Positions 1 through 64,000 of a stretch of DNA of 64,000 bases are shown in pieces. The notes beneath the pieces were generated by a model, which saw only the letters and a program-made list of their open reading frames with translations, did no database searches and was not told where the DNA came from. Origin of the DNA: Myxococcota bacterium. GTDB taxonomy: Bacteria > Myxococcota_A > SURF-8. The stretch is from assembly GCA_965140415.1 (NCBI GenBank), contig OZ223209.1, forward strand, positions 3,328,001 to 3,392,000. The letters are read 5' to 3'. Numbering within the stretch: position 1 is the stretch's first letter; every line of letters begins with the position of its first letter. Position numbers and translations under genes: made by a program.

Positions 1-224
1 AGCAAAAAACGATGTCGGCTTGAGTGTACCTCTTACAGAAGTGGTTTAGAACGATTGGGAGCCGGGAATGATCGGCAATATCTCCTGCAAGAACGAGTAC
101 ATCCACCTCGCCGGGATCGAGTTGATTGATCCAGATCATCATCCGGTTTACGGTTTCCAGAAACTCGAGATGAAGGTCGGAAAGGATTTGTATTCGCATT
201 AAATAGACCTGCTAAAAAGAGAAA

Positions 225-998
225 TCACATCACTCCCAGCACCCAGCCTTCAATTGTTTCCGCGATACGGCGCTCATCGTCCGTCAATTGTGGATGAAAG
301 TACGCCTCTAGGCGACCGGTACGGTCCATTTCGGATAGCCAGCGCGACACGGCATAGGCGTCGTGTTCGTGGGAATTGCGATCCTCTCGCGGATAGCGGC
401 GGCTGAACATAGATGGATAGATTTCCGCTATGACCGATTTGTTCTCCGGCGGCGTCCAACCATCAAAGGGCCAGAAATGGACCCGGTCGCCGATTTCCTT
501 TCGGATGTGTGCCAACCAGGGAATGCCCGCCCAACTCGATTTCCCCACCGCGCCGGGACCGTCAAAGCGGAAAACGCTCTTGGCGCTCGGTGTCCAGGTT
601 TCCGTGATGCGCAGTTCATCTTTTATGCCGCCTGGTGGTGGAGCACCATCAATCTCCCAAAGGAAATCAACGTAGGTATTGTGATGCGTCGGCCACAGCC
701 GCGGGAAAACATTCAGCATTTGTTTCCAGTCGCGGATGCCCTGACGCTCGTACCACGCATCTGGCAATGAGAAGCAATGGTCGATACCGACGATGATCCT
801 CTTTGAGTACAGTTGTTCCACCAGCCATTCGGCAATGACACGACGCGACCACTTCTGGGGACCGTGCGGACGGGCGTCTGGAGTTGAGACGCGCCGGGGT
901 TCATCGCCGTTGTTAGATTGGTAGACTGCCAGTCCTTTCAGGCGGCTTTCAGCCGTTTCTGCCCCGGAGTAGTCGATGCCGATGTATGAGTCGTACAT
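225..998 (-). CDS. DUF429-like predicted nuclease (RNase H-fold candidate), last gene of the mcrBC operon
   Basis: ATG at 998, 4 nt after the McrC stop; N-terminal YIGIDYSGA, later IGIDHCFSLP, EIYPS and HEHDAYA motifs. Confidence 0.55.
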   Translation of the reverse strand: MYDSYIGIDYSGAETAESRLKGLAVYQSNNGDEPRRVSTPDARPHGPQKWSRRVIAEWLVEQLYSKRIIVGIDHCFSLPDAWYERQGIRDWKQMLNVFPRLWPTHHNTYVDFLWEIDGAPPPGGIKDELRITETWTPSAKSVFRFDGPGAVGKSSWAGIPWLAHIRKEIGDRVHFWPFDGWTPPENKSVIAEIYPSMFSRRYPREDRNSHEHDAYAVSRWLSEMDRTGRLEAYFHPQLTDDERRIAETIEGWVLGVM

Positions 999-1002
999 GG
1001 TG

Positions 1003-3051
1003 TCACCCAAATTCGAGGCGTCCGTTTGACCGGTTTCGAGCAAAAAGCGTCTTCGCAAATGCGGCAATCGAACCACCAGACAATGTGGTTTTATCCATCA
1101 ACTGATAGGTCGTTCCTTCCTGCAGCCAAATCATACCTGTTGCCGTCTCCAGGCACATGCTTGGCGTGCGTTCACCAGATAGAAACCAGAAGCGATAAGC
1201 CGGGATGCCGAGCAGGTCGTCTGGCAGATGATGTTCCAAGCGGCGTTCTGCGTCCGGGAAGGATTGGAAATCTCGCCGTACCCCGCAGCCCTCATCGCCG
1301 GAGCTGTCGAAATAGCCGTTGTGGCAATCAACTCGGGAGGCAGTGGTAAGCGCCTGTATGAGGTAGGCGGCAATGAATTCGTAGACGTAAACAGCCAGTG
1401 TTGGCATTGGCGTCGGTCCATCCGGCTTGTGGCCGATCCAGCGCAAACATGCCTCCGGTAGATTCTCCCTGTTTGCGACAAGCTCCATCCAGTCCCGACG
1501 TCGGTTTAGCGTCCGGTTACCGTTCAGTGCGGAAAAGACATGGAAGCCGCCCTTGAGATTGAGATCGGCAATGTGTTGGTTGTTCCGATCATGAAGGGAT
1601 AGGCAATGATACTGCCCGCCACCGGGATAGGTTTCGATCAGCTTTAGATCAGGCCGCATTCGGAGAATCACCGCCATGGCCGAAAAGGCATGGGCCATTA
1701 GAAAGGTTGGATTACTGAAGTTGCGCCGCTGTTGCTCTTGACTCATGGCCAGAAGGTTGCGCAATGACGCACGAAGCGCTTCTCGCGCTTCTATATCTCC
1801 CAGAGGATGGCTGATGTTGACTTCTCGCACCAGGATACGGCGCGCCGAATCTTCCTCTTCACGTCTCTGATGGCGGTAGGTGGTCGCATGTGTTGTGTTG
1901 TCAGACAGCTTCGGACTTAGCGGATAAAGCAGTGTGACGCGTCCGACATCGTACTCCCGTCCATAGGCGTACATCTGGTAGATGTCGCTCTGGGATACGC
2001 CCCCATGTGGCTGACTGGAATCGAGTTCCTTCCACTTCGTGTCGATCAGTTCCGAGATCGTTCTTTCGCGGAAAACACCGATGTCGGGACACAAGCGGAA
2101 TTCACCTCTGCCGTTCCGGCGAAGTAGATGCTTCGACGCCAGCTGCGGTTCGATGGTGATGTTCGGATCATCGACGGCTGCCTTCAATTCCTCGGCAATG
2201 AAGCGTTCGAAGACGACATTCATGTCGAACATAAGCGAATAGACTTCGCGCCCGCCGGTGTCCCGCTCGCCGGACGTTGCGCCGATGATCAGCGTCGCCA
2301 GATTGAGCAGCGGCTCGAAGCGCTTCAGGTTTCGGTCGAGGGGAAGATGCTCCCCGTTCATCAATTCAACAGGCTCGTCCGCCACATCGTCGAAAAGTGC
2401 GACTAATTGAGTTGCACGGCGCGAGACGTCGTTGCTGAAGACCTGCCGCTCACAGATGCGTAAGGCTGATTTAAGGCGTCGCGAGAAACGATTGTCGGAC
2501 TCAAATTCGTCTGCCGCCGTGAAGAAACGTTCCTTGTGAACCAGGTTGTGGCGGATTTGCTCCTGGAAAAGCAGCTTGCCGCGCAGGTACGGGCGATTCT
2601 CTTCCTCCCTTACATATCGTCGAATCGGTCCTCGCGTCCATTCGCGGAACAGTTCCCGCACGTAAAGATCCATGAAGGCCGCGATCAGCGGTTTGTCCGA
2701 GCGCGCCAGAGCTGCGATGTGAGCAGGATGGACCGGCACCAGCCCGGCTGTGGCGATCATGTGCAGCAGGTTTTCCATTGCACCGCAAATGCCGTCCGGA
2801 TCATTGGGCCGGTCGATTTTCGGGACCACGTCGATGCAGGTATCGCCGACGCCGAGCGAGCCGACCCATTGTGTGGCTTTGATGCTGTCCAGTCCCAGCT
2901 TGAAGTACTCGATACCGATTCGTTTCTGATAGCGATCGATGGCGTAGGCTTCTCGGCGGCTCAGTGCGCTTGCGTCCGCACGGAAGCTGTCCGAGACGTC
3001 AATCGTCTCGTGCTCGCGGATCAGGATGCGTCGGCCTCGTCCCATCGGCAT
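1003..3051 (-). CDS. mcrC: McrC-family restriction subunit with a ~247-aa C-terminal extra domain
   Basis: VVPKI, YLRGKL, LMFDMNVVFERFI, PDI..IDTKWK and SDIYQMYAY PD-(D/E)xK motifs; directly downstream of McrB. Confidence 0.88.
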   Translation of the reverse strand: MPMGRGRRILIREHETIDVSDSFRADASALSRREAYAIDRYQKRIGIEYFKLGLDSIKATQWVGSLGVGDTCIDVVPKIDRPNDPDGICGAMENLLHMIATAGLVPVHPAHIAALARSDKPLIAAFMDLYVRELFREWTRGPIRRYVREEENRPYLRGKLLFQEQIRHNLVHKERFFTAADEFESDNRFSRRLKSALRICERQVFSNDVSRRATQLVALFDDVADEPVELMNGEHLPLDRNLKRFEPLLNLATLIIGATSGERDTGGREVYSLMFDMNVVFERFIAEELKAAVDDPNITIEPQLASKHLLRRNGRGEFRLCPDIGVFRERTISELIDTKWKELDSSQPHGGVSQSDIYQMYAYGREYDVGRVTLLYPLSPKLSDNTTHATTYRHQRREEEDSARRILVREVNISHPLGDIEAREALRASLRNLLAMSQEQQRRNFSNPTFLMAHAFSAMAVILRMRPDLKLIETYPGGGQYHCLSLHDRNNQHIADLNLKGGFHVFSALNGNRTLNRRRDWMELVANRENLPEACLRWIGHKPDGPTPMPTLAVYVYEFIAAYLIQALTTASRVDCHNGYFDSSGDEGCGVRRDFQSFPDAERRLEHHLPDDLLGIPAYRFWFLSGERTPSMCLETATGMIWLQEGTTYQLMDKTTLSGGSIAAFAKTLFARNRSNGRLEFG

Positions 3052-3057
3052 AACGGA

Positions 3058-5733
3058 CTACTCGTAGATCTTGCGCAGGCTCTCGGCCGTCAGGTTGGGA
3101 TTGACGGTGTAGATCCGCTTTGGAGCCACGTGGTTATTGGGGAAGCCGAGTTCATTGGAATCCGGAAGCGAATGCTGGATAATCGCGTTTTCGGGGTCGT
3201 TCAGAGCGGGGAGATGATCACGGTCTTTCCGATCGCTGAGGTCGTTGAAGACGAGCTGTAGCTTCTCCCAGTCCTCGTAGAAATACTCCTGCAAGAGCGG
3301 GATGATTTTATCCCGAAAGACCTTTTCCAGTTTCTCGAAAGTGTCGATGCCGATGAAGTAGGAATGCCCAATCTGGTGATCGCGGTCCAGAAGCACCGTG
3401 ATACGCCGGTTCATGGCATCCAGCAGCTTTTTGAGATCGATGGGATCGCCCTCATCCGGGGCTTCTAGGCTTCGTGTGCCGGGAACATCGTCATCTCCAA
3501 ACAGATCCGAATCCGGCATCAGTTCGACGAAGGTGAAGCGCCTTCTTAGTGCCGTGTCCATCAGGGCGATGGATCTGTCAGCTGTGTTCATGGTGCCGAT
3601 GACGTATAGGTTGTCGGGAACGCCGAACAGCGGCGCGCCGGGATTCTGACTGTGGGAATACGGCAGCTTCACACGCAGGCCACCGGTCCACTCGCCCTTA
3701 TCTGCATTCCAGGTCATGCGCTTGTTCGGCTCCAGAAGCGTAATCAGCTCGCCGAGCACCTTGGAGATGTTGGCGCGGTTGATCTCGTCAATAAAAAGCG
3801 CGTACTCATTTTCCGGGTCACGAATGGCGTCGTCCACGATCTGCTTGAAGATGCCGTCGGTCACGCGGTAGCCGATACCATTACCAGGTTCGTCTTCTTC
3901 ATCAACCACCGGTTTGATGCCCTCCACGAAGTCTTCGTAGCTGTAGGACTGGTGGAACGTAACAAGCTGATAGCGGTTTTCTGCTTTGGTAATGGGGGTA
4001 TAGCTGTCGATTTTGTGTTTGACGTCCAACAGATCCGGGGCGTCCTGCTCGATCTGTTTCTCCAAAACTGACCACTTGCCGTCTTCGCTTTTCGTGAATA
4101 TCTGAGGAAGGTTGCGTTTGGCGATCTTTACGTGAGGGCAATCCAGCTCCGTGTGCAGTTGAAGAAGACCGCGAATCGTGTGCTGAACGTTCTTCGGATC
4201 CGAGCGCAAGGAAAACGGCTGGTCCGTTCCGGACATGGAAGCATCGGCAATCGCTTCCTGGGCTTTGTTCCTTATGGCACGATCAGCGCGTGCTTTGACG
4301 TAAGGATGCTGATAAATCTGCTGAAGCGAACAATCCCCCATATCCATGATGGCCAAGGCAAGCACCTGCCACCAGGTAAGCTCCATCACCTGCTGCTCGA
4401 TGAACTTTTCCTTCGTGATCGTCTTCGTCGACGTGCGGAACTTCGGCATGTACACGTGCTGTAGCCGATAGGTCTTCCCGGTTCCCGGCGGTCCGTAGAG
4501 GATGAGGTTCAGGGGAAGATCCATTTTCTCTCCTTCGGTGGCATCGGTATTATTGGCCACGGAATCCTCCTTTGACTCCGGTAGTTCCTTCAGCAAGACT
4601 TTCAATTTCCGGCTGATCGGCTTGTTGCGATCCTCATGTTGGGCAAGGGCGTCTTGCAGAATCGCACGCGCCTGTTGATGAGTCAGCCGTCGGAAATTGA
4701 TGGGGGTCTTTGGCATTTTGAAGTCCACCGACGCGGACTCGTCGAACAAGATGGCATCATCGGCCTGGCAGGAAATCGGAGACAAGCGCGCGTTCTTCTC
4801 CGATTCTTCACCGTAGGGCTTTCCGATTGTGGCATGCGCATACAGGCCCACCACTTTCTGCTGCTTCGTGTGATAATCCGTCGAGACAAAGAACGCGATT
4901 CCGCGCCCGTGCTCGAAACTTCGCAGGCTTTGATTCTTGTTGTCCTCGCGCCAGAGGATGAAGATATCACCTTGGGCTTTCTCTCCCTTCGTCTGGAATA
5001 GCCCCGCTTCCGGCATTTCGTTGTCGGGACGAATCTGCTGACCCGAGATGCGTTGGATATCTTCCGGTGCCGGGTCGCCTTGCCAGTGATTCGAGTGCCA
5101 GGGAATCCAGATGGCCGCATGAGGATAAGGGCGAGCGGTGGGATGCCATTCGTCGATGTACCGATCTAGTGCCGGCGTCAACGTCTCGATGATCGCCTGA
5201 AGCTGACCGGTTACAGTATCCCCCCATGATTCCGCCTCTGCTTCTGTATTGGGGAACGGCGGTTGTTCGACGAAATACGGATTGTAGCGAAACCAGCGAT
5301 TCCATTTATCCTTGGTCGGTTTATCAAAAGCTACGCTTTCAGAAAGTGCGCCGAGTCCATCGGAGAGAAATTCATGGAGGTCATCGGCCAGCTCTTTCTG
5401 CTTCCGCTTGTCATCCGTAGCCTGGTGAGAAAAAAGGTCTTGGTTGCGGATGGATACACTGACGAGAAATGTTTTTGTCGGCGAAGGCATATCCAACTTG
5501 GCCGAGTTGACCAGGCAGAATCCGAGGAGGTGCGAATCAACCTCCCACCGATCTTCCTTGGTCACAAGAAACGATACGGGCTCGCTACTGTTTTTATAAT
5601 GGCCAAATGGCTTGATCGTCAGATCGAGCTTTTCACAAAGCGGTCGTATCGTATCTTTGATCCTCTTTATCTGCGGAATCAGCAGTGTTTCGATTTCATC
5701 TTTATGTATCGTTCTCATTCCATTCACCTTCAT
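3058..5733 (-). CDS. mcrB: McrB-family AAA+ GTPase with long unassigned N-terminal region
   Basis: [70 protein letters not shown]. Confidence 0.92.
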
Positions 5734-5802
5734 CAGCGGAATTTTAACGAGGATCGTATTCCAAAGCCGCGACAGATTCCGATATTACCCGCTTTGCTAT
5801 TG

Positions 5803-8800
5803 TCAATCCCTCCTATCGGCATCCCCATCGGCGGGCGGTGTTTCCGGATGCAGGGTTCGGACCAGGCGGAAACCAACGTTGTAGTAGCGGTCGCCGGGCG
5901 AGGCGGCGTTACGGCCCGCGGACCGGCATTCCCGTGCGCCGCCGCTTAAGAAGCCGCCACGAATAACGTGGGTGGAGCCTGATGCTGGTCCCACGGGATC
6001 AGTCGCCACATCATTCTCGTAAGACTCCTGATACCAGTCCCAGGTCCATTCATGCACGTTCCCACTCATGTCGTATAAACCCCAGCGATTCGTCTCTTTC
6101 TCGCCTACTGGGTGTGCAGTTTCGTTTGAATTTCCACAATACCATCCGATCTGATCCAAATTATCGTCCAGCATGCAACCCACGTTTGTAATTGTCCCGT
6201 CGTTCCCATTACTTTGATAAATCGCCGTGTACTCACTCCCCGAACGGATTGAATACTCCCATTCCGCTTCGGTGGGCAAGCGATACCCTGCGCAGTCTTG
6301 CGGTTTGGGTACATCATTCAAAGACACCGTGCAGCTATAGGCCCCTGATAAGCACCACTCCTCCGCTCCAGAACAACCGCCACCCAATGTGCCTGAACAA
6401 TTCGTAAGTGTGAAACAGGGCGTCAAACCATTCTCCATCGATATCCAGTTCGCATAGGCCAAAGCTTCATGCCAGTTCACCCTTTCCACCGGACAGTTGT
6501 CTCCGCAATTTTCACCATCGCCATTCGGACCGAAATAGCTCGGTTTTTTCCCAAAGGCGGTGAACCACTCCCCTTGCGTCACCTCATGCGCCTGCATCTC
6601 AAAATCATAGGTCAGGGTTACTTCATGCAAGGTCTCGTCTTCGTAACGCCCCAACTCCTCCACACACGTTCCCGGATAGCCCTCCGGACAATCCACCTCA
6701 TCCGGTGAGCCCATCCAGAAGGTCCCGGCGCGGATGGAAACGAAGTCGTCGCAGGCGTCTCCGAGGCCATCGTTGTCGAAGTCTTCCTGTACCGGGTTAT
6801 AGTCGTCGGGGCAGTTATCGCAGGCCGTGCCCACACCGTCGGCATCCGGGTCGGCCTGGTCGGCGTTTTGGGTAGCCGGGCAGTTGTCGTCGCAGCTTGC
6901 CGTCTCGCCGCCGGTGCAGGGATTGTCATAGGCGGCCAGCGACCCATCCCCGTCGTCGGGGATGCCGTCGGCGTCGTAATCGAAGGGAGTCGTTCCGTCC
7001 TGGGCTGTTAAAGCGCTAAGTTCCCACGAGGCCAACGGGTAGTGTAGGAATTCATCCGGCTCTAGCGCTCGGTTCATGATGCGGACGGAGTCGATGAGGC
7101 CGTGGAACCAAGCATTCCAAATGGGACGACTTGTTCCGATGAAAATGTTGTAAGGTTCATGGCCCTCGATTGTGAAATCACAAACATTCTCTTGATCCAA
7201 GCTCTGATCGTACCAGACCGAGATGCTTCCATCGTCGTGATGCCCAACTACACTGTGCCACACTTCCGGTTCTGGGATTGATCCTATATTGTTGCCACTT
7301 GAACATCGGCCTTCATCACCCAGTGCTGTAAAAGATAAATTTCCTTCCCCACCGCCAAGATAATCAAGAAACAAATCGTAACCGAGCAGATCACGCACGC
7401 GATAATACAAAACATGCGGCTCTTCGTTCGTATTTGTGTCTGCCATTATTACAGAATCGACCGCAACCTGATTTACGGGCATCAGTGTAGAATGTTCTGG
7501 GATTTCAACATGATCGTCCACCCCATCAAATGAAAGCGCTGTTCCTTCGCGCCCGGCGACCCATTGTGGTGGTCCGTCATCGCCTAACAACGTCCCATTA
7601 TTCTTATTCGCACTTGAATCAACGGCCACCGTTCCCGCTCCCTCGTTGAAGCGCCACCAGCCCGCGTAGCCGGTGCATTCGGAAAGCAGACCGTAACAAT
7701 GCGGGTAATTACCGAGGGTGTTGTCATACAGGCCGCTCACGATGGGCAGGTGCTGGTTGGCGTCCGGGTTGGACCAGTTGAGCCAGTAGCGCATCCAGGC
7801 GAAGGGGCCGTCCGCGCCGCCGCTGACGTCTTCCGGTTCCGTATTTACCAGGAACCTCACCGTGGGCAGGCCCGGGTTGGCGCGCCGGTAGATGTATTCA
7901 GGCGACTTGGCGACGGAGTGGATGAGGACGTCGTCGATCTTGCCACTAAAACAATGACCTCCATAAGAGTTGCATCCAAACCTCAATGGAATGCCTACAG
8001 CAGAAACCTCGGTCTCATCGTTAGTAGAATTATTTGCCAGACCATCGACATATAGCTTTGCTATTGATCCATTCCACGTAACCGCAATGTGCATCCATTT
8101 TCTTAATTCAATAGACTGCTGTGATTTAAGCCTCCGTACTATTTCGGTACTCATTAACCTATGAGAAAATTCAAGTTTGCAAGAAGTATCAATTTGAATA
8201 ATAGCTCCATTGCCATAGGTGTCGTCTGGGTATGTCTTAGACATAATTCTTTGTGTTTCTGTTGTTGGACAATGTTCGGCAAACACCCAAGTCTCCCATG
8301 TTCCCTCAACAAGCAGAAAATCAGGCTCATCCGATACTTCAATATATTTGTCATCGTCTGAACGAATCGCCCCATCGTAATCTCCAAATCTTCCGATGGA
8401 CGTAATCGCACCATTGTTCGTCCCATCATGCCCGTTTCCGCTAGCATCCTCAGCATTGCCATCCAGTTTCCAATACCCCACCACGCCGCACAGATCCTCC
8501 CGGTCGGCGATGTGGGGGATGTCGGCTACGGGGGTTGCGTCGTATTCGGCCGGGCAGGGCGTGTCCGAGTGCGGGCGCGGACCGAGAATTTCGTGGGGAA
8601 TGAGGTGCTCGGTGGTCGCGCCGTCCACCTGAGCGCTGGTTTGTGTGACGCGGATGTCGTCAAAGTCGTCCTGCGCACCGGGGGTCATCTTCGTGCTGTA
8701 GGGCGCGCGGGAGTCGTAGTATGCCCTGATTTCGTCTGGGGACAGGGCACGGTTGAAGAGGAGGACTTCATCTATATGGCCGTGAAAATAAGTGGTAGCT

Positions 8801-10608
8801 TCTGGAATTGGGCCGCCATTGGGATTGCCGCCTATAAGCAATGGCATTTGATTGTAGGTAATTGTTCCCTGGCATGAAACAGAACTCCTGAGGTTACCGT
8901 TGATATAGATTTTCAGAAATGCATTATCAAAGGTTATTGATACATTGAACCATTGGTCTAAAGAAATCATTTCAGAGGAGGTGGCACCAATGTTGTTCTC
9001 GCCAATGCGAAGAATTGCCAGGAGTTTGTTTTCGGAATCAACAGACAAGCCAAAGCCGGAACCTTGTTGACAACTCAGTATCGTATCACTGTTGTTGGTT
9101 CCTGAAACCGGGTAGACCCAGACTGTTGCAGTGAACTCTTGAGGTTCCAATGCAGGATTTGTATCTATTGTAATGAATGTGCTATTCCCATCAAATTCGA
9201 TGGAACCATTTGAATCACCAAATGCCCCATCTACATTGTTTAAAGTCCCATTGCATATCCCATCATTCCCATTCCCCGAATAATCAAGCGCCTGCCCGTT
9301 GTCCAGCTTCCAGTAACCCACCACCGAATCGTCCAGTATCCCGTTGACCAGCGGAATTTCGATGGGCTCATGGGTTCGTTGCCAGGTCGACAAACCACTT
9401 GTACTTTCCGTGTCTTCAGTTCCCACATCGGCATCGCCATCGGCGGCTTGCTCATCTTCCGGCTGATAAAGGGCAATCTCCCGCTTTCCGCCATATACTG
9501 TGCTGTGGTCCGCCCAGATTTCGCAGGCACTCGGGGCGTTGTCGGGGTTCCATACCGTCGGGCAGGTGTCGTGTTCGATTAGAACGCAATCAGGCGCGAA
9601 GCAAACGCCGTCGTGGTCGTCGTCCGGCTCGATGGGCGCACACCAGAAATCCCCATGCCCGGCCTCGAACCAGCCTTCGGCGCACTGCCCGCATTGATTG
9701 CCAGCGTACCCATCGTCGCAGTCGCAGGAACCATCGGCCGGATCGCAATCGCCGTAGCCGGAGCAAATTTCAAGGGTGGTGTACAGGCATTCGCCCATCG
9801 CACAGAAATCGAGTAAGGTGCAGGCATTATCGTCTGTACAGGACTGTTCATCATCGTTCTGGTCCGTACAGACGTTTTGTTCACAAGCCAGAACGGTGCA
9901 GGGCTTGTCGTCTTCGGCATAATCGCCGCAGCCCGCCACGTCGAAGCAGTCCTGGCAAATACCGGAGGCGCACTGGTCGGCATTGTTCTCGCCGCAGACG
10001 GTTCCATTGACTACCGGATTGGAATTCGCGCACTGGCCACCATTGCATTGGCCTATAGTCAAACAGGGTTCGAGTTCGTTGCAATCCGTGCCGTTATCCA
10101 CGTTGCGCCAGGCTTCGGGCTTGTTGAGCGGATCACAGTAGTGGCAGCTATTTCCACGCTGCGTTTCGTTTTCGTCGTAGCAGACGCCGCCGATCAGGCA
10201 ATGCCAGCGGTCGCGCTCGTGCTCGCAGCGGCCCGAGCGGCAACGGTCGTCCGTACAGGAGAGTCCATCTTCTGGGCAGGCCTCGCCCTCATTGATGGGC
10301 TGGCCGTCCGGATTGCAACAAACCGACTCCGCCGGGTTGCAGAGGATGGTTTCGGAGTCGCCGTCGGTTGTGATGTCGTAGTCGGCTTCTTCGTCGCCGT
10401 CAATGGGTGTATCGCCGTCGCTTCCGTCGCCATCAGCGATGGCCTCTTCGTCTCCGTCTGGATGGGTGTCCATGTCGGCATCGCCGTCCGTGACGGGTGT
10501 GTCGCTATCGCCATCGGTTTGACCGGCAGGCTCTTCCCACTCGAACCAGTTGCAGGCGGAGAGGAAGATGGCACAGATAGAAATAATGATCGCTACTCGA
10601 ATGCTCAT
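5803..10608 (-). CDS. Giant lipoprotein: DGD-rich linker, Cys-rich/EGF-like repeats, 3 LamG-like domains, thrombospondin type-3-like repeats, C-terminal FGE-sulfatase (C-type lectin fold) domain
   Basis: Lipobox LSAC; GYWKLD...GxIDxV LamG frames; DNCP..N..Q.D.D.DG.G.ACD; FWMGS, RLPTEAEWEY, DMSGNV.EW, RGG, GFRLVR. Confidence 0.88.
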   Translation of the reverse strand: MSIRVAIIISICAIFLSACNWFEWEEPAGQTDGDSDTPVTDGDADMDTHPDGDEEAIADGDGSDGDTPIDGDEEADYDITTDGDSETILCNPAESVCCNPDGQPINEGEACPEDGLSCTDDRCRSGRCEHERDRWHCLIGGVCYDENETQRGNSCHYCDPLNKPEAWRNVDNGTDCNELEPCLTIGQCNGGQCANSNPVVNGTVCGENNADQCASGICQDCFDVAGCGDYAEDDKPCTVLACEQNVCTDQNDDEQSCTDDNACTLLDFCAMGECLYTTLEICSGYGDCDPADGSCDCDDGYAGNQCGQCAEGWFEAGHGDFWCAPIEPDDDHDGVCFAPDCVLIEHDTCPTVWNPDNAPSACEIWADHSTVYGGKREIALYQPEDEQAADGDADVGTEDTESTSGLSTWQRTHEPIEIPLVNGILDDSVVGYWKLDNGQALDYSGNGNDGICNGTLNNVDGAFGDSNGSIEFDGNSTFITIDTNPALEPQEFTATVWVYPVSGTNNSDTILSCQQGSGFGLSVDSENKLLAILRIGENNIGATSSEMISLDQWFNVSITFDNAFLKIYINGNLRSSVSCQGTITYNQMPLLIGGNPNGGPIPEATTYFHGHIDEVLLFNRALSPDEIRAYYDSRAPYSTKMTPGAQDDFDDIRVTQTSAQVDGATTEHLIPHEILGPRPHSDTPCPAEYDATPVADIPHIADREDLCGVVGYWKLDGNAEDASGNGHDGTNNGAITSIGRFGDYDGAIRSDDDKYIEVSDEPDFLLVEGTWETWVFAEHCPTTETQRIMSKTYPDDTYGNGAIIQIDTSCKLEFSHRLMSTEIVRRLKSQQSIELRKWMHIAVTWNGSIAKLYVDGLANNSTNDETEVSAVGIPLRFGCNSYGGHCFSGKIDDVLIHSVAKSPEYIYRRANPGLPTVRFLVNTEPEDVSGGADGPFAWMRYWLNWSNPDANQHLPIVSGLYDNTLGNYPHCYGLLSECTGYAGWWRFNEGAGTVAVDSSANKNNGTLLGDDGPPQWVAGREGTALSFDGVDDHVEIPEHSTLMPVNQVAVDSVIMADTNTNEEPHVLYYRVRDLLGYDLFLDYLGGGEGNLSFTALGDEGRCSSGNNIGSIPEPEVWHSVVGHHDDGSISVWYDQSLDQENVCDFTIEGHEPYNIFIGTSRPIWNAWFHGLIDSVRIMNRALEPDEFLHYPLASWELSALTAQDGTTPFDYDADGIPDDGDGSLAAYDNPCTGGETASCDDNCPATQNADQADPDADGVGTACDNCPDDYNPVQEDFDNDGLGDACDDFVSIRAGTFWMGSPDEVDCPEGYPGTCVEELGRYEDETLHEVTLTYDFEMQAHEVTQGEWFTAFGKKPSYFGPNGDGENCGDNCPVERVNWHEALAYANWISMENGLTPCFTLTNCSGTLGGGCSGAEEWCLSGAYSCTVSLNDVPKPQDCAGYRLPTEAEWEYSIRSGSEYTAIYQSNGNDGTITNVGCMLDDNLDQIGWYCGNSNETAHPVGEKETNRWGLYDMSGNVHEWTWDWYQESYENDVATDPVGPASGSTHVIRGGFLSGGARECRSAGRNAASPGDRYYNVGFRLVRTLHPETPPADGDADRRD

Positions 10609-10610
10609 CG

Positions 10611-13600
10611 TTATTTACTTTCCGGATGCAGGCTACGGACCAGGCGGAAGCCGATATTAAAATTCCTAAAGCCGGGAAGAAAACTAGCGCGGTTAGAGGA
10701 TCGGCATACTCTGGCATCGCTACGCATTGCTCCGCCACGAAGTACGCGGTACGTTGCATCACAAATTCCACCTTCTGGATCAATACCCAAGCCTGTGTTA
10801 TCGGAACAATATTTATCCCACGTCCATTCACTTACATTACCACTCATATCAAATAAACCAAGATCATTGCCTGCTTTGAGCCCTCTTGGCTGAGTCCAAG
10901 TTGAGTTTCCGCAGTACCAGGCTATCTGATTCAAATTGACATCCTGCTCACATTGAGTCATTGTCAGTGTGCCATCGTTGCCATTGCTCCTATAAAGAGC
11001 GGAATATTGGTTGCCACTTCGAATAGCATATTCCCACTCAGCGTCTGTCGGCAACCGGTAGCCTGAGCATTGTTGCGGCTTTGTTAACCCATTAATAATA
11101 CTCACGCTAGCCGACTCAATCCCACCCTGATTTTCGTTCATGCACGCCAAGAAATCAGTGTCCTGTGCAGAGCCATCCTCACATACTACATCGGAAAATT
11201 CATAGCATTGTATGAATCCGGAGAGCTCTGATCGAATATTGGCATAGGCCAGAGCGTCATACCAGGAGACCATTTCTAGCGGACAGTTAACCAATGTGCC
11301 ATTAGGGCAATTACCGGTGGTGCTCGGATTCCATGTCGTCATGGAAATCCACTCATTTTGAGACACTTCATATTTCATGATTTCGAAATCATAGGTCAAA
11401 GTCACTTCATGTAAAGTCTCGTCCCCACCCCGCCCCGGCTCATTGATGCACTCCCCCGGATATCCTTCCGGGCAATCCACACCATCCGGTGAACCCATCC
11501 AGAAGGTACCAGCCTGGATAGGGATAAAAGAGCTATGCCCGCTTGCGCACTCGGCATGATAGGCGGCAGTCTCCACGCAGGTGTCACCGGGCGGACAGTT
11601 TTCGGTGATGGACCACTCGCCCGTCTGGCCGCAGGAGAGGATCGTTCCTGCTTCTACGCCGCATTTGCTCCATCCGGTGACGCATTCGATCCAATCGCGT
11701 TCAACGCCTTCGCCGTCGCCGGTTCGGGAGGCCGTACCTTCCAGCGACCCCGGCGGCAGTTGCCCGTGCGCGGCAAATACGGCATCGTCGCGCCCCACGT
11801 CGAAATGCCACAGGCCGATGGTGTGCTCGTCCGGTTCAAAGCGGAAAGCGGGGGTGAAGTCCTCGGTGTAGCGGACGGTGTCGGAGATGCGGACTTCGTC
11901 GATGTGGCCTTTGAAATATCCTTGAGCATCGTCATTTGGATTCCAACCGAGATGCGTGATAGGCGAATTGACTGGTGTAAATGTTTCAGGAGTGAACGAA
12001 ACCTGCCCCACATTCCGACCATCTAGATATAGTGTTGCACTTCCCGTTTGTTTAACGACGGCAATGTGATGCCATCGACCAGGAACGACCGATCCGGAAG
12101 GCGAAGACACATTCCAAGATGGCCCTTGTTCTCGATAATCCAGGACTCCATTATCATAAACTTTCAAAGCAACGGTTTGCGGGTCACTTTCACCGTACAA
12201 GACTTCCCATAAATAAGCGGCCTCACTTGGCCCATCCCAACGGAACCATAACTCCAAAGTACCTATATCGTGCGGTCGAAAGAGATAATCATCAGCTAAA
12301 GTTACGTGCGAGGAGATGCCGTCGAATCCGATGGTCTTGTCTTCCATGCAGGGGTCACCTTCCCGGCAAGGGCCTAGGGCGTAGAGGTATTGATCATCTG
12401 ATCCAAAAAAGAGCGTTTCGTCTGATCCGATACTTGGCGAAGAAAGAATCATGTCGCCGGTTGTGTATTGCCAGTTCAATTGTCCATTTGAATTCAAGGC
12501 ATTCATGCGGTTGCCAGTTGATCCAATGAATATTCGTCCTGCTGAATCAATCGTGGCTGAACCGTAAATCATATTTGCTTCATTGTAGGACCAACGAACT
12601 GAACCATCAGGGTTAAGTCCATGTACAGCGCCATTGTAAGTTCCGAAATACAGACTACCGTCATTGGCAATTGCTGGTGCCGACGTAACGTTACCCCCGG
12701 CACCAAACTCCCAAAGTATTTCTGCTTCGGGATCAATGGCACGAATGTATTGATCGAAGGTTCCCGCATAGATGGTTCCGTCTCGCCCAATGGAAGGATT
12801 TGAGTAGATGTAGTTGCCGGCTTCGGAAGCCCATACTTGTTCGCCATCTGGACTAAAAGCATATATCGCATCACTGCCAACATAGATTGTCCCGTTTTCT
12901 CCTATGACTGGACTTGAGCGTGTTCCTGCATTCAAGCTTTCTGACCACAATTCTTCCCCATTTGTTCCCACAGCATAAAGCTTTTCATCACAAGCGAAGT
13001 ATAGAACATTTTGATTGCCTATTACAGGAGACGAAATGACAGCCTTTGGCGTCTCAAATGTCCATTTCGGGCTGCCATCGGGATAAAAGGCATACAGGTT
13101 TTTCTCAAATCCACCGATATAAACATGGCCTTCGTGATCAATCAAAGCGGAAGAGATATAGACTCCCTTGCTGGAAATGGGAACGCGCCAATACTCTGTT
13201 CCATCCGGATGAATGGCATAGAAATAACCAAGCTTGGGCTCAGCGTTATTTCCGCAACCTACGTAAATGGTTCCATCTGAGGAAATAACCGGTGACGACC
13301 GTACCCAGTCCTCTGTCTTGAAAGCCCACCTCAGTGTCGGTTCTTCAGGGCCGTAGTATTGACTCTTACCCTGATGGGTTGGACATCCTCCGAACATCGG
13401 CCACGGACTCCCCGCCTGTAAGCCACTCATATCCCCGCAGGAGCCGCCTTGATCCGGCGCGCAGATTTTGGTATCAATATCCTCACCCGGCCAACAGGAC
13501 TGGGTAGTCGAATCGCATTCCCAGCAGATTTGGGTGTCGGCAATGCATTCGCCGCAGCTGTAGCAGCCATTGGGACTCTGACCGCATGCAATGTACTCAG

Positions 13601-14591
13601 TGCAATCGTTTTCCACGAAAGCCGTACCCGTGCAGACGCCGCCGACGCACTCGCTGGCGGTGGAGCAGTCGTCCTCATCGTCGCAGACGAAGCCGGTGTC
13701 GGGACGGGCCGTCCAGTCAGTTTGAGAGGTATCCGGCGCACAGACTTCGCAAACGTTGGCCGGATTGGCTTCCTCGGCTTCGGGGCAGGTTTCGCCGATC
13801 AGGCAGTGGCCGGTTTGAACGGGATAGTTGCAACTTCCGTCACCCAAACACGTCGCGCCGTCGATTTGTTCGCAGAAACCTGGCGTTTCGCAAGTGTAAG
13901 CAGTGCCTTCGCAGGATTTGTCCGGTTGACATTGATCCGTGTGCGTACAGGATTCTTCATCATCGCAGACCGCGCCTTCGTCGGCCGGATAGGAGCAACC
14001 GCCCGCACCGTCACAGATTGCACCCTCTGCTGTCTCACAGAAACCTGGACTTTCACAGGCATACCCCGTCCCGGCGCATGATTTGTCCCGCTGACAGAGG
14101 TCGGTGTGGGTGCAGGATTCCTGATCGTTGCAGGTGTCACCTTCAGCCGCCGGATAGGAGCAGGAGCCGTCGCCGTTGCAGGTCGCCCCCTGGGCTGTTT
14201 CGCAGAAGCCCGGCGTATCGCAGGTGTAGGGCGTGCCAACGCATTGGTGATTTCGCTCGCACTGGTCGTTGAAGGTGCACAGGTTGTTGTCATTGCAGGG
14301 GGTGCCGTGGGTGTCCCAATGGCAGCCGTCCGAGCAGCAGCGCGTCCCGCGAGCACACTGGCAGCCTTCGGGGATGTCCGCTTCGATGTCACCGTCTACA
14401 GGTGAATCGCTATCGCCATCCGTGATGGAGTCTTCGTCGCCATCCGTGCTGCCATCGATTTCATTATCGCCGTCCGTGACCGGCGTATCGGTATCGCCGT
14501 CCATCATATCGTTCGGCTCTTCCCACTCGAACCAGTCACAGGCAGGAAGCAAGCAGACGATCAGAAGAATTGACAGAGCGCGAAGCGGCAT
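10611..14591 (-). CDS. Giant lipoprotein paralog: Cys-rich repeats, PQQ/BamB-like beta-propeller, LamG-like domain, C-terminal FGE-sulfatase domain
   Basis: Lipobox LPAC; repeated SSP.I..DG.IY.G...LYA...DG..W; RLPTDAEWEY, DMSGNVSEW, GFRLVR. Confidence 0.88.
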   Translation of the reverse strand: MPLRALSILLIVCLLPACDWFEWEEPNDMMDGDTDTPVTDGDNEIDGSTDGDEDSITDGDSDSPVDGDIEADIPEGCQCARGTRCCSDGCHWDTHGTPCNDNNLCTFNDQCERNHQCVGTPYTCDTPGFCETAQGATCNGDGSCSYPAAEGDTCNDQESCTHTDLCQRDKSCAGTGYACESPGFCETAEGAICDGAGGCSYPADEGAVCDDEESCTHTDQCQPDKSCEGTAYTCETPGFCEQIDGATCLGDGSCNYPVQTGHCLIGETCPEAEEANPANVCEVCAPDTSQTDWTARPDTGFVCDDEDDCSTASECVGGVCTGTAFVENDCTEYIACGQSPNGCYSCGECIADTQICWECDSTTQSCWPGEDIDTKICAPDQGGSCGDMSGLQAGSPWPMFGGCPTHQGKSQYYGPEEPTLRWAFKTEDWVRSSPVISSDGTIYVGCGNNAEPKLGYFYAIHPDGTEYWRVPISSKGVYISSALIDHEGHVYIGGFEKNLYAFYPDGSPKWTFETPKAVISSPVIGNQNVLYFACDEKLYAVGTNGEELWSESLNAGTRSSPVIGENGTIYVGSDAIYAFSPDGEQVWASEAGNYIYSNPSIGRDGTIYAGTFDQYIRAIDPEAEILWEFGAGGNVTSAPAIANDGSLYFGTYNGAVHGLNPDGSVRWSYNEANMIYGSATIDSAGRIFIGSTGNRMNALNSNGQLNWQYTTGDMILSSPSIGSDETLFFGSDDQYLYALGPCREGDPCMEDKTIGFDGISSHVTLADDYLFRPHDIGTLELWFRWDGPSEAAYLWEVLYGESDPQTVALKVYDNGVLDYREQGPSWNVSSPSGSVVPGRWHHIAVVKQTGSATLYLDGRNVGQVSFTPETFTPVNSPITHLGWNPNDDAQGYFKGHIDEVRISDTVRYTEDFTPAFRFEPDEHTIGLWHFDVGRDDAVFAAHGQLPPGSLEGTASRTGDGEGVERDWIECVTGWSKCGVEAGTILSCGQTGEWSITENCPPGDTCVETAAYHAECASGHSSFIPIQAGTFWMGSPDGVDCPEGYPGECINEPGRGGDETLHEVTLTYDFEIMKYEVSQNEWISMTTWNPSTTGNCPNGTLVNCPLEMVSWYDALAYANIRSELSGFIQCYEFSDVVCEDGSAQDTDFLACMNENQGGIESASVSIINGLTKPQQCSGYRLPTDAEWEYAIRSGNQYSALYRSNGNDGTLTMTQCEQDVNLNQIAWYCGNSTWTQPRGLKAGNDLGLFDMSGNVSEWTWDKYCSDNTGLGIDPEGGICDATYRVLRGGAMRSDARVCRSSNRASFLPGFRNFNIGFRLVRSLHPESK

Positions 14592-14592
14592 C

Positions 14593-15417
14593 CTACCACC
14601 TCACCAGCAAGGAGGCAGCCACACCGTCCTTCTGGGGAGCGATGCCAAAGGAAACCGGCTCAGGTTCATTCGGCTCGCCGTTCTTCTTTTTCACGGCATC
14701 CACGATCCACAAGGCCGCACCCGTCACCATCGCCGCGCCGCCGATGGTCCAGCATGCGATTGTCGCTCCTTTCCAGCCATTAAAAGAGCTTTTGTCACCA
14801 TCGTCTTTGGCGGCTTTCATCTGGCTCATGCCGACAAAACCGATGACGGTCACCCCCAGACCCGAGAAAAAAGTTCCGTAAGCGGCTTTCTCGTAGACGC
14901 TCATCTCCCCTTGGCTGACGCCGGAATCCGTTTTATTGCCAAAGAGATCCGCCGCTGCCTGGGGCACGATTTTAACGAGATCCGTCAACGAGCCTTCCAC
15001 CTGACGACTGATACGCTTGATGACCTCCGCCGTCCGCACGTTGATGCGGCGAAGATTCAGAACGTAAATACCACCCACGCGCCCCAGGTCGCCCGCCACG
15101 ACCTCCGGAACACCTAAGGCCGCCCCGATCTCGGCGATGCAGTTGTCGCTCTCCGCGCCGCAGTTCTGCTTGGTTTCTTCGCCACGTAAAATGGTCTGGA
15201 TATCAGTTTCGCTGATCACTTTTTTACCGGACTGCTTCTCCACCTCGGCGCTGATGATGCCGGTCAGGGAATCGATGTCATTTTCGGAAACGCCGGTCTT
15301 CGCCTCCAGCCGCCAAACCACCAGACCGTCACGCTCTTCGGCGTATACCCAAGTCGACGACAGGACACAGATAACCAGCAACAATAAACCAAGAGATGTC
15401 GAAAGGTTTCGATGCAT
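14593..15417 (-). CDS. Exported protein with TolB-N/CsgG/DUF2380-like domain and C-terminal hydrophobic segments
   Basis: Signal peptide; C..NCIAEIGAALGVPEVVAGDLGRVG motif; first gene of the operon with the two lipoproteins. Confidence 0.6.
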   Translation of the reverse strand: MHRNLSTSLGLLLLVICVLSSTWVYAEERDGLVVWRLEAKTGVSENDIDSLTGIISAEVEKQSGKKVISETDIQTILRGEETKQNCGAESDNCIAEIGAALGVPEVVAGDLGRVGGIYVLNLRRINVRTAEVIKRISRQVEGSLTDLVKIVPQAAADLFGNKTDSGVSQGEMSVYEKAAYGTFFSGLGVTVIGFVGMSQMKAAKDDGDKSSFNGWKGATIACWTIGGAAMVTGAALWIVDAVKKKNGEPNEPEPVSFGIAPQKDGVAASLLVRW

Positions 15418-15663
15418 ATGCAGACTCCGCTGACGCTAAGTATTGCGTGACGTTGGAAAAGGGCTCTACCTATCCGTTATCGAGGGCTTACTGTACTAAA
15501 AACACTCGCCAATATCAAGAATTAACAGGCGATTACAGAAGGTTACTTCAGTGTCAAAATGATCGGTCTGGCAGACGCGACGCTTTATCCGGGAACTCCC
15601 GATGTCGATTCACCGTCAACCTGACCTGTTTGAGAGACGGCTCTGTCTCCCGATTTGGGACCC

Positions 15664-15800
15664 CTAGAGGTGCAGGTCCGCACCGTCCGTCACGTTCCGC
15701 CATGGCTGCTTTTTCGAGGCGGATGGGCCGATGCGCACCATCTCCAGCACCTCGGCGTACTCTCTGGCTTCCTCACGGCTCAGCGGCTGCGGGGTCATAG
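15664..15800 (-). pseudogene. Nitroreductase-family fragment
   Basis: PLSREEAREYAEVLEMVRIGPSASKKQPWR resembles the nitroreductase APSAxNxQPW motif; no N-terminal part, stops shortly after. Confidence 0.5.
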
Positions 15801-16109
15801 GAACGCTAGCAGACACTGGGTAAATGAAGATATCTGTTCCGGTGAGCAGATCTGCGAAACGCTCAGCCCCGCTGAAGCGGTTTGCCATTAGCCCGAAAAT
15901 CACCCAAAAAAATCTGAGACGGCCGGTCACGGGAGCATTTTCAATCTCGTCCGGCCGTTTCTTTTACCTGCCGACCGACAAGTTGACTGTCGGATTTTCG
16001 CAATTTCCCGGAAATCGACCTGATTGGTAGTAGAGGGAGGGGCCGTTTCCTGGCCGAAATCGAATTTTCCATAGGCCTAAGCGTATACGACGGCCGTCGC
16101 GCGTCGTCT

Positions 16110-16895
16110 CTAGCGAATGCCTCCCACAATAGTTTGCTCTGGCGCAGGACGGCTTTGCCAGCTGGTGTCGGCTAGTGTCACCCGCCAGACGTCTGGATCA
16201 AAACCCATCTTGACAAGCGGTCCGGTGAAGTCTTCTGGCAACGGCGTCGACAACTCAAGCGTTTCGCTCGTACGGGGGTGCGTCAGCACCAGCGAAAGCG
16301 CGTGCAGCCCCAGACGTGCAAATCCATAGTTTTCCTGTATTTGACGGTTCAGGCGGCTTTCACCGTGGTTGGCGTCGCCGATCAACGGATGACTGATTCC
16401 GTTTAAGTGACGGCGCACCTGATGCAAGTGGCCTTGGTGAGGAATGACCTCTACCAGCGACAGCGCACGTGGCTGAGCATCTACGAAAGCCAGGCGGCGG
16501 ATCTCCGTGGAGGCGGGCATGCGCTCGCCCCCTGAATGGGTCGGCAGTGGCCGCTGAACAAGCGCCGCTTCAGGAGCAATTCCCCGCACCAGCGCTAGGT
16601 AGCGCTTGCGCGTGCGACCCTCCGCGTAGGCTTGGCCCAGTTGGGCGGCCGTTTCCGGATCGAGCGCAAACAACGAAACGCCGCTGGCGCCTCGGTCGAG
16701 TCGCTGTACAAGATGCACCTTGCAGCCGACCAGCTTGCGGGCGACGTCCACCAAGGTCACGGGGTCACGAGCCCACCCCCGATGCGCCGCCACCCCCGAT
16801 GGCTTGGCCAACGCCAACAGCCATTCGTCGCGGCTCAGTTCGATGACCTGCTCAGCCAGGGCCTGCAACTGGTCCAATGGTTTGTGTTCGGCCAT
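16110..16895 (-). CDS. RluA/TruC-family pseudouridine synthase
   Basis: KPSG, QRLDRGASG (catalytic D), KRYLALVRG, HQVRRHL, HPLIGD, LGLHA; ATG at 16895. Confidence 0.85.
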   Translation of the reverse strand: MAEHKPLDQLQALAEQVIELSRDEWLLALAKPSGVAAHRGWARDPVTLVDVARKLVGCKVHLVQRLDRGASGVSLFALDPETAAQLGQAYAEGRTRKRYLALVRGIAPEAALVQRPLPTHSGGERMPASTEIRRLAFVDAQPRALSLVEVIPHQGHLHQVRRHLNGISHPLIGDANHGESRLNRQIQENYGFARLGLHALSLVLTHPRTSETLELSTPLPEDFTGPLVKMGFDPDVWRVTLADTSWQSRPAPEQTIVGGIR

Positions 16896-17083
16896 GGTCG
16901 CTCCCGATTTGAATTGACTGATCTTCGTCACGTTTAGCACGGCTTGTGGGTAATCCTCCCTTGGAATCGTGCCCACCCTGATCATGTCTCCGCTTGAAAT
17001 AAGCATGATGGATGACGATAGCATACTCCCGAAAAAGTTGAAATCAGCAAGCGCTCGCCGATTTGCTGTTGCGCAGTCCACGT

Positions 17084-17108
17084 AAAGAAGAAGGCTGGAA
17101 CCTTCTTC
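17084..17108 (-). terminator. Putative terminator closing the backbone operon
   Basis: GAAGAAGG/CCTTCTTC 8-bp stem followed by a short T run on the minus strand. Confidence 0.4.
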
Positions 17109-17164
17109 CGCCGCAAGGGGGCGGCTGGTGTAGGAATGATGGTGGGATTGTTGGTGGGCAATAC

Positions 17165-17275
17165 TCACTTCACTTTCTTCTTCAATCGTTTCGCCGCCTT
17201 GTCGAACAGCTTGCCGGTCAGTATGGCCATTGCCTGCACGACGGCGGCCTTCAGGATGCGCGTGGTCTCCTTCAT
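17165..17275 (-). CDS. 36-aa basic peptide (MKETTRILKAAVVQAMAILTGKLFDKAAKRLKKKVK)
   Basis: ATGA overlap with the stop of the upstream gene, implying translational coupling. Confidence 0.45.
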   Translation of the reverse strand: MKETTRILKAAVVQAMAILTGKLFDKAAKRLKKKVK

Positions 17276-17562
17276 GCGTCGCGCTCGCTGTCCGGATCCC
17301 CGTCCGCGGAATCGTCGGTATCAATGAATTCATCATCAAGGCTTTCGAGGCCGTCATTGTCCATGATCAGGCGATCGAACGCATAGCCGACCAGGCCGCC
17401 GATGGCTCCGCCGGCAGCCGATCCTGCCGGTCCAACCACGGTAGCGCCGATCGAGGCCAGGACCCCTGCACCGATGGCGGCATGCCGATTCTCGCGGATG
17501 ATGGCGAAGAGCCCTTTCCGCGTTTCGTCCAGGTCCGTGTTCAGATTGTCCAAGTCGTTCAT
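17272..17562 (-). CDS. Small glycine-zipper membrane protein with acidic tail
   Basis: AAIGAGVLASIGATVVGPAGSAAGGAIGGLVG; purine-rich RBS; directly after ThiF. Confidence 0.65.
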   Translation of the reverse strand: MNDLDNLNTDLDETRKGLFAIIRENRHAAIGAGVLASIGATVVGPAGSAAGGAIGGLVGYAFDRLIMDNDGLESLDDEFIDTDDSADGDPDSERDA

Positions 17563-17582
17563 TCGGGTTCCTTTCCTTCAGG

Positions 17583-18290
17583 TTATTCGACTGCCAGCCC
17601 GAAGGCCGAGCAGTCCACGACGATCTTTCGCGGGAGTGGCTGCCCCAGCGCGTGCTTCTTCACCAGGATGGCCACCAACGCGCCGGTGAGCATGGAGTTG
17701 TAAATCACCGCCCGCGCCGTGCAGGGCAGCTGCATCGATTCTTCCGCCGGGTGCAGGGTTTCCTCATAGGCTTGCGCGCCCATCAGGTCGCCGTGGGACT
17801 TGGCGGTGTAGATCACGATGTACTCGCCGCCCTGGCGCGGATCGATGACGGTGACGGGACGTGATCGGCTGCCCTGGGCCTTGGCCTGCTCCCAGATCGT
17901 CCGGCGCGCCTCCATGTTGTCCACGCAGGAGATGATCAGGCGCTTGGGTTCGTCGCGACCGAGGGGCTGATCCGTGTACCGCTGGCGGAACTGGCCGGGT
18001 AGCAGGCCGGTGACACGGTAGACTTCAACACCCAGCGCCACGGCTTTGGGTTGGCCAATGTATTCCGCGCCATAGAGTTGATTGGGCTGGTTGTGCGGCT
18101 CGACCGTGTCGTCGTCGTAGATGTTGAGGTCCGTGCAGCCCATCTTGGCCAGGGCCAGCGCGGTGTAACTGCCGGAAGCCCCTGCGCCGATGATGGTGAT
18201 GGGGAAGTTCAGTTTGTCGGGATGGATAAGGTCGAGCTGGCGGTGAAACTGATTGTCTAAGGTCGTGCGGTCCATGTTGTTTCGGTCCAT
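17583..18290 (-). CDS. ThiF/E1-like adenylyltransferase (Ubl-activating enzyme candidate)
   Basis: RQ.D, IIGAGASGS nucleotide-binding loop, DDDTVEPHNQPNQ, G.PKA, CVDNMEAR; single C-terminal Cys in LPCTAR. Confidence 0.9.
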   Translation of the reverse strand: MDRNNMDRTTLDNQFHRQLDLIHPDKLNFPITIIGAGASGSYTALALAKMGCTDLNIYDDDTVEPHNQPNQLYGAEYIGQPKAVALGVEVYRVTGLLPGQFRQRYTDQPLGRDEPKRLIISCVDNMEARRTIWEQAKAQGSRSRPVTVIDPRQGGEYIVIYTAKSHGDLMGAQAYEETLHPAEESMQLPCTARAVIYNSMLTGALVAILVKKHALGQPLPRKIVVDCSAFGLAVE

Positions 18291-18301
18291 GGTAAATCCT
18301 T

Positions 18302-18649
18302 TCAGTGGTTGCGCGTGATCTCCTGAATCTGGGAGAGCGGTTTGGGAGTGAAATGAATGTCGCGCTCGATGGCCTGCAGGCCGGGGATGCGCTGACCGTT
18401 GATGCGGGCTTCTAAAGATTCGAGTTCCTTCAGGCTGAAGTAACCGAGTTCACCGCAACCAGGAAGCACTTCAACCCAGCCAAAGCACGTATCACCGCCG
18501 TCGTGGTCGAACTCGGTCAGATACCAGACACCCTGACCATACGGATGGAAAAACTTGATGTGCGCGATGGCCTCCATGCCTTTGCCGTCCTGGGCGTACA
18601 AAGGCGGGATCGTCTTGCGAACGGACTGGGGAAGTAGCTTCTGTTTCAT
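18302..18649 (-). CDS. DUF2958-like mobile-element protein
   Basis: PPLYAQD, KFFHP, WYLTE.D, FGWV, ELGYFSL.EL, IERD.HF; AGGAGG RBS. Confidence 0.8.
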   Translation of the reverse strand: MKQKLLPQSVRKTIPPLYAQDGKGMEAIAHIKFFHPYGQGVWYLTEFDHDGGDTCFGWVEVLPGCGELGYFSLKELESLEARINGQRIPGLQAIERDIHFTPKPLSQIQEITRNH

Positions 18650-18973
18650 GGGTTTACCTCCTTGTTTTTGGGAAAATGGGCGCACTTGCGCGGGACATCC
18701 GGGGGATGATTGGACAGGTGGCTGAAATGGTTGGGAAATTCAGGTTAGAATGGGTTGTCTGTCACTTCTCTTATGTCATTTTCCAGGTAAGATTTGCCAA
18801 ACAATCAATTTCCGATTTTCATTGTAAAGTCAGTCAGATAGAGTATGCTAAGAGTAGGATGCAATCGATAGTTTCGCTGTAGCTTGAGCTTTTGTTTACG
18901 GGTCGTAAATAATAGCAGTCGGCTACGTTGGCCAGGAGCGTTTAGCACCGCTCCGCAAAGGACAGGTGCGCAA

Positions 18974-21748
18974 ATGGCCAGGACAAAGAGGACGGACAGG
19001 AAAAGTGTAAAGACGAAAAAGCCGAAAGATGCTTCCACAGCCAATACGAAGATAGAACGATCTTCTAAAACAGTCTCCGTTGACATCCCCAAGGCTAAAC
19101 CTGAAAGCTCGGGTAAGAAAGCCCCCAAAACGACCAATCCAAAAGCGTCCGCCCTTCGCACTAAAGAAAGCAATAGCATCCACAACGATTCCCGCTCCTT
19201 CCCCATCGTCGGCATTGGCGCATCTGCCGGAGGATTGGAGGCTCTGGAGCAGTTTTTAGGCGGCGTGCCGAAGGATTGCTGGATGGCCTTCGTCATCGTG
19301 CAGCATCTGGATCCCGACCACAAGGGCATCATGCCCGAACTCCTGCAGCGCATCACGAAAATGAAGGTGCGCCAGGTCAAGGACCGCATGCCCGTCGAGC
19401 CGGATTGCGTGTACGTCATCCCTCCCAACCGGAACATGTCGATCCTGCACGGCGTACTGTACTTGCTTGAGCCCACCGCCCGGCGTGGACTGCGCCTGCC
19501 GATCGATTTCTTTCTGCGCTCGCTGGCCGACGACCAGCAGGACAACAGCATCGGGGTGATCCTTTCCGGCATGGGCTCGGACGGCACACTTGGCTTGCGG
19601 GCCATCAAGGAAAAGGCCGGGCTGGCGCTTGCGCAGGAGCCGGGATCGGCTAAGTTCGACGGCATGCCGCACAGCGCGATAGAAGCCGGACTGGCCGATA
19701 TTGTCGCGCCAGCCAACGAACTACCAGAAAAGATCATCGCCTATCTGAAACACGCACCATTGGTGAAAACCGGAGCGGCGACGGTCGTGGACGACAAGAC
19801 CCAGAGCTCGCTGGACAAGGTCGTGATCCTGCTGCGGTCGCGGACAGGCAACGATTTCTCGCATTACAAAAAAAGCACGCTGTACCGGCGCATCGAGCGG
19901 CGCATGGGTATTCACCAGATAATCAAAATCAACATGTATGTCCGCTATCTTCAAGAAAACCCGAATGAACTGGATCTGCTGTTCAAGGAACTGCTGATCG
20001 GCGTGACGAACTTCTTCCGCGATGCGGATGTCTGGGAGAAGCTGAAAACGGAGATCATCCCAGCGCTGTTGAAGAACCGGCGTACCGGACAGGCGCTCCG
20101 GGCCTGGGCGCCCGGCTGCTCGACGGGCGAGGAAGCCTACTCGCTGGCCATCGTGTTCAAGGAGGCGCTGGAAACGCTCAAGGTTAAAAACGGCTTTTCC
20201 TTGCAGGTTTTCGCCACCGACCTGGACCCGGACGCCATCGACAAGGCCCGGGCGGGCGCTTTTCCAGTTAACATCACTGCCGACGTCTCGCCGGAGCGGC
20301 TGGACCGCTTTTTCACGAAAGAAGAAGGTCGGTATCGGGTAAGCAAAGAGATACGCGAAATGGTGATCTTCGCCCCGCAGAACGTGATCATGGATCCTCC
20401 ATTTACCAAACTTGATATCCTCACCTGCCGCAACCTGCTGATTTATCTGAGCGCCGAGCTACAGAAAAAGCTGTTGCCACTGTTTCATTACAGCCTGAAT
20501 CCCGGCGGCGTACTGCTGCTTGGGAGTGCGGAGACCATCGGAAACTTCACGGATCGGTTTGCGCCGCTGGATAGCAGGCTGAAGTTGTATCAACGTCGGG
20601 AAAGCGCGCTGTCCGTCACGCCCGTTGAATTCCCATCCGCCTTTGTCGCTATGCCGAAAACTGCAACGGAGAAAGTCACTATGGGAACCCCCCCTGCCAA
20701 TCTAGAGTCCCTGGCCGAACAACTCATCCTGCAACGCTATTCCCCGGCGGCCGTGTTGGTGAACGCGCAGGGCGACATTCTGTACATCAGCACCCGGACG
20801 GGAAAATACCTGGAACCGCCGGTGGGCAAGGCCAATCTGAACATCTTCGCCATGGCGCGTGAAGGATTGCGCCACGAATTGTCCGGCGCTTTCAGCAAAG
20901 CACTCCGGCAAAAAGCCGACGTCATGATCCGAAACCTGAAAGTGGGAACCAACGGCGGAACGCAGGTCGTAGATCTGACCATTCAGCCGCTTTCGTCGCC
21001 GGAGGCGTTGAACGGGATGGCGTTGATTGTGTTCTCCGATGTCGCATCGCTTCCGCAGCAGAAAAGGTCAGGGCGCGCCAAATCCAAGCCGGTCGATGCC
21101 TCGCGGGTTGCGGAACTGGAGGAAGAGGCGCAACGGCTGCGCGAGGAGTTGCACAGCACGCGCGAGGAGATGCAGAGCTCGCACGAAGAATTGAAATCGG
21201 CCAACGAGGAGTTGCAATCGACGAATGAGGAATTGCAGTCCACCAACGAAGAATTGACCACCTCCAAAGAAGAGATGCAGTCGCTCAATGAAGAGTTGCA
21301 GACGGTCAACGCCGAATTGCAATCGAAGCTGGACGACCTTTCGCGGGCCAACAACGACATGACCAACCTGCTCAACAGCACGGAAATCGCCACAGTATTT
21401 TTGGACGGCAAACTGAATGTACGGCGCTTCACCGAACCGGCGACCAAAATCATCAAGCTGATTCCGGGCGATGTGGGGCGTCCGTTGAGTGATCTTGTCA
21501 CCGACCTGAACTACACGGATTTGTCGGACGATGCTCACGATGTGTTACGGACCCTGGTGTTTTCGGAAAAACAGGTCGCCACCAGCGATGGGCGCTGGTT
21601 TACGGTGCGCATCATGCCGTACCGCACGACGGATAACGTCATCGACGGGCTGGTCATCACTTTCCTTGATATCAGCGCGGCAAAAGAACTTGAGACCAGA
21701 CTGCGGGAGAATTCCTCAGCAGGAGCGGCGAAGGGGTCCAAACCATGA
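18974..21748 (+). CDS. CheB methylesterase/CheR methyltransferase/PAS fusion
   Basis: GIGASAGG, VQHLDP, LSGMGSDG, IGVTNFFRD, GCSTGEEAYS, CRNLLIY, EELQS heptads, C-terminal PAS. Confidence 0.93.
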   Translation: MARTKRTDRKSVKTKKPKDASTANTKIERSSKTVSVDIPKAKPESSGKKAPKTTNPKASALRTKESNSIHNDSRSFPIVGIGASAGGLEALEQFLGGVPKDCWMAFVIVQHLDPDHKGIMPELLQRITKMKVRQVKDRMPVEPDCVYVIPPNRNMSILHGVLYLLEPTARRGLRLPIDFFLRSLADDQQDNSIGVILSGMGSDGTLGLRAIKEKAGLALAQEPGSAKFDGMPHSAIEAGLADIVAPANELPEKIIAYLKHAPLVKTGAATVVDDKTQSSLDKVVILLRSRTGNDFSHYKKSTLYRRIERRMGIHQIIKINMYVRYLQENPNELDLLFKELLIGVTNFFRDADVWEKLKTEIIPALLKNRRTGQALRAWAPGCSTGEEAYSLAIVFKEALETLKVKNGFSLQVFATDLDPDAIDKARAGAFPVNITADVSPERLDRFFTKEEGRYRVSKEIREMVIFAPQNVIMDPPFTKLDILTCRNLLIYLSAELQKKLLPLFHYSLNPGGVLLLGSAETIGNFTDRFAPLDSRLKLYQRRESALSVTPVEFPSAFVAMPKTATEKVTMGTPPANLESLAEQLILQRYSPAAVLVNAQGDILYISTRTGKYLEPPVGKANLNIFAMAREGLRHELSGAFSKALRQKADVMIRNLKVGTNGGTQVVDLTIQPLSSPEALNGMALIVFSDVASLPQQKRSGRAKSKPVDASRVAELEEEAQRLREELHSTREEMQSSHEELKSANEELQSTNEELQSTNEELTTSKEEMQSLNEELQTVNAELQSKLDDLSRANNDMTNLLNSTEIATVFLDGKLNVRRFTEPATKIIKLIPGDVGRPLSDLVTDLNYTDLSDDAHDVLRTLVFSEKQVATSDGRWFTVRIMPYRTTDNVIDGLVITFLDISAAKELETRLRENSSAGAAKGSKP

Positions 21749-23478
21749 CCAATAAGAAAAAAACAATATTGGACCCAGTCGAGCTTCGCCGCCGGGCAGA
21801 AGACAAACTAAAAGAAAAGACAAGCGCCTCGACCCCATCGGAGGAAGCGGATGTCCGCAAGCTCCTCCATGAAATGCAAGTCCATCAGATTGAACTGGAG
21901 TTGCAGAACGAGGAGCTTCGGGCGGCGCAACAGGAACTGGAAGCAACCCGCGACCGATATGCCGATCTCTACGATTTTGCGCCGGTGGGTTATTGCACCC
22001 TCGATGAAAAGGGCATCATCCTGGAAGCCAACCTGACCGCCGCCACCTTGCTCGGCGTGGAGCGAGGCAAGCTGATCAAGCAACCGATCACGCGTTTCAT
22101 CCTCAAAGCCGACCAGAATATGTATTATCATCACAGGCAGCAGCTATTCGATACCGGCGAACCACAGTCCTGCGAACTCCGGATGTTGAAACAGGATGGG
22201 ACGGAGTTCTGGGGAAATCTGTCGGGAAGCATCAGCCTCGACGCAGATGAGTCTCCCGTATATCGCATATCGATAAACGACATCACCGAACGTAAACGGA
22301 TTGACCAGCAGATCCACTATCTCAAGAAAGCCGAAAGTCTGAAACGCATGGCGGGCGCCATCGCCCACCGTTACAATAATTTGATGACCGCAGTGATGGG
22401 GAATCTTGAGCTGACTCTGGATAATTTATCGAAGGATTCCAACCTTCGTGAACAACTGACGGAAGCCATGGGTGCGGCCCGAAGTGCATCCGATCTGGGC
22501 GGTACGATGTTGGCGTACCTGGGCCAGACGGTGGCTCTGCGTCTACCGCTGGACCTTTGCGACATCTGCCATCAGGAGCTTCCCTCGGTTAAGACCGCTT
22601 TGCCGGAAAACGTGGCATTGAAGACCGATCTACCCACCATTGGGCCGTCGATTATGGCAAACTCATCCCAGATTCGACAAATCCTTCACAACCTGATCGT
22701 CAATGCATGGGAATCGCTGGAAGGTCAGCCGGGCGAGATATTCCTCGTCGTCAAAACCGTTCGCCCGACTGACATACCTGTTATCAACCGACTGCCGATC
22801 GATTTCCTGATTGAAGACGCTGATTACGCCTGCCTGGAGATTGCGGACACCGGATGCGGGATACCGGAAAAGGTATACGAAAACATCTTTGATCCTTTCT
22901 TTACGACCAAATTTGCCGGTCGTGGACTGGGTCTGGCCGTTGCACTCAGCGCCATCAGGGTTCATGGCGGCTGCATCACTTCGACAAGCACAGAAAAGCG
23001 CGGGAGCGTTTTCCGTGTGTTTCTGCCGATGACGATCGAGCCGGTCCTTCGCCCCGAGGAGGACTCCTTGCGGAAAGCGACGGCCTTGAGCGATGGAGGA
23101 ACCGTGTTGTTCATTGACGACCAGCCAGCGGCTCGACGTATCGGTTCCATCATGCTCAAGCGTCTCGGCTTCAAGGCTATTGAAGCTGAAGACGGCATCC
23201 AGGCCATTGAACTCTTCAGGGAGTGTCAGGACGAAATCCGTTGTGTATTGTCCGATCTGACCATGCCCCGGATGAACGGTTGGGAGACATTGGAGGCGTT
23301 ACGCCGAATAGCACCCAACATCCCGGTCATTCTGACCAGTGGGTATGACCAAACCCATGTGCTGAAAGGAATGCATCCCGAAATGCCGCAAGCATTCCTG
23401 CATAAGCCGTATCTAGCGGCTGATCTGAAAATCGCGCTGGTCAAAGCGTTGTCTTTGAATAACCTGCCTGAGAAATAG
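21745..23478 (+). CDS. PAS hybrid sensor histidine kinase/receiver
   Basis: [11 protein letters not shown]-box, [30 protein letters not shown] receiver; ATGA overlap with cheBR. Confidence 0.92.
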
Positions 23479-23578
23479 CCATGACAAGAAGGAGCCGAAA
23501 GGCAACACTGCCGAACTCTATTGCCAAGCAAAATGTGGTTGGAAAGTAGGTCGAACGGAGATCAATCTTTTTTCCGGG

Positions 23579-24229
23579 TCATTTCTTTCGTTTCTTCAAA
23601 GCTTCTTTGAGTTTCACAACTTGCCGTTCAAGATCATCATGAGAGCGTTGAAGGTTCTCCTCGGCCTGTCGTCGAAGAGTGATGTCCCTGATAATCATTC
23701 GGTATTGACTGATTGTGTCAGTTTCGGTGACGGGAGCACACAGCAATTCAGCGACAAACGAAGTCCCATCTTTTCTCTGGATTCGGACATCGCAGGACTG
23801 GGACGCACCCGTTGAGAATACGATTCTATGACATTGAAGAAACGCGGCCTGATCGTCTTTCAAAATGAAACGATGGAATGGCTTCCCGAGGAAAGCGAGC
23901 CGCCCGACACCCAGCATACCCGCGCTCTTCAGGTTGGCTTCATCGACGATCCCGTCCCGGTTGATCGTTAAATACCCGACCGGAGAGAAGTGATACAATT
24001 CCTCGAATTTGTTGCGGGCGGTTTCAAGTTCTGCCTGGGTATTCAAAAGCTCCTGATTCTGCATCTCCAACTCGATCTGGTGAACTTTCAGTTCGTGCAG
24101 CAGGCGCTGCATTTCCTCGAAGGACACGAGAGCATCCGGCTTTTCCGAGGACTTCCGGCGCGCTAGCTTCTTCTCCGCCTTTTGCCGTAATTCGGCAGTT
24201 GTCTTCACATCGGAATTATTTCTTTTCAT
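23579..24229 (-). CDS. PAS-domain protein without output domain
   Basis: LLHELKVHQIELEMQN coiled coil plus PAS (SPVGY...IRDIT), similar to the N-terminus of the adjacent kinase. Confidence 0.8.
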   Translation of the reverse strand: MKRNNSDVKTTAELRQKAEKKLARRKSSEKPDALVSFEEMQRLLHELKVHQIELEMQNQELLNTQAELETARNKFEELYHFSPVGYLTINRDGIVDEANLKSAGMLGVGRLAFLGKPFHRFILKDDQAAFLQCHRIVFSTGASQSCDVRIQRKDGTSFVAELLCAPVTETDTISQYRMIIRDITLRRQAEENLQRSHDDLERQVVKLKEALKKRKK

Positions 24230-24380
24230 GAATCTACCTTCATCCAATATTCCTTATTTCTATTCCTGTCAGCCAACGAAATGACAAGTAAACCCATTAT
24301 ATACAAAATAATAGTGCATACATAATCATCATGATTCAAATAACAAATGCCCGAGCAGCCATGAAAGCAGTTTTCAGCAT

Positions 24381-25364
24381 TCAGCGACTAACGCTTTTAA
24401 TAATTGCCTGAAACGAGTTGATCTTTGCACGGAAATATTCAGTTGATCTTGGTTCTTCAGAAATAGTTCTCTCCAATGGCTCTATTCTGCGATTCCTTTT
24501 CGATTTCGGTTTCTGAAAGCGGGCTGGCGGACGCTCCGGATCGTCAAAATAGGCGATCAAGTCGTTTGCGAACAGATTGGGAACATCGAGTTGTGCATAA
24601 TGGCCGCATCCTGGATAGGTCGTGAGAGTAATGCCCTCCGACCGCGCTACGGTCTCCTCGCCATGCCGGACCGGGATAAAGGGGTCTTTCGCTCCCCAGA
24701 ATAACGCGACAGGAGGCATCTCTGCGATCTCATGAGCCCGTTGAATCGTCTGCATATACTGACCGAATATATTGATGACACCTTCAAGGGTACGCTGAAA
24801 GGCGCGATCCGTACCGGGAATGCGGATCATTCGCAAGAAGAGTTCCTGTTCTTCCCGCTCCATATGTCCGTACAATTGAGGGGCGTATCGCAGAGCAAGC
24901 GGAACGGCGATGTGTAGCAGTCTGGGGGCTAATACTTTGCCAAGTACGGGAAAGAATGCCAGACGCATGCCCGGCGCCACGGCGCGGCCAAGCCCGCCTG
25001 ACGAAACGAGGGCCAAACGATCTACCTTTGGTCGGTGATCGAGGAGTAACCATTGCGCGACCCCGCCTCCATAGGAATGGCCACACACATGGGCGGTTTG
25101 GACTCCTATGGCTTCCATCCACGCAGCCACCATTCCGGCATGCCATTCCAGCGTGTAAGGAGCATCCGGTCGTCCCGATAACCCATGACCGGGAAGATCC
25201 GGCATCAATACGCGGAAATTCATGGCAAGCAACGGAGCAACGCGACGCCAGGTGCGGTGAGAATCGTAAAGTCCATGAAGGAGAACCAGGGGATAACCGG
25301 AACCCATTTCACCCCATGCAATGGATACACCATCAACATCTGTATTATGCAGTATCTGTTTCAT
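24381..25364 (-). CDS. Alpha/beta hydrolase
   Basis: LLHG, DLPGHG.S, GHSYGG nucleophile elbow, WGAKD, GH. Confidence 0.9.
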   Translation of the reverse strand: MKQILHNTDVDGVSIAWGEMGSGYPLVLLHGLYDSHRTWRRVAPLLAMNFRVLMPDLPGHGLSGRPDAPYTLEWHAGMVAAWMEAIGVQTAHVCGHSYGGGVAQWLLLDHRPKVDRLALVSSGGLGRAVAPGMRLAFFPVLGKVLAPRLLHIAVPLALRYAPQLYGHMEREEQELFLRMIRIPGTDRAFQRTLEGVINIFGQYMQTIQRAHEIAEMPPVALFWGAKDPFIPVRHGEETVARSEGITLTTYPGCGHYAQLDVPNLFANDLIAYFDDPERPPARFQKPKSKRNRRIEPLERTISEEPRSTEYFRAKINSFQAIIKSVSR

Positions 25365-25523
25365 GGGCCATTCCTATCATCGTCATGATTGTTTTCTTTA
25401 ACAGGATTCTCCAGAACACAAAGCTTAACTTGCCATCAAGTGTCATCATAAACTATTACATATCATTTGACTATTAGGAAGATTCGGCTTGTATCTTTGA
25501 GATTATGAAAGTATTATCGACTC

Positions 25524-26441
25524 ATGGAATGGATCAACTACCATCATCTCCTTTACTTCTGGACTGTTGCGAAGGAAGGAAGCATTGTCAAGGCAAGCGA
25601 GGTGCTTCGCCTGGCGCAGCCGACGATCAGCGGCCAGATCAAGCGTTTCGAAGAGGTTCTTGGGGAAAAGCTATTTGAAAAAAAAGGCCGCAATCTGGTT
25701 CTGACCGAGATTGGCCGTCTGGTATTCCGCTATGCCGATGAGATTTTCACCCTCGGGAGAGAGATGCAGGATGTGTTACAGGGCCGTCCTACCAATCGAC
25801 CGCCTAAAATGGTTATTGGGATTTCAAGCTCCTTTCCTCGGCTGATTGCTCACATGCTGCTGGCTCCGACGATCGAACAGCTAGGTCCGATCAATCTCGT
25901 TTGCAGAGAAGACAAGCCGAAACTATTATTGGCCGAACTGGCTATTCACAATCTCGATCTTGTTTTATCAGATGCTCCGATGGATCCGTCCATCAGAGTC
26001 AAAGCTTATAATCACTTGTTGGGAAAATGCGGACTTACCATTTTTGGAACCGGCGAAATGGTCAAGCGGTACAAGCGAAGTTTTCCGCAGTCCCTTGACG
26101 GCGCTCCGTTTCTTTTACCAACGGAGAATACCGTAATCAGGCAATCCATGGACCAGTGGTTTCTTTCTCGGGAAATCCACCCGCAAATCGTCGGTGAATT
26201 TGAAGACAGCATCCTTTTGAAAGTATTCGCAGAATCAGGCATGGGGCTTTTCGCTGCACCAAGCGTCATAACAAATGAATTGCAGAAACGATATAAAGTC
26301 CGCCCAGTCGGAACGCTGGATGAAGTGCGTGTGCAGTTTTATGCGGTTTCGGTGGAAAAGAAACTAAAGCATCCCGTCCTTGTCGCGATCAACGAAGAAG
26401 CCCGAAAAAAGATATTCGGGAACGGAAACTCGGACCTTTAA
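25524..26441 (+). CDS. nhaR: LysR-family transcriptional activator NhaR
   Basis: MEWINYHHLLYFWTVAKEGSI...QPTISGQI; GEFEDS..LKVF. Confidence 0.85.
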   Translation: MEWINYHHLLYFWTVAKEGSIVKASEVLRLAQPTISGQIKRFEEVLGEKLFEKKGRNLVLTEIGRLVFRYADEIFTLGREMQDVLQGRPTNRPPKMVIGISSSFPRLIAHMLLAPTIEQLGPINLVCREDKPKLLLAELAIHNLDLVLSDAPMDPSIRVKAYNHLLGKCGLTIFGTGEMVKRYKRSFPQSLDGAPFLLPTENTVIRQSMDQWFLSREIHPQIVGEFEDSILLKVFAESGMGLFAAPSVITNELQKRYKVRPVGTLDEVRVQFYAVSVEKKLKHPVLVAINEEARKKIFGNGNSDL

Positions 26442-26459
26442 AAAACATAGGCATTGAGA

Positions 26460-27431
26460 ATGAAAAAGATTGCAGTACTGACGAGCGGGGGCGATGCACC
26501 GGGCATGAATGCGGCGATCAGGGCGGTAGTTCGGGCTAGTGATGACAGGAAGTATGAGGTTTTCGGGATCAAGAGCGGTTTCGCCGGTCTCATCGAAAAT
26601 GATTTCGTAAAGCTTGGACCTCGTGATGTAGGCGGCGTTGTCCAATTGGGTGGCACGCTGTTGGGGAGTGCACGCTGCCCGGAATTCAAGACTGATGCAG
26701 GCCAGCTCAAAGCTCTTGAAAACCTGCATCGACGCGGCATAGACGGGCTTGTAGTCATCGGAGGAAACGGTTCCCAAACCGGTTCTTACGCGCTGGTTCA
26801 GCGAAGCTTTCCCGTAGTGGGAATCGCGTCCACCATAGACAACGATCTGGCGGGCAGTGATATCACCATCGGGGTGGATACCGCGCTGGCCGTCGCCTTG
26901 GAGGCCATCGATCGTCTGAAAGTAACAGCCTCTTCTCATCGCCGGGCTTTTTTGGTCGAGGTCATGGGACGCAATTGCGGCTATTTGGCCTTGGCGGCGG
27001 CAATAGCTGGAGGAGCGGAATCGGTAGTAATTCCCGAAGCAGAGGTTACGCCGGAAGCTGTTGCCAAAGAGCTTTCGGATGCGTACAAGCGCGGCAAGCC
27101 CCATGCATTGGTTGTAATATCAGAGGGTGCACGTCACCGGGCATCGGACATCGCTAGGTATGTAGAGGCTAATCGACACGAACTCGGGTTCGGGGTCAGA
27201 ACAACCACGCTGGGGCACGTTCAGAGAGGCGGCGCGCCCGGTCCCTTTGACCGCCTTCTCGGCAGTCGTTTCGGTCTGGCCGCCGTGGATATGCTGGCAG
27301 AAAACAATCCCGGCGTTCTGGTGGGTTTGTTAGGAGGCGTTGTCACAGCTACGCCTCTGGCTGAGGTGGCGGGACAATCCAAACCACTGGACCAGGAATT
27401 GCTGCGCATGGCTCCGATATTGGCGAGGTGA
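26460..27431 (+). CDS. pfkA: ATP-dependent 6-phosphofructokinase
   Basis: TSGGDAPGMNAA, GGT.LGSAR, TIDND, EVMGR, LGHVQRGG. Confidence 0.93.
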   Translation: MKKIAVLTSGGDAPGMNAAIRAVVRASDDRKYEVFGIKSGFAGLIENDFVKLGPRDVGGVVQLGGTLLGSARCPEFKTDAGQLKALENLHRRGIDGLVVIGGNGSQTGSYALVQRSFPVVGIASTIDNDLAGSDITIGVDTALAVALEAIDRLKVTASSHRRAFLVEVMGRNCGYLALAAAIAGGAESVVIPEAEVTPEAVAKELSDAYKRGKPHALVVISEGARHRASDIARYVEANRHELGFGVRTTTLGHVQRGGAPGPFDRLLGSRFGLAAVDMLAENNPGVLVGLLGGVVTATPLAEVAGQSKPLDQELLRMAPILAR

Positions 27432-27456
27432 GTTTCGCCGTTCGCTCCGATCTTCG

Positions 27457-27582
27457 TTACTCCGTAAAAATGGAGACGTTCTTCGTTTTCTCTTTTTCCT
27501 TCTTTTTGTTTTTCTTCTCTTTCTGTGTGAGTTTGGGTTTATTAATCTTATCTTGTCTTTTCTTTTGATCTTTATTTGACAT
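27457..27582 (-). CDS. 41-aa Lys-rich small protein
   Basis: MSNKDQKKRQDKINKPKLTQKEKKNKKKEKEK...; AAAGGA RBS. Confidence 0.5.
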   Translation of the reverse strand: MSNKDQKKRQDKINKPKLTQKEKKNKKKEKEKTKNVSIFTE

Positions 27583-27653
27583 CTGTTTGTATCCTTTCGC
27601 AGTGTTTCAGATTGTTACAACCTCAAGCTTTCACGATTCTCATTCGCCTGTAA

Positions 27654-27764
27654 TTACCTAGTAATGGAAATGATCAGCCAGACTGCCATAACAAGAAAAG
27701 GTGCTATTACTATCGTAGATACGGCAACAATCGCTTTTTTCGTTATAGCGGACTTGATTTTCAT
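27654..27764 (-). CDS. 36-aa single-TM membrane peptide
   Basis: MKIKSAITKKAIVAVSTIVIAPFLVMAVWLIISITR; GGAG RBS; degenerate paralog at ~39251-39345. Confidence 0.55.
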   Translation of the reverse strand: MKIKSAITKKAIVAVSTIVIAPFLVMAVWLIISITR

Positions 27765-28016
27765 GATTCATCTCCATTTTTATTGTAAGTACAACACATC
27801 TGCTATACTAAACTATAGGTTATGGAATTATTCCAAGTATCCAAAACAGGATGGAAAACGTTACTATCATTAAAATCGATGACATGTTTTTATCCTTTCG
27901 CGGTTCAGTTCACGTCAGTCATGGAACGAGGCCGCAATCTTCTCCTTGCATTGATCTTCCCCTGCAAAGCTTTTATCCTTTTCCGGGGAAGATCATACCG
28001 TTTCGTCCGTTCAGGA

Positions 28017-28211
28017 TCATTTCAGATGAAGCTTATCAAGTTTCTCGATGATCGCCTCTTTGGTGTCTCCAAACTTCTCCTGGATGATGCCGTAGAGCTT
28101 GTCTGCGGAGCCTTCCGCCTTCTTGAAGTCATCGTCCGTGAGTTCGCCCCAGGCTTTCTTCGCTCTTCCCCTGATCTGATCCCACTTGCCTTTCACTTGG
28201 TCCTGGTTCAT
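28017..28211 (-). CDS. CsbD-family stress protein
   Basis: MNQDQVKGKWDQIRGRAKKAWGELTDDD...LYGIIQEKFG; AAGGAG RBS. Confidence 0.9.
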   Translation of the reverse strand: MNQDQVKGKWDQIRGRAKKAWGELTDDDFKKAEGSADKLYGIIQEKFGDTKEAIIEKLDKLHLK

Positions 28212-28230
28212 TTGATTCTCCTTTTCTAAT

Positions 28231-29142
28231 CTACTCGCTGGACGCGTGCGATTCGCGCTCAATGATGATTTCAACGCGGCGGTTGTTGGCTCGCCCCTCG
28301 GCGGATGCGTTATTCCCTATTGGGTTTTTCTCTCCCATCCCGCTGGCCCGAATGCGGTCAGGCGGGTAACCACCGTCAATGAGGTAATTTCGCACGGTAT
28401 CGGCGCGTTGCTGTGAGAGGCTCTGGTTGTAGGATGCCTTGCCCATCGAATCGGTATGGCCTTCGATGATAAGATTGCGCTCGCTTACCGTCCTCAGCGC
28501 TTTTCCAACTTCATCCAGTTTTTTCCTGGCGGCAGGCAGCAGGTAGGATTCATTTGATCCGAATAGAACGCTTCCGGATAGGGTCACAACCAGTCCGCGT
28601 TCATCCTCCTTTACTGCGGCGAGCTTGGCCAGCGCGGCCAGCGCGGCGGTCGTGCGTTTTTCGGAGGCCGCCAATTCCCGTTTAGCCTTAGCCTCTGCCG
28701 CCAGCCTGTCGGCTTCGACTTTATCTTCCCGCGCCCTGTCGGCCGCCTCTCCAAGAGCCTGCTCTCCGCGCGCTTTGGCATCGATCAGGTCTTGTTTTCC
28801 CTGTTCGAGCAATTCGGCTTGTTTCTTCTGATAGGCCGCTTCCGAATTCTCTCTATTGGCCTTATCAGCAGCTCGCTCTCCAAGGGTTGCCGCCAGTTCG
28901 GATTTACGCTGAGCAACATAGGATAAATCCAGCGTTTTGAATGAGTCCGAGTCTTTTTTAAACGACTGCTCAGCTTTAGCAAGCGCCACATTTGCCTTGT
29001 GCAATTCCGCCGGTGCCAGTTTGGCCGCCGGGCCTTCGCTTGCATGCTGGTAGGCCTCACGAGCGCTAATGAGCTCTTCTGGTGTTGCAGTGGCACAGCC
29101 GCTGACTAATAAAACAAGTATCAACAGTTGAAAGAATTTCAT
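28231..29142 (-). CDS. OmpA-family lipoprotein with DUF4398-like N-terminus
   Basis: Lipobox VSGC; IEGHTDS.G...NQ.LS..RA; NNRRVEI. Confidence 0.9.
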   Translation of the reverse strand: MKFFQLLILVLLVSGCATATPEELISAREAYQHASEGPAAKLAPAELHKANVALAKAEQSFKKDSDSFKTLDLSYVAQRKSELAATLGERAADKANRENSEAAYQKKQAELLEQGKQDLIDAKARGEQALGEAADRAREDKVEADRLAAEAKAKRELAASEKRTTAALAALAKLAAVKEDERGLVVTLSGSVLFGSNESYLLPAARKKLDEVGKALRTVSERNLIIEGHTDSMGKASYNQSLSQQRADTVRNYLIDGGYPPDRIRASGMGEKNPIGNNASAEGRANNRRVEIIIERESHASSE

Positions 29143-29162
29143 TGAATTTCCCTTTCTTTAGG

Positions 29163-29522
29163 TTATTGATTATCCTGTTGAAGTTGGCGCACCCGCTCCA
29201 TTGCATTGTTGGCTTCCACTCTCTCGATGTTACTGCGGGATAATGCCACGGCTAATTCGGCATCAGCCTCAGCTCGCATCAGCATCGATACAGCCTGCTC
29301 TTCTTCGCCGTTTTTGTTCAATACCTGGGCGCGTTCCAACTCCTCTTTGGCAAGCTGTAAATGGAGCGAGGCTTGGGGCACTTCGGCTGCTCCAATTTCT
29401 TCGGCGGCGCGAATCCCCGACGTAGATGCCTCTGTACGTAGTGGGGTACTTGCGCATCCGATTACGATTAAGGCACCAAAGGTGACCGCTGCAAATAACA
29501 AAACTCCGATCCTATTTCTCAT
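29163..29522 (-). CDS. DUF4398-like lipoprotein
   Basis: Lipobox IGCAS; LQLAKEEL..A...RAEADAELA. Confidence 0.8.
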   Translation of the reverse strand: MRNRIGVLLFAAVTFGALIVIGCASTPLRTEASTSGIRAAEEIGAAEVPQASLHLQLAKEELERAQVLNKNGEEEQAVSMLMRAEADAELAVALSRSNIERVEANNAMERVRQLQQDNQ

Positions 29523-29595
29523 TAGATTCTCCTTTTATGAGTTGTCTTGCGATTCCCGATCGAAATACTCGCTTGAGATACCGCCTCTTCATTTC

Positions 29596-29778
29596 TTAGA
29601 GCTCACTTTCCTTGTTTTCATTACCTCGTCGGTTACCTTGAAAAACGAGCACTAACGCCATTGTCACCGCAGTTATGATCAATAAATGAGCGTATCCGTT
29701 TAATGTAGTGTTCGTTGCCAAACTCAACATCCATAGCAGAACCAACAAAACAACGATGGACCAATATTTTTGTTTCAT
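29596..29778 (-). CDS. lmo0937/DUF5670-like small membrane protein
   Basis: WSIVVLLVLLWML...G..HLLII; two TM segments. Confidence 0.6.
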   Translation of the reverse strand: MKQKYWSIVVLLVLLWMLSLATNTTLNGYAHLLIITAVTMALVLVFQGNRRGNENKESEL

Positions 29779-31454
29779 CCGTGCTCCTTCTGAGAATACG
29801 AGTCATTTTGGTTTTCAGAATCATGGTGAAGAGCTTCTCGGGCCTGGTTCAGTTGACTCATGAAATCGCTTTGCCGGAAATACGACTTCCACTTTCTGAC
29901 CAGAAAACTACCCCCGAACCGAATTGCATTATTACGGAAATGTTTGTGGTACCAGAATCGGAAACCCTGAACAATGTATCGAACGCGAAACGTGAAAAGC
30001 GTTGCGACGCGTGGAAAGATAATCGTTGGGAAAAGGATGAGAACTGCGTTGATCAGCCGCAACAGGTATCCTGGCCTATAGAATCCACTCATTAGGGTAA
30101 TGACCGAATGCTGCAATTCCCCGGCATCGATCCCTTCGTCCGGTTCGAAAAGAAGGAATTGCCCATCATAATATTCATAGCCCAGATGGAAGAGTCGTCC
30201 TTCGTTCTTTAATCTATTGGTCAATTCCGTTCCAGGTAACGGAACCGGCAGCAGGATTTGAGCCGTATCCAAGTGTTTGATAAATACTTTAAAACTGTTC
30301 AATCGCTGCCTCAAGGAAATCTCGATCCGGTTTTCCGGTTTCGCGGGATAACCGAAAATCATCATGCCATGAACAAAAAATCCGAACTTGTGATAGGTAT
30401 CGAGCAATTCGATAATGTCTTTTTCGTGATAGCCCTTGCGCATCACCATCAGTTCTTCATCGATGCAGGATTCGATCCCGATCGCCAGATTGTAAATACC
30501 GGCATCTCGCATCGCTGATAACAACTCTTCATGGCGGGCATCGGTAAGTCGGATCTGGACCGTCATCTCGATACGAACATCGGTTTTTTTAAGATATTCA
30601 GCCAGCAATCGGCAAAACCGAATGGATTCTTCCACTCCGGAAGCACAGAAATGATCGCTAACGTCGAAGAATTCACGCGCCTTTCTGGTTTCAACCAGGT
30701 GGGCGATCTGAGCGACCATCCACTCGGGTGAGGCGCAACGCGATTTGTCCTTCACTGCGCAGAATTCACAGTTCATGTTGCAACCACGGGTTCGTCCAAC
30801 TGGATAAATATCGAGCCGGGCATATCGGACAAGGTTGAAATCGGGAAACGGCAAACTGTCCAGATCTTCAATTGGTGCCATATCCTGATTGCGAATATGG
30901 GTTCCATTCTGATTGAAATATATGCCTGGAATATTAAGCGGTTCTTCGTCACGCTCGAACGCCGACAAAATATCTCGTACGATCGTCTCGCTTTCTCCCA
31001 TTGCCACAACATCGAGGAAATTGTCCAGCGCCTCCTTCGGCAAGCTCCTTACGTGATAGCCGCCTACGATTGTCTTTACGCCCTGTTCGTGGTAGTGTTC
31101 GGCTAGCTGATACAGCCTTGGAATCGCCGACGTCATCGAACCGTAAAAACCGACCACATCTGCCGGACGGAGCTTTTGTAGCTCAACATGATCAGGCAAT
31201 CCGGCCTTATCCTTCGGACAAAACGGGCTGCGGCAGTTATTTTCATCAATAACTTCCACATCCCAATTCGGTAACTTGGCAGCGGCCGTTGCTACGCACA
31301 CCGGCCCCAGAGCTGTGGTTGTTTTCGCGATTCTGCTATATATATTGAAAGGCGGGAACGCAGGCAGGACCAAGCGGAACAGGTAACGGCGCTTATCGTT
31401 CTCCGCTGTTTCATTCACGGATGGGATGGAATGAGTTGAATCATGCATGGTCAC
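29775..31454 (-). CDS. B12-binding-domain radical SAM protein
   Basis: TRGCNMNCEFC (CxxxCxxC), GGYH, GE.E, IGIES, PLPGT. Confidence 0.9.
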   Translation of the reverse strand: MTMHDSTHSIPSVNETAENDKRRYLFRLVLPAFPPFNIYSRIAKTTTALGPVCVATAAAKLPNWDVEVIDENNCRSPFCPKDKAGLPDHVELQKLRPADVVGFYGSMTSAIPRLYQLAEHYHEQGVKTIVGGYHVRSLPKEALDNFLDVVAMGESETIVRDILSAFERDEEPLNIPGIYFNQNGTHIRNQDMAPIEDLDSLPFPDFNLVRYARLDIYPVGRTRGCNMNCEFCAVKDKSRCASPEWMVAQIAHLVETRKAREFFDVSDHFCASGVEESIRFCRLLAEYLKKTDVRIEMTVQIRLTDARHEELLSAMRDAGIYNLAIGIESCIDEELMVMRKGYHEKDIIELLDTYHKFGFFVHGMMIFGYPAKPENRIEISLRQRLNSFKVFIKHLDTAQILLPVPLPGTELTNRLKNEGRLFHLGYEYYDGQFLLFEPDEGIDAGELQHSVITLMSGFYRPGYLLRLINAVLILFPTIIFPRVATLFTFRVRYIVQGFRFWYHKHFRNNAIRFGGSFLVRKWKSYFRQSDFMSQLNQAREALHHDSENQNDSYSQKEHG

Positions 31455-31472
31455 CGAAACCCTCCTTTTTGA

Positions 31473-32237
31473 TCAGCTTTCCAGTTTCTTTGGCGAAATT
31501 GCCGTTAACAGGTCAATGGGAAGTGGGAAGATAATCGTTGAGTTTTTTTCCGTGGCGATTTGACTTAGGGTTTGCAAATAGCGTAGTTGGAGAGCCGTCG
31601 AATTCCCCGACATGATATCGGCTGCTTCGCGAAGTCGGGTTGATGCCTGAAATTCACCTTCGGCAGCGATGATTTTCGCACGCCGTTCGCGCTCGGCTTC
31701 CGCTTGTCCCGCCATGGCACGCTGCATTGTTTGCGGTAGATCCAACTGTTTCACTTCCACCAACGTTACACGTACCCCCCACGGATCGGTATGCTTGTCG
31801 ATGATCTCCTGAAGTGTCTGGTTGACCTTCTCGCGTTCTGACAGAAGTTCGTCCAACTGACTCTGGCCGAGCACAGACCGGAGCGTCGTTTGGCTGATCT
31901 GGCTTGTAGCGTAGAGATAGTTCTCCACTTCAATCACCGCTTTGACTGGATCCAGCACCTTGAAGTACACGACGGCGTTCACTTTGATTGATACGTTGTC
32001 GCGCGTAATGACATCCTGCTCTGGGACGTCGGTGGCTACAATTCGGGTGCTGATTCGCACCATTCGGTCAACGATCGGAATGATCCAGCGGAATCCCGGC
32101 TCCAAAGACTTGGTAATGCGCCCAAAGCGAAATACCACACCGCGCTCGTATTGGTTCAAAATGCGGATACCAGAGAACGCAAGGATACCCAAAACGCCGA
32201 TGAATATCACAAAACCAGTAACAAATAGAGAACCCAT
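31473..32237 (-). CDS. SPFH/slipin (stomatin-like) protein
   Basis: [50 protein letters not shown]. Confidence 0.93.
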
Positions 32238-32520
32238 TATGAATCTCCTTCGTTTAAATCTACAAGTACACTGTATGCCTTTGGCTTACATATCGTCTAT
32301 ACGGAAGTTTGGAAGATCTAATGCGGAAATATCTAAGTATTGTACCTTCCTTGTTGAGAGTCCGCTTATGCCAAGCGCAGCATTGCAGAGAAGATCAGAT
32401 TGAATCGAATCCACCGGACAGCCCCTGGCATTCTGTCTGCAACAGTATCAAAACACTGAAAAACGCAGAGAGTCTTTGAATGTACATTCTCTGCCGACCT
32501 TCAAAAATTCGGGGGTTGTG

Positions 32521-33705
32521 TTACCAATTTTTCATCCGAACCGTGTCGAATAGCGAAGTTTTCCCGGTTTCCACGCACTCCACCGCATATAGGTACATGG
32601 CCGCAGACCAGGTTTGCCAATCTTGACCGCAGGGAAGGCCGTCTTGGGCCCGGATCCATTCATTGAACCCAAAATCGAGATCGGGATTCCTGGAGCAACG
32701 GACAAGTTCACTCAAAGCAGCCAGCTTCTGCTCAGCTAAGTGTTGTCTTCCAGTTGCTATCAGCGCGGCAATATAGAATCCGCAAACAAATGGCCAGATA
32801 CCTCCGTTGTGATATTCACCTGGATTGTTGAACTTCTTGTACCTGCTTCTCCAATCTGGGTCTGAGGGCTGTATGAATGGGAAAAAGTTTGGAGGAAGAT
32901 CGACCGCCAGATTGCCTTCTTCGCGCAAGGCCTGACAGCTTGACTCAACCCAGTCGATGATAGACTCCGCTTTTTTACGAGAGGCAATGCCGGACAGTAT
33001 CGCCAGGCTGTTGCCGAGGAGATCGAATCGCTCACTATGGTAAAGCTTGTATGACCAGAGTGCGAAATGCGGTCTGTTTTCAAGCACAAGGCCCTCTTGC
33101 ATATGCGACGGAGTAAAACCGTCGATGTGCACCGGCTTGTTCATGTTCGTCTCCTGCTGATCCGCTCTCTCATCGTGTCCGAATAACCTGAGATACGCAC
33201 AAACCAGTGCATTCACATAAAGACCATAACCTAATACCCACTGCTCGTCCCGCCAGTCGCTTGTAGGCTGCTGAGCGACGATTACGGCATTCGTGGGACT
33301 TTGGTATTCCATCCAGCGGATGGCTTTTGAGACGGCTTCTTCGAGAAATTCGGAGTCTCCCGCGGCCTTCCTGTATGCAGCGGTCCCGATTAAAAACAGC
33401 GGCGTTGTATCGCTTGCACCCAGATCCCCAGGATCGTCGGCCAGACCTGAAATAAGACCCAAAGGACTTTGACTGTTGGAAAGGGCGATTAGCGTGCGAC
33501 GCAAAGAGTCAACCAATTCCTCATTACCGCTCGATAAAATCCCAAGCGATGAAATCATCAAGTCGCGGGTGTAGGGTTCCGGGTACCCCCACGCGGCGGT
33601 GCGCGGTAGGCCAGATCGTCCCGAACGCGCGTTATTCAACAGTACGTTCAATGCCACCTGTCTGGCTTTTTCCCCATCTCCATCAATTTTCGATTTTATT
33701 TCCAC
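32521..33705 (-). CDS. (alpha/alpha)6 glycoside hydrolase (GH100/amylo-alpha-1,6-glucosidase-like)
   Basis: YTRD, DW.D, YHNGGIWPF, FNEW, QTWSAA. Confidence 0.8.
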   Translation of the reverse strand: MEIKSKIDGDGEKARQVALNVLLNNARSGRSGLPRTAAWGYPEPYTRDLMISSLGILSSGNEELVDSLRRTLIALSNSQSPLGLISGLADDPGDLGASDTTPLFLIGTAAYRKAAGDSEFLEEAVSKAIRWMEYQSPTNAVIVAQQPTSDWRDEQWVLGYGLYVNALVCAYLRLFGHDERADQQETNMNKPVHIDGFTPSHMQEGLVLENRPHFALWSYKLYHSERFDLLGNSLAILSGIASRKKAESIIDWVESSCQALREEGNLAVDLPPNFFPFIQPSDPDWRSRYKKFNNPGEYHNGGIWPFVCGFYIAALIATGRQHLAEQKLAALSELVRCSRNPDLDFGFNEWIRAQDGLPCGQDWQTWSAAMYLYAVECVETGKTSLFDTVRMKNW

Positions 33706-33715
33706 CTAGCTATTC

Positions 33716-34858
33716 CTAAGAAATACCGAGCTTATTCGAGACGATGTCCACAAACTTACGCGCGACCACTCGGTAGTCGTAATTGGCTTTCACCCGTTCT
33801 CGACCCGTTGCCCCCATTCGTTGTCGCAGTTGTGCATCCTCCATAAGTTTAAGCAAGTGCTCCGCGATACTGTGAACGCTGGCGCGATAGTCGGCCACCC
33901 TTGGATTTGGAAATACAATGCGACGTGCGTTTTCAAATCCCTGATCCTCGCCAACGATTGCTTCCTTAACCCAGACTTCACTGGCCACATCCGCCAAAAA
34001 TGCAGTTTCACCGTGCACAAGCGTGTCAAGCAAGGCCATGGCGCGGATACCAAGCACCGGTTTGCCGCAAGCTCCAGCTTCCACCTGGGGCATGCCGAAG
34101 CCTTCGAGTCTCGACGGTCCGGCATAAATGTCGCAGGCTGCGATAAGGTAAGGCAGGAAATTCCTGGAATTCTTGCTCATGGTGAACACCACGTTTTTTT
34201 CGATTCCCAGATGATGGGCGAGTTGGAGATCCTCCATGTTCTGTTTTTCGGTACGCTCTTGAGGCCAGACCTTGCAGACATATTTCCAGTCTGGGATCTG
34301 GGTATCGATCATGGCTAGTGCCTGCATGACCTCCTGCGCACCCTTTGAGGCTGCATCACCACCAACGGTTAAGATCATTATCTGATCCGGAGCCACTCCC
34401 AGTGTCTCGCGCACGGCTCTGACCTTTGGATCGTCTCTATCGCGGGGAATGAACGAATCGGTGTCGCATCCTACCGGCAACACTTCGAAATTGTCTGTTT
34501 TCACTCCGTCGCGGGCGTAGACTTCCTTAACCCAATTAGAGGTCACCAGCACTAGGGGCAAGCTTTGCAACACTTCCTGAAAATTGCCGACATAGCCGTC
34601 GGCCACGAGCCATGGTATAGGCTGTACCCCATATCGTTGAGGATGCAGCACCAGATGCGGCGTATGCCCCCAATAGCCAATTCCGACCATCACATCAGGT
34701 TTAAACCAACGATAATACCACTCCTTCTCCTGGGCCGACTCAAGGTTTGTCGCGTGAGCATCCACGCCGAGTTCCTTCAATCCTCTGTAAAGGAGATCCC
34801 CTTGCGTAGCCAGTCCGCCGGGAGAAGGTGGATAGTCATACAGTGCGAGGACTTTCAT
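33716..34858 (-). CDS. GT4 glycosyltransferase
   Basis: SKG; PSRLEGFGMPQVEAGACGKP. Confidence 0.9.
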   Translation of the reverse strand: MKVLALYDYPPSPGGLATQGDLLYRGLKELGVDAHATNLESAQEKEWYYRWFKPDVMVGIGYWGHTPHLVLHPQRYGVQPIPWLVADGYVGNFQEVLQSLPLVLVTSNWVKEVYARDGVKTDNFEVLPVGCDTDSFIPRDRDDPKVRAVRETLGVAPDQIMILTVGGDAASKGAQEVMQALAMIDTQIPDWKYVCKVWPQERTEKQNMEDLQLAHHLGIEKNVVFTMSKNSRNFLPYLIAACDIYAGPSRLEGFGMPQVEAGACGKPVLGIRAMALLDTLVHGETAFLADVASEVWVKEAIVGEDQGFENARRIVFPNPRVADYRASVHSIAEHLLKLMEDAQLRQRMGATGRERVKANYDYRVVARKFVDIVSNKLGIS

Positions 34859-34859
34859 T

Positions 34860-35591
34860 TTACGATCCTTTTGTCTCGATCATTTCGCCTGCACCATGAA
34901 CCGTTAGAGAAACATATTGCCGTTGCCAGGCAAGCGCTTCTTCGGATGTGGAAAAGCGCCAGAAGGCTTCTTTTTTCGGAGTGGTCATCGCTTCCCAAGA
35001 GTCACTAGAAAAACCGTATACTTCGAGAATAATGGCCAGTTTCTTACGCCAAATATTTTCGGGGAGTAGAAGATCTAGATGAGCTTCTTCTATCGCTCTG
35101 GGGCAGTGCGCCTTTGCATCGTCCGTATAAGCGAACATCCACAATTCCTTGGCGATCAACTCGCCGGTATGCCATAGATGTAGAGCCGCCTGGCTTACTT
35201 CCTCGTGCCTCAGATGCCGTGTATATTCACCAAAAGGGCTGTGGGTTATGATCACATTAAAATCCCTGTTATCGAGATCGAGTTTTATGGCATTTTGCAG
35301 AACAGAGTCGGGCAGCGGATATTGGTCGGGTCCATCGTCCATATTGCCAATGCTTCCCTGTCCGCCGAGGCGCTTAACCGCACTGAAAAACTTGGGTCGT
35401 CTATCCAGATCATTCCCACGACAGAGCGAGACCACTTTCCATCTCCAATCGGGGTGCATGAGCATGGTGCCGCCGACCCATAAGGTTTCGTCATCCGGGT
35501 GGGCCACGACAACCAGCACCCGAGGTTCCGATCCGAGCGATATGTCGGAAATGTTCCGATTATCCGATTTACTCAACTTATTCCCGTCCAT
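34860..35591 (-). CDS. PIG-L/LmbE-family deacetylase
   Basis: VVAHPDDETL; GEYTRHLRH. Confidence 0.85.
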   Translation of the reverse strand: MDGNKLSKSDNRNISDISLGSEPRVLVVVAHPDDETLWVGGTMLMHPDWRWKVVSLCRGNDLDRRPKFFSAVKRLGGQGSIGNMDDGPDQYPLPDSVLQNAIKLDLDNRDFNVIITHSPFGEYTRHLRHEEVSQAALHLWHTGELIAKELWMFAYTDDAKAHCPRAIEEAHLDLLLPENIWRKKLAIILEVYGFSSDSWEAMTTPKKEAFWRFSTSEEALAWQRQYVSLTVHGAGEMIETKGS

Positions 35592-35668
35592 GTTGAATCT
35601 CACTTCATTTCACGCGACGCTACACCTTGAGTCGTCCTTTAAGAAATACCACCTTTCTCTCCGGTAAC

Positions 35669-36685
35669 TTATTGATCCTCATCGCTTTCCGCTGACTTTC
35701 TGCGATCGAAGAAAGTCTCTTTTGCTTCACAATCGTTCTGATCGAGCCACTTTAGGAGACCACGAATACTACCTGTCGCCAGCGCAATGCTCGTATCTGC
35801 GGCACCGTAGTATAGGTTGATTGTGTCGCCATCGGAGGCGATCGTGTAGCCGCAAGGAAACGCTACGTTATTCACGTCTCCAATGAGTTCGTATGGTGTT
35901 TCCGGTCCAAATATCCACGAATCTCCACGGAGTAGAAGTTCTGTCGGTTTTTCAAGATCAAAGAGTGCAAGCCCAAGGCGATAAAGCGACCCTGAACCCG
36001 TGGTCCGAACTCCGTGATAAATCATCAGCCAGCCTCGTGAGGTCTCGATCAGTGGTGGCGAAAGGCCGATTTTGTTTGCATCCCACCATGCGCCTTTGCG
36101 CGCCATCAGCAGCGGCTTGTGCGTTCCCCAGTTGCTCAAATCGGGTGAATAGGTGATCCAGATATGCGCCGTTGTGTGGTTTGCTGGACGGTGAATCAGT
36201 GCGAATCTTCCATCAATTCGTCTGGGGAGCAGCGCTGCGTCTTTGTCGTCAGGCTGCATAATGACGCCGTAACGCTTGAACTGGTGAAAGTCCTCCGTCA
36301 TGGCAAGAGCCACACAGGGACCGCCTTTGCTGAAAGCTGTATAGGTGATTGCGTATTTCCCAAGTTCATCGATGTAGGTAATACGAGGGTCTTCGATGCC
36401 CCATTTTTCTTCAGGGAAGTTTTGAGGGTCGGGGAAAAGTGTTGGCTTGCTGTCGATAACCCACTCATCGATACCGTTCACCGAGCGCGCAGCACAGAAG
36501 TGGGAATGGCCGCGGCGATCCTCCACCCTGCACAGCAGCAACGTCGTACCATCCTTGAGCAATGTAGCACCAGGATTGAAGACCGTATGGACGGGATAAG
36601 GCCAATCGGCTGCGGTCAGGATCGGATTCGCCTTGTTACGATGAAAGAGTATCTCGTAAGCAGGCGCTTTCTTGCTATCGGTCAT
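35669..36685 (-). CDS. GH130-like glycosidase/phosphorylase
   Basis: NPIL, VFNPGA, GIEDPRIT, DKDAAL.P, YHGV, YYGAAD. Confidence 0.9.
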   Translation of the reverse strand: MTDSKKAPAYEILFHRNKANPILTAADWPYPVHTVFNPGATLLKDGTTLLLCRVEDRRGHSHFCAARSVNGIDEWVIDSKPTLFPDPQNFPEEKWGIEDPRITYIDELGKYAITYTAFSKGGPCVALAMTEDFHQFKRYGVIMQPDDKDAALLPRRIDGRFALIHRPANHTTAHIWITYSPDLSNWGTHKPLLMARKGAWWDANKIGLSPPLIETSRGWLMIYHGVRTTGSGSLYRLGLALFDLEKPTELLLRGDSWIFGPETPYELIGDVNNVAFPCGYTIASDGDTINLYYGAADTSIALATGSIRGLLKWLDQNDCEAKETFFDRRKSAESDEDQ

Positions 36686-39168
36686 AATGTGGCCTTTCCA
36701 ATGCCTGTCTTTTTCGTGTCTTCACGAAAAGATTGAATGGTTGAAACAGAAGTACGCATCTCGACAAGGGCCAAGAGGAAAGATAACGTTGATTCCGCTC
36801 CCTGGTTTTCATTCGGTCGATCCGCGTGAAGTCCGTCACGACAACCACCGGTGTTGGGATCGTAAAGTGATTGTTGCAGTTGGTTTTCCCCAAGGAACCA
36901 GTTGAACGCGCGCCTGGCTTCCAATGCCCAATTCCCATCTCCCGTAATACGCTGAGCTGTAAGGCAGGCCGAGATCATCGCACAGGCCTCGACAGGTTGC
37001 TGGTCGAACTCGGCCTTGTTTCCGCCTTTTTCGTAAAAACCGTTCGATCCAATCGGAGCGAAATATCCATCCACGAAAGGCGACTGTTGAACCTCACAAA
37101 GCCAGGCAAGCGATTGCAGTCCGGCCAACTTCATTTCTTCGTGCTCCATTCGCCATCCGGACACAATGAGGGCTTGTGATAGGCGGGCGTTGCAATACGT
37201 CACCCGTTCCTCAAACCAGGGCCAGTCAGGACTGCTCACACGCTGGTATAGATCGAACAGGCGCTCGGCCAGATGATTACGAAGCTCTTTAGCGTCCCTC
37301 TCACCCTGGAATGCGGACAGATATGCATCGATTCCCAGAAGCGTGTAGGCCCATGCACGTGGGCTATCAAATTCATTGACCTTTTGCAGTGCGTCACGGA
37401 AGAGAGAGTCGGCAAGTGCACGGCGTCCCGGGTCGCCTGAGCGATTGATTACGAAACCGAGCGCCCAAACCGCTCGCCCATGGCTATCCTCTGAGCCGTG
37501 TTTTTCGGCCCATTGTCTAGTATATGACATAAAATTGCGGAACAGTCCGCCTTGTGTATCGAATGCATGCCGCACAAAAGCCAAGTATCGGGATCCAAGC
37601 GGGTTGACCGCTTTGATGTCCTTGATACCTGAGCCTTCAATAAGAGATATTAAAAGCAATGCTCTGGCATTGTCATCCAGACAATATCCGTCTTCGTAAC
37701 GAGGAACGCTGAATGCCGCATGTTGCAGGATTCCCGTGCCATCACTCAAGCGCTCAAGATGTTCCATGTTGATTTCGGGCAAATCAATTGATTTCTCTTG
37801 GAATGTTTGGGGTTTACGAACCAATCGAGGCCGATTGAGGTGCTCATTTCGCGCTCGTTCGAAGCTGCGAACATAGTCGTTCGCCACCTCGGGCCAATGC
37901 ATACCTTTACCGTAGGCCGCTGCACGTGCACAAAGTGCGAGGCGTTTTCCATCGTCATCAAGTAGTCCTATTACAGCGCGTTCGATACCTTGCGGATCGT
38001 CCTTCGGCCACGGTACAAGAATTCCACGACCGCTTGACAGAAGTTCCTTTGCATAAGTGTAAGGTGTTGAAATAGTAGCCTTCCCGTTACCAACCGAGTA
38101 GGCTAGTGTTCCAGACGTGATCTGTTCCGGATTGAGATAGGGTGTAACGTAGATGTCCGCAGCGGAAAGATATTCATTGAGTTCGTCCTGGCTCACAAAG
38201 CTGTTGTGAAAAATAACATTGGAATCCAACCCCGATTCATGCACAAGATTCTCAAGCATGTCGCGATACGTCTCGCCTTGGCTCTCCTTGACATGCGGAT
38301 GCGTAACTCCCAGCACGATGTATACCGCATCCGGGTGGCGCTTCAGAATCGCAGGCATTGCATTGATGACATGCTCGATTCCTTTGCCGGGTGAGACGAA
38401 CCCGAAGGTCAGGATCACCGATTTATGTTCAACTTCAAGCTTTTGCCTGCTTCGCTTGGCATTCGGCAGTGTTGGAATCCCATGAGGAACGACATCGATT
38501 TTTTCATCCGCAACGTTGTGAACCACGCGCAGAATGTCTGCGCCGTCTGTGCTCATGACCACCAGACGTTCTGAAAGCCGCGTAAGCTCATCCATTGCAA
38601 GACGCTGCATGGGGTTTGGATTTTCAAGGATCGTGTGAAGTGTCGTCACGATAGGCATGCGCAAGTCGCGAAGCAATGCTAAAATATGGCTACCGGCCTC
38701 TCCGCCAAAGATCCCATACTCGTGCTGTAAGGACACCAGCTCGACACGGCTGACGTTCAGGAAGTCTGCGGCGCGCCGGTAGGAAGCGGCATCGGTCGCC
38801 CTGATCTCATGCCGAACCTGCTCCGGATAATCATAGCTATGGTCGGCGTCATTCATTGCCAAGACGAAACATTCGAGTGCCGAGAATCTGGTTCTGATCG
38901 CTTCTCGTAAATGGGTCGTGAACGTGGCGATTCCACATTGACGTGGCAAATGATTTCCAATCATAGCGATTTTATTAAGACTGGTTGTGGGTTTGTTTGG
39001 GATCGCCAGTTGCTTGGCAAAATGAAATTGCTTAAGCGAAGTCCTATCGCTATGCTCTACTTCTGCTCTGCTTGTGTTGTTTGAATTGGTCGAGGAGCGT
39101 TCGTTATGAAGCGTTTCAGTTGTTTGTACACTCGAACATTGAGATTCGTTTGAAGGTGTTTCACTCAT
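36682..39168 (-). CDS. GT4 glycosyltransferase with C-terminal helical (six-hairpin-like) domain
   Basis: PRQCGIATFT, LQHEYGIFGG, SGTLAY, GYCLDDNARAL, FDQQP, NQGAES. Confidence 0.88.
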   Translation of the reverse strand: MSETPSNESQCSSVQTTETLHNERSSTNSNNTSRAEVEHSDRTSLKQFHFAKQLAIPNKPTTSLNKIAMIGNHLPRQCGIATFTTHLREAIRTRFSALECFVLAMNDADHSYDYPEQVRHEIRATDAASYRRAADFLNVSRVELVSLQHEYGIFGGEAGSHILALLRDLRMPIVTTLHTILENPNPMQRLAMDELTRLSERLVVMSTDGADILRVVHNVADEKIDVVPHGIPTLPNAKRSRQKLEVEHKSVILTFGFVSPGKGIEHVINAMPAILKRHPDAVYIVLGVTHPHVKESQGETYRDMLENLVHESGLDSNVIFHNSFVSQDELNEYLSAADIYVTPYLNPEQITSGTLAYSVGNGKATISTPYTYAKELLSSGRGILVPWPKDDPQGIERAVIGLLDDDGKRLALCARAAAYGKGMHWPEVANDYVRSFERARNEHLNRPRLVRKPQTFQEKSIDLPEINMEHLERLSDGTGILQHAAFSVPRYEDGYCLDDNARALLLISLIEGSGIKDIKAVNPLGSRYLAFVRHAFDTQGGLFRNFMSYTRQWAEKHGSEDSHGRAVWALGFVINRSGDPGRRALADSLFRDALQKVNEFDSPRAWAYTLLGIDAYLSAFQGERDAKELRNHLAERLFDLYQRVSSPDWPWFEERVTYCNARLSQALIVSGWRMEHEEMKLAGLQSLAWLCEVQQSPFVDGYFAPIGSNGFYEKGGNKAEFDQQPVEACAMISACLTAQRITGDGNWALEARRAFNWFLGENQLQQSLYDPNTGGCRDGLHADRPNENQGAESTLSFLLALVEMRTSVSTIQSFREDTKKTGIGKATL

Positions 39169-39250
39169 CGGAATCCTCCTTTTTCATTCCAGACGAACCA
39201 TTTTTCGAGGTTTGTCCGATTGGTATGATCACACCTTTCCAGCGTTGTAG

Positions 39251-39345
39251 TCACCTTACGGAGGAAAAGATCGGCCAGACAGCCACAACAAGCAACGGGG
39301 GCGATGATAATCGTGGATACGGCAATGATCGCTTTTATCGTTTCT
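39251..39345 (-). pseudogene. Frameshifted copy of the 36-aa membrane peptide gene
   Basis: KAIIAVSTIIIAP / LLVVAVWPIFSSVR* aligns to 27654-27764 with a +1 base in a C5 run. Confidence 0.55.
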
Positions 39346-39761
39346 ACCGATCAAACTAGGCTCGATAGAAAGAGGTGTTCATCTGCCTTGGCCCGATTCT
39401 ACTCGCTCACTATATGACTCTGGCTTGCATGTCGTCTATAAGGTAGTTTGAGCAAAATGCATCGATAAATACGAAGTGTTTGTGCCCAAAACTCCCTCTT
39501 CCATCACACTTCGCTAATTTCGAATGGAACTAGCCGTATTCCGTTATTGTCTGGCCATCCCTTCAGCGCTAGTAATGAATTGGAGGCATGTCTCTTGATC
39601 TGACGAGAATATGGCAACATGAATAGCCTGCAACCGATTTCAAGTGTACCGGCATGTTAATGGGTATCAGCAGCCCTTGAATGGATGGTATTTAGGAGAA
39701 AACCCGTGTTCACTCATCATGAAACTGTGGTGATCATCATCTCAGATAATAAGATTCCAAC

Positions 39762-40901
39762 ATGAACGATGATATTGAAGTCTACAAAAAGAGGCTGGCG
39801 CTTGAAAAAAGTGCCCGTCTTCAAGCGGAAAAGATAGCCGAGGAAAACAGTCGTGAGCTTTATCTGAAGCAGGTCGAATTGGAGAAATCGTTCGCGGCAC
39901 TAGAGAGTACAAAGCTGGAGATCGAAACGCTGCTCAAAGCGTTGAAGGACTTCACAAACACTCTTGATCCATCCACCATTGTTGATCATCTACGCGGGTT
40001 CATTGAGGGAGAAATGTCCGAATTCATCGCGACCATTTCGGTTGTAGCGAGAGAAGAATCGGCGGGAATCAATTATCGTATGAATCCGGAAGGATGCCGC
40101 TCTATCGAGACCGACTGCAAGATTTTCTTCAGGTTAACAAGATTACACGTGGCCGAACTGGCTGGTTCTTCTTGTATCCTGAACGAAGTTGACGACGCAA
40201 TCCTGAAAGAGCTGAAAAGTCCTGCACCAACTCTGCTTGTTCCGTTGATCTCACATGGAATAGCAATCGGTTTTCTGGCAATACACGGCATGCAGGAAAA
40301 CTGCGATGCGACAAACATAAGGTTTTTCCAAGCGTTGGCTAATGAAGTGGCAGTATCTTTGCAAAATGCATTGCTTTACCGGGAAATCGACCGGCTTTCC
40401 AGAATTGACCCTCTGACGGGACTTATGAATCGCCGAAGCTTTACAGTTTCGGCAATCAGGTTTTTGCAACTTGCCATCCGGTATAACAAACCTCTATCGG
40501 CAGCGATGCTGGATATCGATTTCTTTAAAAAGGTCAATGACACTTACGGTCATGCGATGGGTGATGACGTTTTGAAAAGCGTGGCAAAAACCTGCGAAGG
40601 CCTCATTCGCCGATCGGACATTGTCGGGAGGTTTGGTGGAGAAGAATTTTGTTTCCTGTTTCCGGAAACAGCAGTCGAAAGCGCCAGTTTGTTAGCCGAG
40701 AGAATCCGGGTTGCCATATCGAGTCTGACCTTTGAATCCGAAGGGCAAAACTTCCAAGTGACAGCCAGCATCGGATTGGCTGAGTTGCACGGTGAAGCGG
40801 ATTCCCTTGAAACCATGCTTTCTCGAAGTGATGAAGCGCTTTATCAAGCCAAGGAGAGCGGGCGTGATAGGGTTGTGGTGTGGAATGAGAAGACAAAATG
40901 A
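39762..40901 (+). CDS. GAF-GGDEF diguanylate cyclase
   Basis: DPLTGLMNRR, DIDFFKKVNDTYGH, R.SD...RFGGEEF. Confidence 0.92.
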   Translation: MNDDIEVYKKRLALEKSARLQAEKIAEENSRELYLKQVELEKSFAALESTKLEIETLLKALKDFTNTLDPSTIVDHLRGFIEGEMSEFIATISVVAREESAGINYRMNPEGCRSIETDCKIFFRLTRLHVAELAGSSCILNEVDDAILKELKSPAPTLLVPLISHGIAIGFLAIHGMQENCDATNIRFFQALANEVAVSLQNALLYREIDRLSRIDPLTGLMNRRSFTVSAIRFLQLAIRYNKPLSAAMLDIDFFKKVNDTYGHAMGDDVLKSVAKTCEGLIRRSDIVGRFGGEEFCFLFPETAVESASLLAERIRVAISSLTFESEGQNFQVTASIGLAELHGEADSLETMLSRSDEALYQAKESGRDRVVVWNEKTK

Positions 40902-40988
40902 AGAATTCGACTGTCAAGTACTGTTGTACCTCCTTTCCCATAACGAACAGTAAAAAAAAGGAAGAGGCGGTCCTCTTCCAGTTATTTG

Positions 40989-41843
40989 CTATCTGGATTG
41001 ATAATTAGCCGCTTTATCAACATACAGATATTCCCCCAGCACCTGCAGCACCGACCACGGATCGATCACCCGGACATCGCCACCGAGAATACCGTCCAGG
41101 ATGACCCAGAACTCGTCCAGGTCGCCCTGCCAGTCCTCGACGGCGTCAAGCAATTCCGCCGCTTGGTTGGGGTTCAGGCCGACCAATTGCAGTTCGGTGA
41201 AGATATCATCGTTGTCATCGGGCGTTGCGTTGCTGGTGTGTTCGGTGAATCGGCGATCCAGTCCAAGTTCAAGTTCCTCATCCGGCCAGACCAGTCCCCA
41301 GGGCGCGGCGGGTGCGTGGACCTTGTCGCGCAGCTCTTTTTCCAGCGCCTCGTCACGTTCCACGCTGGCCAGGAAGCCCACCTTGATCTGATCGACCGTG
41401 ATGCGCCAGGGATGGTACAGGTCCAGCCGGGCGCGGAAATGTCCGGCCTTGTTCGTGACGATGCTGACCAGCCAGTCGTCGTTACTCATCTGCTCGATGG
41501 TGTCGGCATCTTCCGAGGACCAGAAGCAGTTCATGTCGGCATGGCTGTGCGCCCAGCAGCGCAGGTCGGACACGTCGTATCCGACCTTGACCAGTTCCGT
41601 CATCAGCGCGCCCATGCTCTCGCGGTCAGGGCTGGTGTGGGAATCCGTGCAGGTCTGCTCCGGCAGGAAGAAGGTTTTCACGACGATGGCTCCGCTGTCT
41701 TTGTCAACTTCTGTCACACCGAAGCAGGAAAATTCTCCCCGCGCCGCCTGCGTCCAGACACGCAATTGCCGCTCCGCCTCATCCGACAACAACACCTCCG
41801 GAATCCGGTTCGTCAGCTTCCGCTTCGTCTCCGTCGGTTCCAT
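40989..41843 (-). CDS. JAB/MPN (Mov34-like) metalloprotease; start uncertain, overlaps the E2 gene end
   Basis: GEFSCFG (catalytic E candidate) and WAHSHADMNCFWSSED = HxH-x7-S-x2-D. Confidence 0.85.
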   Translation of the reverse strand: MEPTETKRKLTNRIPEVLLSDEAERQLRVWTQAARGEFSCFGVTEVDKDSGAIVVKTFFLPEQTCTDSHTSPDRESMGALMTELVKVGYDVSDLRCWAHSHADMNCFWSSEDADTIEQMSNDDWLVSIVTNKAGHFRARLDLYHPWRITVDQIKVGFLASVERDEALEKELRDKVHAPAAPWGLVWPDEELELGLDRRFTEHTSNATPDDNDDIFTELQLVGLNPNQAAELLDAVEDWQGDLDEFWVILDGILGGDVRVIDPWSVLQVLGEYLYVDKAANYQSR

Positions 41844-43311
41844 CGTCCTGGTCTTCTTCATCTTCATCTTCATCTTCGTCGGCCCAGGCGCTGCACTCGG
41901 ATCGGTGTGGGCAGTCCGGGCATTCGGGTTCGTTTCGTTCACGGCAATCCTCCTCATTTTCGGGGTGTAAGGCGCACCATTCGCGGTGGCACTGTAAGCA
42001 TTCGTAAGGTCCGCCATCGTTGCGGCAATCGTCGCGCACATCGTCCAGGAAGGGGCAGCGCGCATCGCCGCAGTCCAGGCAGTCCCGCGGAGAGCTGCCA
42101 TCGAAACAACGGCTGTAACGCTCATCCCAATACGGGCAGTCCCGGTCGTTGCAGTCCGTGCAAGTGGCTTCGCCGCCCTCGTAGCACTCCTCGTACTCGT
42201 CGCGCTCGCTGTCGAACCACTGCGTGTACGGGTCCAGCGGGTTGTAGGACATCAGGAATTCGTCGAGCAGCAAGAGCAGCATGCCCCATTCTCTTTGCGC
42301 CATGAGCTTGTTGACATCGTCGCCGATGTTGCCCAGGCACGGGCTGCCTTCCGTGCTGATGTGCGGGTGGAAGTAGTTCGATCGCCACTCGTTGTTGCCC
42401 GCCGGCTCGAACCGGATCAGCTCCTTGCCGGTCAACTCGATACGGCAGCGGATGTCGCCCAGTTCCGAGGTTTCACCACTGTCCGGGTCTTCAATCTGCA
42501 CGTCGGTATGCACGGCCACCAGCTCCGTGTCGCTGATGCTGATGGACTGGAAGCGCTCGCCCACGAGGGACTGCAACTGCTGGCTGATGCGCTTAACCGC
42601 ACTCACCGTGCGTCCGCATTTCTCGTTGACGGCCAGACGGAGCAGACGTTCCTCTTCTCGCTGGCGCCCCAGCTTGGCCACGAGCTGATGGTACTGGCGG
42701 TTCAGTTCGAGCAGGTTGGCTTCGTTGTCGCGGATATCCTGCTGGGTGCGCTCCAGACTCTGGCGCGAGAGGGCACTGTAGAAGCTGCCGAAGCGGCGCG
42801 TGGTCTCGACCGGATTGGGAGTCCGCATGGCATTCCGGCAAGCCCAGTCGAAGCCGTCCTTGAAGATGCTCGTCAGCAGGGCGCGCTTGGCTCCGAAGGT
42901 GACTTCCGTACCGTTCGAAAAGCGAATGCTGCCCTCATCGATGCGGGCGATGTAGAGCGTGGATCCCTCCAGCGTCCAGGCGCCGTGCGTATACGGCACC
43001 TGGAGATCGGGGCCCTGCGCCATCGGTAGCCAGCGTTTGCGGTCTTCGTTCAAGAGCTTTCTTTTCCTGCCGGTCACCGCCGCGTTGACCGGCGCCATGT
43101 AGAAGCGGTAGTCGCCATCCAGAGCCGTGACCTCGTATTCGCGGCTGGTGATGATCGTTACCACCGGTCCGAGCGTGTACGCCGCATCGCTTCTGTCGTC
43201 CTCCTTCACCTGGACGATGGGGCGTTGGTCGGCGGGGAAATCGAGCAACCACTCCTGCATGAGCGCCCGAAGGATCTCCGCAATGCGGGTGGAGTCGTTG
43301 AGATGTTCCAT
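41779..43311 (-). CDS. E2/UBC-like protein with coiled coil and C-terminal Cys-repeat tail
   Basis: YFHPHISTEGSPCLGN matches the E2 HPN/H...G..CL signature; GGAGG RBS. Confidence 0.78.
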   Translation of the reverse strand: MEHLNDSTRIAEILRALMQEWLLDFPADQRPIVQVKEDDRSDAAYTLGPVVTIITSREYEVTALDGDYRFYMAPVNAAVTGRKRKLLNEDRKRWLPMAQGPDLQVPYTHGAWTLEGSTLYIARIDEGSIRFSNGTEVTFGAKRALLTSIFKDGFDWACRNAMRTPNPVETTRRFGSFYSALSRQSLERTQQDIRDNEANLLELNRQYHQLVAKLGRQREEERLLRLAVNEKCGRTVSAVKRISQQLQSLVGERFQSISISDTELVAVHTDVQIEDPDSGETSELGDIRCRIELTGKELIRFEPAGNNEWRSNYFHPHISTEGSPCLGNIGDDVNKLMAQREWGMLLLLLDEFLMSYNPLDPYTQWFDSERDEYEECYEGGEATCTDCNDRDCPYWDERYSRCFDGSSPRDCLDCGDARCPFLDDVRDDCRNDGGPYECLQCHREWCALHPENEEDCRERNEPECPDCPHRSECSAWADEDEDEDEEDQDDGTDGDEAEADEPDSGGVVVG

Positions 43312-43324
43312 GTAACCTCCTGAC

Positions 43325-43358
43325 AAAAAGTGAACGGCGGAAGGTTTCCCCTCCGCCG
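43325..43358 (-). terminator. Hairpin plus T-tract between ubl and E2 genes
   Basis: CGGCGGA/TCCGCCG stem followed by TTCACTTTTT on the minus strand. Confidence 0.5.
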
Positions 43359-43382
43359 CTCTGGTCCGCTCCTCCTTTCCGG

Positions 43383-43652
43383 CTACTGGTGGGCTACCGC
43401 ACCGCCGTCGACCTTGGGCGTCAAGGCGACGATGTCGCCATCATCGGGCCGCTCGTGGAGCTGGGTGTGGACACCGTTCAGGGTCGCCATGTAGCCTTCG
43501 CTCTGAAAGCCCGCCGCGAGGAGGGCGTCGGCGATTGTGCTGCCTGCGGGAATGGTGGTAGCTTTCTGCCTGCCGATCGAAACGACGGTGACGCGGATGC
43601 CGGGATTGCGGTTCTGGGACTGCTGGTCGTGGTTCTGGTTCTGGTCGTTCAT
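43383..43652 (-). CDS. Ubiquitin-like (beta-grasp, ThiS/MoaD-like) protein ending GG-AVAHQ
   Basis: 89 aa; RVTVVSIG...GSTIADAL...LNG...DGDIVALTPKVDGG; GGAGG RBS. Confidence 0.85.
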   Translation of the reverse strand: MNDQNQNHDQQSQNRNPGIRVTVVSIGRQKATTIPAGSTIADALLAAGFQSEGYMATLNGVHTQLHERPDDGDIVALTPKVDGGAVAHQ

Positions 43653-43757
43653 GGGGTTCCTCCATTGCATGGGATGATGGGCGCTGTGGCCCGGACACAA
43701 AAACGCCGCCTCGTGGGCGGCTGCTGTCGGTTACGTTGCTGTCGTGGGTTGGATCTG

Positions 43758-44516
43758 CTACTCGGCGCTGTCGCCGTTCTCCTCGTCCCCATTGGGCTGA
43801 ATGACGCTGCGCAGGTTCTCGAAGATAGTCTTGAACTGCCGGATTTCCTGCTCGTTGCAGTCTTCTTCCTTTTCGAGTTGCAGGACGGCATACGTGCCGC
43901 TCGGCATGGTGAGCGAGAGCCGGGTCTTGGCGGTGAACAGCGGTAGGTCGGCGCGATGACCGTCGGGGAGTTGGAGCTTGCCGAGGAAGTGACGCGCCAG
44001 ATAGCGCTGCACGGGTCTGCGCGACGTGGCTTTGGCGCGGATGATGAAGGGGTTCTCATCGTCCAGATCGAGGCCGAGCAGCGTATATACAATATCGCAA
44101 TCCGGAGCGCTGGCTTGACCGTTATTGCGCCCCCACAATCGATGCGGACAGTTGGCGCAGTCCACGACCTCGCCGTCGGTGCGGACGCCTTCCACGCCGT
44201 CATCCGAACGGCAGTGCTCGGTCATACCGCTGGTTTCCGAGTAGGTTGCCCATCGGCGGGACTTTTTGATGTGGAGCAGGACGCAACTGATTTCATCCTT
44301 CGCCTCGCCTGTCAGCGTGTTGACGAACACATTCTTCGGCACCCAGGAACCGTCCGGTAGGCGGCGTTTGGTGTTGTAGGCGAAGGAAGGTAGCGGCCGA
44401 TCTTCATTGTCCAGATGGGACAGAGCCTGAAGACCGGCCAGCTCGGTGATGAGGGATTGGGGGATGGGGAGATTCGGCGCGGTCGGCGCCGGCGGGGAAT
44501 GGGTATTCTGGGTCAT
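43758..44516 (-). CDS. Phage-type Zn-binding protein with acidic tail (possible ssDNA-binding/recombination protein)
   Basis: CRSDDG..G...CANCP...W...PDC motif; acidic C-terminus; GAGGAG RBS. Confidence 0.5.
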   Translation of the reverse strand: MTQNTHSPPAPTAPNLPIPQSLITELAGLQALSHLDNEDRPLPSFAYNTKRRLPDGSWVPKNVFVNTLTGEAKDEISCVLLHIKKSRRWATYSETSGMTEHCRSDDGVEGVRTDGEVVDCANCPHRLWGRNNGQASAPDCDIVYTLLGLDLDDENPFIIRAKATSRRPVQRYLARHFLGKLQLPDGHRADLPLFTAKTRLSLTMPSGTYAVLQLEKEEDCNEQEIRQFKTIFENLRSVIQPNGDEENGDSAE

Positions 44517-44591
44517 GGCGTTTCTCCTCTGTGAAATTGGGATAGGAAGTAGGAATGGCATTGCGCGACGCCTTCGGGAGCGTGATCGTCA

Positions 44592-45182
44592 TCAGACCGA
44601 GAGAGAAAGCTTCGCCGTCTGAGCCAGATCGCGGCCAAGCCGTTTCAGGCGATGGTGGGCTCGGCTGAGGTTCATACCGGCCGCCTCCCCGCATTCCTGA
44701 AAGCTGCCTCCGGCCTGACGTGTTGCCAGCAAGCGACGGTCCTGTTCGGTCTGCTCGTCGAGCCAGGTTTCCAGGTCGAAGGCGCTGACGAGCTGATCCT
44801 CCACGTCGCGGGTCGCGGCATAGGAGACCGCGTCGACGAAGCTCATGGGATTGTCGCGGGTCAAGTCGTTGTCGGCATAGGGACCGGGCTCCATGTCGGG
44901 CAGGCCGTCGAAGCGCAACACTTCGATGCCGTCTCAAAGACAGGCCATCGCGCCCATCGCATCGCGACGACGGCGGCGACCGGGGACAAAGCAGTGGGAC
45001 GGGTCGAAGGCTTTAATGCGTAAACCGTGAACGAGCGCCTCGCGGTCGGTTGGATGGCCTTTCATCGCGGCGGAGTGGTAATCGCGCCAGATCATCGCCA
45101 ACGCTTCGGCGAATCTGTCTTCCGCGTCGTGCGCGCCGTCGAGATGGCGCATGACAGGGTTGAAGATGCCGTCGGTGATCAT
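44592..45182 (-). pseudogene. Sigma-factor-like/HTH regulator interrupted by an in-frame TGA at 44934-44936
   Basis: ORFs 44934-45182 and 44592-44921 share a frame (MACL*DGIEVLRFD); C-terminal region-4-like HTH SFQECGEAAGMNLSRAHHRL. Confidence 0.55.
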
Positions 45183-45909
45183 GGCCGTGAAATCGGCGTT
45201 GATCGCCTCGTGAGACAGGGGAAGGGACGGAATCTGTTAAAGGGAATGAATGGCTGATCGGGCTGGGAATCGGTTTGCATACAGGTTTCCATGATTCGGA
45301 CCTCCTGGTCGTGTTCAACGCGCACGAAGGCCGTTACCACCGGCCCACGCGCAGCGTCGCCGCCTTGCGGGCGGTGGGTTTGATTGGGACGGGAAACATA
45401 TCCCGCCGATTCTTGATGTATGGTTACGCGCCGTGAAAATCAGCGCGGGTTTGAGCTATAAGGCTTGTGTCAGAGCTGACACAGGCCGTTCGGACGGACG
45501 CGAATCGTCCGGGCGTCGTGGGTCCGCGCTCGCGAGGCCGGTTGGGAAATATGAGACGAGCCGGATATCAGATTCGTTACACAATTCTTATACAATTATT
45601 CTGGCAGAACTTGCATTTCAGTCCCTACTGAGCCCGTTTGGTCCGGAAAACAGTCCAAAAAATATTTGAAAGGCCGTTTTTTCCAATGGATTCGATTTTT
45701 CTCTGGAGTGAGAATAGAAAAATATGGCCGTCGTTCTGACGAAAGGGCTGATCGAAGGAATATGGAGCGTTGTTTGGCTTATGAATACCGACAAGGCGGG
45801 TGTCGCAATTGTCGGTGCTTGGGTCCGAACGGACCTGATTGTGAGCAGGGGGTGGTCCGCAGGACTGGGACCCCTATCGATTTTCTATAGCCCTAGGCCA
45901 ATACGAGCA

Positions 45910-46020
45910 CCGACGCCGGCAATTGCGAAACCGACGTCGCAGTCCTGCTGCTATCCGACGTCGCAGGGGATGAACCGACGTCGGTTGGAGCCTACACGGG
46001 CTTATCTATGCCGACGTCGC
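45910..46020. repeat. Five copies of a CCGACGTCG(C)-like palindromic motif
   Basis: Copies at 45910 (variant), 45931, 45955, 45975, 46011; perfect 14-bp palindrome AACCGACGTCGGTT at 45973-45986. Confidence 0.7.
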
Positions 46021-46233
46021 TCCACCGTATACTCCAGCACCGTGGCTGTCAGCACCGTATGGAGGTTGAAGGGAGGGAGTGGCAGTATTTGCGGCAAACG
46101 TTTTCCGCCCGCGTCCTTCACTCGCCGTCCAGGTGGGGGTTCACCGGCGTGACAGTGTCTTCGCCGTTACCGGGTTTAACGTTGTTTGCGGGCTTCGGGT
46201 TTATATCGCTCATGGCTTCCTCCGTGTAACTGG

Positions 46234-46668
46234 TTATTCGAACAGGTTCCGCAGGCTACCCTTAGATGGCCGGTCCCAGTTGGCGAACCAGAGCGGTTTG
46301 AGCGGCTCGCCGTTCTCATCCCTGGAGGTATTAGTGGCCAGCGGCATCATCTTCATGTACGACCCTTCGCGCACTAGATCATATCCATTTCTGCGGCACT
46401 CTTCCCGCGCAACCTGAGTGACCAAGCTTCCCCGTCTGTCGTCCAGTAAGGCGCAGTAGCCGCCCTGATTCCAGCGTTTCACCCATTCGCGGACCGACGC
46501 GGTCGAGCAGCCGAGTTTTGCGGCGACCGACTGCTGGGATTCGCCTTCCATCAGCGCCAGAACAGCGCGCAAGCGAAGTTGGAGCCGGTCATCTGATTCC
46601 CGGTCGATAAGGGACTGGAGTTGTGCAGGGCTGAACAACGTCTGATCTGGAGGTTTCAGCGGCGGCAT
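46234..46668 (-). CDS. Transposase-type HTH protein
   Basis: RLRAVLALMEGESQQSVAAKLGCSTASVREWVKRWNQGG..AL.D (IS630/IS481-type HTH). Confidence 0.75.
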   Translation of the reverse strand: MPPLKPPDQTLFSPAQLQSLIDRESDDRLQLRLRAVLALMEGESQQSVAAKLGCSTASVREWVKRWNQGGYCALLDDRRGSLVTQVAREECRRNGYDLVREGSYMKMMPLATNTSRDENGEPLKPLWFANWDRPSKGSLRNLFE

Positions 46669-47180
46669 TACTCGATTCCCAGCGATTTGTTCAGCATCGC
46701 GATCGACCTCTCCAGGTCATTCAACAACTCCTTTCTCGCCGCCCGGTCAAACGGGGTGTTGAACCTCGGAACCACGCGCGGTCGCTTGTCTCCGATGAGG
46801 ATATCGCTCCCCTGGCCACGGAAGTATGCGCGCAGTGGGGGGAACTCCAGATGTCTGCCCTCGGAGTATTCCAACTGGGAAATCCAGGTCAACCCACATT
46901 CGTTCCAGAGTTTCGTCCAGGTGATAAGGGTCTCCAGGGAAATGTGATGCCGCGAGCAGATCGACTCCCAAGGTTTGCCGGCCATCAGGCTGCGAATGAC
47001 CTGCAAGCGGTGAATCAGGTTTTCATCATCCTTGGACTCAATGAGGTCATCGAGATGGGTAATGTCCTCAGTGCATACGCTTTCCCGCAGAAAGACTGGC
47101 ATGGCATCTATAGGCAGGCCCATTTCGTGCAGTATGGCCTGACGCTGCTCGTCCGGGTGCGGTTTTTGATTAGAACTCAT
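46668..47180 (-). CDS. Transposase-type HTH protein
   Basis: HRLQVIRSLMAGKPWESICSRHHISLETLITWTKLWNECGL. Confidence 0.65.
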   Translation of the reverse strand: MSSNQKPHPDEQRQAILHEMGLPIDAMPVFLRESVCTEDITHLDDLIESKDDENLIHRLQVIRSLMAGKPWESICSRHHISLETLITWTKLWNECGLTWISQLEYSEGRHLEFPPLRAYFRGQGSDILIGDKRPRVVPRFNTPFDRAARKELLNDLERSIAMLNKSLGIE

Positions 47181-47445
47181 TCATGTCCTCCATTTCTCCG
47201 CGAGCCTTCCGGATCCCGTTCATTACGCTGTCCGGGCCGTATCTACGGTCCAAAATATCCAATTCCTGCCCACGCCGATACAACCGGAGCCAGCGATACC
47301 CCGTGCTCCTGGCGACGCCAACGACTTTCGCTGCGGTGTGGACGGGTACGTCACGGACCAGCACCGCTGTCAAAAACATGGATTTTTGGTGCTGCTTGTA
47401 CTGAGGCTCGAAAACAGGCGGTCCTTGTATCCCGGTCACTTCCAT
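47170..47445 (-). CDS. Small transposase-type HTH protein
   Basis: PVHTAAKVVGVARSTGYRWLRLYRRG; overlaps the next gene start. Confidence 0.6.
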   Translation of the reverse strand: MEVTGIQGPPVFEPQYKQHQKSMFLTAVLVRDVPVHTAAKVVGVARSTGYRWLRLYRRGQELDILDRRYGPDSVMNGIRKARGEMEDMNEF

Positions 47446-47656
47446 CGCTAATTTCCCTCGTGTATCTCGGATTTCCAACGGGCAGGTTACCCAATGAAAA
47501 CGGACAACACTCCAGTTTCGCTTGTCCGAAACGTCTGCATTCACAGTACATCCATCGTGATTAATAGTCAATAATACTAGGAATGAAGAGATACAGTTTC
47601 TTCTGGACATAGTGAACCGCTGTACGTACAATCCCTTATCGGTTACGGGAGGTGAC

Positions 47657-48664
47657 ATGCCGAGACGAAAGCTCGACCCTAAACAACGACTGCGCCTGCG
47701 CGCCCTCAAGCGCGCGGAAAAGATCGGCATGACCGCTGCTGCGAAGGAGTCCGGCATTAGCCGCGTCATGCTTCACCGGTGGCGCGATCGGTTCGAGGCC
47801 GAGGGTATCGAGGGATTGCGCGACCGCAGCCATCGTCCACATCATCACCCCCATACAACACCGGCGGAGGTGGCTGAGCAGGTAGTCGAAGTCGCTCTCC
47901 TGCATCCCACGCATGGCTGCCGCCGGTTGGTCGGCGCGCTTTCCGAACGGGGTATCTCAATTAGCGAACCGACCGTTCAAGGGATCTTGGTTGACCGGGA
48001 ACTTGGTCTGGCTGAACAACGTGTGGGAATGGTCGAGCGGCGCATCCTCAGCGGCGCGTGCAAGCCATCCACCGAACTTCTCGCCGAGGTGGAGGCGGCG
48101 GATCCCGCGTTTCGTGAGCGGACCCGTCCCATACCACGACCCGGCAGTCTCTTGATCACCGATATTATCCGCGGCGGAATCATCGAGGAGGGGAGACGGC
48201 TCCGCGTAGTGGTGGTCGTCGACGCCGGGAGTGCTTACGCCTGGGCCATGCCGTTCACGGACATCGAGGAACTGCCACACATCGAGATTTTGCGCGGCCA
48301 GGTTATGCCCGACCTAGAGGAATGGGGGGTTAAACCCTTTAGTATTCTCACCCCGAATCGCGCGTCATGGGCCGAGGATAGTCCGGAAGGACGGGCATTC
48401 AGGATGTGGTGCCGCGAGGTTTTCCACCTACGGCAGAAGTTCCAGCCGGAGGGAGTGCGGAATGGAAACGTCGAGGGTTACCATCGGGTTTTCCAATCTT
48501 GGTTCCGCCGGGAGGGACTGCACAGGGCGCCGATATTACAGGTCGAGCAGGATATCACCGGGTGGCTGGAAGAGCGGAACCGGGAAACCCGGTGGATGTA
48601 TCCAAGTTTCGGTCGATCAGCGTATAACATGATGGCGACAACCGAACACCGACGTCCCGTATAA
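47657..48664 (+). mobile_element. IS481-like transposase with degenerate DDE triad
   Basis: AAKESGISR..LHRWRDRFEAEGIEGLRDRS.RP...P; LITD, VVDAGS.YAWA; ILTPN in place of LTDNG; NGNVE.YHR. Confidence 0.7.
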
Positions 48665-48731
48665 CCACCACACCATAAGTCTACCCCACCGGCACGAGCT
48701 TCTGCACCCATGCCGATGGGGTGACACGACG

Positions 48732-51700
48732 CTATTTCTCCGCCCAACTTGTTCCGATACTACATTCCACCAATCCTTTGACACTCGCATCAGGGAAGAT
48801 ATCCAGCATTCCCTCCATCATCACTTCGGCGAGGATCTGCTGCACCTCCTCGACATCGCCGGCGTCCGCCTCGACAATCAGCTCATCGTGCACCGCACCA
48901 ACCAATGAGGCATTCACTCCGGATTCATCCAACTTGGCTGTCAACCGCGCCATGGCGGCGTACAACACCTCTGCCGCACCGCCCTGGACCTGATAATTAA
49001 AGACCCGGAATGGGGTCAACTCCCGCGCACCGAACACAATCTCCCGACCGGCTGGAGTGCGTACCGAGTTCGATTGTTTGGCCTGCCGGAGCGCTCTCTG
49101 ATGCCAGGAAGCAAAGCCAGGATAGGACTTGAACCAAGCCTCCCGGTGCTGCCTGGCCTTTTTAATACTCATCCGAACGCCGTAGGTCTGTTCTGCATAT
49201 TTCTGAAGCCCCTTAGCCGACATCCCGAACAGAAGGCCGAAATTGATCGCCTTGGCTAACTGGCGTTCCAATTTCGTCACCTCCGAAGGGTCCTTATCCA
49301 GCAACATCGCCGCCGTCATCGTGTGGACATCCACACCGTGTATGTAAGCCTTCAGCAGAATGCTTTCAGGGGCAATATGGGCTGCGCTTCGCAACTCCAT
49401 CTGTCCGTAGTCGGCAATGACCAGTTGGCGGCCTTCATGGGCAACAAACAACCTGCGGAACGCTGCTTCTCTCGGCATGTTTTGCAGATTCGGCTTCGAG
49501 CAGCTCATGCGCCCGGTGATGGCCCCGGCCAGCCTGAAATCCGCATGGATCCTCCCCGTCGTGGGGTGCAGGTGTTCGATCAGACCCTTGCCGTAGGTAG
49601 AACGCTGCTTGGCCACGTCCCGATAGGGAAGGAGAATGTCGCTCACGACGGCCCGTGCGTCCTTGGAAAGCAACGGCAACCCCGCCTGCAGCTCGGCAGC
49701 TCCCAGTTTCAGCCCGCCCCCCGGAGTCGTCGGCCACTGCGCCAAAGCCTTTTTCCCGCTCTCTTTCAGCTTCGAAGCCACCCACTCTCCTAGTTGTTTG
49801 GTGCTGTTCGGGTTCCGCCCACCCAGGGCCTTTTGCAGCTTGGTCCGAAGCTGAGCCTCTCGTTCTCCCACATCAGCCATCAAGACGGCGTGCGCGTCTC
49901 TTTCAAAGGCCATGCCGGTCAGGCACATCTGTACCACAGCCGGTTGTGCGCCGATGACAAGATCGTAGGCGCGCCGGCTGTCCCGGCTTTCGACTTCTGC
50001 CTCAATTCGCTCGAACAAACGTCGGGTGACCTCGGCGTCCTTGGCGGCGTAGGCCAGTTGTGTGTCCGACATCTCTCCACTCCAGTCGGATTTCTGAAGG
50101 GTCTTGTCCACGGTCTCACCCAGCCAGTGCCCCACGGCATTTTCCAACGAGGCATGCTCGCCGGTGACCAGGTGGTGACCGAGCATGGTGCAGTCCAGGT
50201 TGACGGAGATGCCCGCAGCCTTCAGCATTCCCATGTCGAACACGGCGTTGTGCGCGATGCCGCGGATCTGTCTCAACGGCTCCCGTACGGCTCCGAGCCC
50301 ACCGATCTTGTCCACGTCCAGCACAACCACCGGCCCGTCCTCCGGCGCCAACTGGACGAGCCGAACTCGATCCAGGATGGGATCAAGCCCCGTGGTCTCC
50401 ACGTCCAGGCCGACCCGCTGACCCGAATCCGCCAGTTCGCCGATGACCCGACGCGCCTCGTCTGCGTCCACGATCAGCGTGTAATCGATGCCGGACGGTG
50501 CGTTCGTAGACTCGATCCGGTCGGAGACCGCTCCCATACTCTCCGTCGAACGGGGCGTGGTCGGTGGGACTGATTCCGGATCGTAATCGATCATCTGCCC
50601 CGATTCATCCCCTACCAGCATCTCCATCTGCGGCAAGGCCTCTCTTAACGCCTGGCCGAGATCTGCGATCTCAACGGTTCCGTCTTGCGAGTGATCACCG
50701 CAATTACGATTGAAGCCATGCACCTCCACCTCCTCCAGCCTGTGCCAGGCCTTATGGGCGTAAAGAGCGACGTCGCCGGTCATACCACGATGCCGCACAA
50801 GGGAGAGCCGCACCCGACCGCCCGCTCCTGGACCGAACCGGGGGTACTGCTGCTCCAGTTGCTGGATATGCCGAAAACAGGCCTGTGCCCGTGTTTCGTC
50901 ACCACGCATCCGGGCCTGATGACCGACAAACTCCCAGGGGTCAATAGCCACCTGCGTTGTGTTCTCGCCTTTGCCTTCCTTCACGTAGACCACCTGTGTT
51001 TGCATGGTGAGGAGGCCGTCCGCGGCATGCGCGATCGCCAGGCTGTCGCGCGCTGAATTTACATCGATTTCGCCCTCCTTGTTTGCCTGCCGTTCTGCCT
51101 CCTTTGTCGTAGATGACAGCGCAATCACCACCGCACCCGTTTTACGCGCAAGATCTTTACAGGCCACGGCGAGATTAGTGACTCGGGTTGTCGTGTCACC
51201 GTATCGGTCGAGCTGCTCGACCCCAGTGCGCGCAAGTTGCAAATAATCGATTACGACGATCGGCGTTTTATCGGGATGCTGCCGACGAACACGGCGAACC
51301 CATGCTCCGGCATCTGCCAACGTCGTCTCCAGACCCGCCTCCCAGATTTCGAGGAACTGACCCTCGTTCTGGAGATATTCAGTCAGGCCTTTGGTGAAAA
51401 CCGCTACCTCCTCGCGGTCCAGCAGCTGCATCTCGACCCGGCGGGAGTTCATTCCAAGCTTGCGCGCCATGGCATAGATCATCATCTGGTGCATGGCCAT
51501 TTCGTAGCCAACGTACAAGGCGGGAGTGCCATTCGCCGCCGCATGATCGAGAGTCTGCGCTGCGAGTGTCGTTTTCAATCCCTTGGGCGGCGCAACGATG
51601 ACGTACAGCCGCCCTCCATGCCAACCGCCATGGAGTAGGCCGTTCAATCCCTCGAACGGCGTGGGGATAACGGCGTTGGTGTCCCGCGCAAACAGCTCGA

Positions 51701-53279
51701 CGATCCGGGCCTGCTGCTGGGCGAGTGGACCGTGTTGCCCTGTCTCGATCAGGCAACCCTCCAGGTTATGCTGGAGCTGGTGGACCACCGCAGCCGCTGA
51801 CGGGCTGCTATCACCGGAGTTCGCCTCCGATAGAACCTGATGCACACGATACCGCCGCTCGAATTCCAAGGCCCGCTGGTATGCCGACATTCCTGATTCC
51901 GGGCTGTAGGGATGGTCTCGCAATTGCGCCATGAATCGCTCCACGTCCTCTACCAGCGCGTCCCGGTGTTGAGCAATACTCCGCTCCGCGATATCACAGT
52001 CGAGTTCCCGATAAACCGCCGCTGATGTCAATCCGCCATCGGTCATGGCCCGGGCCATCAGAGCTGCCGGGCTATAGGTCACGGTGATTTCGCCGTTCGA
52101 CTCCAGGGAGTGATCCGGCCAGACGTGCTCCAGTCTGTGAACCGGAAGGCCATCTTCCATGGCGGACCGGAGCAGGTCGAGGGCGACGGGAGGTTCGATC
52201 TGCCGCAACCCGGATTCAGACACGGACGGCGGAGGCCATTCGTCCGTCCGCGCCGGGCAGTCCTGACAACTGAAATATTCCCGCCAGCCCTTCATTTTTC
52301 GCGGGTAATCACAACGGAAATCGTCGCTGTGGTTCGAGAAGAAATTTTTGATCTTCCCATCGAACGTCTTGATGCTCGGGTGATCCTCAGAGGCCTCGGC
52401 CAGTTTGGTCGCCAGGTACCGGGATGCCTTCTTATCCAGTCCCCTCGAGTGCGCATATTTCGCAAGATTTAGGTTGGCCTTATCGTAGTCGTACTCATGG
52501 GACGATCCGTGTTCCAACATGGCGTCGATGCAGGGCGGGTGCTCGTACTCCGGTAGTTTCGACCAGTCTGGTTTGACAGAAGGCCCGGACTGCTTCGGCT
52601 CCCGGAACCCAGTCGCCTGCGCTTCTTTCCGGATCCGGTCGTGGGCCTGCCGGAACGGCGCCACCGTCACCACCTCGGTCCGCGCCAGCAGCGAGATCTG
52701 CTCATCCAGGTCCGGTGGATCGTCGAAGCCCGTGAGGGGCGCGCTGTCGGAGTACCCAGCCGGGTCCAGATACGCCGACCACAACCCCGATCCGCGATGC
52801 TTGCAGACCGGCAGCTTCATAACCGCCTGCGCCGCCTTGGTCGGGACCGCCGTATCGGGCCGGACATCGATGTGCCCTGCGCCGGGACAAGCCACATTGA
52901 GCAGATGTTTAAGAAAGGCCTGCAATTGCCCCGCCGGCACCGGTTCCGCAAGGCAGAAATCAAGGCCGTAGCCCTTGCGCCCGCTGTTGCAAACCAGAGG
53001 TGCGGGAAGGCCCAGTTCCTCTATCTTCCGCAGAACTGCCTGGACCAGAGGCCATTGATCCGCACCGCCGTCGAAATCGAGACGACCCACCCGACAGGTG
53101 CTCTCCGGTCCAACGATGTTCAAGGCCGCCGTCTGCTCACCGCGAAAATGGGCGCGCAGGTCGTTCTCGGCGATCGGTTCATCGCGGGGAATGTAGGCCT
53201 CGCCGTCCTCGCTCTGGAAATGGACTGGCTGGCTGGGCACCAGGTATAGCCGGTCTACGTGTTCAAGCAGTTCTTTCAT
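48732..53279 (-). CDS. Fusion of AEP-type primase, DnaB-like helicase, 3'-5' exonuclease and family A DNA polymerase (1515 aa)
   Basis: LDFD, SGRKGY, KLP; PPC...C...C..CP; APPKGLKTT, VIDYLQ; LDVETTGL, HNAVFD, YAAKDA; TGRMS..PNLQN, ADYGQMELR, R..AKAINFG, VHDEL; AAGGAGG RBS. Confidence 0.88.
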   Translation of the reverse strand: MKELLEHVDRLYLVPSQPVHFQSEDGEAYIPRDEPIAENDLRAHFRGEQTAALNIVGPESTCRVGRLDFDGGADQWPLVQAVLRKIEELGLPAPLVCNSGRKGYGLDFCLAEPVPAGQLQAFLKHLLNVACPGAGHIDVRPDTAVPTKAAQAVMKLPVCKHRGSGLWSAYLDPAGYSDSAPLTGFDDPPDLDEQISLLARTEVVTVAPFRQAHDRIRKEAQATGFREPKQSGPSVKPDWSKLPEYEHPPCIDAMLEHGSSHEYDYDKANLNLAKYAHSRGLDKKASRYLATKLAEASEDHPSIKTFDGKIKNFFSNHSDDFRCDYPRKMKGWREYFSCQDCPARTDEWPPPSVSESGLRQIEPPVALDLLRSAMEDGLPVHRLEHVWPDHSLESNGEITVTYSPAALMARAMTDGGLTSAAVYRELDCDIAERSIAQHRDALVEDVERFMAQLRDHPYSPESGMSAYQRALEFERRYRVHQVLSEANSGDSSPSAAAVVHQLQHNLEGCLIETGQHGPLAQQQARIVELFARDTNAVIPTPFEGLNGLLHGGWHGGRLYVIVAPPKGLKTTLAAQTLDHAAANGTPALYVGYEMAMHQMMIYAMARKLGMNSRRVEMQLLDREEVAVFTKGLTEYLQNEGQFLEIWEAGLETTLADAGAWVRRVRRQHPDKTPIVVIDYLQLARTGVEQLDRYGDTTTRVTNLAVACKDLARKTGAVVIALSSTTKEAERQANKEGEIDVNSARDSLAIAHAADGLLTMQTQVVYVKEGKGENTTQVAIDPWEFVGHQARMRGDETRAQACFRHIQQLEQQYPRFGPGAGGRVRLSLVRHRGMTGDVALYAHKAWHRLEEVEVHGFNRNCGDHSQDGTVEIADLGQALREALPQMEMLVGDESGQMIDYDPESVPPTTPRSTESMGAVSDRIESTNAPSGIDYTLIVDADEARRVIGELADSGQRVGLDVETTGLDPILDRVRLVQLAPEDGPVVVLDVDKIGGLGAVREPLRQIRGIAHNAVFDMGMLKAAGISVNLDCTMLGHHLVTGEHASLENAVGHWLGETVDKTLQKSDWSGEMSDTQLAYAAKDAEVTRRLFERIEAEVESRDSRRAYDLVIGAQPAVVQMCLTGMAFERDAHAVLMADVGEREAQLRTKLQKALGGRNPNSTKQLGEWVASKLKESGKKALAQWPTTPGGGLKLGAAELQAGLPLLSKDARAVVSDILLPYRDVAKQRSTYGKGLIEHLHPTTGRIHADFRLAGAITGRMSCSKPNLQNMPREAAFRRLFVAHEGRQLVIADYGQMELRSAAHIAPESILLKAYIHGVDVHTMTAAMLLDKDPSEVTKLERQLAKAINFGLLFGMSAKGLQKYAEQTYGVRMSIKKARQHREAWFKSYPGFASWHQRALRQAKQSNSVRTPAGREIVFGARELTPFRVFNYQVQGGAAEVLYAAMARLTAKLDESGVNASLVGAVHDELIVEADAGDVEEVQQILAEVMMEGMLDIFPDASVKGLVECSIGTSWAEK

Positions 53280-53490
53280 CGTCTCCTCCTTCACGAGAGA
53301 GTAGGCCCGCAGCAACGCCACCACGGCGCGGCGCGGTGAATAGGCCTATTCTCCCGCGAGGGGGAGGCCGCCCGCCACGGCCCCAGACGGGAGCGGCGGA
53401 CTCACCCCCTCTTGGGGGTTCTTTAAGATACTTGGGCGCTCGTGGCCGGACAGATGTGACCTGATTTCAGTTGGTTACAGGATCGGGCGC

Positions 53491-53551
53491 GAAAATAAGT
53501 GGTGGGTGTTCGGAAAATAAGTGGTGGGTAAACGGAAAATAAGTGGTGGGT
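53491..53551. repeat. Three 17-bp direct repeats GAAAATAAGTGGTGGGT with 22-bp period (iteron-like)
   Basis: Exact copies at 53491, 53513 and 53535, immediately downstream of the Rep-like gene. Confidence 0.85.
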
Positions 53552-53574
53552 GATTGTAAGAGCTTGACATCAGG

Positions 53575-55620
53575 TCAGTTTTTAGGCTTCTTGCGTGGCC
53601 CGGGCTTTTCTAGTTCAGAGACCAGAATTCGTTTATCTCTCTTTAAATCCAGGGACTTGTACATCACCGCATAATCGTTTGACCCTTTGATCTTTACGAG
53701 CTCTCCCAGCGGGTTGGCTGGCGACGGGATTTCCACCGACCAGTCGGCAATCACCCCGGCCTCCGCCACCTGATCGAGTGAGGTAAATATCCGGATGGCG
53801 GCCTTTTTGGGCGTCAGGCCGTTGATCAGCGAGCCAAGACCAAGCGCGTGCAGGATGGTTTCCACCCGCGTGCCGTTGCCATTCGGAGTCTCCAACTCGG
53901 TGGTTCCCAGATTCCTGTACGTCGTGCGGAGGCGCAGCTCGATATAGAGCTGGAGTGCGGGAGCGGTGTGTAGGGCCTTTCGACGATAGCCGAACATGGC
54001 CTGACGGTTCGTGACCATATAGAGGGCTTTTTGGCCTTCACCAGTAATATAGGACGCCAACTGGGGATTGATCCGCCAATGAATGCAATGGGGTTGGCCA
54101 TTACGGATATCGACTGCCGAGACCTGGATGATACCCGTGATGATCCGTTCCTGGCCTTTATTCCTGAGACCGGAAAACGGGATGTTGATGCGGCGGGCGA
54201 CGTTCATGAAGGCGAAAAACAGCTCGCGCGGGTCGAGGTTTTCCCCGAGAATATTCGTGGTTCCTCTGCTCGCGATCCGCTCCACCTTGTCAGGGCGAAG
54301 AGTTTTCCAGAAGTCCGCCGCGGTGGTGGCGGTGTCATACCCGGTATTTAGCGTGCCGTTTTCCTCCGCCATCTGGAACAGGCCCACGTATCCCTGCGGC
54401 AGGAGCCATGAGACATTCGGCGCGACAAACACGGTCTGCACCGAGTTTAGCAGGGTGTCTTTAGACAGGTCATCGTCAATCACCGCGAATTCAAGGTCAC
54501 GATAGGTACGGCTTTGTGAAACCGGGCGTTGCAAGGCCAAAGCCTCGGCACCTTGACCAGTTGTAACGATGGAGAGTGGTTTGTCCATTTCCGGGTTCAC
54601 CTTCAGCACCGGCATGTGTGGGATGATATCTAAGAAATTGGATGGTACCTCTGTGAACTGACCGCGTAGTTCGGCACGTTGATCCGCATTACGCTCAATT
54701 CGACACCGCGTCATGTCCAGTTGCCGGCTCGCTCGGAGGAGTCGTTCTCTATGGCGGTTGATGTAATCGGTTAGACTGAGATACAATTGGCGAATTTCAC
54801 CGATATACCAGTCGACTTGCTCGCCGGACGCATCAGGCGAAAGTTCTCCAAGATCCTTCCGATGTCGAAAAAGTTTAGCAAGTTTCTCGGCCAGCTTGCC
54901 GGTGAATTCAGGTGTAGGGATGTCGATCCACTTGTTGGTCGGGCCTTCAATGAGCCAGAATTGAATGGTTTCGTCGTCTGAGTCAGAGAGAGTTGTCCCG
55001 CAGATCAGACGTTTCGTCGGGATTTTTAGACGATCCATCAGGTCATACAGGGCAGCCCAGGATGCGAGGTCATAGTAGGTCTCGACCTCATCCGTCAGTG
55101 GCATATAGGCGATGCTGGCTTGGGGGGTAGCAGTTGTACGGCTTAGTATCGAGTGGTTTGGGATCGCGTCCAGATATGCCTGCACGTATTCCAGCTCGGT
55201 TTGTTGTTGCTCGCGGAACTATCTCCGGGCGGCATCCTCTCTAAACAGCCGTACTTCGGTGGTTTTCGTTGTGGGTGACGTTCCCTCCATCGCGGTTACA
55301 TTCGATTCCACGCGCAGGACATCTTCGTGGCCGGGCTCACGCCAGAACCGAGTCTCCAGGTGGGTCAGCGCAGCCAATGGGAACTCCTGCCACAGGTCGG
55401 TGGCGGCATCCTCCACGGATCGGTCACCAACCGGTTCGGGGTAGCAGTAGAAATAGCCCTGGGCGAATGGTTTTTTGTAGTAGCCCGTCCAGTGGTCATC
55501 TGCAGCGGGCATCGCTACGTCGATCACGTTGACGGTGAGACCGCGCGCCGGGACTATGGGTAGGTCGATCGTGGTGAACGGAGATCGCGGAGTGGTCGTG
55601 GGTATCAGGTTCATGTTCAT
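53575..55620 (-). pseudogene. Putative replication-initiator-like gene split by an in-frame TAG at 55219-55221
   Basis: ORFs 55219-55620 and 53575-55185 are in one frame (DAARR*FREQQQTELEYVQAY); strong AGGAGG RBS only at the 5' part; Rep role inferred from the adjacent repeats. Confidence 0.5.
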
Positions 55621-55714
55621 CCTCCTATCGAAAACGGTGTTGAGATCATATTTGTGTAGGGTTTCATAGCAGCTCTACAGAATTATCCGAGACACATTGA
55701 GCACATTGAAAACC

Positions 55715-57124
55715 CTACACAGAACGTTTCCCCATTGTTTTCTGGTTCAGCCTGGCCCCCGAATATACAAAACCTTTTCGCGTTCGGATTTTCTCGAATC
55801 GCTCAGACATTTTTTTACCGAAGGCGGTTTCGGTCATTGGATTACCGCCACGATGTTTGCAGTAGGTTACATATGCCGTGAAAAATTCGCGAGCGGTGCT
55901 GGCCAATGGAAAACCGGGTTGGACATCTGGGTCGACCTTTACCTCGTCACGTAGAAAAGCGTCGATGGTCGCGGATTCCTGGGCATCGGCGTACGCCTCG
56001 GTCTCGTCCGCGATCCATGGGAGGGCGGCTGGGTCACGATGCTGATCGAGAAACCCAGATACATCTGTCCGGAGTGGTTCCAGAATCCAATGTAAAAATG
56101 CCGGTCCTTCCTGTAATAGCGCTTGGTGGCGGAGAAATTGATAGTCGTCTGTACCCAATATTCCCTCGGCCGGGATGACGTGGAACAATTTGGGGATCTC
56201 ATCACGAGATCCACGAAAAACCGGAGTGCTACGGTCGGCAGGCGTGGTCATTATTACCGTAAAAGGTGGCGCGACTATATCGACTGTTTCTGTTTTTGAG
56301 AGATTGAGCTGGATTTCCGGACGCTCATAAAACGGCCATAGAATCCGCTCGTCCAGCATAGCGTATTTAGACTGGTGTATATCTATAGCGAGACGAAGGC
56401 TGAGCAACTGGTGGAGCGATCGAAATTTATTTGGTTCGACCGCCGTTGTCACTGGCATTTCCACACAATAGCCGCCAGCTATCTGGTTGATAAACTGGAG
56501 TAGCAACCGGATACCATCCTCATCAGCGGTTTTGAGGATAATCAGTTTTTTTGCTCTGAATCCCGCTAAAACGGAACCTAAATACCGACGGAAAAATTCA
56601 AACTTCTCTATATCGTCATTGAATATGGTACTCAGAATGCCTGTAGTCCGTTCGCAACTGCCGGTCTGATTTAAAGGAAAACGTGTCGACACCAGAGGGA
56701 AATAATCCAGTGCCGCGGGACTCAACTGTCCGGTGAGAACATTGTATAGCCCGGCCGGTGTGTTAACATACCCAACATGCCCCTGGAAATGTCGGGTATC
56801 CGTTTCGCAGACGGCCTCAATCAATCTCAGGATTTCACGGTAGGTTGTGGATTTTGCCATCGCAGCAGCACGTCCTGCATCCGCCCAACGTCCCTGCCGC
56901 GATAGCTGGTTTGCAAATTGGAGAATTACCGACTGGATGTCCGGGAACAGATCGTTCTCACGAGCGGGTTCAAATATCCGCCCATTGAACCGCAGCCACT
57001 TTATGGTCGGGTTATACGCCAGAGCCGAGCCATGCTCTCGTAGAAATGCCTCTGCAATCGCCGGTAGGCCGACGAAATTCTGCTCAAATAAACGAGCAGC
57101 TTCTGACCCGAGGGTTCTATCCAT
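55715..57124 (-). CDS. P4/D5-family primase-helicase-like protein with degenerate P-loop
   Basis: W..FNG..F, VNTPAGLYN..TG, R.LG..L.G, C-terminal winged-helix-like Y..YC...G..PM....FGK.M; no GKS/T. Confidence 0.65.
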   Translation of the reverse strand: MDRTLGSEAARLFEQNFVGLPAIAEAFLREHGSALAYNPTIKWLRFNGRIFEPARENDLFPDIQSVILQFANQLSRQGRWADAGRAAAMAKSTTYREILRLIEAVCETDTRHFQGHVGYVNTPAGLYNVLTGQLSPAALDYFPLVSTRFPLNQTGSCERTTGILSTIFNDDIEKFEFFRRYLGSVLAGFRAKKLIILKTADEDGIRLLLQFINQIAGGYCVEMPVTTAVEPNKFRSLHQLLSLRLAIDIHQSKYAMLDERILWPFYERPEIQLNLSKTETVDIVAPPFTVIMTTPADRSTPVFRGSRDEIPKLFHVIPAEGILGTDDYQFLRHQALLQEGPAFLHWILEPLRTDVSGFLDQHRDPAALPWIADETEAYADAQESATIDAFLRDEVKVDPDVQPGFPLASTAREFFTAYVTYCKHRGGNPMTETAFGKKMSERFEKIRTRKGFVYSGARLNQKTMGKRSV

Positions 57125-57329
57125 TTCGATTGCTCCCAGCATCAACAGTCTGTTCGTTTAGCCACTGGGCGATTGCGTCCTCGTCGTATCGGATCAACCG
57201 TCCGACCTTGATCCATTTGGGGCCGACGCCCCGTCTACGCCACGCCCTAGCACAGGCCTTAGTTATTCCCAGCCATTCGCAGAGCTGGGTTTCGGTTTTC
57301 AATCGACGTTGGATTTGCGGTTGTTTCAT
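57117..57329 (-). CDS. AlpA/excisionase-type HTH protein
   Basis: LKTETQLCEWLGI....RAWRRRGVGPKWIKVGRLIRYD; GGAGG RBS. Confidence 0.85.
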   Translation of the reverse strand: MKQPQIQRRLKTETQLCEWLGITKACARAWRRRGVGPKWIKVGRLIRYDEDAIAQWLNEQTVDAGSNRNG

Positions 57330-57478
57330 GATCACCTCCAGTAGCGAGTAATCGCATTTGGTGACCATCGTAATGGAGGGAAAAATTAATGTATCGGTCT
57401 TATGGTAGAGAAATTGGGCGGGCTTACGATCGGAAAACAGATGAAAGGTTTAGCGGTCAGGAATGCCAAGCTTTCTTT

Positions 57479-58510
57479 TCAGATTTGGCGGTATAGGAAC
57501 CTTTTTAACCTTTTTTGCCAAGCATCATCACCATAGGTTTTCTTGTCATCATCATTGCCAACAAGAAGATTGAAGCATGTTTGGGTGAATTTCCACCGTT
57601 GTGTCTTGAATCTTGATGTAGGGATTTGTCTCATCCATACTTCCGCGAATGAATCAAACACCGAAACCAAACCAATGACGAATAGTTCTTCCAAAGTATC
57701 GGACGGGGAGCCCCCGAGCTTTTTAAATTCACTGATCTGATTTATCGAGGGCAAAATATTGTTTTCAAACTTACCGATCCAGCTTAAGGTCTGTTTTGGC
57801 TCAGAGCCCCATATTTCCTCAAACAGTTGGCTGGCCATCGAGTATAATTTGCTAAATGGGAGGTTGTGACCATAATCAAATACTTGAGGTATGATATCAT
57901 CATCAGAACCGAGTTTTTGACGACCAAAATAGGGCATTGTCAGGCGGTCAGCATCAACATCGATCAATTGCTTCTCAATGCTCTGTGCTTTTCCAATCGT
58001 CTCTCTTAGGGCATGAAGTTTGCCTTGAACTGCCAGTATATCTGTTCTCAGTTTATCAGCTTGATCAATCAAGCCATTTGCGATGCCGTGAATCTTTGGC
58101 ACCTCCGCAATCTGACGGAAGTGCCGATATGCAACCATTACACAAGAAGGAATCGCCTTAGAAAGTTGCCAAACCAGAAACTCCACCTGATCGTCTCTGC
58201 CAGCTTGATAGTGTTTCAGGATATTATTTTTCTCATAGTAATCATTTACAGCTTTGCTCGATAGTCGATAACTGCCTTCAGTGAAGGATTCGCCGTTTTC
58301 AATGGTATGGTAAACAAGTTTTCGCCAATCAGTGCTTGGGAATAGAGGAGTAATCCAATCGCCGTTACCATATCTGTTACCTGGTCGTCTCATTTCCCAT
58401 CGGTAGATTTTGTCTAGATCCCATTCGGATTTGCCCGAGAGCTTCTTCGGAAGAAATGCATCAAGGATTTCCTGCTTTTCCTCTATATTGAATGGTCGCA
58501 GATCTCGCAT
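57479..58510 (-). CDS. Hypothetical protein, first gene inside the tRNA-Pro island
   Basis: 343-aa ORF, AT-richer than its neighbours; no recognised motif. Confidence 0.6.
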   Translation of the reverse strand: MRDLRPFNIEEKQEILDAFLPKKLSGKSEWDLDKIYRWEMRRPGNRYGNGDWITPLFPSTDWRKLVYHTIENGESFTEGSYRLSSKAVNDYYEKNNILKHYQAGRDDQVEFLVWQLSKAIPSCVMVAYRHFRQIAEVPKIHGIANGLIDQADKLRTDILAVQGKLHALRETIGKAQSIEKQLIDVDADRLTMPYFGRQKLGSDDDIIPQVFDYGHNLPFSKLYSMASQLFEEIWGSEPKQTLSWIGKFENNILPSINQISEFKKLGGSPSDTLEELFVIGLVSVFDSFAEVWMRQIPTSRFKTQRWKFTQTCFNLLVGNDDDKKTYGDDAWQKRLKRFLYRQI

Positions 58511-58631
58511 TTACTCAACCTGTTGCTTGCTACCGATTGCTACCGAATATGATCAACCATTATGCAGTACTGAGCTTCCGAGAAGAAGCAAAATTTCCGC
58601 CTCTCCACTTGACTTATACTTGACTCAGACC

Positions 58632-58668
58632 AAAAACAGCCACTCACGAAAACTCGTAAGTGGCTGTT
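58632..58668 (-). terminator. Intrinsic terminator after tRNA-Pro
   Basis: AACAGCCACT...AGTGGCTGTT inverted repeat with a T-run on the minus strand. Confidence 0.65.
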
Positions 58669-58673
58669 ATTAC

Positions 58674-58750
58674 TGGTCGGGGCGACTGGATTTGAACCAG
58701 CGACCACCTGAACCCCATTCAGGTACGCTACCAGACTGCGCTACGCCCCG
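58674..58750 (-). tRNA. tRNA-Pro(GGG)
   Basis: CGGGGCG acceptor stem, CCTGA-ATGGGGT-TCAGG anticodon arm, GGTTCAAATCC T-arm, CCA end. Confidence 0.95.
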
Positions 58751-58754
58751 TATC

Positions 58755-59111
58755 CTAATTCAATCGATTTTCAAGATCTACAAGCCGTTCCCGAATGGAA
58801 CGTAAAACATCTACAGGATCAGGAAGAACGGTCTTTTCAACTTCCTGCTTATACTCACCAGCACCCTTTAATTCTCGAATCTTTTCCCGGGCACCTTCGA
58901 TCGTATACTTCTCTTCGTACAACAACCGTTTTATCAGCAGAATCGATTCGATATCCTTCCGCTGGTACACTCTCTGGTTGCTCTTGGATTTGACCGGGCA
59001 TACCGTCGGAAACTCAGACTGCCAATACCTCAGTACATAAGGCTTTAAATCCGTTATTCTGGCGACTTCGCCAATCCGAAAATAAAGTTTGTCCGGGATA
59101 TCAATCGGCAA
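58755..59111 (-). CDS. MerR-family regulator
   Basis: IPDKLYFRIGEVA...PYVLRYWQSEF...YTIEGA; usual position between ihfA and tRNA-Pro. Confidence 0.92.
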   Translation of the reverse strand: MPIDIPDKLYFRIGEVARITDLKPYVLRYWQSEFPTVCPVKSKSNQRVYQRKDIESILLIKRLLYEEKYTIEGAREKIRELKGAGEYKQEVEKTVLPDPVDVLRSIRERLVDLENRLN

Positions 59112-59140
59112 TTCGACTCCATATCACTCGAAGACTTGCT

Positions 59141-59419
59141 CTAATCTCCGTTCAGCACATTCTTCAGAACCTGACTGGGCTTAAACGTCAAAACCCGTCG
59201 CGAACTGATTTCGATCTCTTCACCGGTTTGCGGGTTTCTGCCAACTCTCGATTTCTTTTCGCGAACGACAAAGTTCCCAAAACCGGAAATCTTTATTTTT
59301 TCGCCCTTTTCAAGCGTATCTTTAATGATGTCGAAGACCACTTCGACGATTTCCGCAGATTCCTTTTTCGAGAAACCGATCTTTTGATAGATGCTCTCGA
59401 TCAAATCGGCTTTCGTCAT
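59141..59419 (-). CDS. ihfA: Integration host factor alpha
   Basis: MTKADL...KISGFGNF...GRNPQTGEEI..RRVLTFKPS. Confidence 0.95.
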   Translation of the reverse strand: MTKADLIESIYQKIGFSKKESAEIVEVVFDIIKDTLEKGEKIKISGFGNFVVREKKSRVGRNPQTGEEIEISSRRVLTFKPSQVLKNVLNGD

Positions 59420-59458
59420 ACGGTCCTCCTTGTTCAGTCGAACTCAACCCAACCTATA

Positions 59459-59806
59459 TTAGGAACGCACTTCGTCTACCACAGCCTTGAAGCCACTAGG
59501 ATCCGTAACGGCGATGTCGGCCAGAACTTTCCGATCCAATTCCACACCGGCCTGATGCGCGGCATGAATGAACTTGCTGTAAGACATGTCATTCTGTCTC
59601 AATGCGGCGTTAATGCGCACAATCCACAACCGTCGGAAATTCCGCTTCCGAACGCGACGATCGCGAAACGCATAACACAGCGCCCGATCCACTGAATGCG
59701 CGGCTACGGTGAAAAGCTTGCTGCGAGCGCCACGAAAACCTTTCGCCAGCTTAAATACTTTTTGGCGACGATGACGCGCTTTGTATCCACGTTTTACTCG
59801 AGGCAT
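59459..59806 (-). CDS. rplT: 50S ribosomal protein L20
   Basis: MPRVKRG...AKGFRGARS...FRRLWIVRINAA...LDRKVLAD. Confidence 0.97.
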   Translation of the reverse strand: MPRVKRGYKARHRRQKVFKLAKGFRGARSKLFTVAAHSVDRALCYAFRDRRVRKRNFRRLWIVRINAALRQNDMSYSKFIHAAHQAGVELDRKVLADIAVTDPSGFKAVVDEVRS

Positions 59807-59823
59807 TTTCCGTAACTCCTATG

Positions 59824-60024
59824 TTAGCCCTTGTAGGGAAGAAGACCGATCAGACCACGCATATTGCTGGCATCGACTTCCGTACGCTTGCGCAAATTCC
59901 GGCAACGCTTGGTGGTTTTCTTCGTTAAAATGTGCGAATGAAACGCTTTCTTTCGCTTGACCGAACCCGAACTGCGCACTCGCAATCGTTTCGCCATCGC
60001 CCGGTTCGTTTTCATTTTCGGCAT
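59824..60024 (-). CDS. rpmI: 50S ribosomal protein L35
   Basis: MPKMKTNR...KR...HILTKKT.KR.RNLR. Confidence 0.96.
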   Translation of the reverse strand: MPKMKTNRAMAKRLRVRSSGSVKRKKAFHSHILTKKTTKRCRNLRKRTEVDASNMRGLIGLLPYKG

Positions 60025-60043
60025 TAAATCTCTCCCTGGTTAA

Positions 60044-60568
60044 TTACTTCTCAGCCTTCGGGCCAACCATCATAACCAAAGCACGACCTTCCATTCTAGG
60101 TTGTGCTTCGATCGCCACGGAATCTTGAACTTCTTCCATGACCTTGTTGATAACGGCAACGCCCAGTTCCGGATGAGTAATTTCTCTTCCGCTGTAGATG
60201 ACCGATATCTTGACCTTATTTCCTTCTTCAACAAAACGAAGCAGATGCTTGACTTTCGTTTTGATATCGTTTGCCTCGGTCTTCGTCCGAAGCTTCACTT
60301 CCTTAATCTGTATGGTGCTCTGCTTCTTTTTCGCCTCTTGCTTACGCTTGTTCAGCTGATACTTGTATTTGCCGTAATCCATGATCCGGCAAACAGGCGG
60401 TTCAGCGTTTGGCGAAACTTCAACCAGATCCAAACCTCGGTTCAACGCTTCCCGTAAAGCAGCCTCGATAGGCAAAACGCCCATCTGCCCCTCATCCGAT
60501 ATCACTCGAACTTGAGAGGCGCGAATCTGCTCGTTTACGTTAACCTTCTTCTCTTTTCCTTTTCCGAT
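60044..60568 (-). CDS. infC: Translation initiation factor IF-3, probable ATC start
   Basis: NEQIRA..VR, LDLVEVSPNAEPPVCRIMDYGKYKY, KEVK; GGAGG-N7-ATC. Confidence 0.93.
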   Translation of the reverse strand: MGKGKEKKVNVNEQIRASQVRVISDEGQMGVLPIEAALREALNRGLDLVEVSPNAEPPVCRIMDYGKYKYQLNKRKQEAKKKQSTIQIKEVKLRTKTEANDIKTKVKHLLRFVEEGNKVKISVIYSGREITHPELGVAVINKVMEEVQDSVAIEAQPRMEGRALVMMVGPKAEK

Positions 60569-60626
60569 GGTTGGTCCTCCTGCTACGAAAAGAAGCATCC
60601 ACTCTTTCTCTGCGGGCAAAAAAAAA

Positions 60627-60701
60627 TGGTAGGCACGGGCGGACTTGAACCGCCAACATCCACCACGTCAAGATGGCGCTCTACCCTTGAGCTACGTGCC
60701 T
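60627..60701 (-). tRNA. tRNA-Val(GAC)
   Basis: AGGCACG acceptor stem, anticodon loop TTGACGT, GGTTCAAGTCC, CCA end. Confidence 0.93.
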
Positions 60702-60890
60702 GTTTTTAATTGCCAAAAAAGCATTCCATCGCAGATCAAGCGAGATGATTCTTTACCAGACACCCATAAACCTGTCAAGAAAAATAACGCAACTATTTTT
60801 ATTGAATGTATTTTCACAGCGGGAAAACCTACCGAAATTTCGGAGAAAATGGCCTTCCCGCTCAGAAACCACTGCAAATAGCTGCCTTAC

Positions 60891-61778
60891 CTAGTTGGAA
60901 TTATTCATGATTCCAACAAAATCATCACTGATTGCCCAGTCATCCAGCTGAAAATACAGAACCGAAAGATTGTTTAACATCATGTAATTAAAAGCTTCGC
61001 TCCGTTTGATCAAACCTCGCAAAAATGCACCCGTTTTGACGTTTTTCTCTTTCGCCAAAGCAGAAATCAAGGCTTTTTCCGGTCCAGCACCACGAATTCG
61101 AAGCACAAGGCGAGTTTGCTTGATCTTGGCAAGACTGGAAAGCTTTTTAGGGGGATAATCCGCAGGCAGCGACACTTCCTTTAAATGATTGATTTTTCGA
61201 AGCATTTTTATCTGCTTGGCATCTAACTCTTCTCCATCGGGCACCACAATCGACAGCTCATACTGCCGAGTTTCATTCAGCTTGGAAATCACATCCGGAG
61301 TGAAATCCGCGCGAGACACTTCAAAAACTCGTCGTTTAGGCCCCATACCCAGCACTCTTCCAATGAAGCCGGAGTCCAGTTTATCCTTTTCGATACGAAA
61401 CATCACATCATATTCCGGCAGCACCGCCAAGCGTCTCAGGTGAGCACGTGTAAACGTCATCGGAAGCATCAAACGGACAGGCTTACCGAGATTTGCCACC
61501 TGGATCAACAAGGACTTGGCAGGGAATGCACCCTTTCCATCGACGATCACTCCCGCATTTGCGATCTCGGAAATTTTGTTCAGACTAGCGGCTTTGATGC
61601 CACGCTCTACAATAAAATACTTCTGAATATGTGAAAACATCAATGCCTTGCGTTCTTCTCCGGCAGTTTTCGGAGAAAACTTCTTTTTCGCTTTGGCATG
61701 ACCCTGGGTGGCCCCAAAAGAAATGAAACCAACCATCAGTAGCATGATAAACAGACAAAGTCCCCGTCGAGCAAACAT
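60891..61778 (-). CDS. Exported basic hypothetical protein
   Basis: Signal peptide ending AxA; GGAG RBS; 295 aa. Confidence 0.7.
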   Translation of the reverse strand: MFARRGLCLFIMLLMVGFISFGATQGHAKAKKKFSPKTAGEERKALMFSHIQKYFIVERGIKAASLNKISEIANAGVIVDGKGAFPAKSLLIQVANLGKPVRLMLPMTFTRAHLRRLAVLPEYDVMFRIEKDKLDSGFIGRVLGMGPKRRVFEVSRADFTPDVISKLNETRQYELSIVVPDGEELDAKQIKMLRKINHLKEVSLPADYPPKKLSSLAKIKQTRLVLRIRGAGPEKALISALAKEKNVKTGAFLRGLIKRSEAFNYMMLNNLSVLYFQLDDWAISDDFVGIMNNSN

Positions 61779-61798
61779 CCCAATCTCCTGTTTTGCGG

Positions 61799-64000
61799 CT
61801 AATTCAATCCCAATCGCTTCAACCGTTCTCTTCTTTCAAAGTAATATCCGACGTCAGGTCGGTCATTTGCAATATTATTCTGTTGATACGAATCATACCT
61901 GGTGTCATAGATTTCAATGCTTCTTCTACCATACAGATAGCGCCAGGCACCAACAGACAACAACCTTACACTTTTGCTCTGCTGGGAAGCTCCCATCGAA
62001 CTCCATAAAGGAGCATAGCCAAAAGCATATGGAACCAGACTTTCCGCATCAACCGACGAATCGATTTCTACTCCCAGCATCTGCAATACGGTCGAATAGA
62101 TCGAGCGCGATTCTATCACAGAATTCACGATTCTGGGAGCCCCAAATCCTCGCGGGTAGTAGATAATCAGGGGAACTCGAATCAGTTCGTCATACATACC
62201 ATGGCCATGCCCCATTTTTCCATGTTCTAAAAACTCATCGCCATGGTCAGCAACCAGAATGATCGCCGTCCGCTGCAAAATCCCCTTGCGGTCCAGTTGC
62301 TCGATCAGTTCTCCCATCTGGTCGTCATTGTATGTGATTTCACCATGATACAGGTTAACCAGCCGTCTCCAGTCCTTTTCCGCCAGTTTCACCTTTCCAC
62401 GGCTGATATCAGCGAGTAAATAGGCTGTCCGTGAAGGACGCACGATGCCGCTGTACGGCTCCGGGTCATATAAATGTAAAAACGGCTTTCTGGGATTGTA
62501 GGCTACATGAGGATCAATGGTGCCGAGCCACACGAAAAACGGCTTTTCCCAGATATTCTTTCGCTCCCACACAGGAAACATGGCTTTTAGCAGATATTCC
62601 GTACGATTCGGAAGCTGCTCACGAATCATGTTTCTTGAATAATCCCAGGCCTGGCCAAAACCGAACCGACTGGACACGTAACCGTTGGAAGAAAACGATC
62701 CGGTTACCACCTCTTTCCGATGTCGCTCGATGGCATCCACAATCATCACCGTGTCCGCAGTAGGCTTCGATTCCGCCTTCATCATGTTGATTTCCCAGGG
62801 ATATCTTCCAGTCATGATACCGGCCTGGGAAGGCTTCGACCAGTTCCCCTGTGAAATGGCATTTCGAAACACGGTTCCATTCTGCGCCAATGCATCGAAA
62901 TTCGGAGTGATAATCGGGTTGCCACTGGGTTTATAAAAGTTGATTTTATCCCAACGCAACGTATCGCTTAGAAACACGATCACATTATCCGGTGGAATCC
63001 ATTCATCAATCGGTTCCGGCGGATGGGCATTTTGCAGGTGAAGATCGATCAGTTCCACCGAATCACCGGAGCCGCCTCCCGTATGCCACAATTCCAGACG
63101 AATGATTTCTCCGACAAAATCGGACAAGTCAATGGAATACCAATAACCATGGTCCTCAAGCGGAAGCGTCAATGGCTTGGCAAATAACAATCGAGAGCGA
63201 TTCCCATGTTCGACCTTTACAAGCAAGGCTGCCGCTTTACTTGAATCCTCATGTCTTTTATATTGCAGACGCCATCTTAGAAACATCTTCATCGGTACAT
63301 GCAAATGGTAGCTGATTCCACTTTCGCTACCTAGCCGTAGCCTATCGCCATTGTTGTGAAAGGAAGCCTCTTGCACAGGCAATTTCACTTCACTGCCAGA
63401 CGGCATCTCCCCCTCTTGAGACCCAGCGACGTCATCGGCACGAAACCGAATGTAATCCAGCATGGGTTGTGGACCACTTCCATCGCTTCGAATCGCTACC
63501 TTATAATAGCCGGAAAGCGCTCCAAGAGGCAGGCTCGTCCGTTGCCACCCCTCCCCTTTCATCTCGATGACAAGCTCCGGCTTCCCGTCCCCGACATCAA
63601 CGCTCAAGCGCCTTTCTCCTCCGCGCTTAAACGATCTGACTTCCAAGGTATAGTGTTCATTTTCAGGAAGGAAAACAGAGAGAGTAGCCCTTTTGCCGGT
63701 CAGAGACTGGGTTTGGCTGTTATCGTCTTGTCTTTTCGTCTTAGACCATTGGCGAGAATTGCTTCGGCGTTGAAATTCCGGCGAGCCGATATCGAGAAGC
63801 AAGCCATGGTCGAAGTAGTCTGCATAATCGAGTAACTCGATCAGAGACTGCTTGTTCGCCTGCTGATAATCCAATTTGATCGGTTTGTAAGAAGAACGCG
63901 GGGCGCTTTCCGAAGAACTCCCACCCTGTTGAGTTAAAATGGGTGGCCGAGGAATCTCCAGTTCACCGGCACGTTGAGGGGTCAAGGAGTGATAAGAAGA
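61799..64000 (-). CDS. Sulfatase-like hydrolase, 5'-truncated by the window edge
   Basis: SDTLR, TPNFD.LA..G..F, WSKPSQ...TG.YP, DPH..Y, ADHGDEF.EHG..GHG; frame open to the window end. Confidence 0.85.
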   Translation of the reverse strand, partial: SSYHSLTPQRAGELEIPRPPILTQQGGSSSESAPRSSYKPIKLDYQQANKQSLIELLDYADYFDHGLLLDIGSPEFQRRSNSRQWSKTKRQDDNSQTQSLTGKRATLSVFLPENEHYTLEVRSFKRGGERRLSVDVGDGKPELVIEMKGEGWQRTSLPLGALSGYYKVAIRSDGSGPQPMLDYIRFRADDVAGSQEGEMPSGSEVKLPVQEASFHNNGDRLRLGSESGISYHLHVPMKMFLRWRLQYKRHEDSSKAAALLVKVEHGNRSRLLFAKPLTLPLEDHGYWYSIDLSDFVGEIIRLELWHTGGGSGDSVELIDLHLQNAHPPEPIDEWIPPDNVIVFLSDTLRWDKINFYKPSGNPIITPNFDALAQNGTVFRNAISQGNWSKPSQAGIMTGRYPWEINMMKAESKPTADTVMIVDAIERHRKEVVTGSFSSNGYVSSRFGFGQAWDYSRNMIREQLPNRTEYLLKAMFPVWERKNIWEKPFFVWLGTIDPHVAYNPRKPFLHLYDPEPYSGIVRPSRTAYLLADISRGKVKLAEKDWRRLVNLYHGEITYNDDQMGELIEQLDRKGILQRTAIILVADHGDEFLEHGKMGHGHGMYDELIRVPLIIYYPRGFGAPRIVNSVIESRSIYSTVLQMLGVEIDSSVDAESLVPYAFGYAPLWSSMGASQQSKSVRLLSVGAWRYLYGRRSIEIYDTRYDSYQQNNIANDRPDVGYYFERRERLKRLGLN

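Follow-up and report, generated by a model that had tools for sequence, protein, structure and literature searches.

A set of minus-strand genes in an integrated mobile element of a Myxococcota bacterium probably encodes a working ubiquitin-like (Ubl) conjugation cascade, made up of a precursor Ubl (pro-Ubl), an E2, a JAMM protease, and a minimal E1, that forms a backbone module of mobile elements. The cassette belongs to a large family of mobile elements and phage-like contigs that annotation libraries do not cover. The window, by which we mean the whole stretch of 64,000 nucleotides that was analyzed, contains the following cassette genes and adjoining features.

43758 to 44561, minus strand: 267-aa phage-like protein, encoded immediately ahead of the Ubl in the close family
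43383 to 43652, minus strand: pro-Ubl, 89 aa, a single beta-grasp domain (ThiS matches and a conserved GG)
41779 to 43326, minus strand: E2, 515 aa from a TTG or 510 aa from the ATG at 43311 (motif and predicted model)
40989 to 41843, minus strand: JAB/JAMM metalloprotease of 284 aa counted from M95; its C-terminal region is helical
40960 to 40979: two-way terminator-like hairpin just past the JAB stop, facing a convergent GGDEF gene (consensus scan)
18686 to 40988: 22.3 kb of cargo splitting the operon between JAB and DUF2958-E1 (Pfam, GC)
18302 to 18685, minus strand: DUF2958 protein, 127 aa, immediately upstream of the E1 in this subfamily
17583 to 18290, minus strand: minimal E1, 235 aa, a ThiF-type adenylation domain (Pfam ThiF)
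17272 to 17562, minus strand: small glycine-zipper protein, 96 aa, after the E1 (weak Pfam glycine-zipper matches)

The Ubl-E2-JAB and DUF2958-E1 genes lie 22 kb apart, all on the minus strand of one island. A preliminary description of this DNA had nevertheless joined the ThiF gene to the other three and had proposed a search for homologous contiguous operons. Such operons were found, and in them the ThiF gene does accompany Ubl, E2, and JAB: the order is Ubl-E2-JAB-DUF2958-E1 in a related genome (L006), Ubl-E2-E2'-JAB-E1 in a Gammaproteobacteria MAG (L010), and Ubl-E2-JAB-E1 in an IMG/VR viral contig (L046) as well as in 12 of 15 distant loci, the remaining three being cut by contig ends. 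Given these contiguous arrangements, we regard the distant E1 as part of the same system. Of five related genomes with the E2, four also had a full-length E1, and the fifth is 86% complete; E1 and E2 were separate genes in each locus examined. The recurrence of the four genes together in many genomes and the invariance of their catalytic residues speak against a chance grouping. At the JAB/DUF2958 junction, L006 has no cargo and another relative (L004) has about 4 kb. Here, Pfam matches in the cargo include a CheB-CheR-PAS fusion, a hybrid histidine kinase, a LysR regulator, a phosphofructokinase, an OmpA-like protein, a B12-radical SAM enzyme, an SPFH protein, glycosyltransferases and hydrolases, and a GGDEF protein, and its GC content is 0.47 to 0.52, versus about 0.60 to 0.62 at Ubl-E2-JAB and the replication genes. 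The best explanation, which we hold as probable together with the cascade reading as a whole, is that the ancestral order was Ubl-E2-JAB-DUF2958-E1 and that inserted cargo split it in this element.

The smaller genes follow the same pattern of linkage. The DUF2958 protein (59.9 bits against Pfam DUF2958) is paired with the E1 in the in-genome copies, in L004, and in L006, and had no match in the 15 distant loci or in L010. The glycine-zipper protein keeps its place after the E1 in L006 and two other in-genome copies. The 267-aa protein matches phrog_23155 (E value of 3.8e-7), its nearest Atlas clusters are 92 to 97% viral, and its synteny extends to L004, L005, L007, L008, and the other two in-genome copies. 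Full E1/DUF2958 pairs outnumber Ubl-E2-JAB triads in this genome, five to three, so the pair might also act alone.

An operon divided in this way could be a decaying relic in which the cargo uncoupled the E1 from Ubl-E2-JAB and left the cascade dead. The 22-kb gap itself, the hairpin after JAB, and a consensus scan that found no sigma-70-like promoter on the minus strand upstream of DUF2958-E1 all fit that account, as does decay among relatives: near the cassette, L005 has only a 41-residue E1 fragment, and the E1 of L040 is degenerate. The L005 genome (G030), however, also has an E1 of full length on the same strand, 19.5 kb downstream. In the present genome all ORFs are intact, the split layout is common to all three in-genome copies (12 to 31 kb), and dN/dS between three to five in-genome copies was 0.06 to 0.23 across six genes (0.06 to 0.11 for the E1), values which indicate that both halves of the operon are under purifying selection. 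We consider decay a highly improbable account of this locus and continue with the reading of a working cascade.

The Ubl gene and the gap that follows it hold three features that bear on how the protein would be made and matured.

43401 to 43406, minus strand: mature Ubl C terminus, G83-G84
43386 to 43400, minus strand: five-residue Ubl tail, AVAHQ
43332 to 43361, minus strand: terminator-like hairpin of 13 pairs with a T-run, in the gap between the Ubl stop and the E2 start (consensus scan alone)

As first described, the Ubl is encoded on the minus strand and ends in ...TPKVDGG-AVAHQ; the ORF runs from 43383 to 43700, and 43652, originally given as the end coordinate of the system, is the probable start (MNDQ...). 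The protein scored 22.1 bits against Pfam ThiS, just below the cut-off of 22.5, and matched NCBIfam ThiS with an E value of 4.5e-6. G83 is kept in 15 of 15 sequences, and all 19 Ubl relatives carry a tail of 0 to 10 residues after the GG, with which processing of pro-Ubl by the JAB protease would be consistent. Terminator-like sites are frequent in the region (13 found by the consensus scan versus 3.7 expected), and the one after the Ubl might serve as an attenuator, keeping the level of Ubl above that of E2 and JAB.

The JAB ORF spans 40989 to 42125, but along its first 94 codons it shares DNA with the E2 tail, read in a different frame; translation probably begins at M95 (41843), where AGGA lies 4 to 7 nt upstream. 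The HSH-x7-S-x2-D motif attributed to this protein at the outset is present as H99-S-H101-x7-S109-x2-D112, together with E37, and all five residues (E37, H99, H101, S109, and D112) are kept in each of the 25 sequences compared. In a Foldseek search, the AF2 model (pLDDT of 76.2) placed Rpn11 and CSN5 at the top (E value of 3.2e-9, probability of 1.00), and it aligned to 5u4p_B with a TM score of 0.71 and an rmsd of 3.8 Å over 158 columns. The motif and predicted fold together have the form expected of a JAMM/MPN+ enzyme, with an E...HxH-x7-S-x2-D zinc site on an MPN fold. The L010 orthologue scored 20.8 bits against Pfam Prok-JAB, under its cut-off of 25.

The E2 is a large protein to which we assign the following parts.

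About 42922 to 43311, minus strand: N-terminal beta-rich domain
About 42553 to 42897, minus strand: long coiled-coil helices
42202 to 42621, minus strand: UBC-like domain, residues 236 to 373
42337 to 42369, minus strand: putative active-site motif H320-P321-H322-x7-C330 (C330 codon at 42337 to 42339)
41893 to 42186, minus strand: Cys-rich tail (four repeats of C-x7/8-C-x2-C-x4/5-C), followed by an acidic end

Two lines of evidence support the E2-like character and UBC fold that had been proposed for this protein. The first is its motif. C330 is followed by L-G (HPH-x7-C-L-G), and H320, P321, H322, and C330 are invariant in 14 of 14 sequences, which bears out the importance placed earlier on the Cys. 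Among 160 E2-family proteins, 152 have HPH...C and one has HPN...C. The first match of the domain profile was UBE2L3 (E value of 0.028), and in the alignment to UbcH7 the HPH falls on HPN and C330 on the Cys of HPN...C, which we take to be the catalytic Cys of UbcH7. Eukaryotic E2s have Asn as the third motif residue, in the place of the His seen here, and a Cys some 7 to 8 residues past an H-P-N-type motif, with Asn replaced by His, would place the protein in the UBC/E2 superfamily. The second is the predicted structure, taken from an AF2 model with a pLDDT of 68.9. In VIA comparisons, residues 236 to 373 matched UBE2S with a Z score of 7.6 (rmsd of 3.8 Å, 113 of 148 residues aligned) and a wide search ranked E2 enzymes first at a Z score of 7.0, tied with coiled-coil rows, scores of 7.0 to 7.6 being in the range where, by the tool's own warning, a match may reflect a common arrangement; the 50 matches listed for residues 236 to 373 were all E2 entries. 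The top rows of a Foldseek search with the E2 model were also E2s (best E value of 0.043), with no match at an E value of ≤0.001. Overall, the model gives moderate support to a UBC fold, in which helices come after a meander of four strands, for residues 236 to 373.

The E2 fits no known architecture, as had been suspected, and it matched no model in the four family libraries searched (Pfam, NCBIfam, PADLOC, and PHROG). The family is nonetheless large, with 4165 cluster representatives recovered by the E2 profile search. The tail is poorly modeled (pLDDT of 45 to 55); each of its 16 Cys is conserved in all 12 sequences compared, and they presumably bind metal. Across the 153 motif-bearing relatives, 83 have a tail with at least 12 Cys and 56 have no tail.

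One position in the E1 is of particular relevance to the cascade.

17721 to 17723, minus strand: candidate catalytic Cys, C190, in LPCTAR of the E1

The E1 scored 57.0 bits against Pfam ThiF (cut-off of 28.1), and the same family, PF00899, was found in 44 of 44 homologues; relatives are 207 to 257 aa long, and the closest solved sequence is UBA5 (E value of 1.4e-6). G35, G37, G40, D59, D61, and D124 are invariant, so the sequence has the adenylation domain with a GxGxxG nucleotide loop that would be expected of the E1-like/ThiF superfamily. The protein had been described as having a lone C-terminal Cys, which is incorrect: there are four (C52, C122, C190, and C227), of which only C190 is invariant among 18 relatives. 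T191 is likewise invariant in 18 of 18, and the resulting PCT resembles what we take to be the P-x-C-T catalytic motif of canonical E1s, making C190 a candidate for the Cys that forms the Ubl thioester.

A ThiF-like enzyme next to a ThiS-like protein might instead form a sulfur-carrier system, in which the carrier is thiocarboxylated for a cofactor, cysteine, or secondary-metabolite pathway and the JAB protease unmasks it, as occurs with CysO and Mec+. The library matches of the Ubl and the E1 are indeed to the ThiS and ThiF families alone, and some E1 homologues are named "molybdopterin/thiamine biosynthesis adenylyltransferase" in their source. These are family-level matches, and the ThiF/MoeB equivalog models all fell far below their cut-offs (NCBIfam; best ThiF equivalog, 48.7 bits versus 159; ThiS, 26.9 versus 80). 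The E1 has no MoeB-type CxxC zinc pairs anywhere in its 235 residues, and no thiamine, molybdopterin, or cysteine-synthesis genes were found among the neighbors scanned with Pfam, both as the preliminary description had stated; the scan likewise found no rhodanese, ThiG/ThiH, MoaE, or CysM-type family that could act as a sulfur acceptor. A UBC-fold protein with an invariant Cys is a constant member of the cassette, and the context is one of mobile elements. Neither an equivalog match nor, among the neighbors scanned, an acceptor was thus found, and we judge a sulfur pathway to be very unlikely, in keeping with a protein-conjugating cascade.

All cassette genes lie within an island of about 62 kb at a tRNA-Pro, bounded by 88-bp direct repeats and carrying a tyrosine integrase.

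58634 to 58721: attR, an 88-bp direct repeat over the 3' 48 nt of tRNA-Pro (blastn)
58674 to 58750, minus strand: tRNA-Pro

The partner repeat (genome positions 3324258 to 3324345, 97.7% identical over 88 bp by blastn) lies 3.7 kb ahead of the start of the window and adjoins the integrase. The island also encodes a primase-helicase-PolA fusion and a D5_N primase, and together these features substantiate the earlier placement of the system in an integrative-element backbone beside replication genes. At other cassette loci, the neighbors include a relaxase-like protein, a TrwB-like ATPase, a DnaG-like primase, an SprT-like protein, and serine and tyrosine recombinases. Nearest Atlas clusters are mostly viral, and the top BFVD matches are uncharacterized phage proteins.

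This setting bears on what the cascade is for. The same biochemistry could serve as anti-phage or anti-element defense cargo, with Ubl attached to a phage protein to block assembly or infectivity, as in BilABCD. The order Ubl-E2-DUB-E1 is that given for Bil operons (10.1101/2023.09.26.559546), both characterized bacterial conjugation pathways, Type II CBASS and Bil, act in antiphage immunity, and an antiphage role has been suggested for Bub from its context (PMC11601596). Mobile elements often carry defense systems, and AbiE and McrBC-like genes are present elsewhere in this island, which is weak evidence either way. The cassette, however, stands among replication and transfer genes, away from those defense genes; on the viral contig it stands among early-type genes; and the PADLOC matches cover only the Rossmann stretch of the E1, with none for the other cassette proteins. 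Defense is a possible role that we nonetheless doubt. From its position among replication and transfer genes and not beside defense genes, we propose that the cassette serves the element itself, through establishment, replication control, or action on host or rival-element proteins, and not classical host defense, a proposal whose chances we regard as about even.

Gene content, motif conservation, folds, synteny, the borders of the element, and selection are what the data show; each chemical step of the cascade and its choice of target we infer. The JAMM protease would trim AVAHQ to bare Gly-Gly; the E1, which like ThiF, MoeB, and UBA5 is probably a homodimer, would adenylate the Ubl C terminus and load it on C190; and the Ubl would move to C330 of the E2, whose HPH...C site is the counterpart of HPN...C in eukaryotes. 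Given that no E3 gene is present, we propose that target selection falls to the E2, which would use its N-terminal domain, coiled coil, and 16-Cys tail for this purpose before an isopeptide bond forms. The JAMM protease may also undo the tag.

More tentatively, and in our view rather improbably, this could be a very large and as yet unnamed family of minimal ubiquitination cascades that is a core kit of bacterial mobile elements and phages and not host defense, used for offensive tagging of host or rival-element proteins. Its parts would be a Ubl of about 70 aa, an E1 of about 210 aa, an E2 with a eukaryote-type H-P-x...C, and an Rpn11/CSN5-like JAMM protease, with swappable E2 N-terminal and 16-Cys modules acting as a built-in E3. 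If that were true, ubiquitin-type tagging by an invader, a strategy familiar in viruses and pathogens of eukaryotes, would already be in use by mobile elements of bacteria, and the family would be a candidate for close kinship with the stock that gave rise to the eukaryotic E2 and Rpn11.

The same general set of parts occurs in several named systems, of which the cassette might be a divergent member (PRTRC, Type I or II Bil, Type II CBASS Cap2/Cap3, or Bub), and the E1 gives weak matches to PRTRC_ThiF, 6A-MBL cap2_3, and PADLOC "E1-E2." These matches are confined to the nucleotide-binding stretch, at 41.7 bits against a cut-off of 144.75 for NCBIfam PRTRC_ThiF and at 46.7 against 320, and the PADLOC E1-E2 models cover only residues 30 to 90; the E2, JAB, and Ubl had no match in the NCBIfam or PADLOC system models. 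The cassette lacks features that define Bil, CBASS, Bub, and PRTRC, as set out below, and membership in any of them seems the most remote of the readings considered.

As published accounts describe it, BilABCD (Type I and II Bil, antiphage systems of bacteria that are ISG15-like) resembles the cassette in having four separate genes in the order Ubl-E2-JAB(DUB)-E1, the order seen in L010, L046, and the distant loci, in having Ubl residues past the conserved Gly that the JAB could remove, and in having no E3, with the E2 thought to select targets. In those accounts the Bil E1 is a tandem IAD-AAD with an inserted CYS domain, whereas the cassette E1 is one ThiF domain of 207 to 237 aa with its Cys in PCT; the Bil E2 has a conserved His after its Cys (CEHH in Type II), whereas in the cassette the HPH precedes the Cys, unlike in Bil/6d E2s, and no invariant or near-invariant His follows C330. 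The contexts contrast as well, the cassette being in the element backbone, and a comparison with solved structures and PADLOC models gave no match at the sequence level. Type II CBASS, often on mobile elements (Iyer 2006, Table 1, row 6b), shares E1/E2 chemistry and a JAB protease; in Cap2, E2 and E1 are fused and the CD-NTase is the substrate, with no Ubl, whereas the cassette enzymes are unfused, a Ubl is present, and no nucleotidyltransferase of the CD-NTase type was found among the neighbors scanned. Bub (6E/DUF6527) likewise combines Ubl, E1, E2, and peptidase parts. It forms Tyr/Ser oxyesters and has neither catalytic Cys, and its parts are fused (Ubl-E2 or E2-E1, and JAB-E1) and come with a serine protease, DUF6527 (PMC11601596); in the cassette both Cys are invariant, the genes are not fused, and no window protein scanned matched DUF6527. 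PRTRC (ParB-related, ThiF-related cassette), known from plasmids and ICEs, also has its ThiF-family E1 in a backbone cassette of mobile elements, which is an analogy only: the cassette E1 is below the TIGR03736 cut-off, and the other seven proteins scanned, among which PRTRC proteins A to F would be expected, matched no NCBIfam PRTRC model.

A further parallel may be drawn with the E1-E2-(RING)-Rpn11 ubiquitin systems of the eukaryotic and Caldiarchaeum type. The cassette differs from these in the third residue of the E2 motif, which is His and not Asn, in its minimal E1, which lacks both a UFD and a Cys domain of its own and whose closest sequences, UBA5/ThiF, match at an E value of only 1e-6, and in having no RING gene and an E2 with a coiled coil and a 16-Cys tail. 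It resembles them in the H-P-x...C of the E2, at the same place in a UBC-like fold, in a JAB protease whose nearest structures are Rpn11 and CSN5, and in a Ubl precursor that likewise ends in Gly-Gly and a tail.

The window carries a member of a distinct, widespread and unannotated gene family, Ubl-E2-JAB-E1, which resides on mobile elements. Here, inserted cargo has split the operon. The genes that make up the cassette and its immediate surroundings are the following:

43758-44561, minus strand: 267-aa gene, first in transcription order, before Ubl
ORF 43383-43700, probable start 43652, minus strand: Ubl, a small beta-grasp gene with the C-terminus ...TPKVDGG-AVAHQ
41779-43326, minus strand: E2, 515 aa (510 aa from the ATG at 43311), with H320-P321-H322-x7-C330-L-G
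ORF 40989-42125, start taken as M95 at 41843, minus strand: JAB, a JAMM protease, with HSH-x7-S-x2-D
18302-18685, minus strand: DUF2958 gene, ~22 kb downstream of JAB (Pfam DUF2958, 59.9 bits)
17583-18290, minus strand: E1, ThiF-type, 235 aa (Pfam ThiF, 57.0 bits; cut-off, 28.1)
17272-17562, minus strand: glycine-zipper gene, 96 aa, after E1

We placed the JAB start at M95 because similarity among orthologues begins there and an AGGA lies 4 to 7 nt upstream. A JAB gene comprising the whole ORF from 42125 was rejected, as over the first 94 codons this ORF simply reads the E2 tail in another frame. The JAB frame is open throughout these 94 codons (41779-42125, minus strand), within the Cys-rich, acidic tail of E2, and is likewise open in relatives (43-48% identity); we read this open stretch as a probable by-product of GA-rich acidic codons. 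The E1 had been described as containing a lone Cys, but the actual count is four; the accompanying statement that it has no CxxC pair was confirmed in the sequence.

The distant E1 belongs to the cassette, as gene order in other genomes shows. This genome holds three Ubl-E2-JAB triads (79-88% protein identity), each followed on the same strand, after 12-31 kb, by a DUF2958-E1 pair, and five full E1 copies in total. Because these copies are kin, we counted only the evidence from other genomes as independent. The preliminary description had assigned the ThiF gene, which shares the strand, to the system, and we found this gene contiguous with Ubl-E2-JAB in several of the loci fetched for comparison. 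In L006, Ubl-E2-JAB-DUF2958-E1 and the small glycine-zipper protein lie back to back; in L010, a gammaproteobacterial MAG, the order is Ubl-E2-E2'-JAB-E1 without DUF2958; and in L046, an IMG/VR viral contig, the same four genes lie amid small early-type ORFs. When 15 distant loci were scanned with HMMs from alignments made in this analysis, Ubl-E2-JAB-E1 was contiguous in 12, and the remaining 3 were cut by contig ends. Other loci are interrupted: L004 has a 4-kb insert at the junction of JAB and DUF2958, L007 has 8.7 kb of cargo between Ubl and E2, and in the related genome G030, 19.5 kb separate the cassette from the full-length E1 downstream, which neighbours a decayed fragment. The E2 is held, often in multiple copies, by 18 of 301 sampled genomes of the phylum (source genome included). 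A full-length E1 was present in four of five close E2-bearing genomes, the genome without a match being 86% complete.

The cassette sits within an integrated element. An 88-bp repeat, which takes in 48 nt at the 3' end of a tRNA-Pro gene (58674-58750) and 40 nt beyond, recurs 3.7 kb before the window start with 97.7% identity. Together, these repeats define an island of ~62.4 kb at tRNA-Pro, consisting of window positions 1-58721 and genome positions 3324258-3328000 (6259-10001 of the fetched locus L047); infC is located past tRNA-Pro. Starting from the left repeat, the island contains:

Left end: tyrosine integrase, AbiEii/AbiEi and a McrBC-like pair
Next: giant LamG/FGE-sulfatase proteins
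Next: E1 half of the system, with a gene bearing a pseudouridine-synthase domain just before it
Between the E1 half and the Ubl half: 22 kb of regulatory and carbohydrate genes, of lower GC
After this cargo: Ubl half, then helix-turn-helix and IS481-type genes
Right part: primase-helicase-exonuclease-PolA fusion of 1530 aa, and a D5_N primase

The 88-bp repeats, the tyrosine integrase, the primase-PolA fusion and the D5_N primase bear out the earlier proposal that the cassette lies in an integrative element beside replication and recombination genes. Two more related elements are found in the same genome, at ~2.73-2.78 Mb and 5.32-5.41 Mb, and the latter is a second copy that is collinear over ~90 kb. 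Between copies, dN/dS was 0.06-0.23 for Ubl, E2, JAB, E1, DUF2958 and the 267-aa gene, with the DUF2958 copy at 2.758 Mb left out of the comparison for reasons of frame. These values imply that the split system is maintained, and the window illustrates that cargo insertion can separate such operons without their being lost. It is also a warning for operon-based searches, by which the E1 here would be missed. A consensus scan identified terminator-like hairpins after JAB and between Ubl and E2, and no sigma-70-like promoter on the minus strand upstream of DUF2958-E1.

Several features of the island and its cargo were recorded alongside. Cargo lies inside the Ubl operon at varied junctions (18686-40988; L004:12324-16251; L007:1258-10009), between JAB and DUF2958 in the window, L004 and G030 and between Ubl and E2 in L007, and the cassette's intergenic gaps look like hot spots for cargo. 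The cargo at 18884-23478 (plus strand) encodes a 954-aa CheB-CheR-PAS fusion, then a PAS hybrid histidine kinase/response regulator. The giant, secreted-looking proteins (5803-14591, minus strand) combine LamG, EGF-like, beta-propeller and FGE-sulfatase domains; such cargo recurs in L004, L006 and L007, and several of the proteins end with a similar ...VRCVR motif. The McrC-like protein (1003-3051, minus strand) is fused to a TY-Chap2 (YbjN/T3SS-chaperone-like) domain and adjoins its 891-aa AAA_5 McrB-like partner (3058-5733). Four helix-turn-helix genes (HTH_23/28/29/32) occupy 46234-48664, on the stretch that runs from the cassette side to the polymerase gene, and one has the leucine zipper of IS481-type transposases. 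The polymerase fusion itself (48732-53324, minus strand) joins an AEP-type primase, a DnaB-like helicase, a 3'-5' exonuclease and a family-A DNA polymerase, so that a single element gene encodes an entire replisome core; its second copy, at 5.405 Mb, is 84.5% identical.

Elsewhere, the cassette keeps similar company. In L032 its neighbours are a relaxase-like protein and a TrwB-like ATPase at one end, with a DnaG-like primase and an SprT-like protein at the opposite end; the L041 and L033 cassettes lie near serine or tyrosine recombinases, and that of L031 near HNH and PD-(D/E)XK nucleases. The ESM Atlas clusters nearest to the E2 and the 267-aa neighbour are mostly viral, and the best structural matches of the E2 in BFVD are uncharacterised phage proteins of 373-542 aa. 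Therefore, given the recombinase, relaxase and primase neighbours and the viral clusters, the cassette travels with mobile elements and phages, beside replication and transfer genes. A tblastn search of the E2 against phage and plasmid collections gave no match, although the family was found in one IMG/VR contig.

The E2 had no match in Pfam, even at E <= 10, or in NCBIfam or PHROGs. A word-indexed search returned only 12 relatives, in which HPH...C-LGNIG and 16 later Cys are invariant, the latter forming four repeats of C-x7/8-C-x2-C-x4/5-C in the tail. In the AlphaFold model from this 12-row alignment (pLDDT 68.9), an N-terminal beta-rich domain leads into very long helices, followed by a strand meander, the loop with HPH...C and further helices; the Cys-rich tail is modelled poorly. 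Against the PDB, Foldseek gave no match at E <= 0.001; the best E value was 0.043, and the top rows were nearly all E2 enzymes. A second look with VIA aligned residues 236-373 with UBE2S (Z 7.6, rmsd 3.8 A, 113 residues), and E2 entries filled 50 of the 50 listed rows. A wide search independent of Foldseek also ranked E2s first (Z 7.0), yet tied with generic coiled-coil rows. These whole-model searches were dominated by the UBC domain and the long helices, not by the N-terminal domain or the Cys-rich tail. At the profile level, the full-length E2 found nothing significant among the sequences of solved structures (best E, 0.55), and E2s surfaced only with a domain-only profile. The latter, built from 15 sequences of the UBC-like domain (alignment A7), placed UBE2L3 first among PDB sequences (E 0.028), and its nine best matches were UBE2L3 or engineered variants thereof. 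In the alignment to UbcH7, HPH falls on HPN, and the family Cys falls on the Cys of the HPN...C motif, which we take to be the catalytic one. Each of these lines is moderate but they agree with one another, and we accept the E2 as a probable UBC-fold enzyme whose active site is of the classical type, with His in place of Asn. The UBC fold implied in the preliminary description thus stands with moderate strength, resting on the VIA match to UBE2S and the UBE2L3 profile match. The HPx feature is not new by itself: a 2024 review (PMC11354881) notes active-centre His and Asn in some putative families of bacterial E2s.

The family is large. An HMMER search of the E2 profile against 1.84 billion cluster representatives gave 4165 matches at E <= 0.001 (1870 at <= 1e-10 and 94 at <= 1e-30), each representing a 50%-identity cluster. 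Most listed matches begin past profile position 100, implying that the conserved core is the coiled coil plus the UBC domain and that the N-terminus is variable. HPH...C is present in 152 of the 160 family proteins in hand, and HPN...C in one. Among the 153 motif-bearing E2s, 83 have a tail with at least 12 Cys, 56 end ~50 residues past the Cys without such a tail, and 14 are intermediate. Pfam domains were absent from all 10 distant members scanned. The gammaproteobacterial version (L010:664-3407) encodes two tandem E2 paralogues of 437 and 428 aa, both with HPH...C and without a Cys-rich tail.

The remaining components are also conserved at their presumptive active sites. The JAB, which likewise had no match in Pfam (even at E <= 10), NCBIfam or PHROGs, has E37, H99, H101, S109 and D112 invariant in 25 of 25 sequences; its model (pLDDT 76.2) matches Rpn11 and CSN5 (E 3.2e-9) and superposes on 5u4p_B with a TM of 0.71 (rmsd 3.8 A over 158 columns). 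In the E1, the nucleotide-loop glycines, Asp residues and C190-T191 are invariant in 18 sequences, and P189 almost so; the E1 of L040 is degenerate. This PCT motif is similar to P-x-C-T, the catalytic-Cys motif of canonical E1s. The closest solved sequences were UBA5 (E 1.4e-6) and ThiF, NCBIfam gave only sub-threshold ThiF/MoeB-type matches (best, 48.7 bits; cut-off, 159), and in PADLOC only the E1 Rossmann stretch (residues ~30-90) matched, to "E1-E2" models. The Ubl scored 22.1 bits against Pfam ThiS, just below the cut-off of 22.5, and had no match in PHROGs. Its C-terminus has Gly-Gly followed by 0-10 extra residues in 19 of 19 relatives, and in the viral locus Asn takes the place of the second Gly. 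Tails after Gly-Gly require a processing protease, a role that the JAB would fill. A complex prediction with two E1s, mature Ubl and the E2 UBC domain scored 0.27 (mark, 0.32), which counts neither for nor against the complex.

From the parts list, the invariant residues and the Ubl tails, we propose a standard cascade. The JAB would trim pro-Ubl, the E1 would adenylate the Ubl and form a thioester on C190, and the Ubl would pass to C330 of the E2. Transfer to a target selected by the E2 accessory domains could then proceed without an E3, and the JAB may also remove the tag, reversing conjugation. A sulfur-carrier role is unlikely, as the cassette always includes a UBC protein with a Cys and none of the neighbours scanned was a sulfur-acceptor enzyme. 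As for what conjugation is used for, the backbone position of the cassette and its presence in a viral contig incline us toward a role that serves the element, the main rival being a Bil-like role in defence.

Overall, the preliminary reading of a mobile-element conjugation system describes a real finding and is supported in its components, its synteny and the borders of the element. The family is common and has its homes in integrative elements and phage-like contigs, next to replication and transfer genes. Being compact and tractable, it lets one ask to what use mobile elements, as opposed to hosts, put ubiquitin-like tagging; it also bears on the question of how an E2 picks targets without an E3 and adds a data point on the origin of eukaryotic E2 and Rpn11/CSN5.

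Bacterial E1-E2-JAB-Ubl operons have been recognised since 2006 by comparative genomics. Literature searches on DUF2958, on PRTRC, on mobile-element operons with E1, E2 and JAB, and on Ubl systems encoded by phages turned up no account of this family; it may have been listed before, for example by Burroughs et al. 2011 (PMC5938088) and 2012 (PMC5881585) or in the operon tables that supplement the Bil and Bub papers. We compared the cassette with known systems as described in Iyer et al. 2006 (PMC1779556), the Bil preprint (10.1101/2023.09.26.559546), the Bub preprint (PMC11601596), the Cap2 preprint, Aravind et al. 2012 and the 2024 review (PMC11354881). By these descriptions, it matches none of classes 6a-6e: in classes 6a, 6b and 6c E2 and E1 form a fusion protein, in 6d the E2s are without the classical His and a His follows their Cys, and in 6e/Bub the catalytic Cys is missing while fusions and a DUF6527 protease are present. 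The gene order of Bil is the same as that of the cassette, whereas the Bil E1 (IAD-AAD-CYS) and E2 signature, as given there, are unlike those found here. PRTRC thresholds were not reached, the E1 scoring 41.7 bits against PRTRC_ThiF in NCBIfam (cut-off, 144.75). The cassette differs from Bil, Type II CBASS, Bub and PRTRC in both architecture and active-site layout: it keeps the classical E2 His-Pro ahead of the Cys, and its E1 is the smallest of the compared set.
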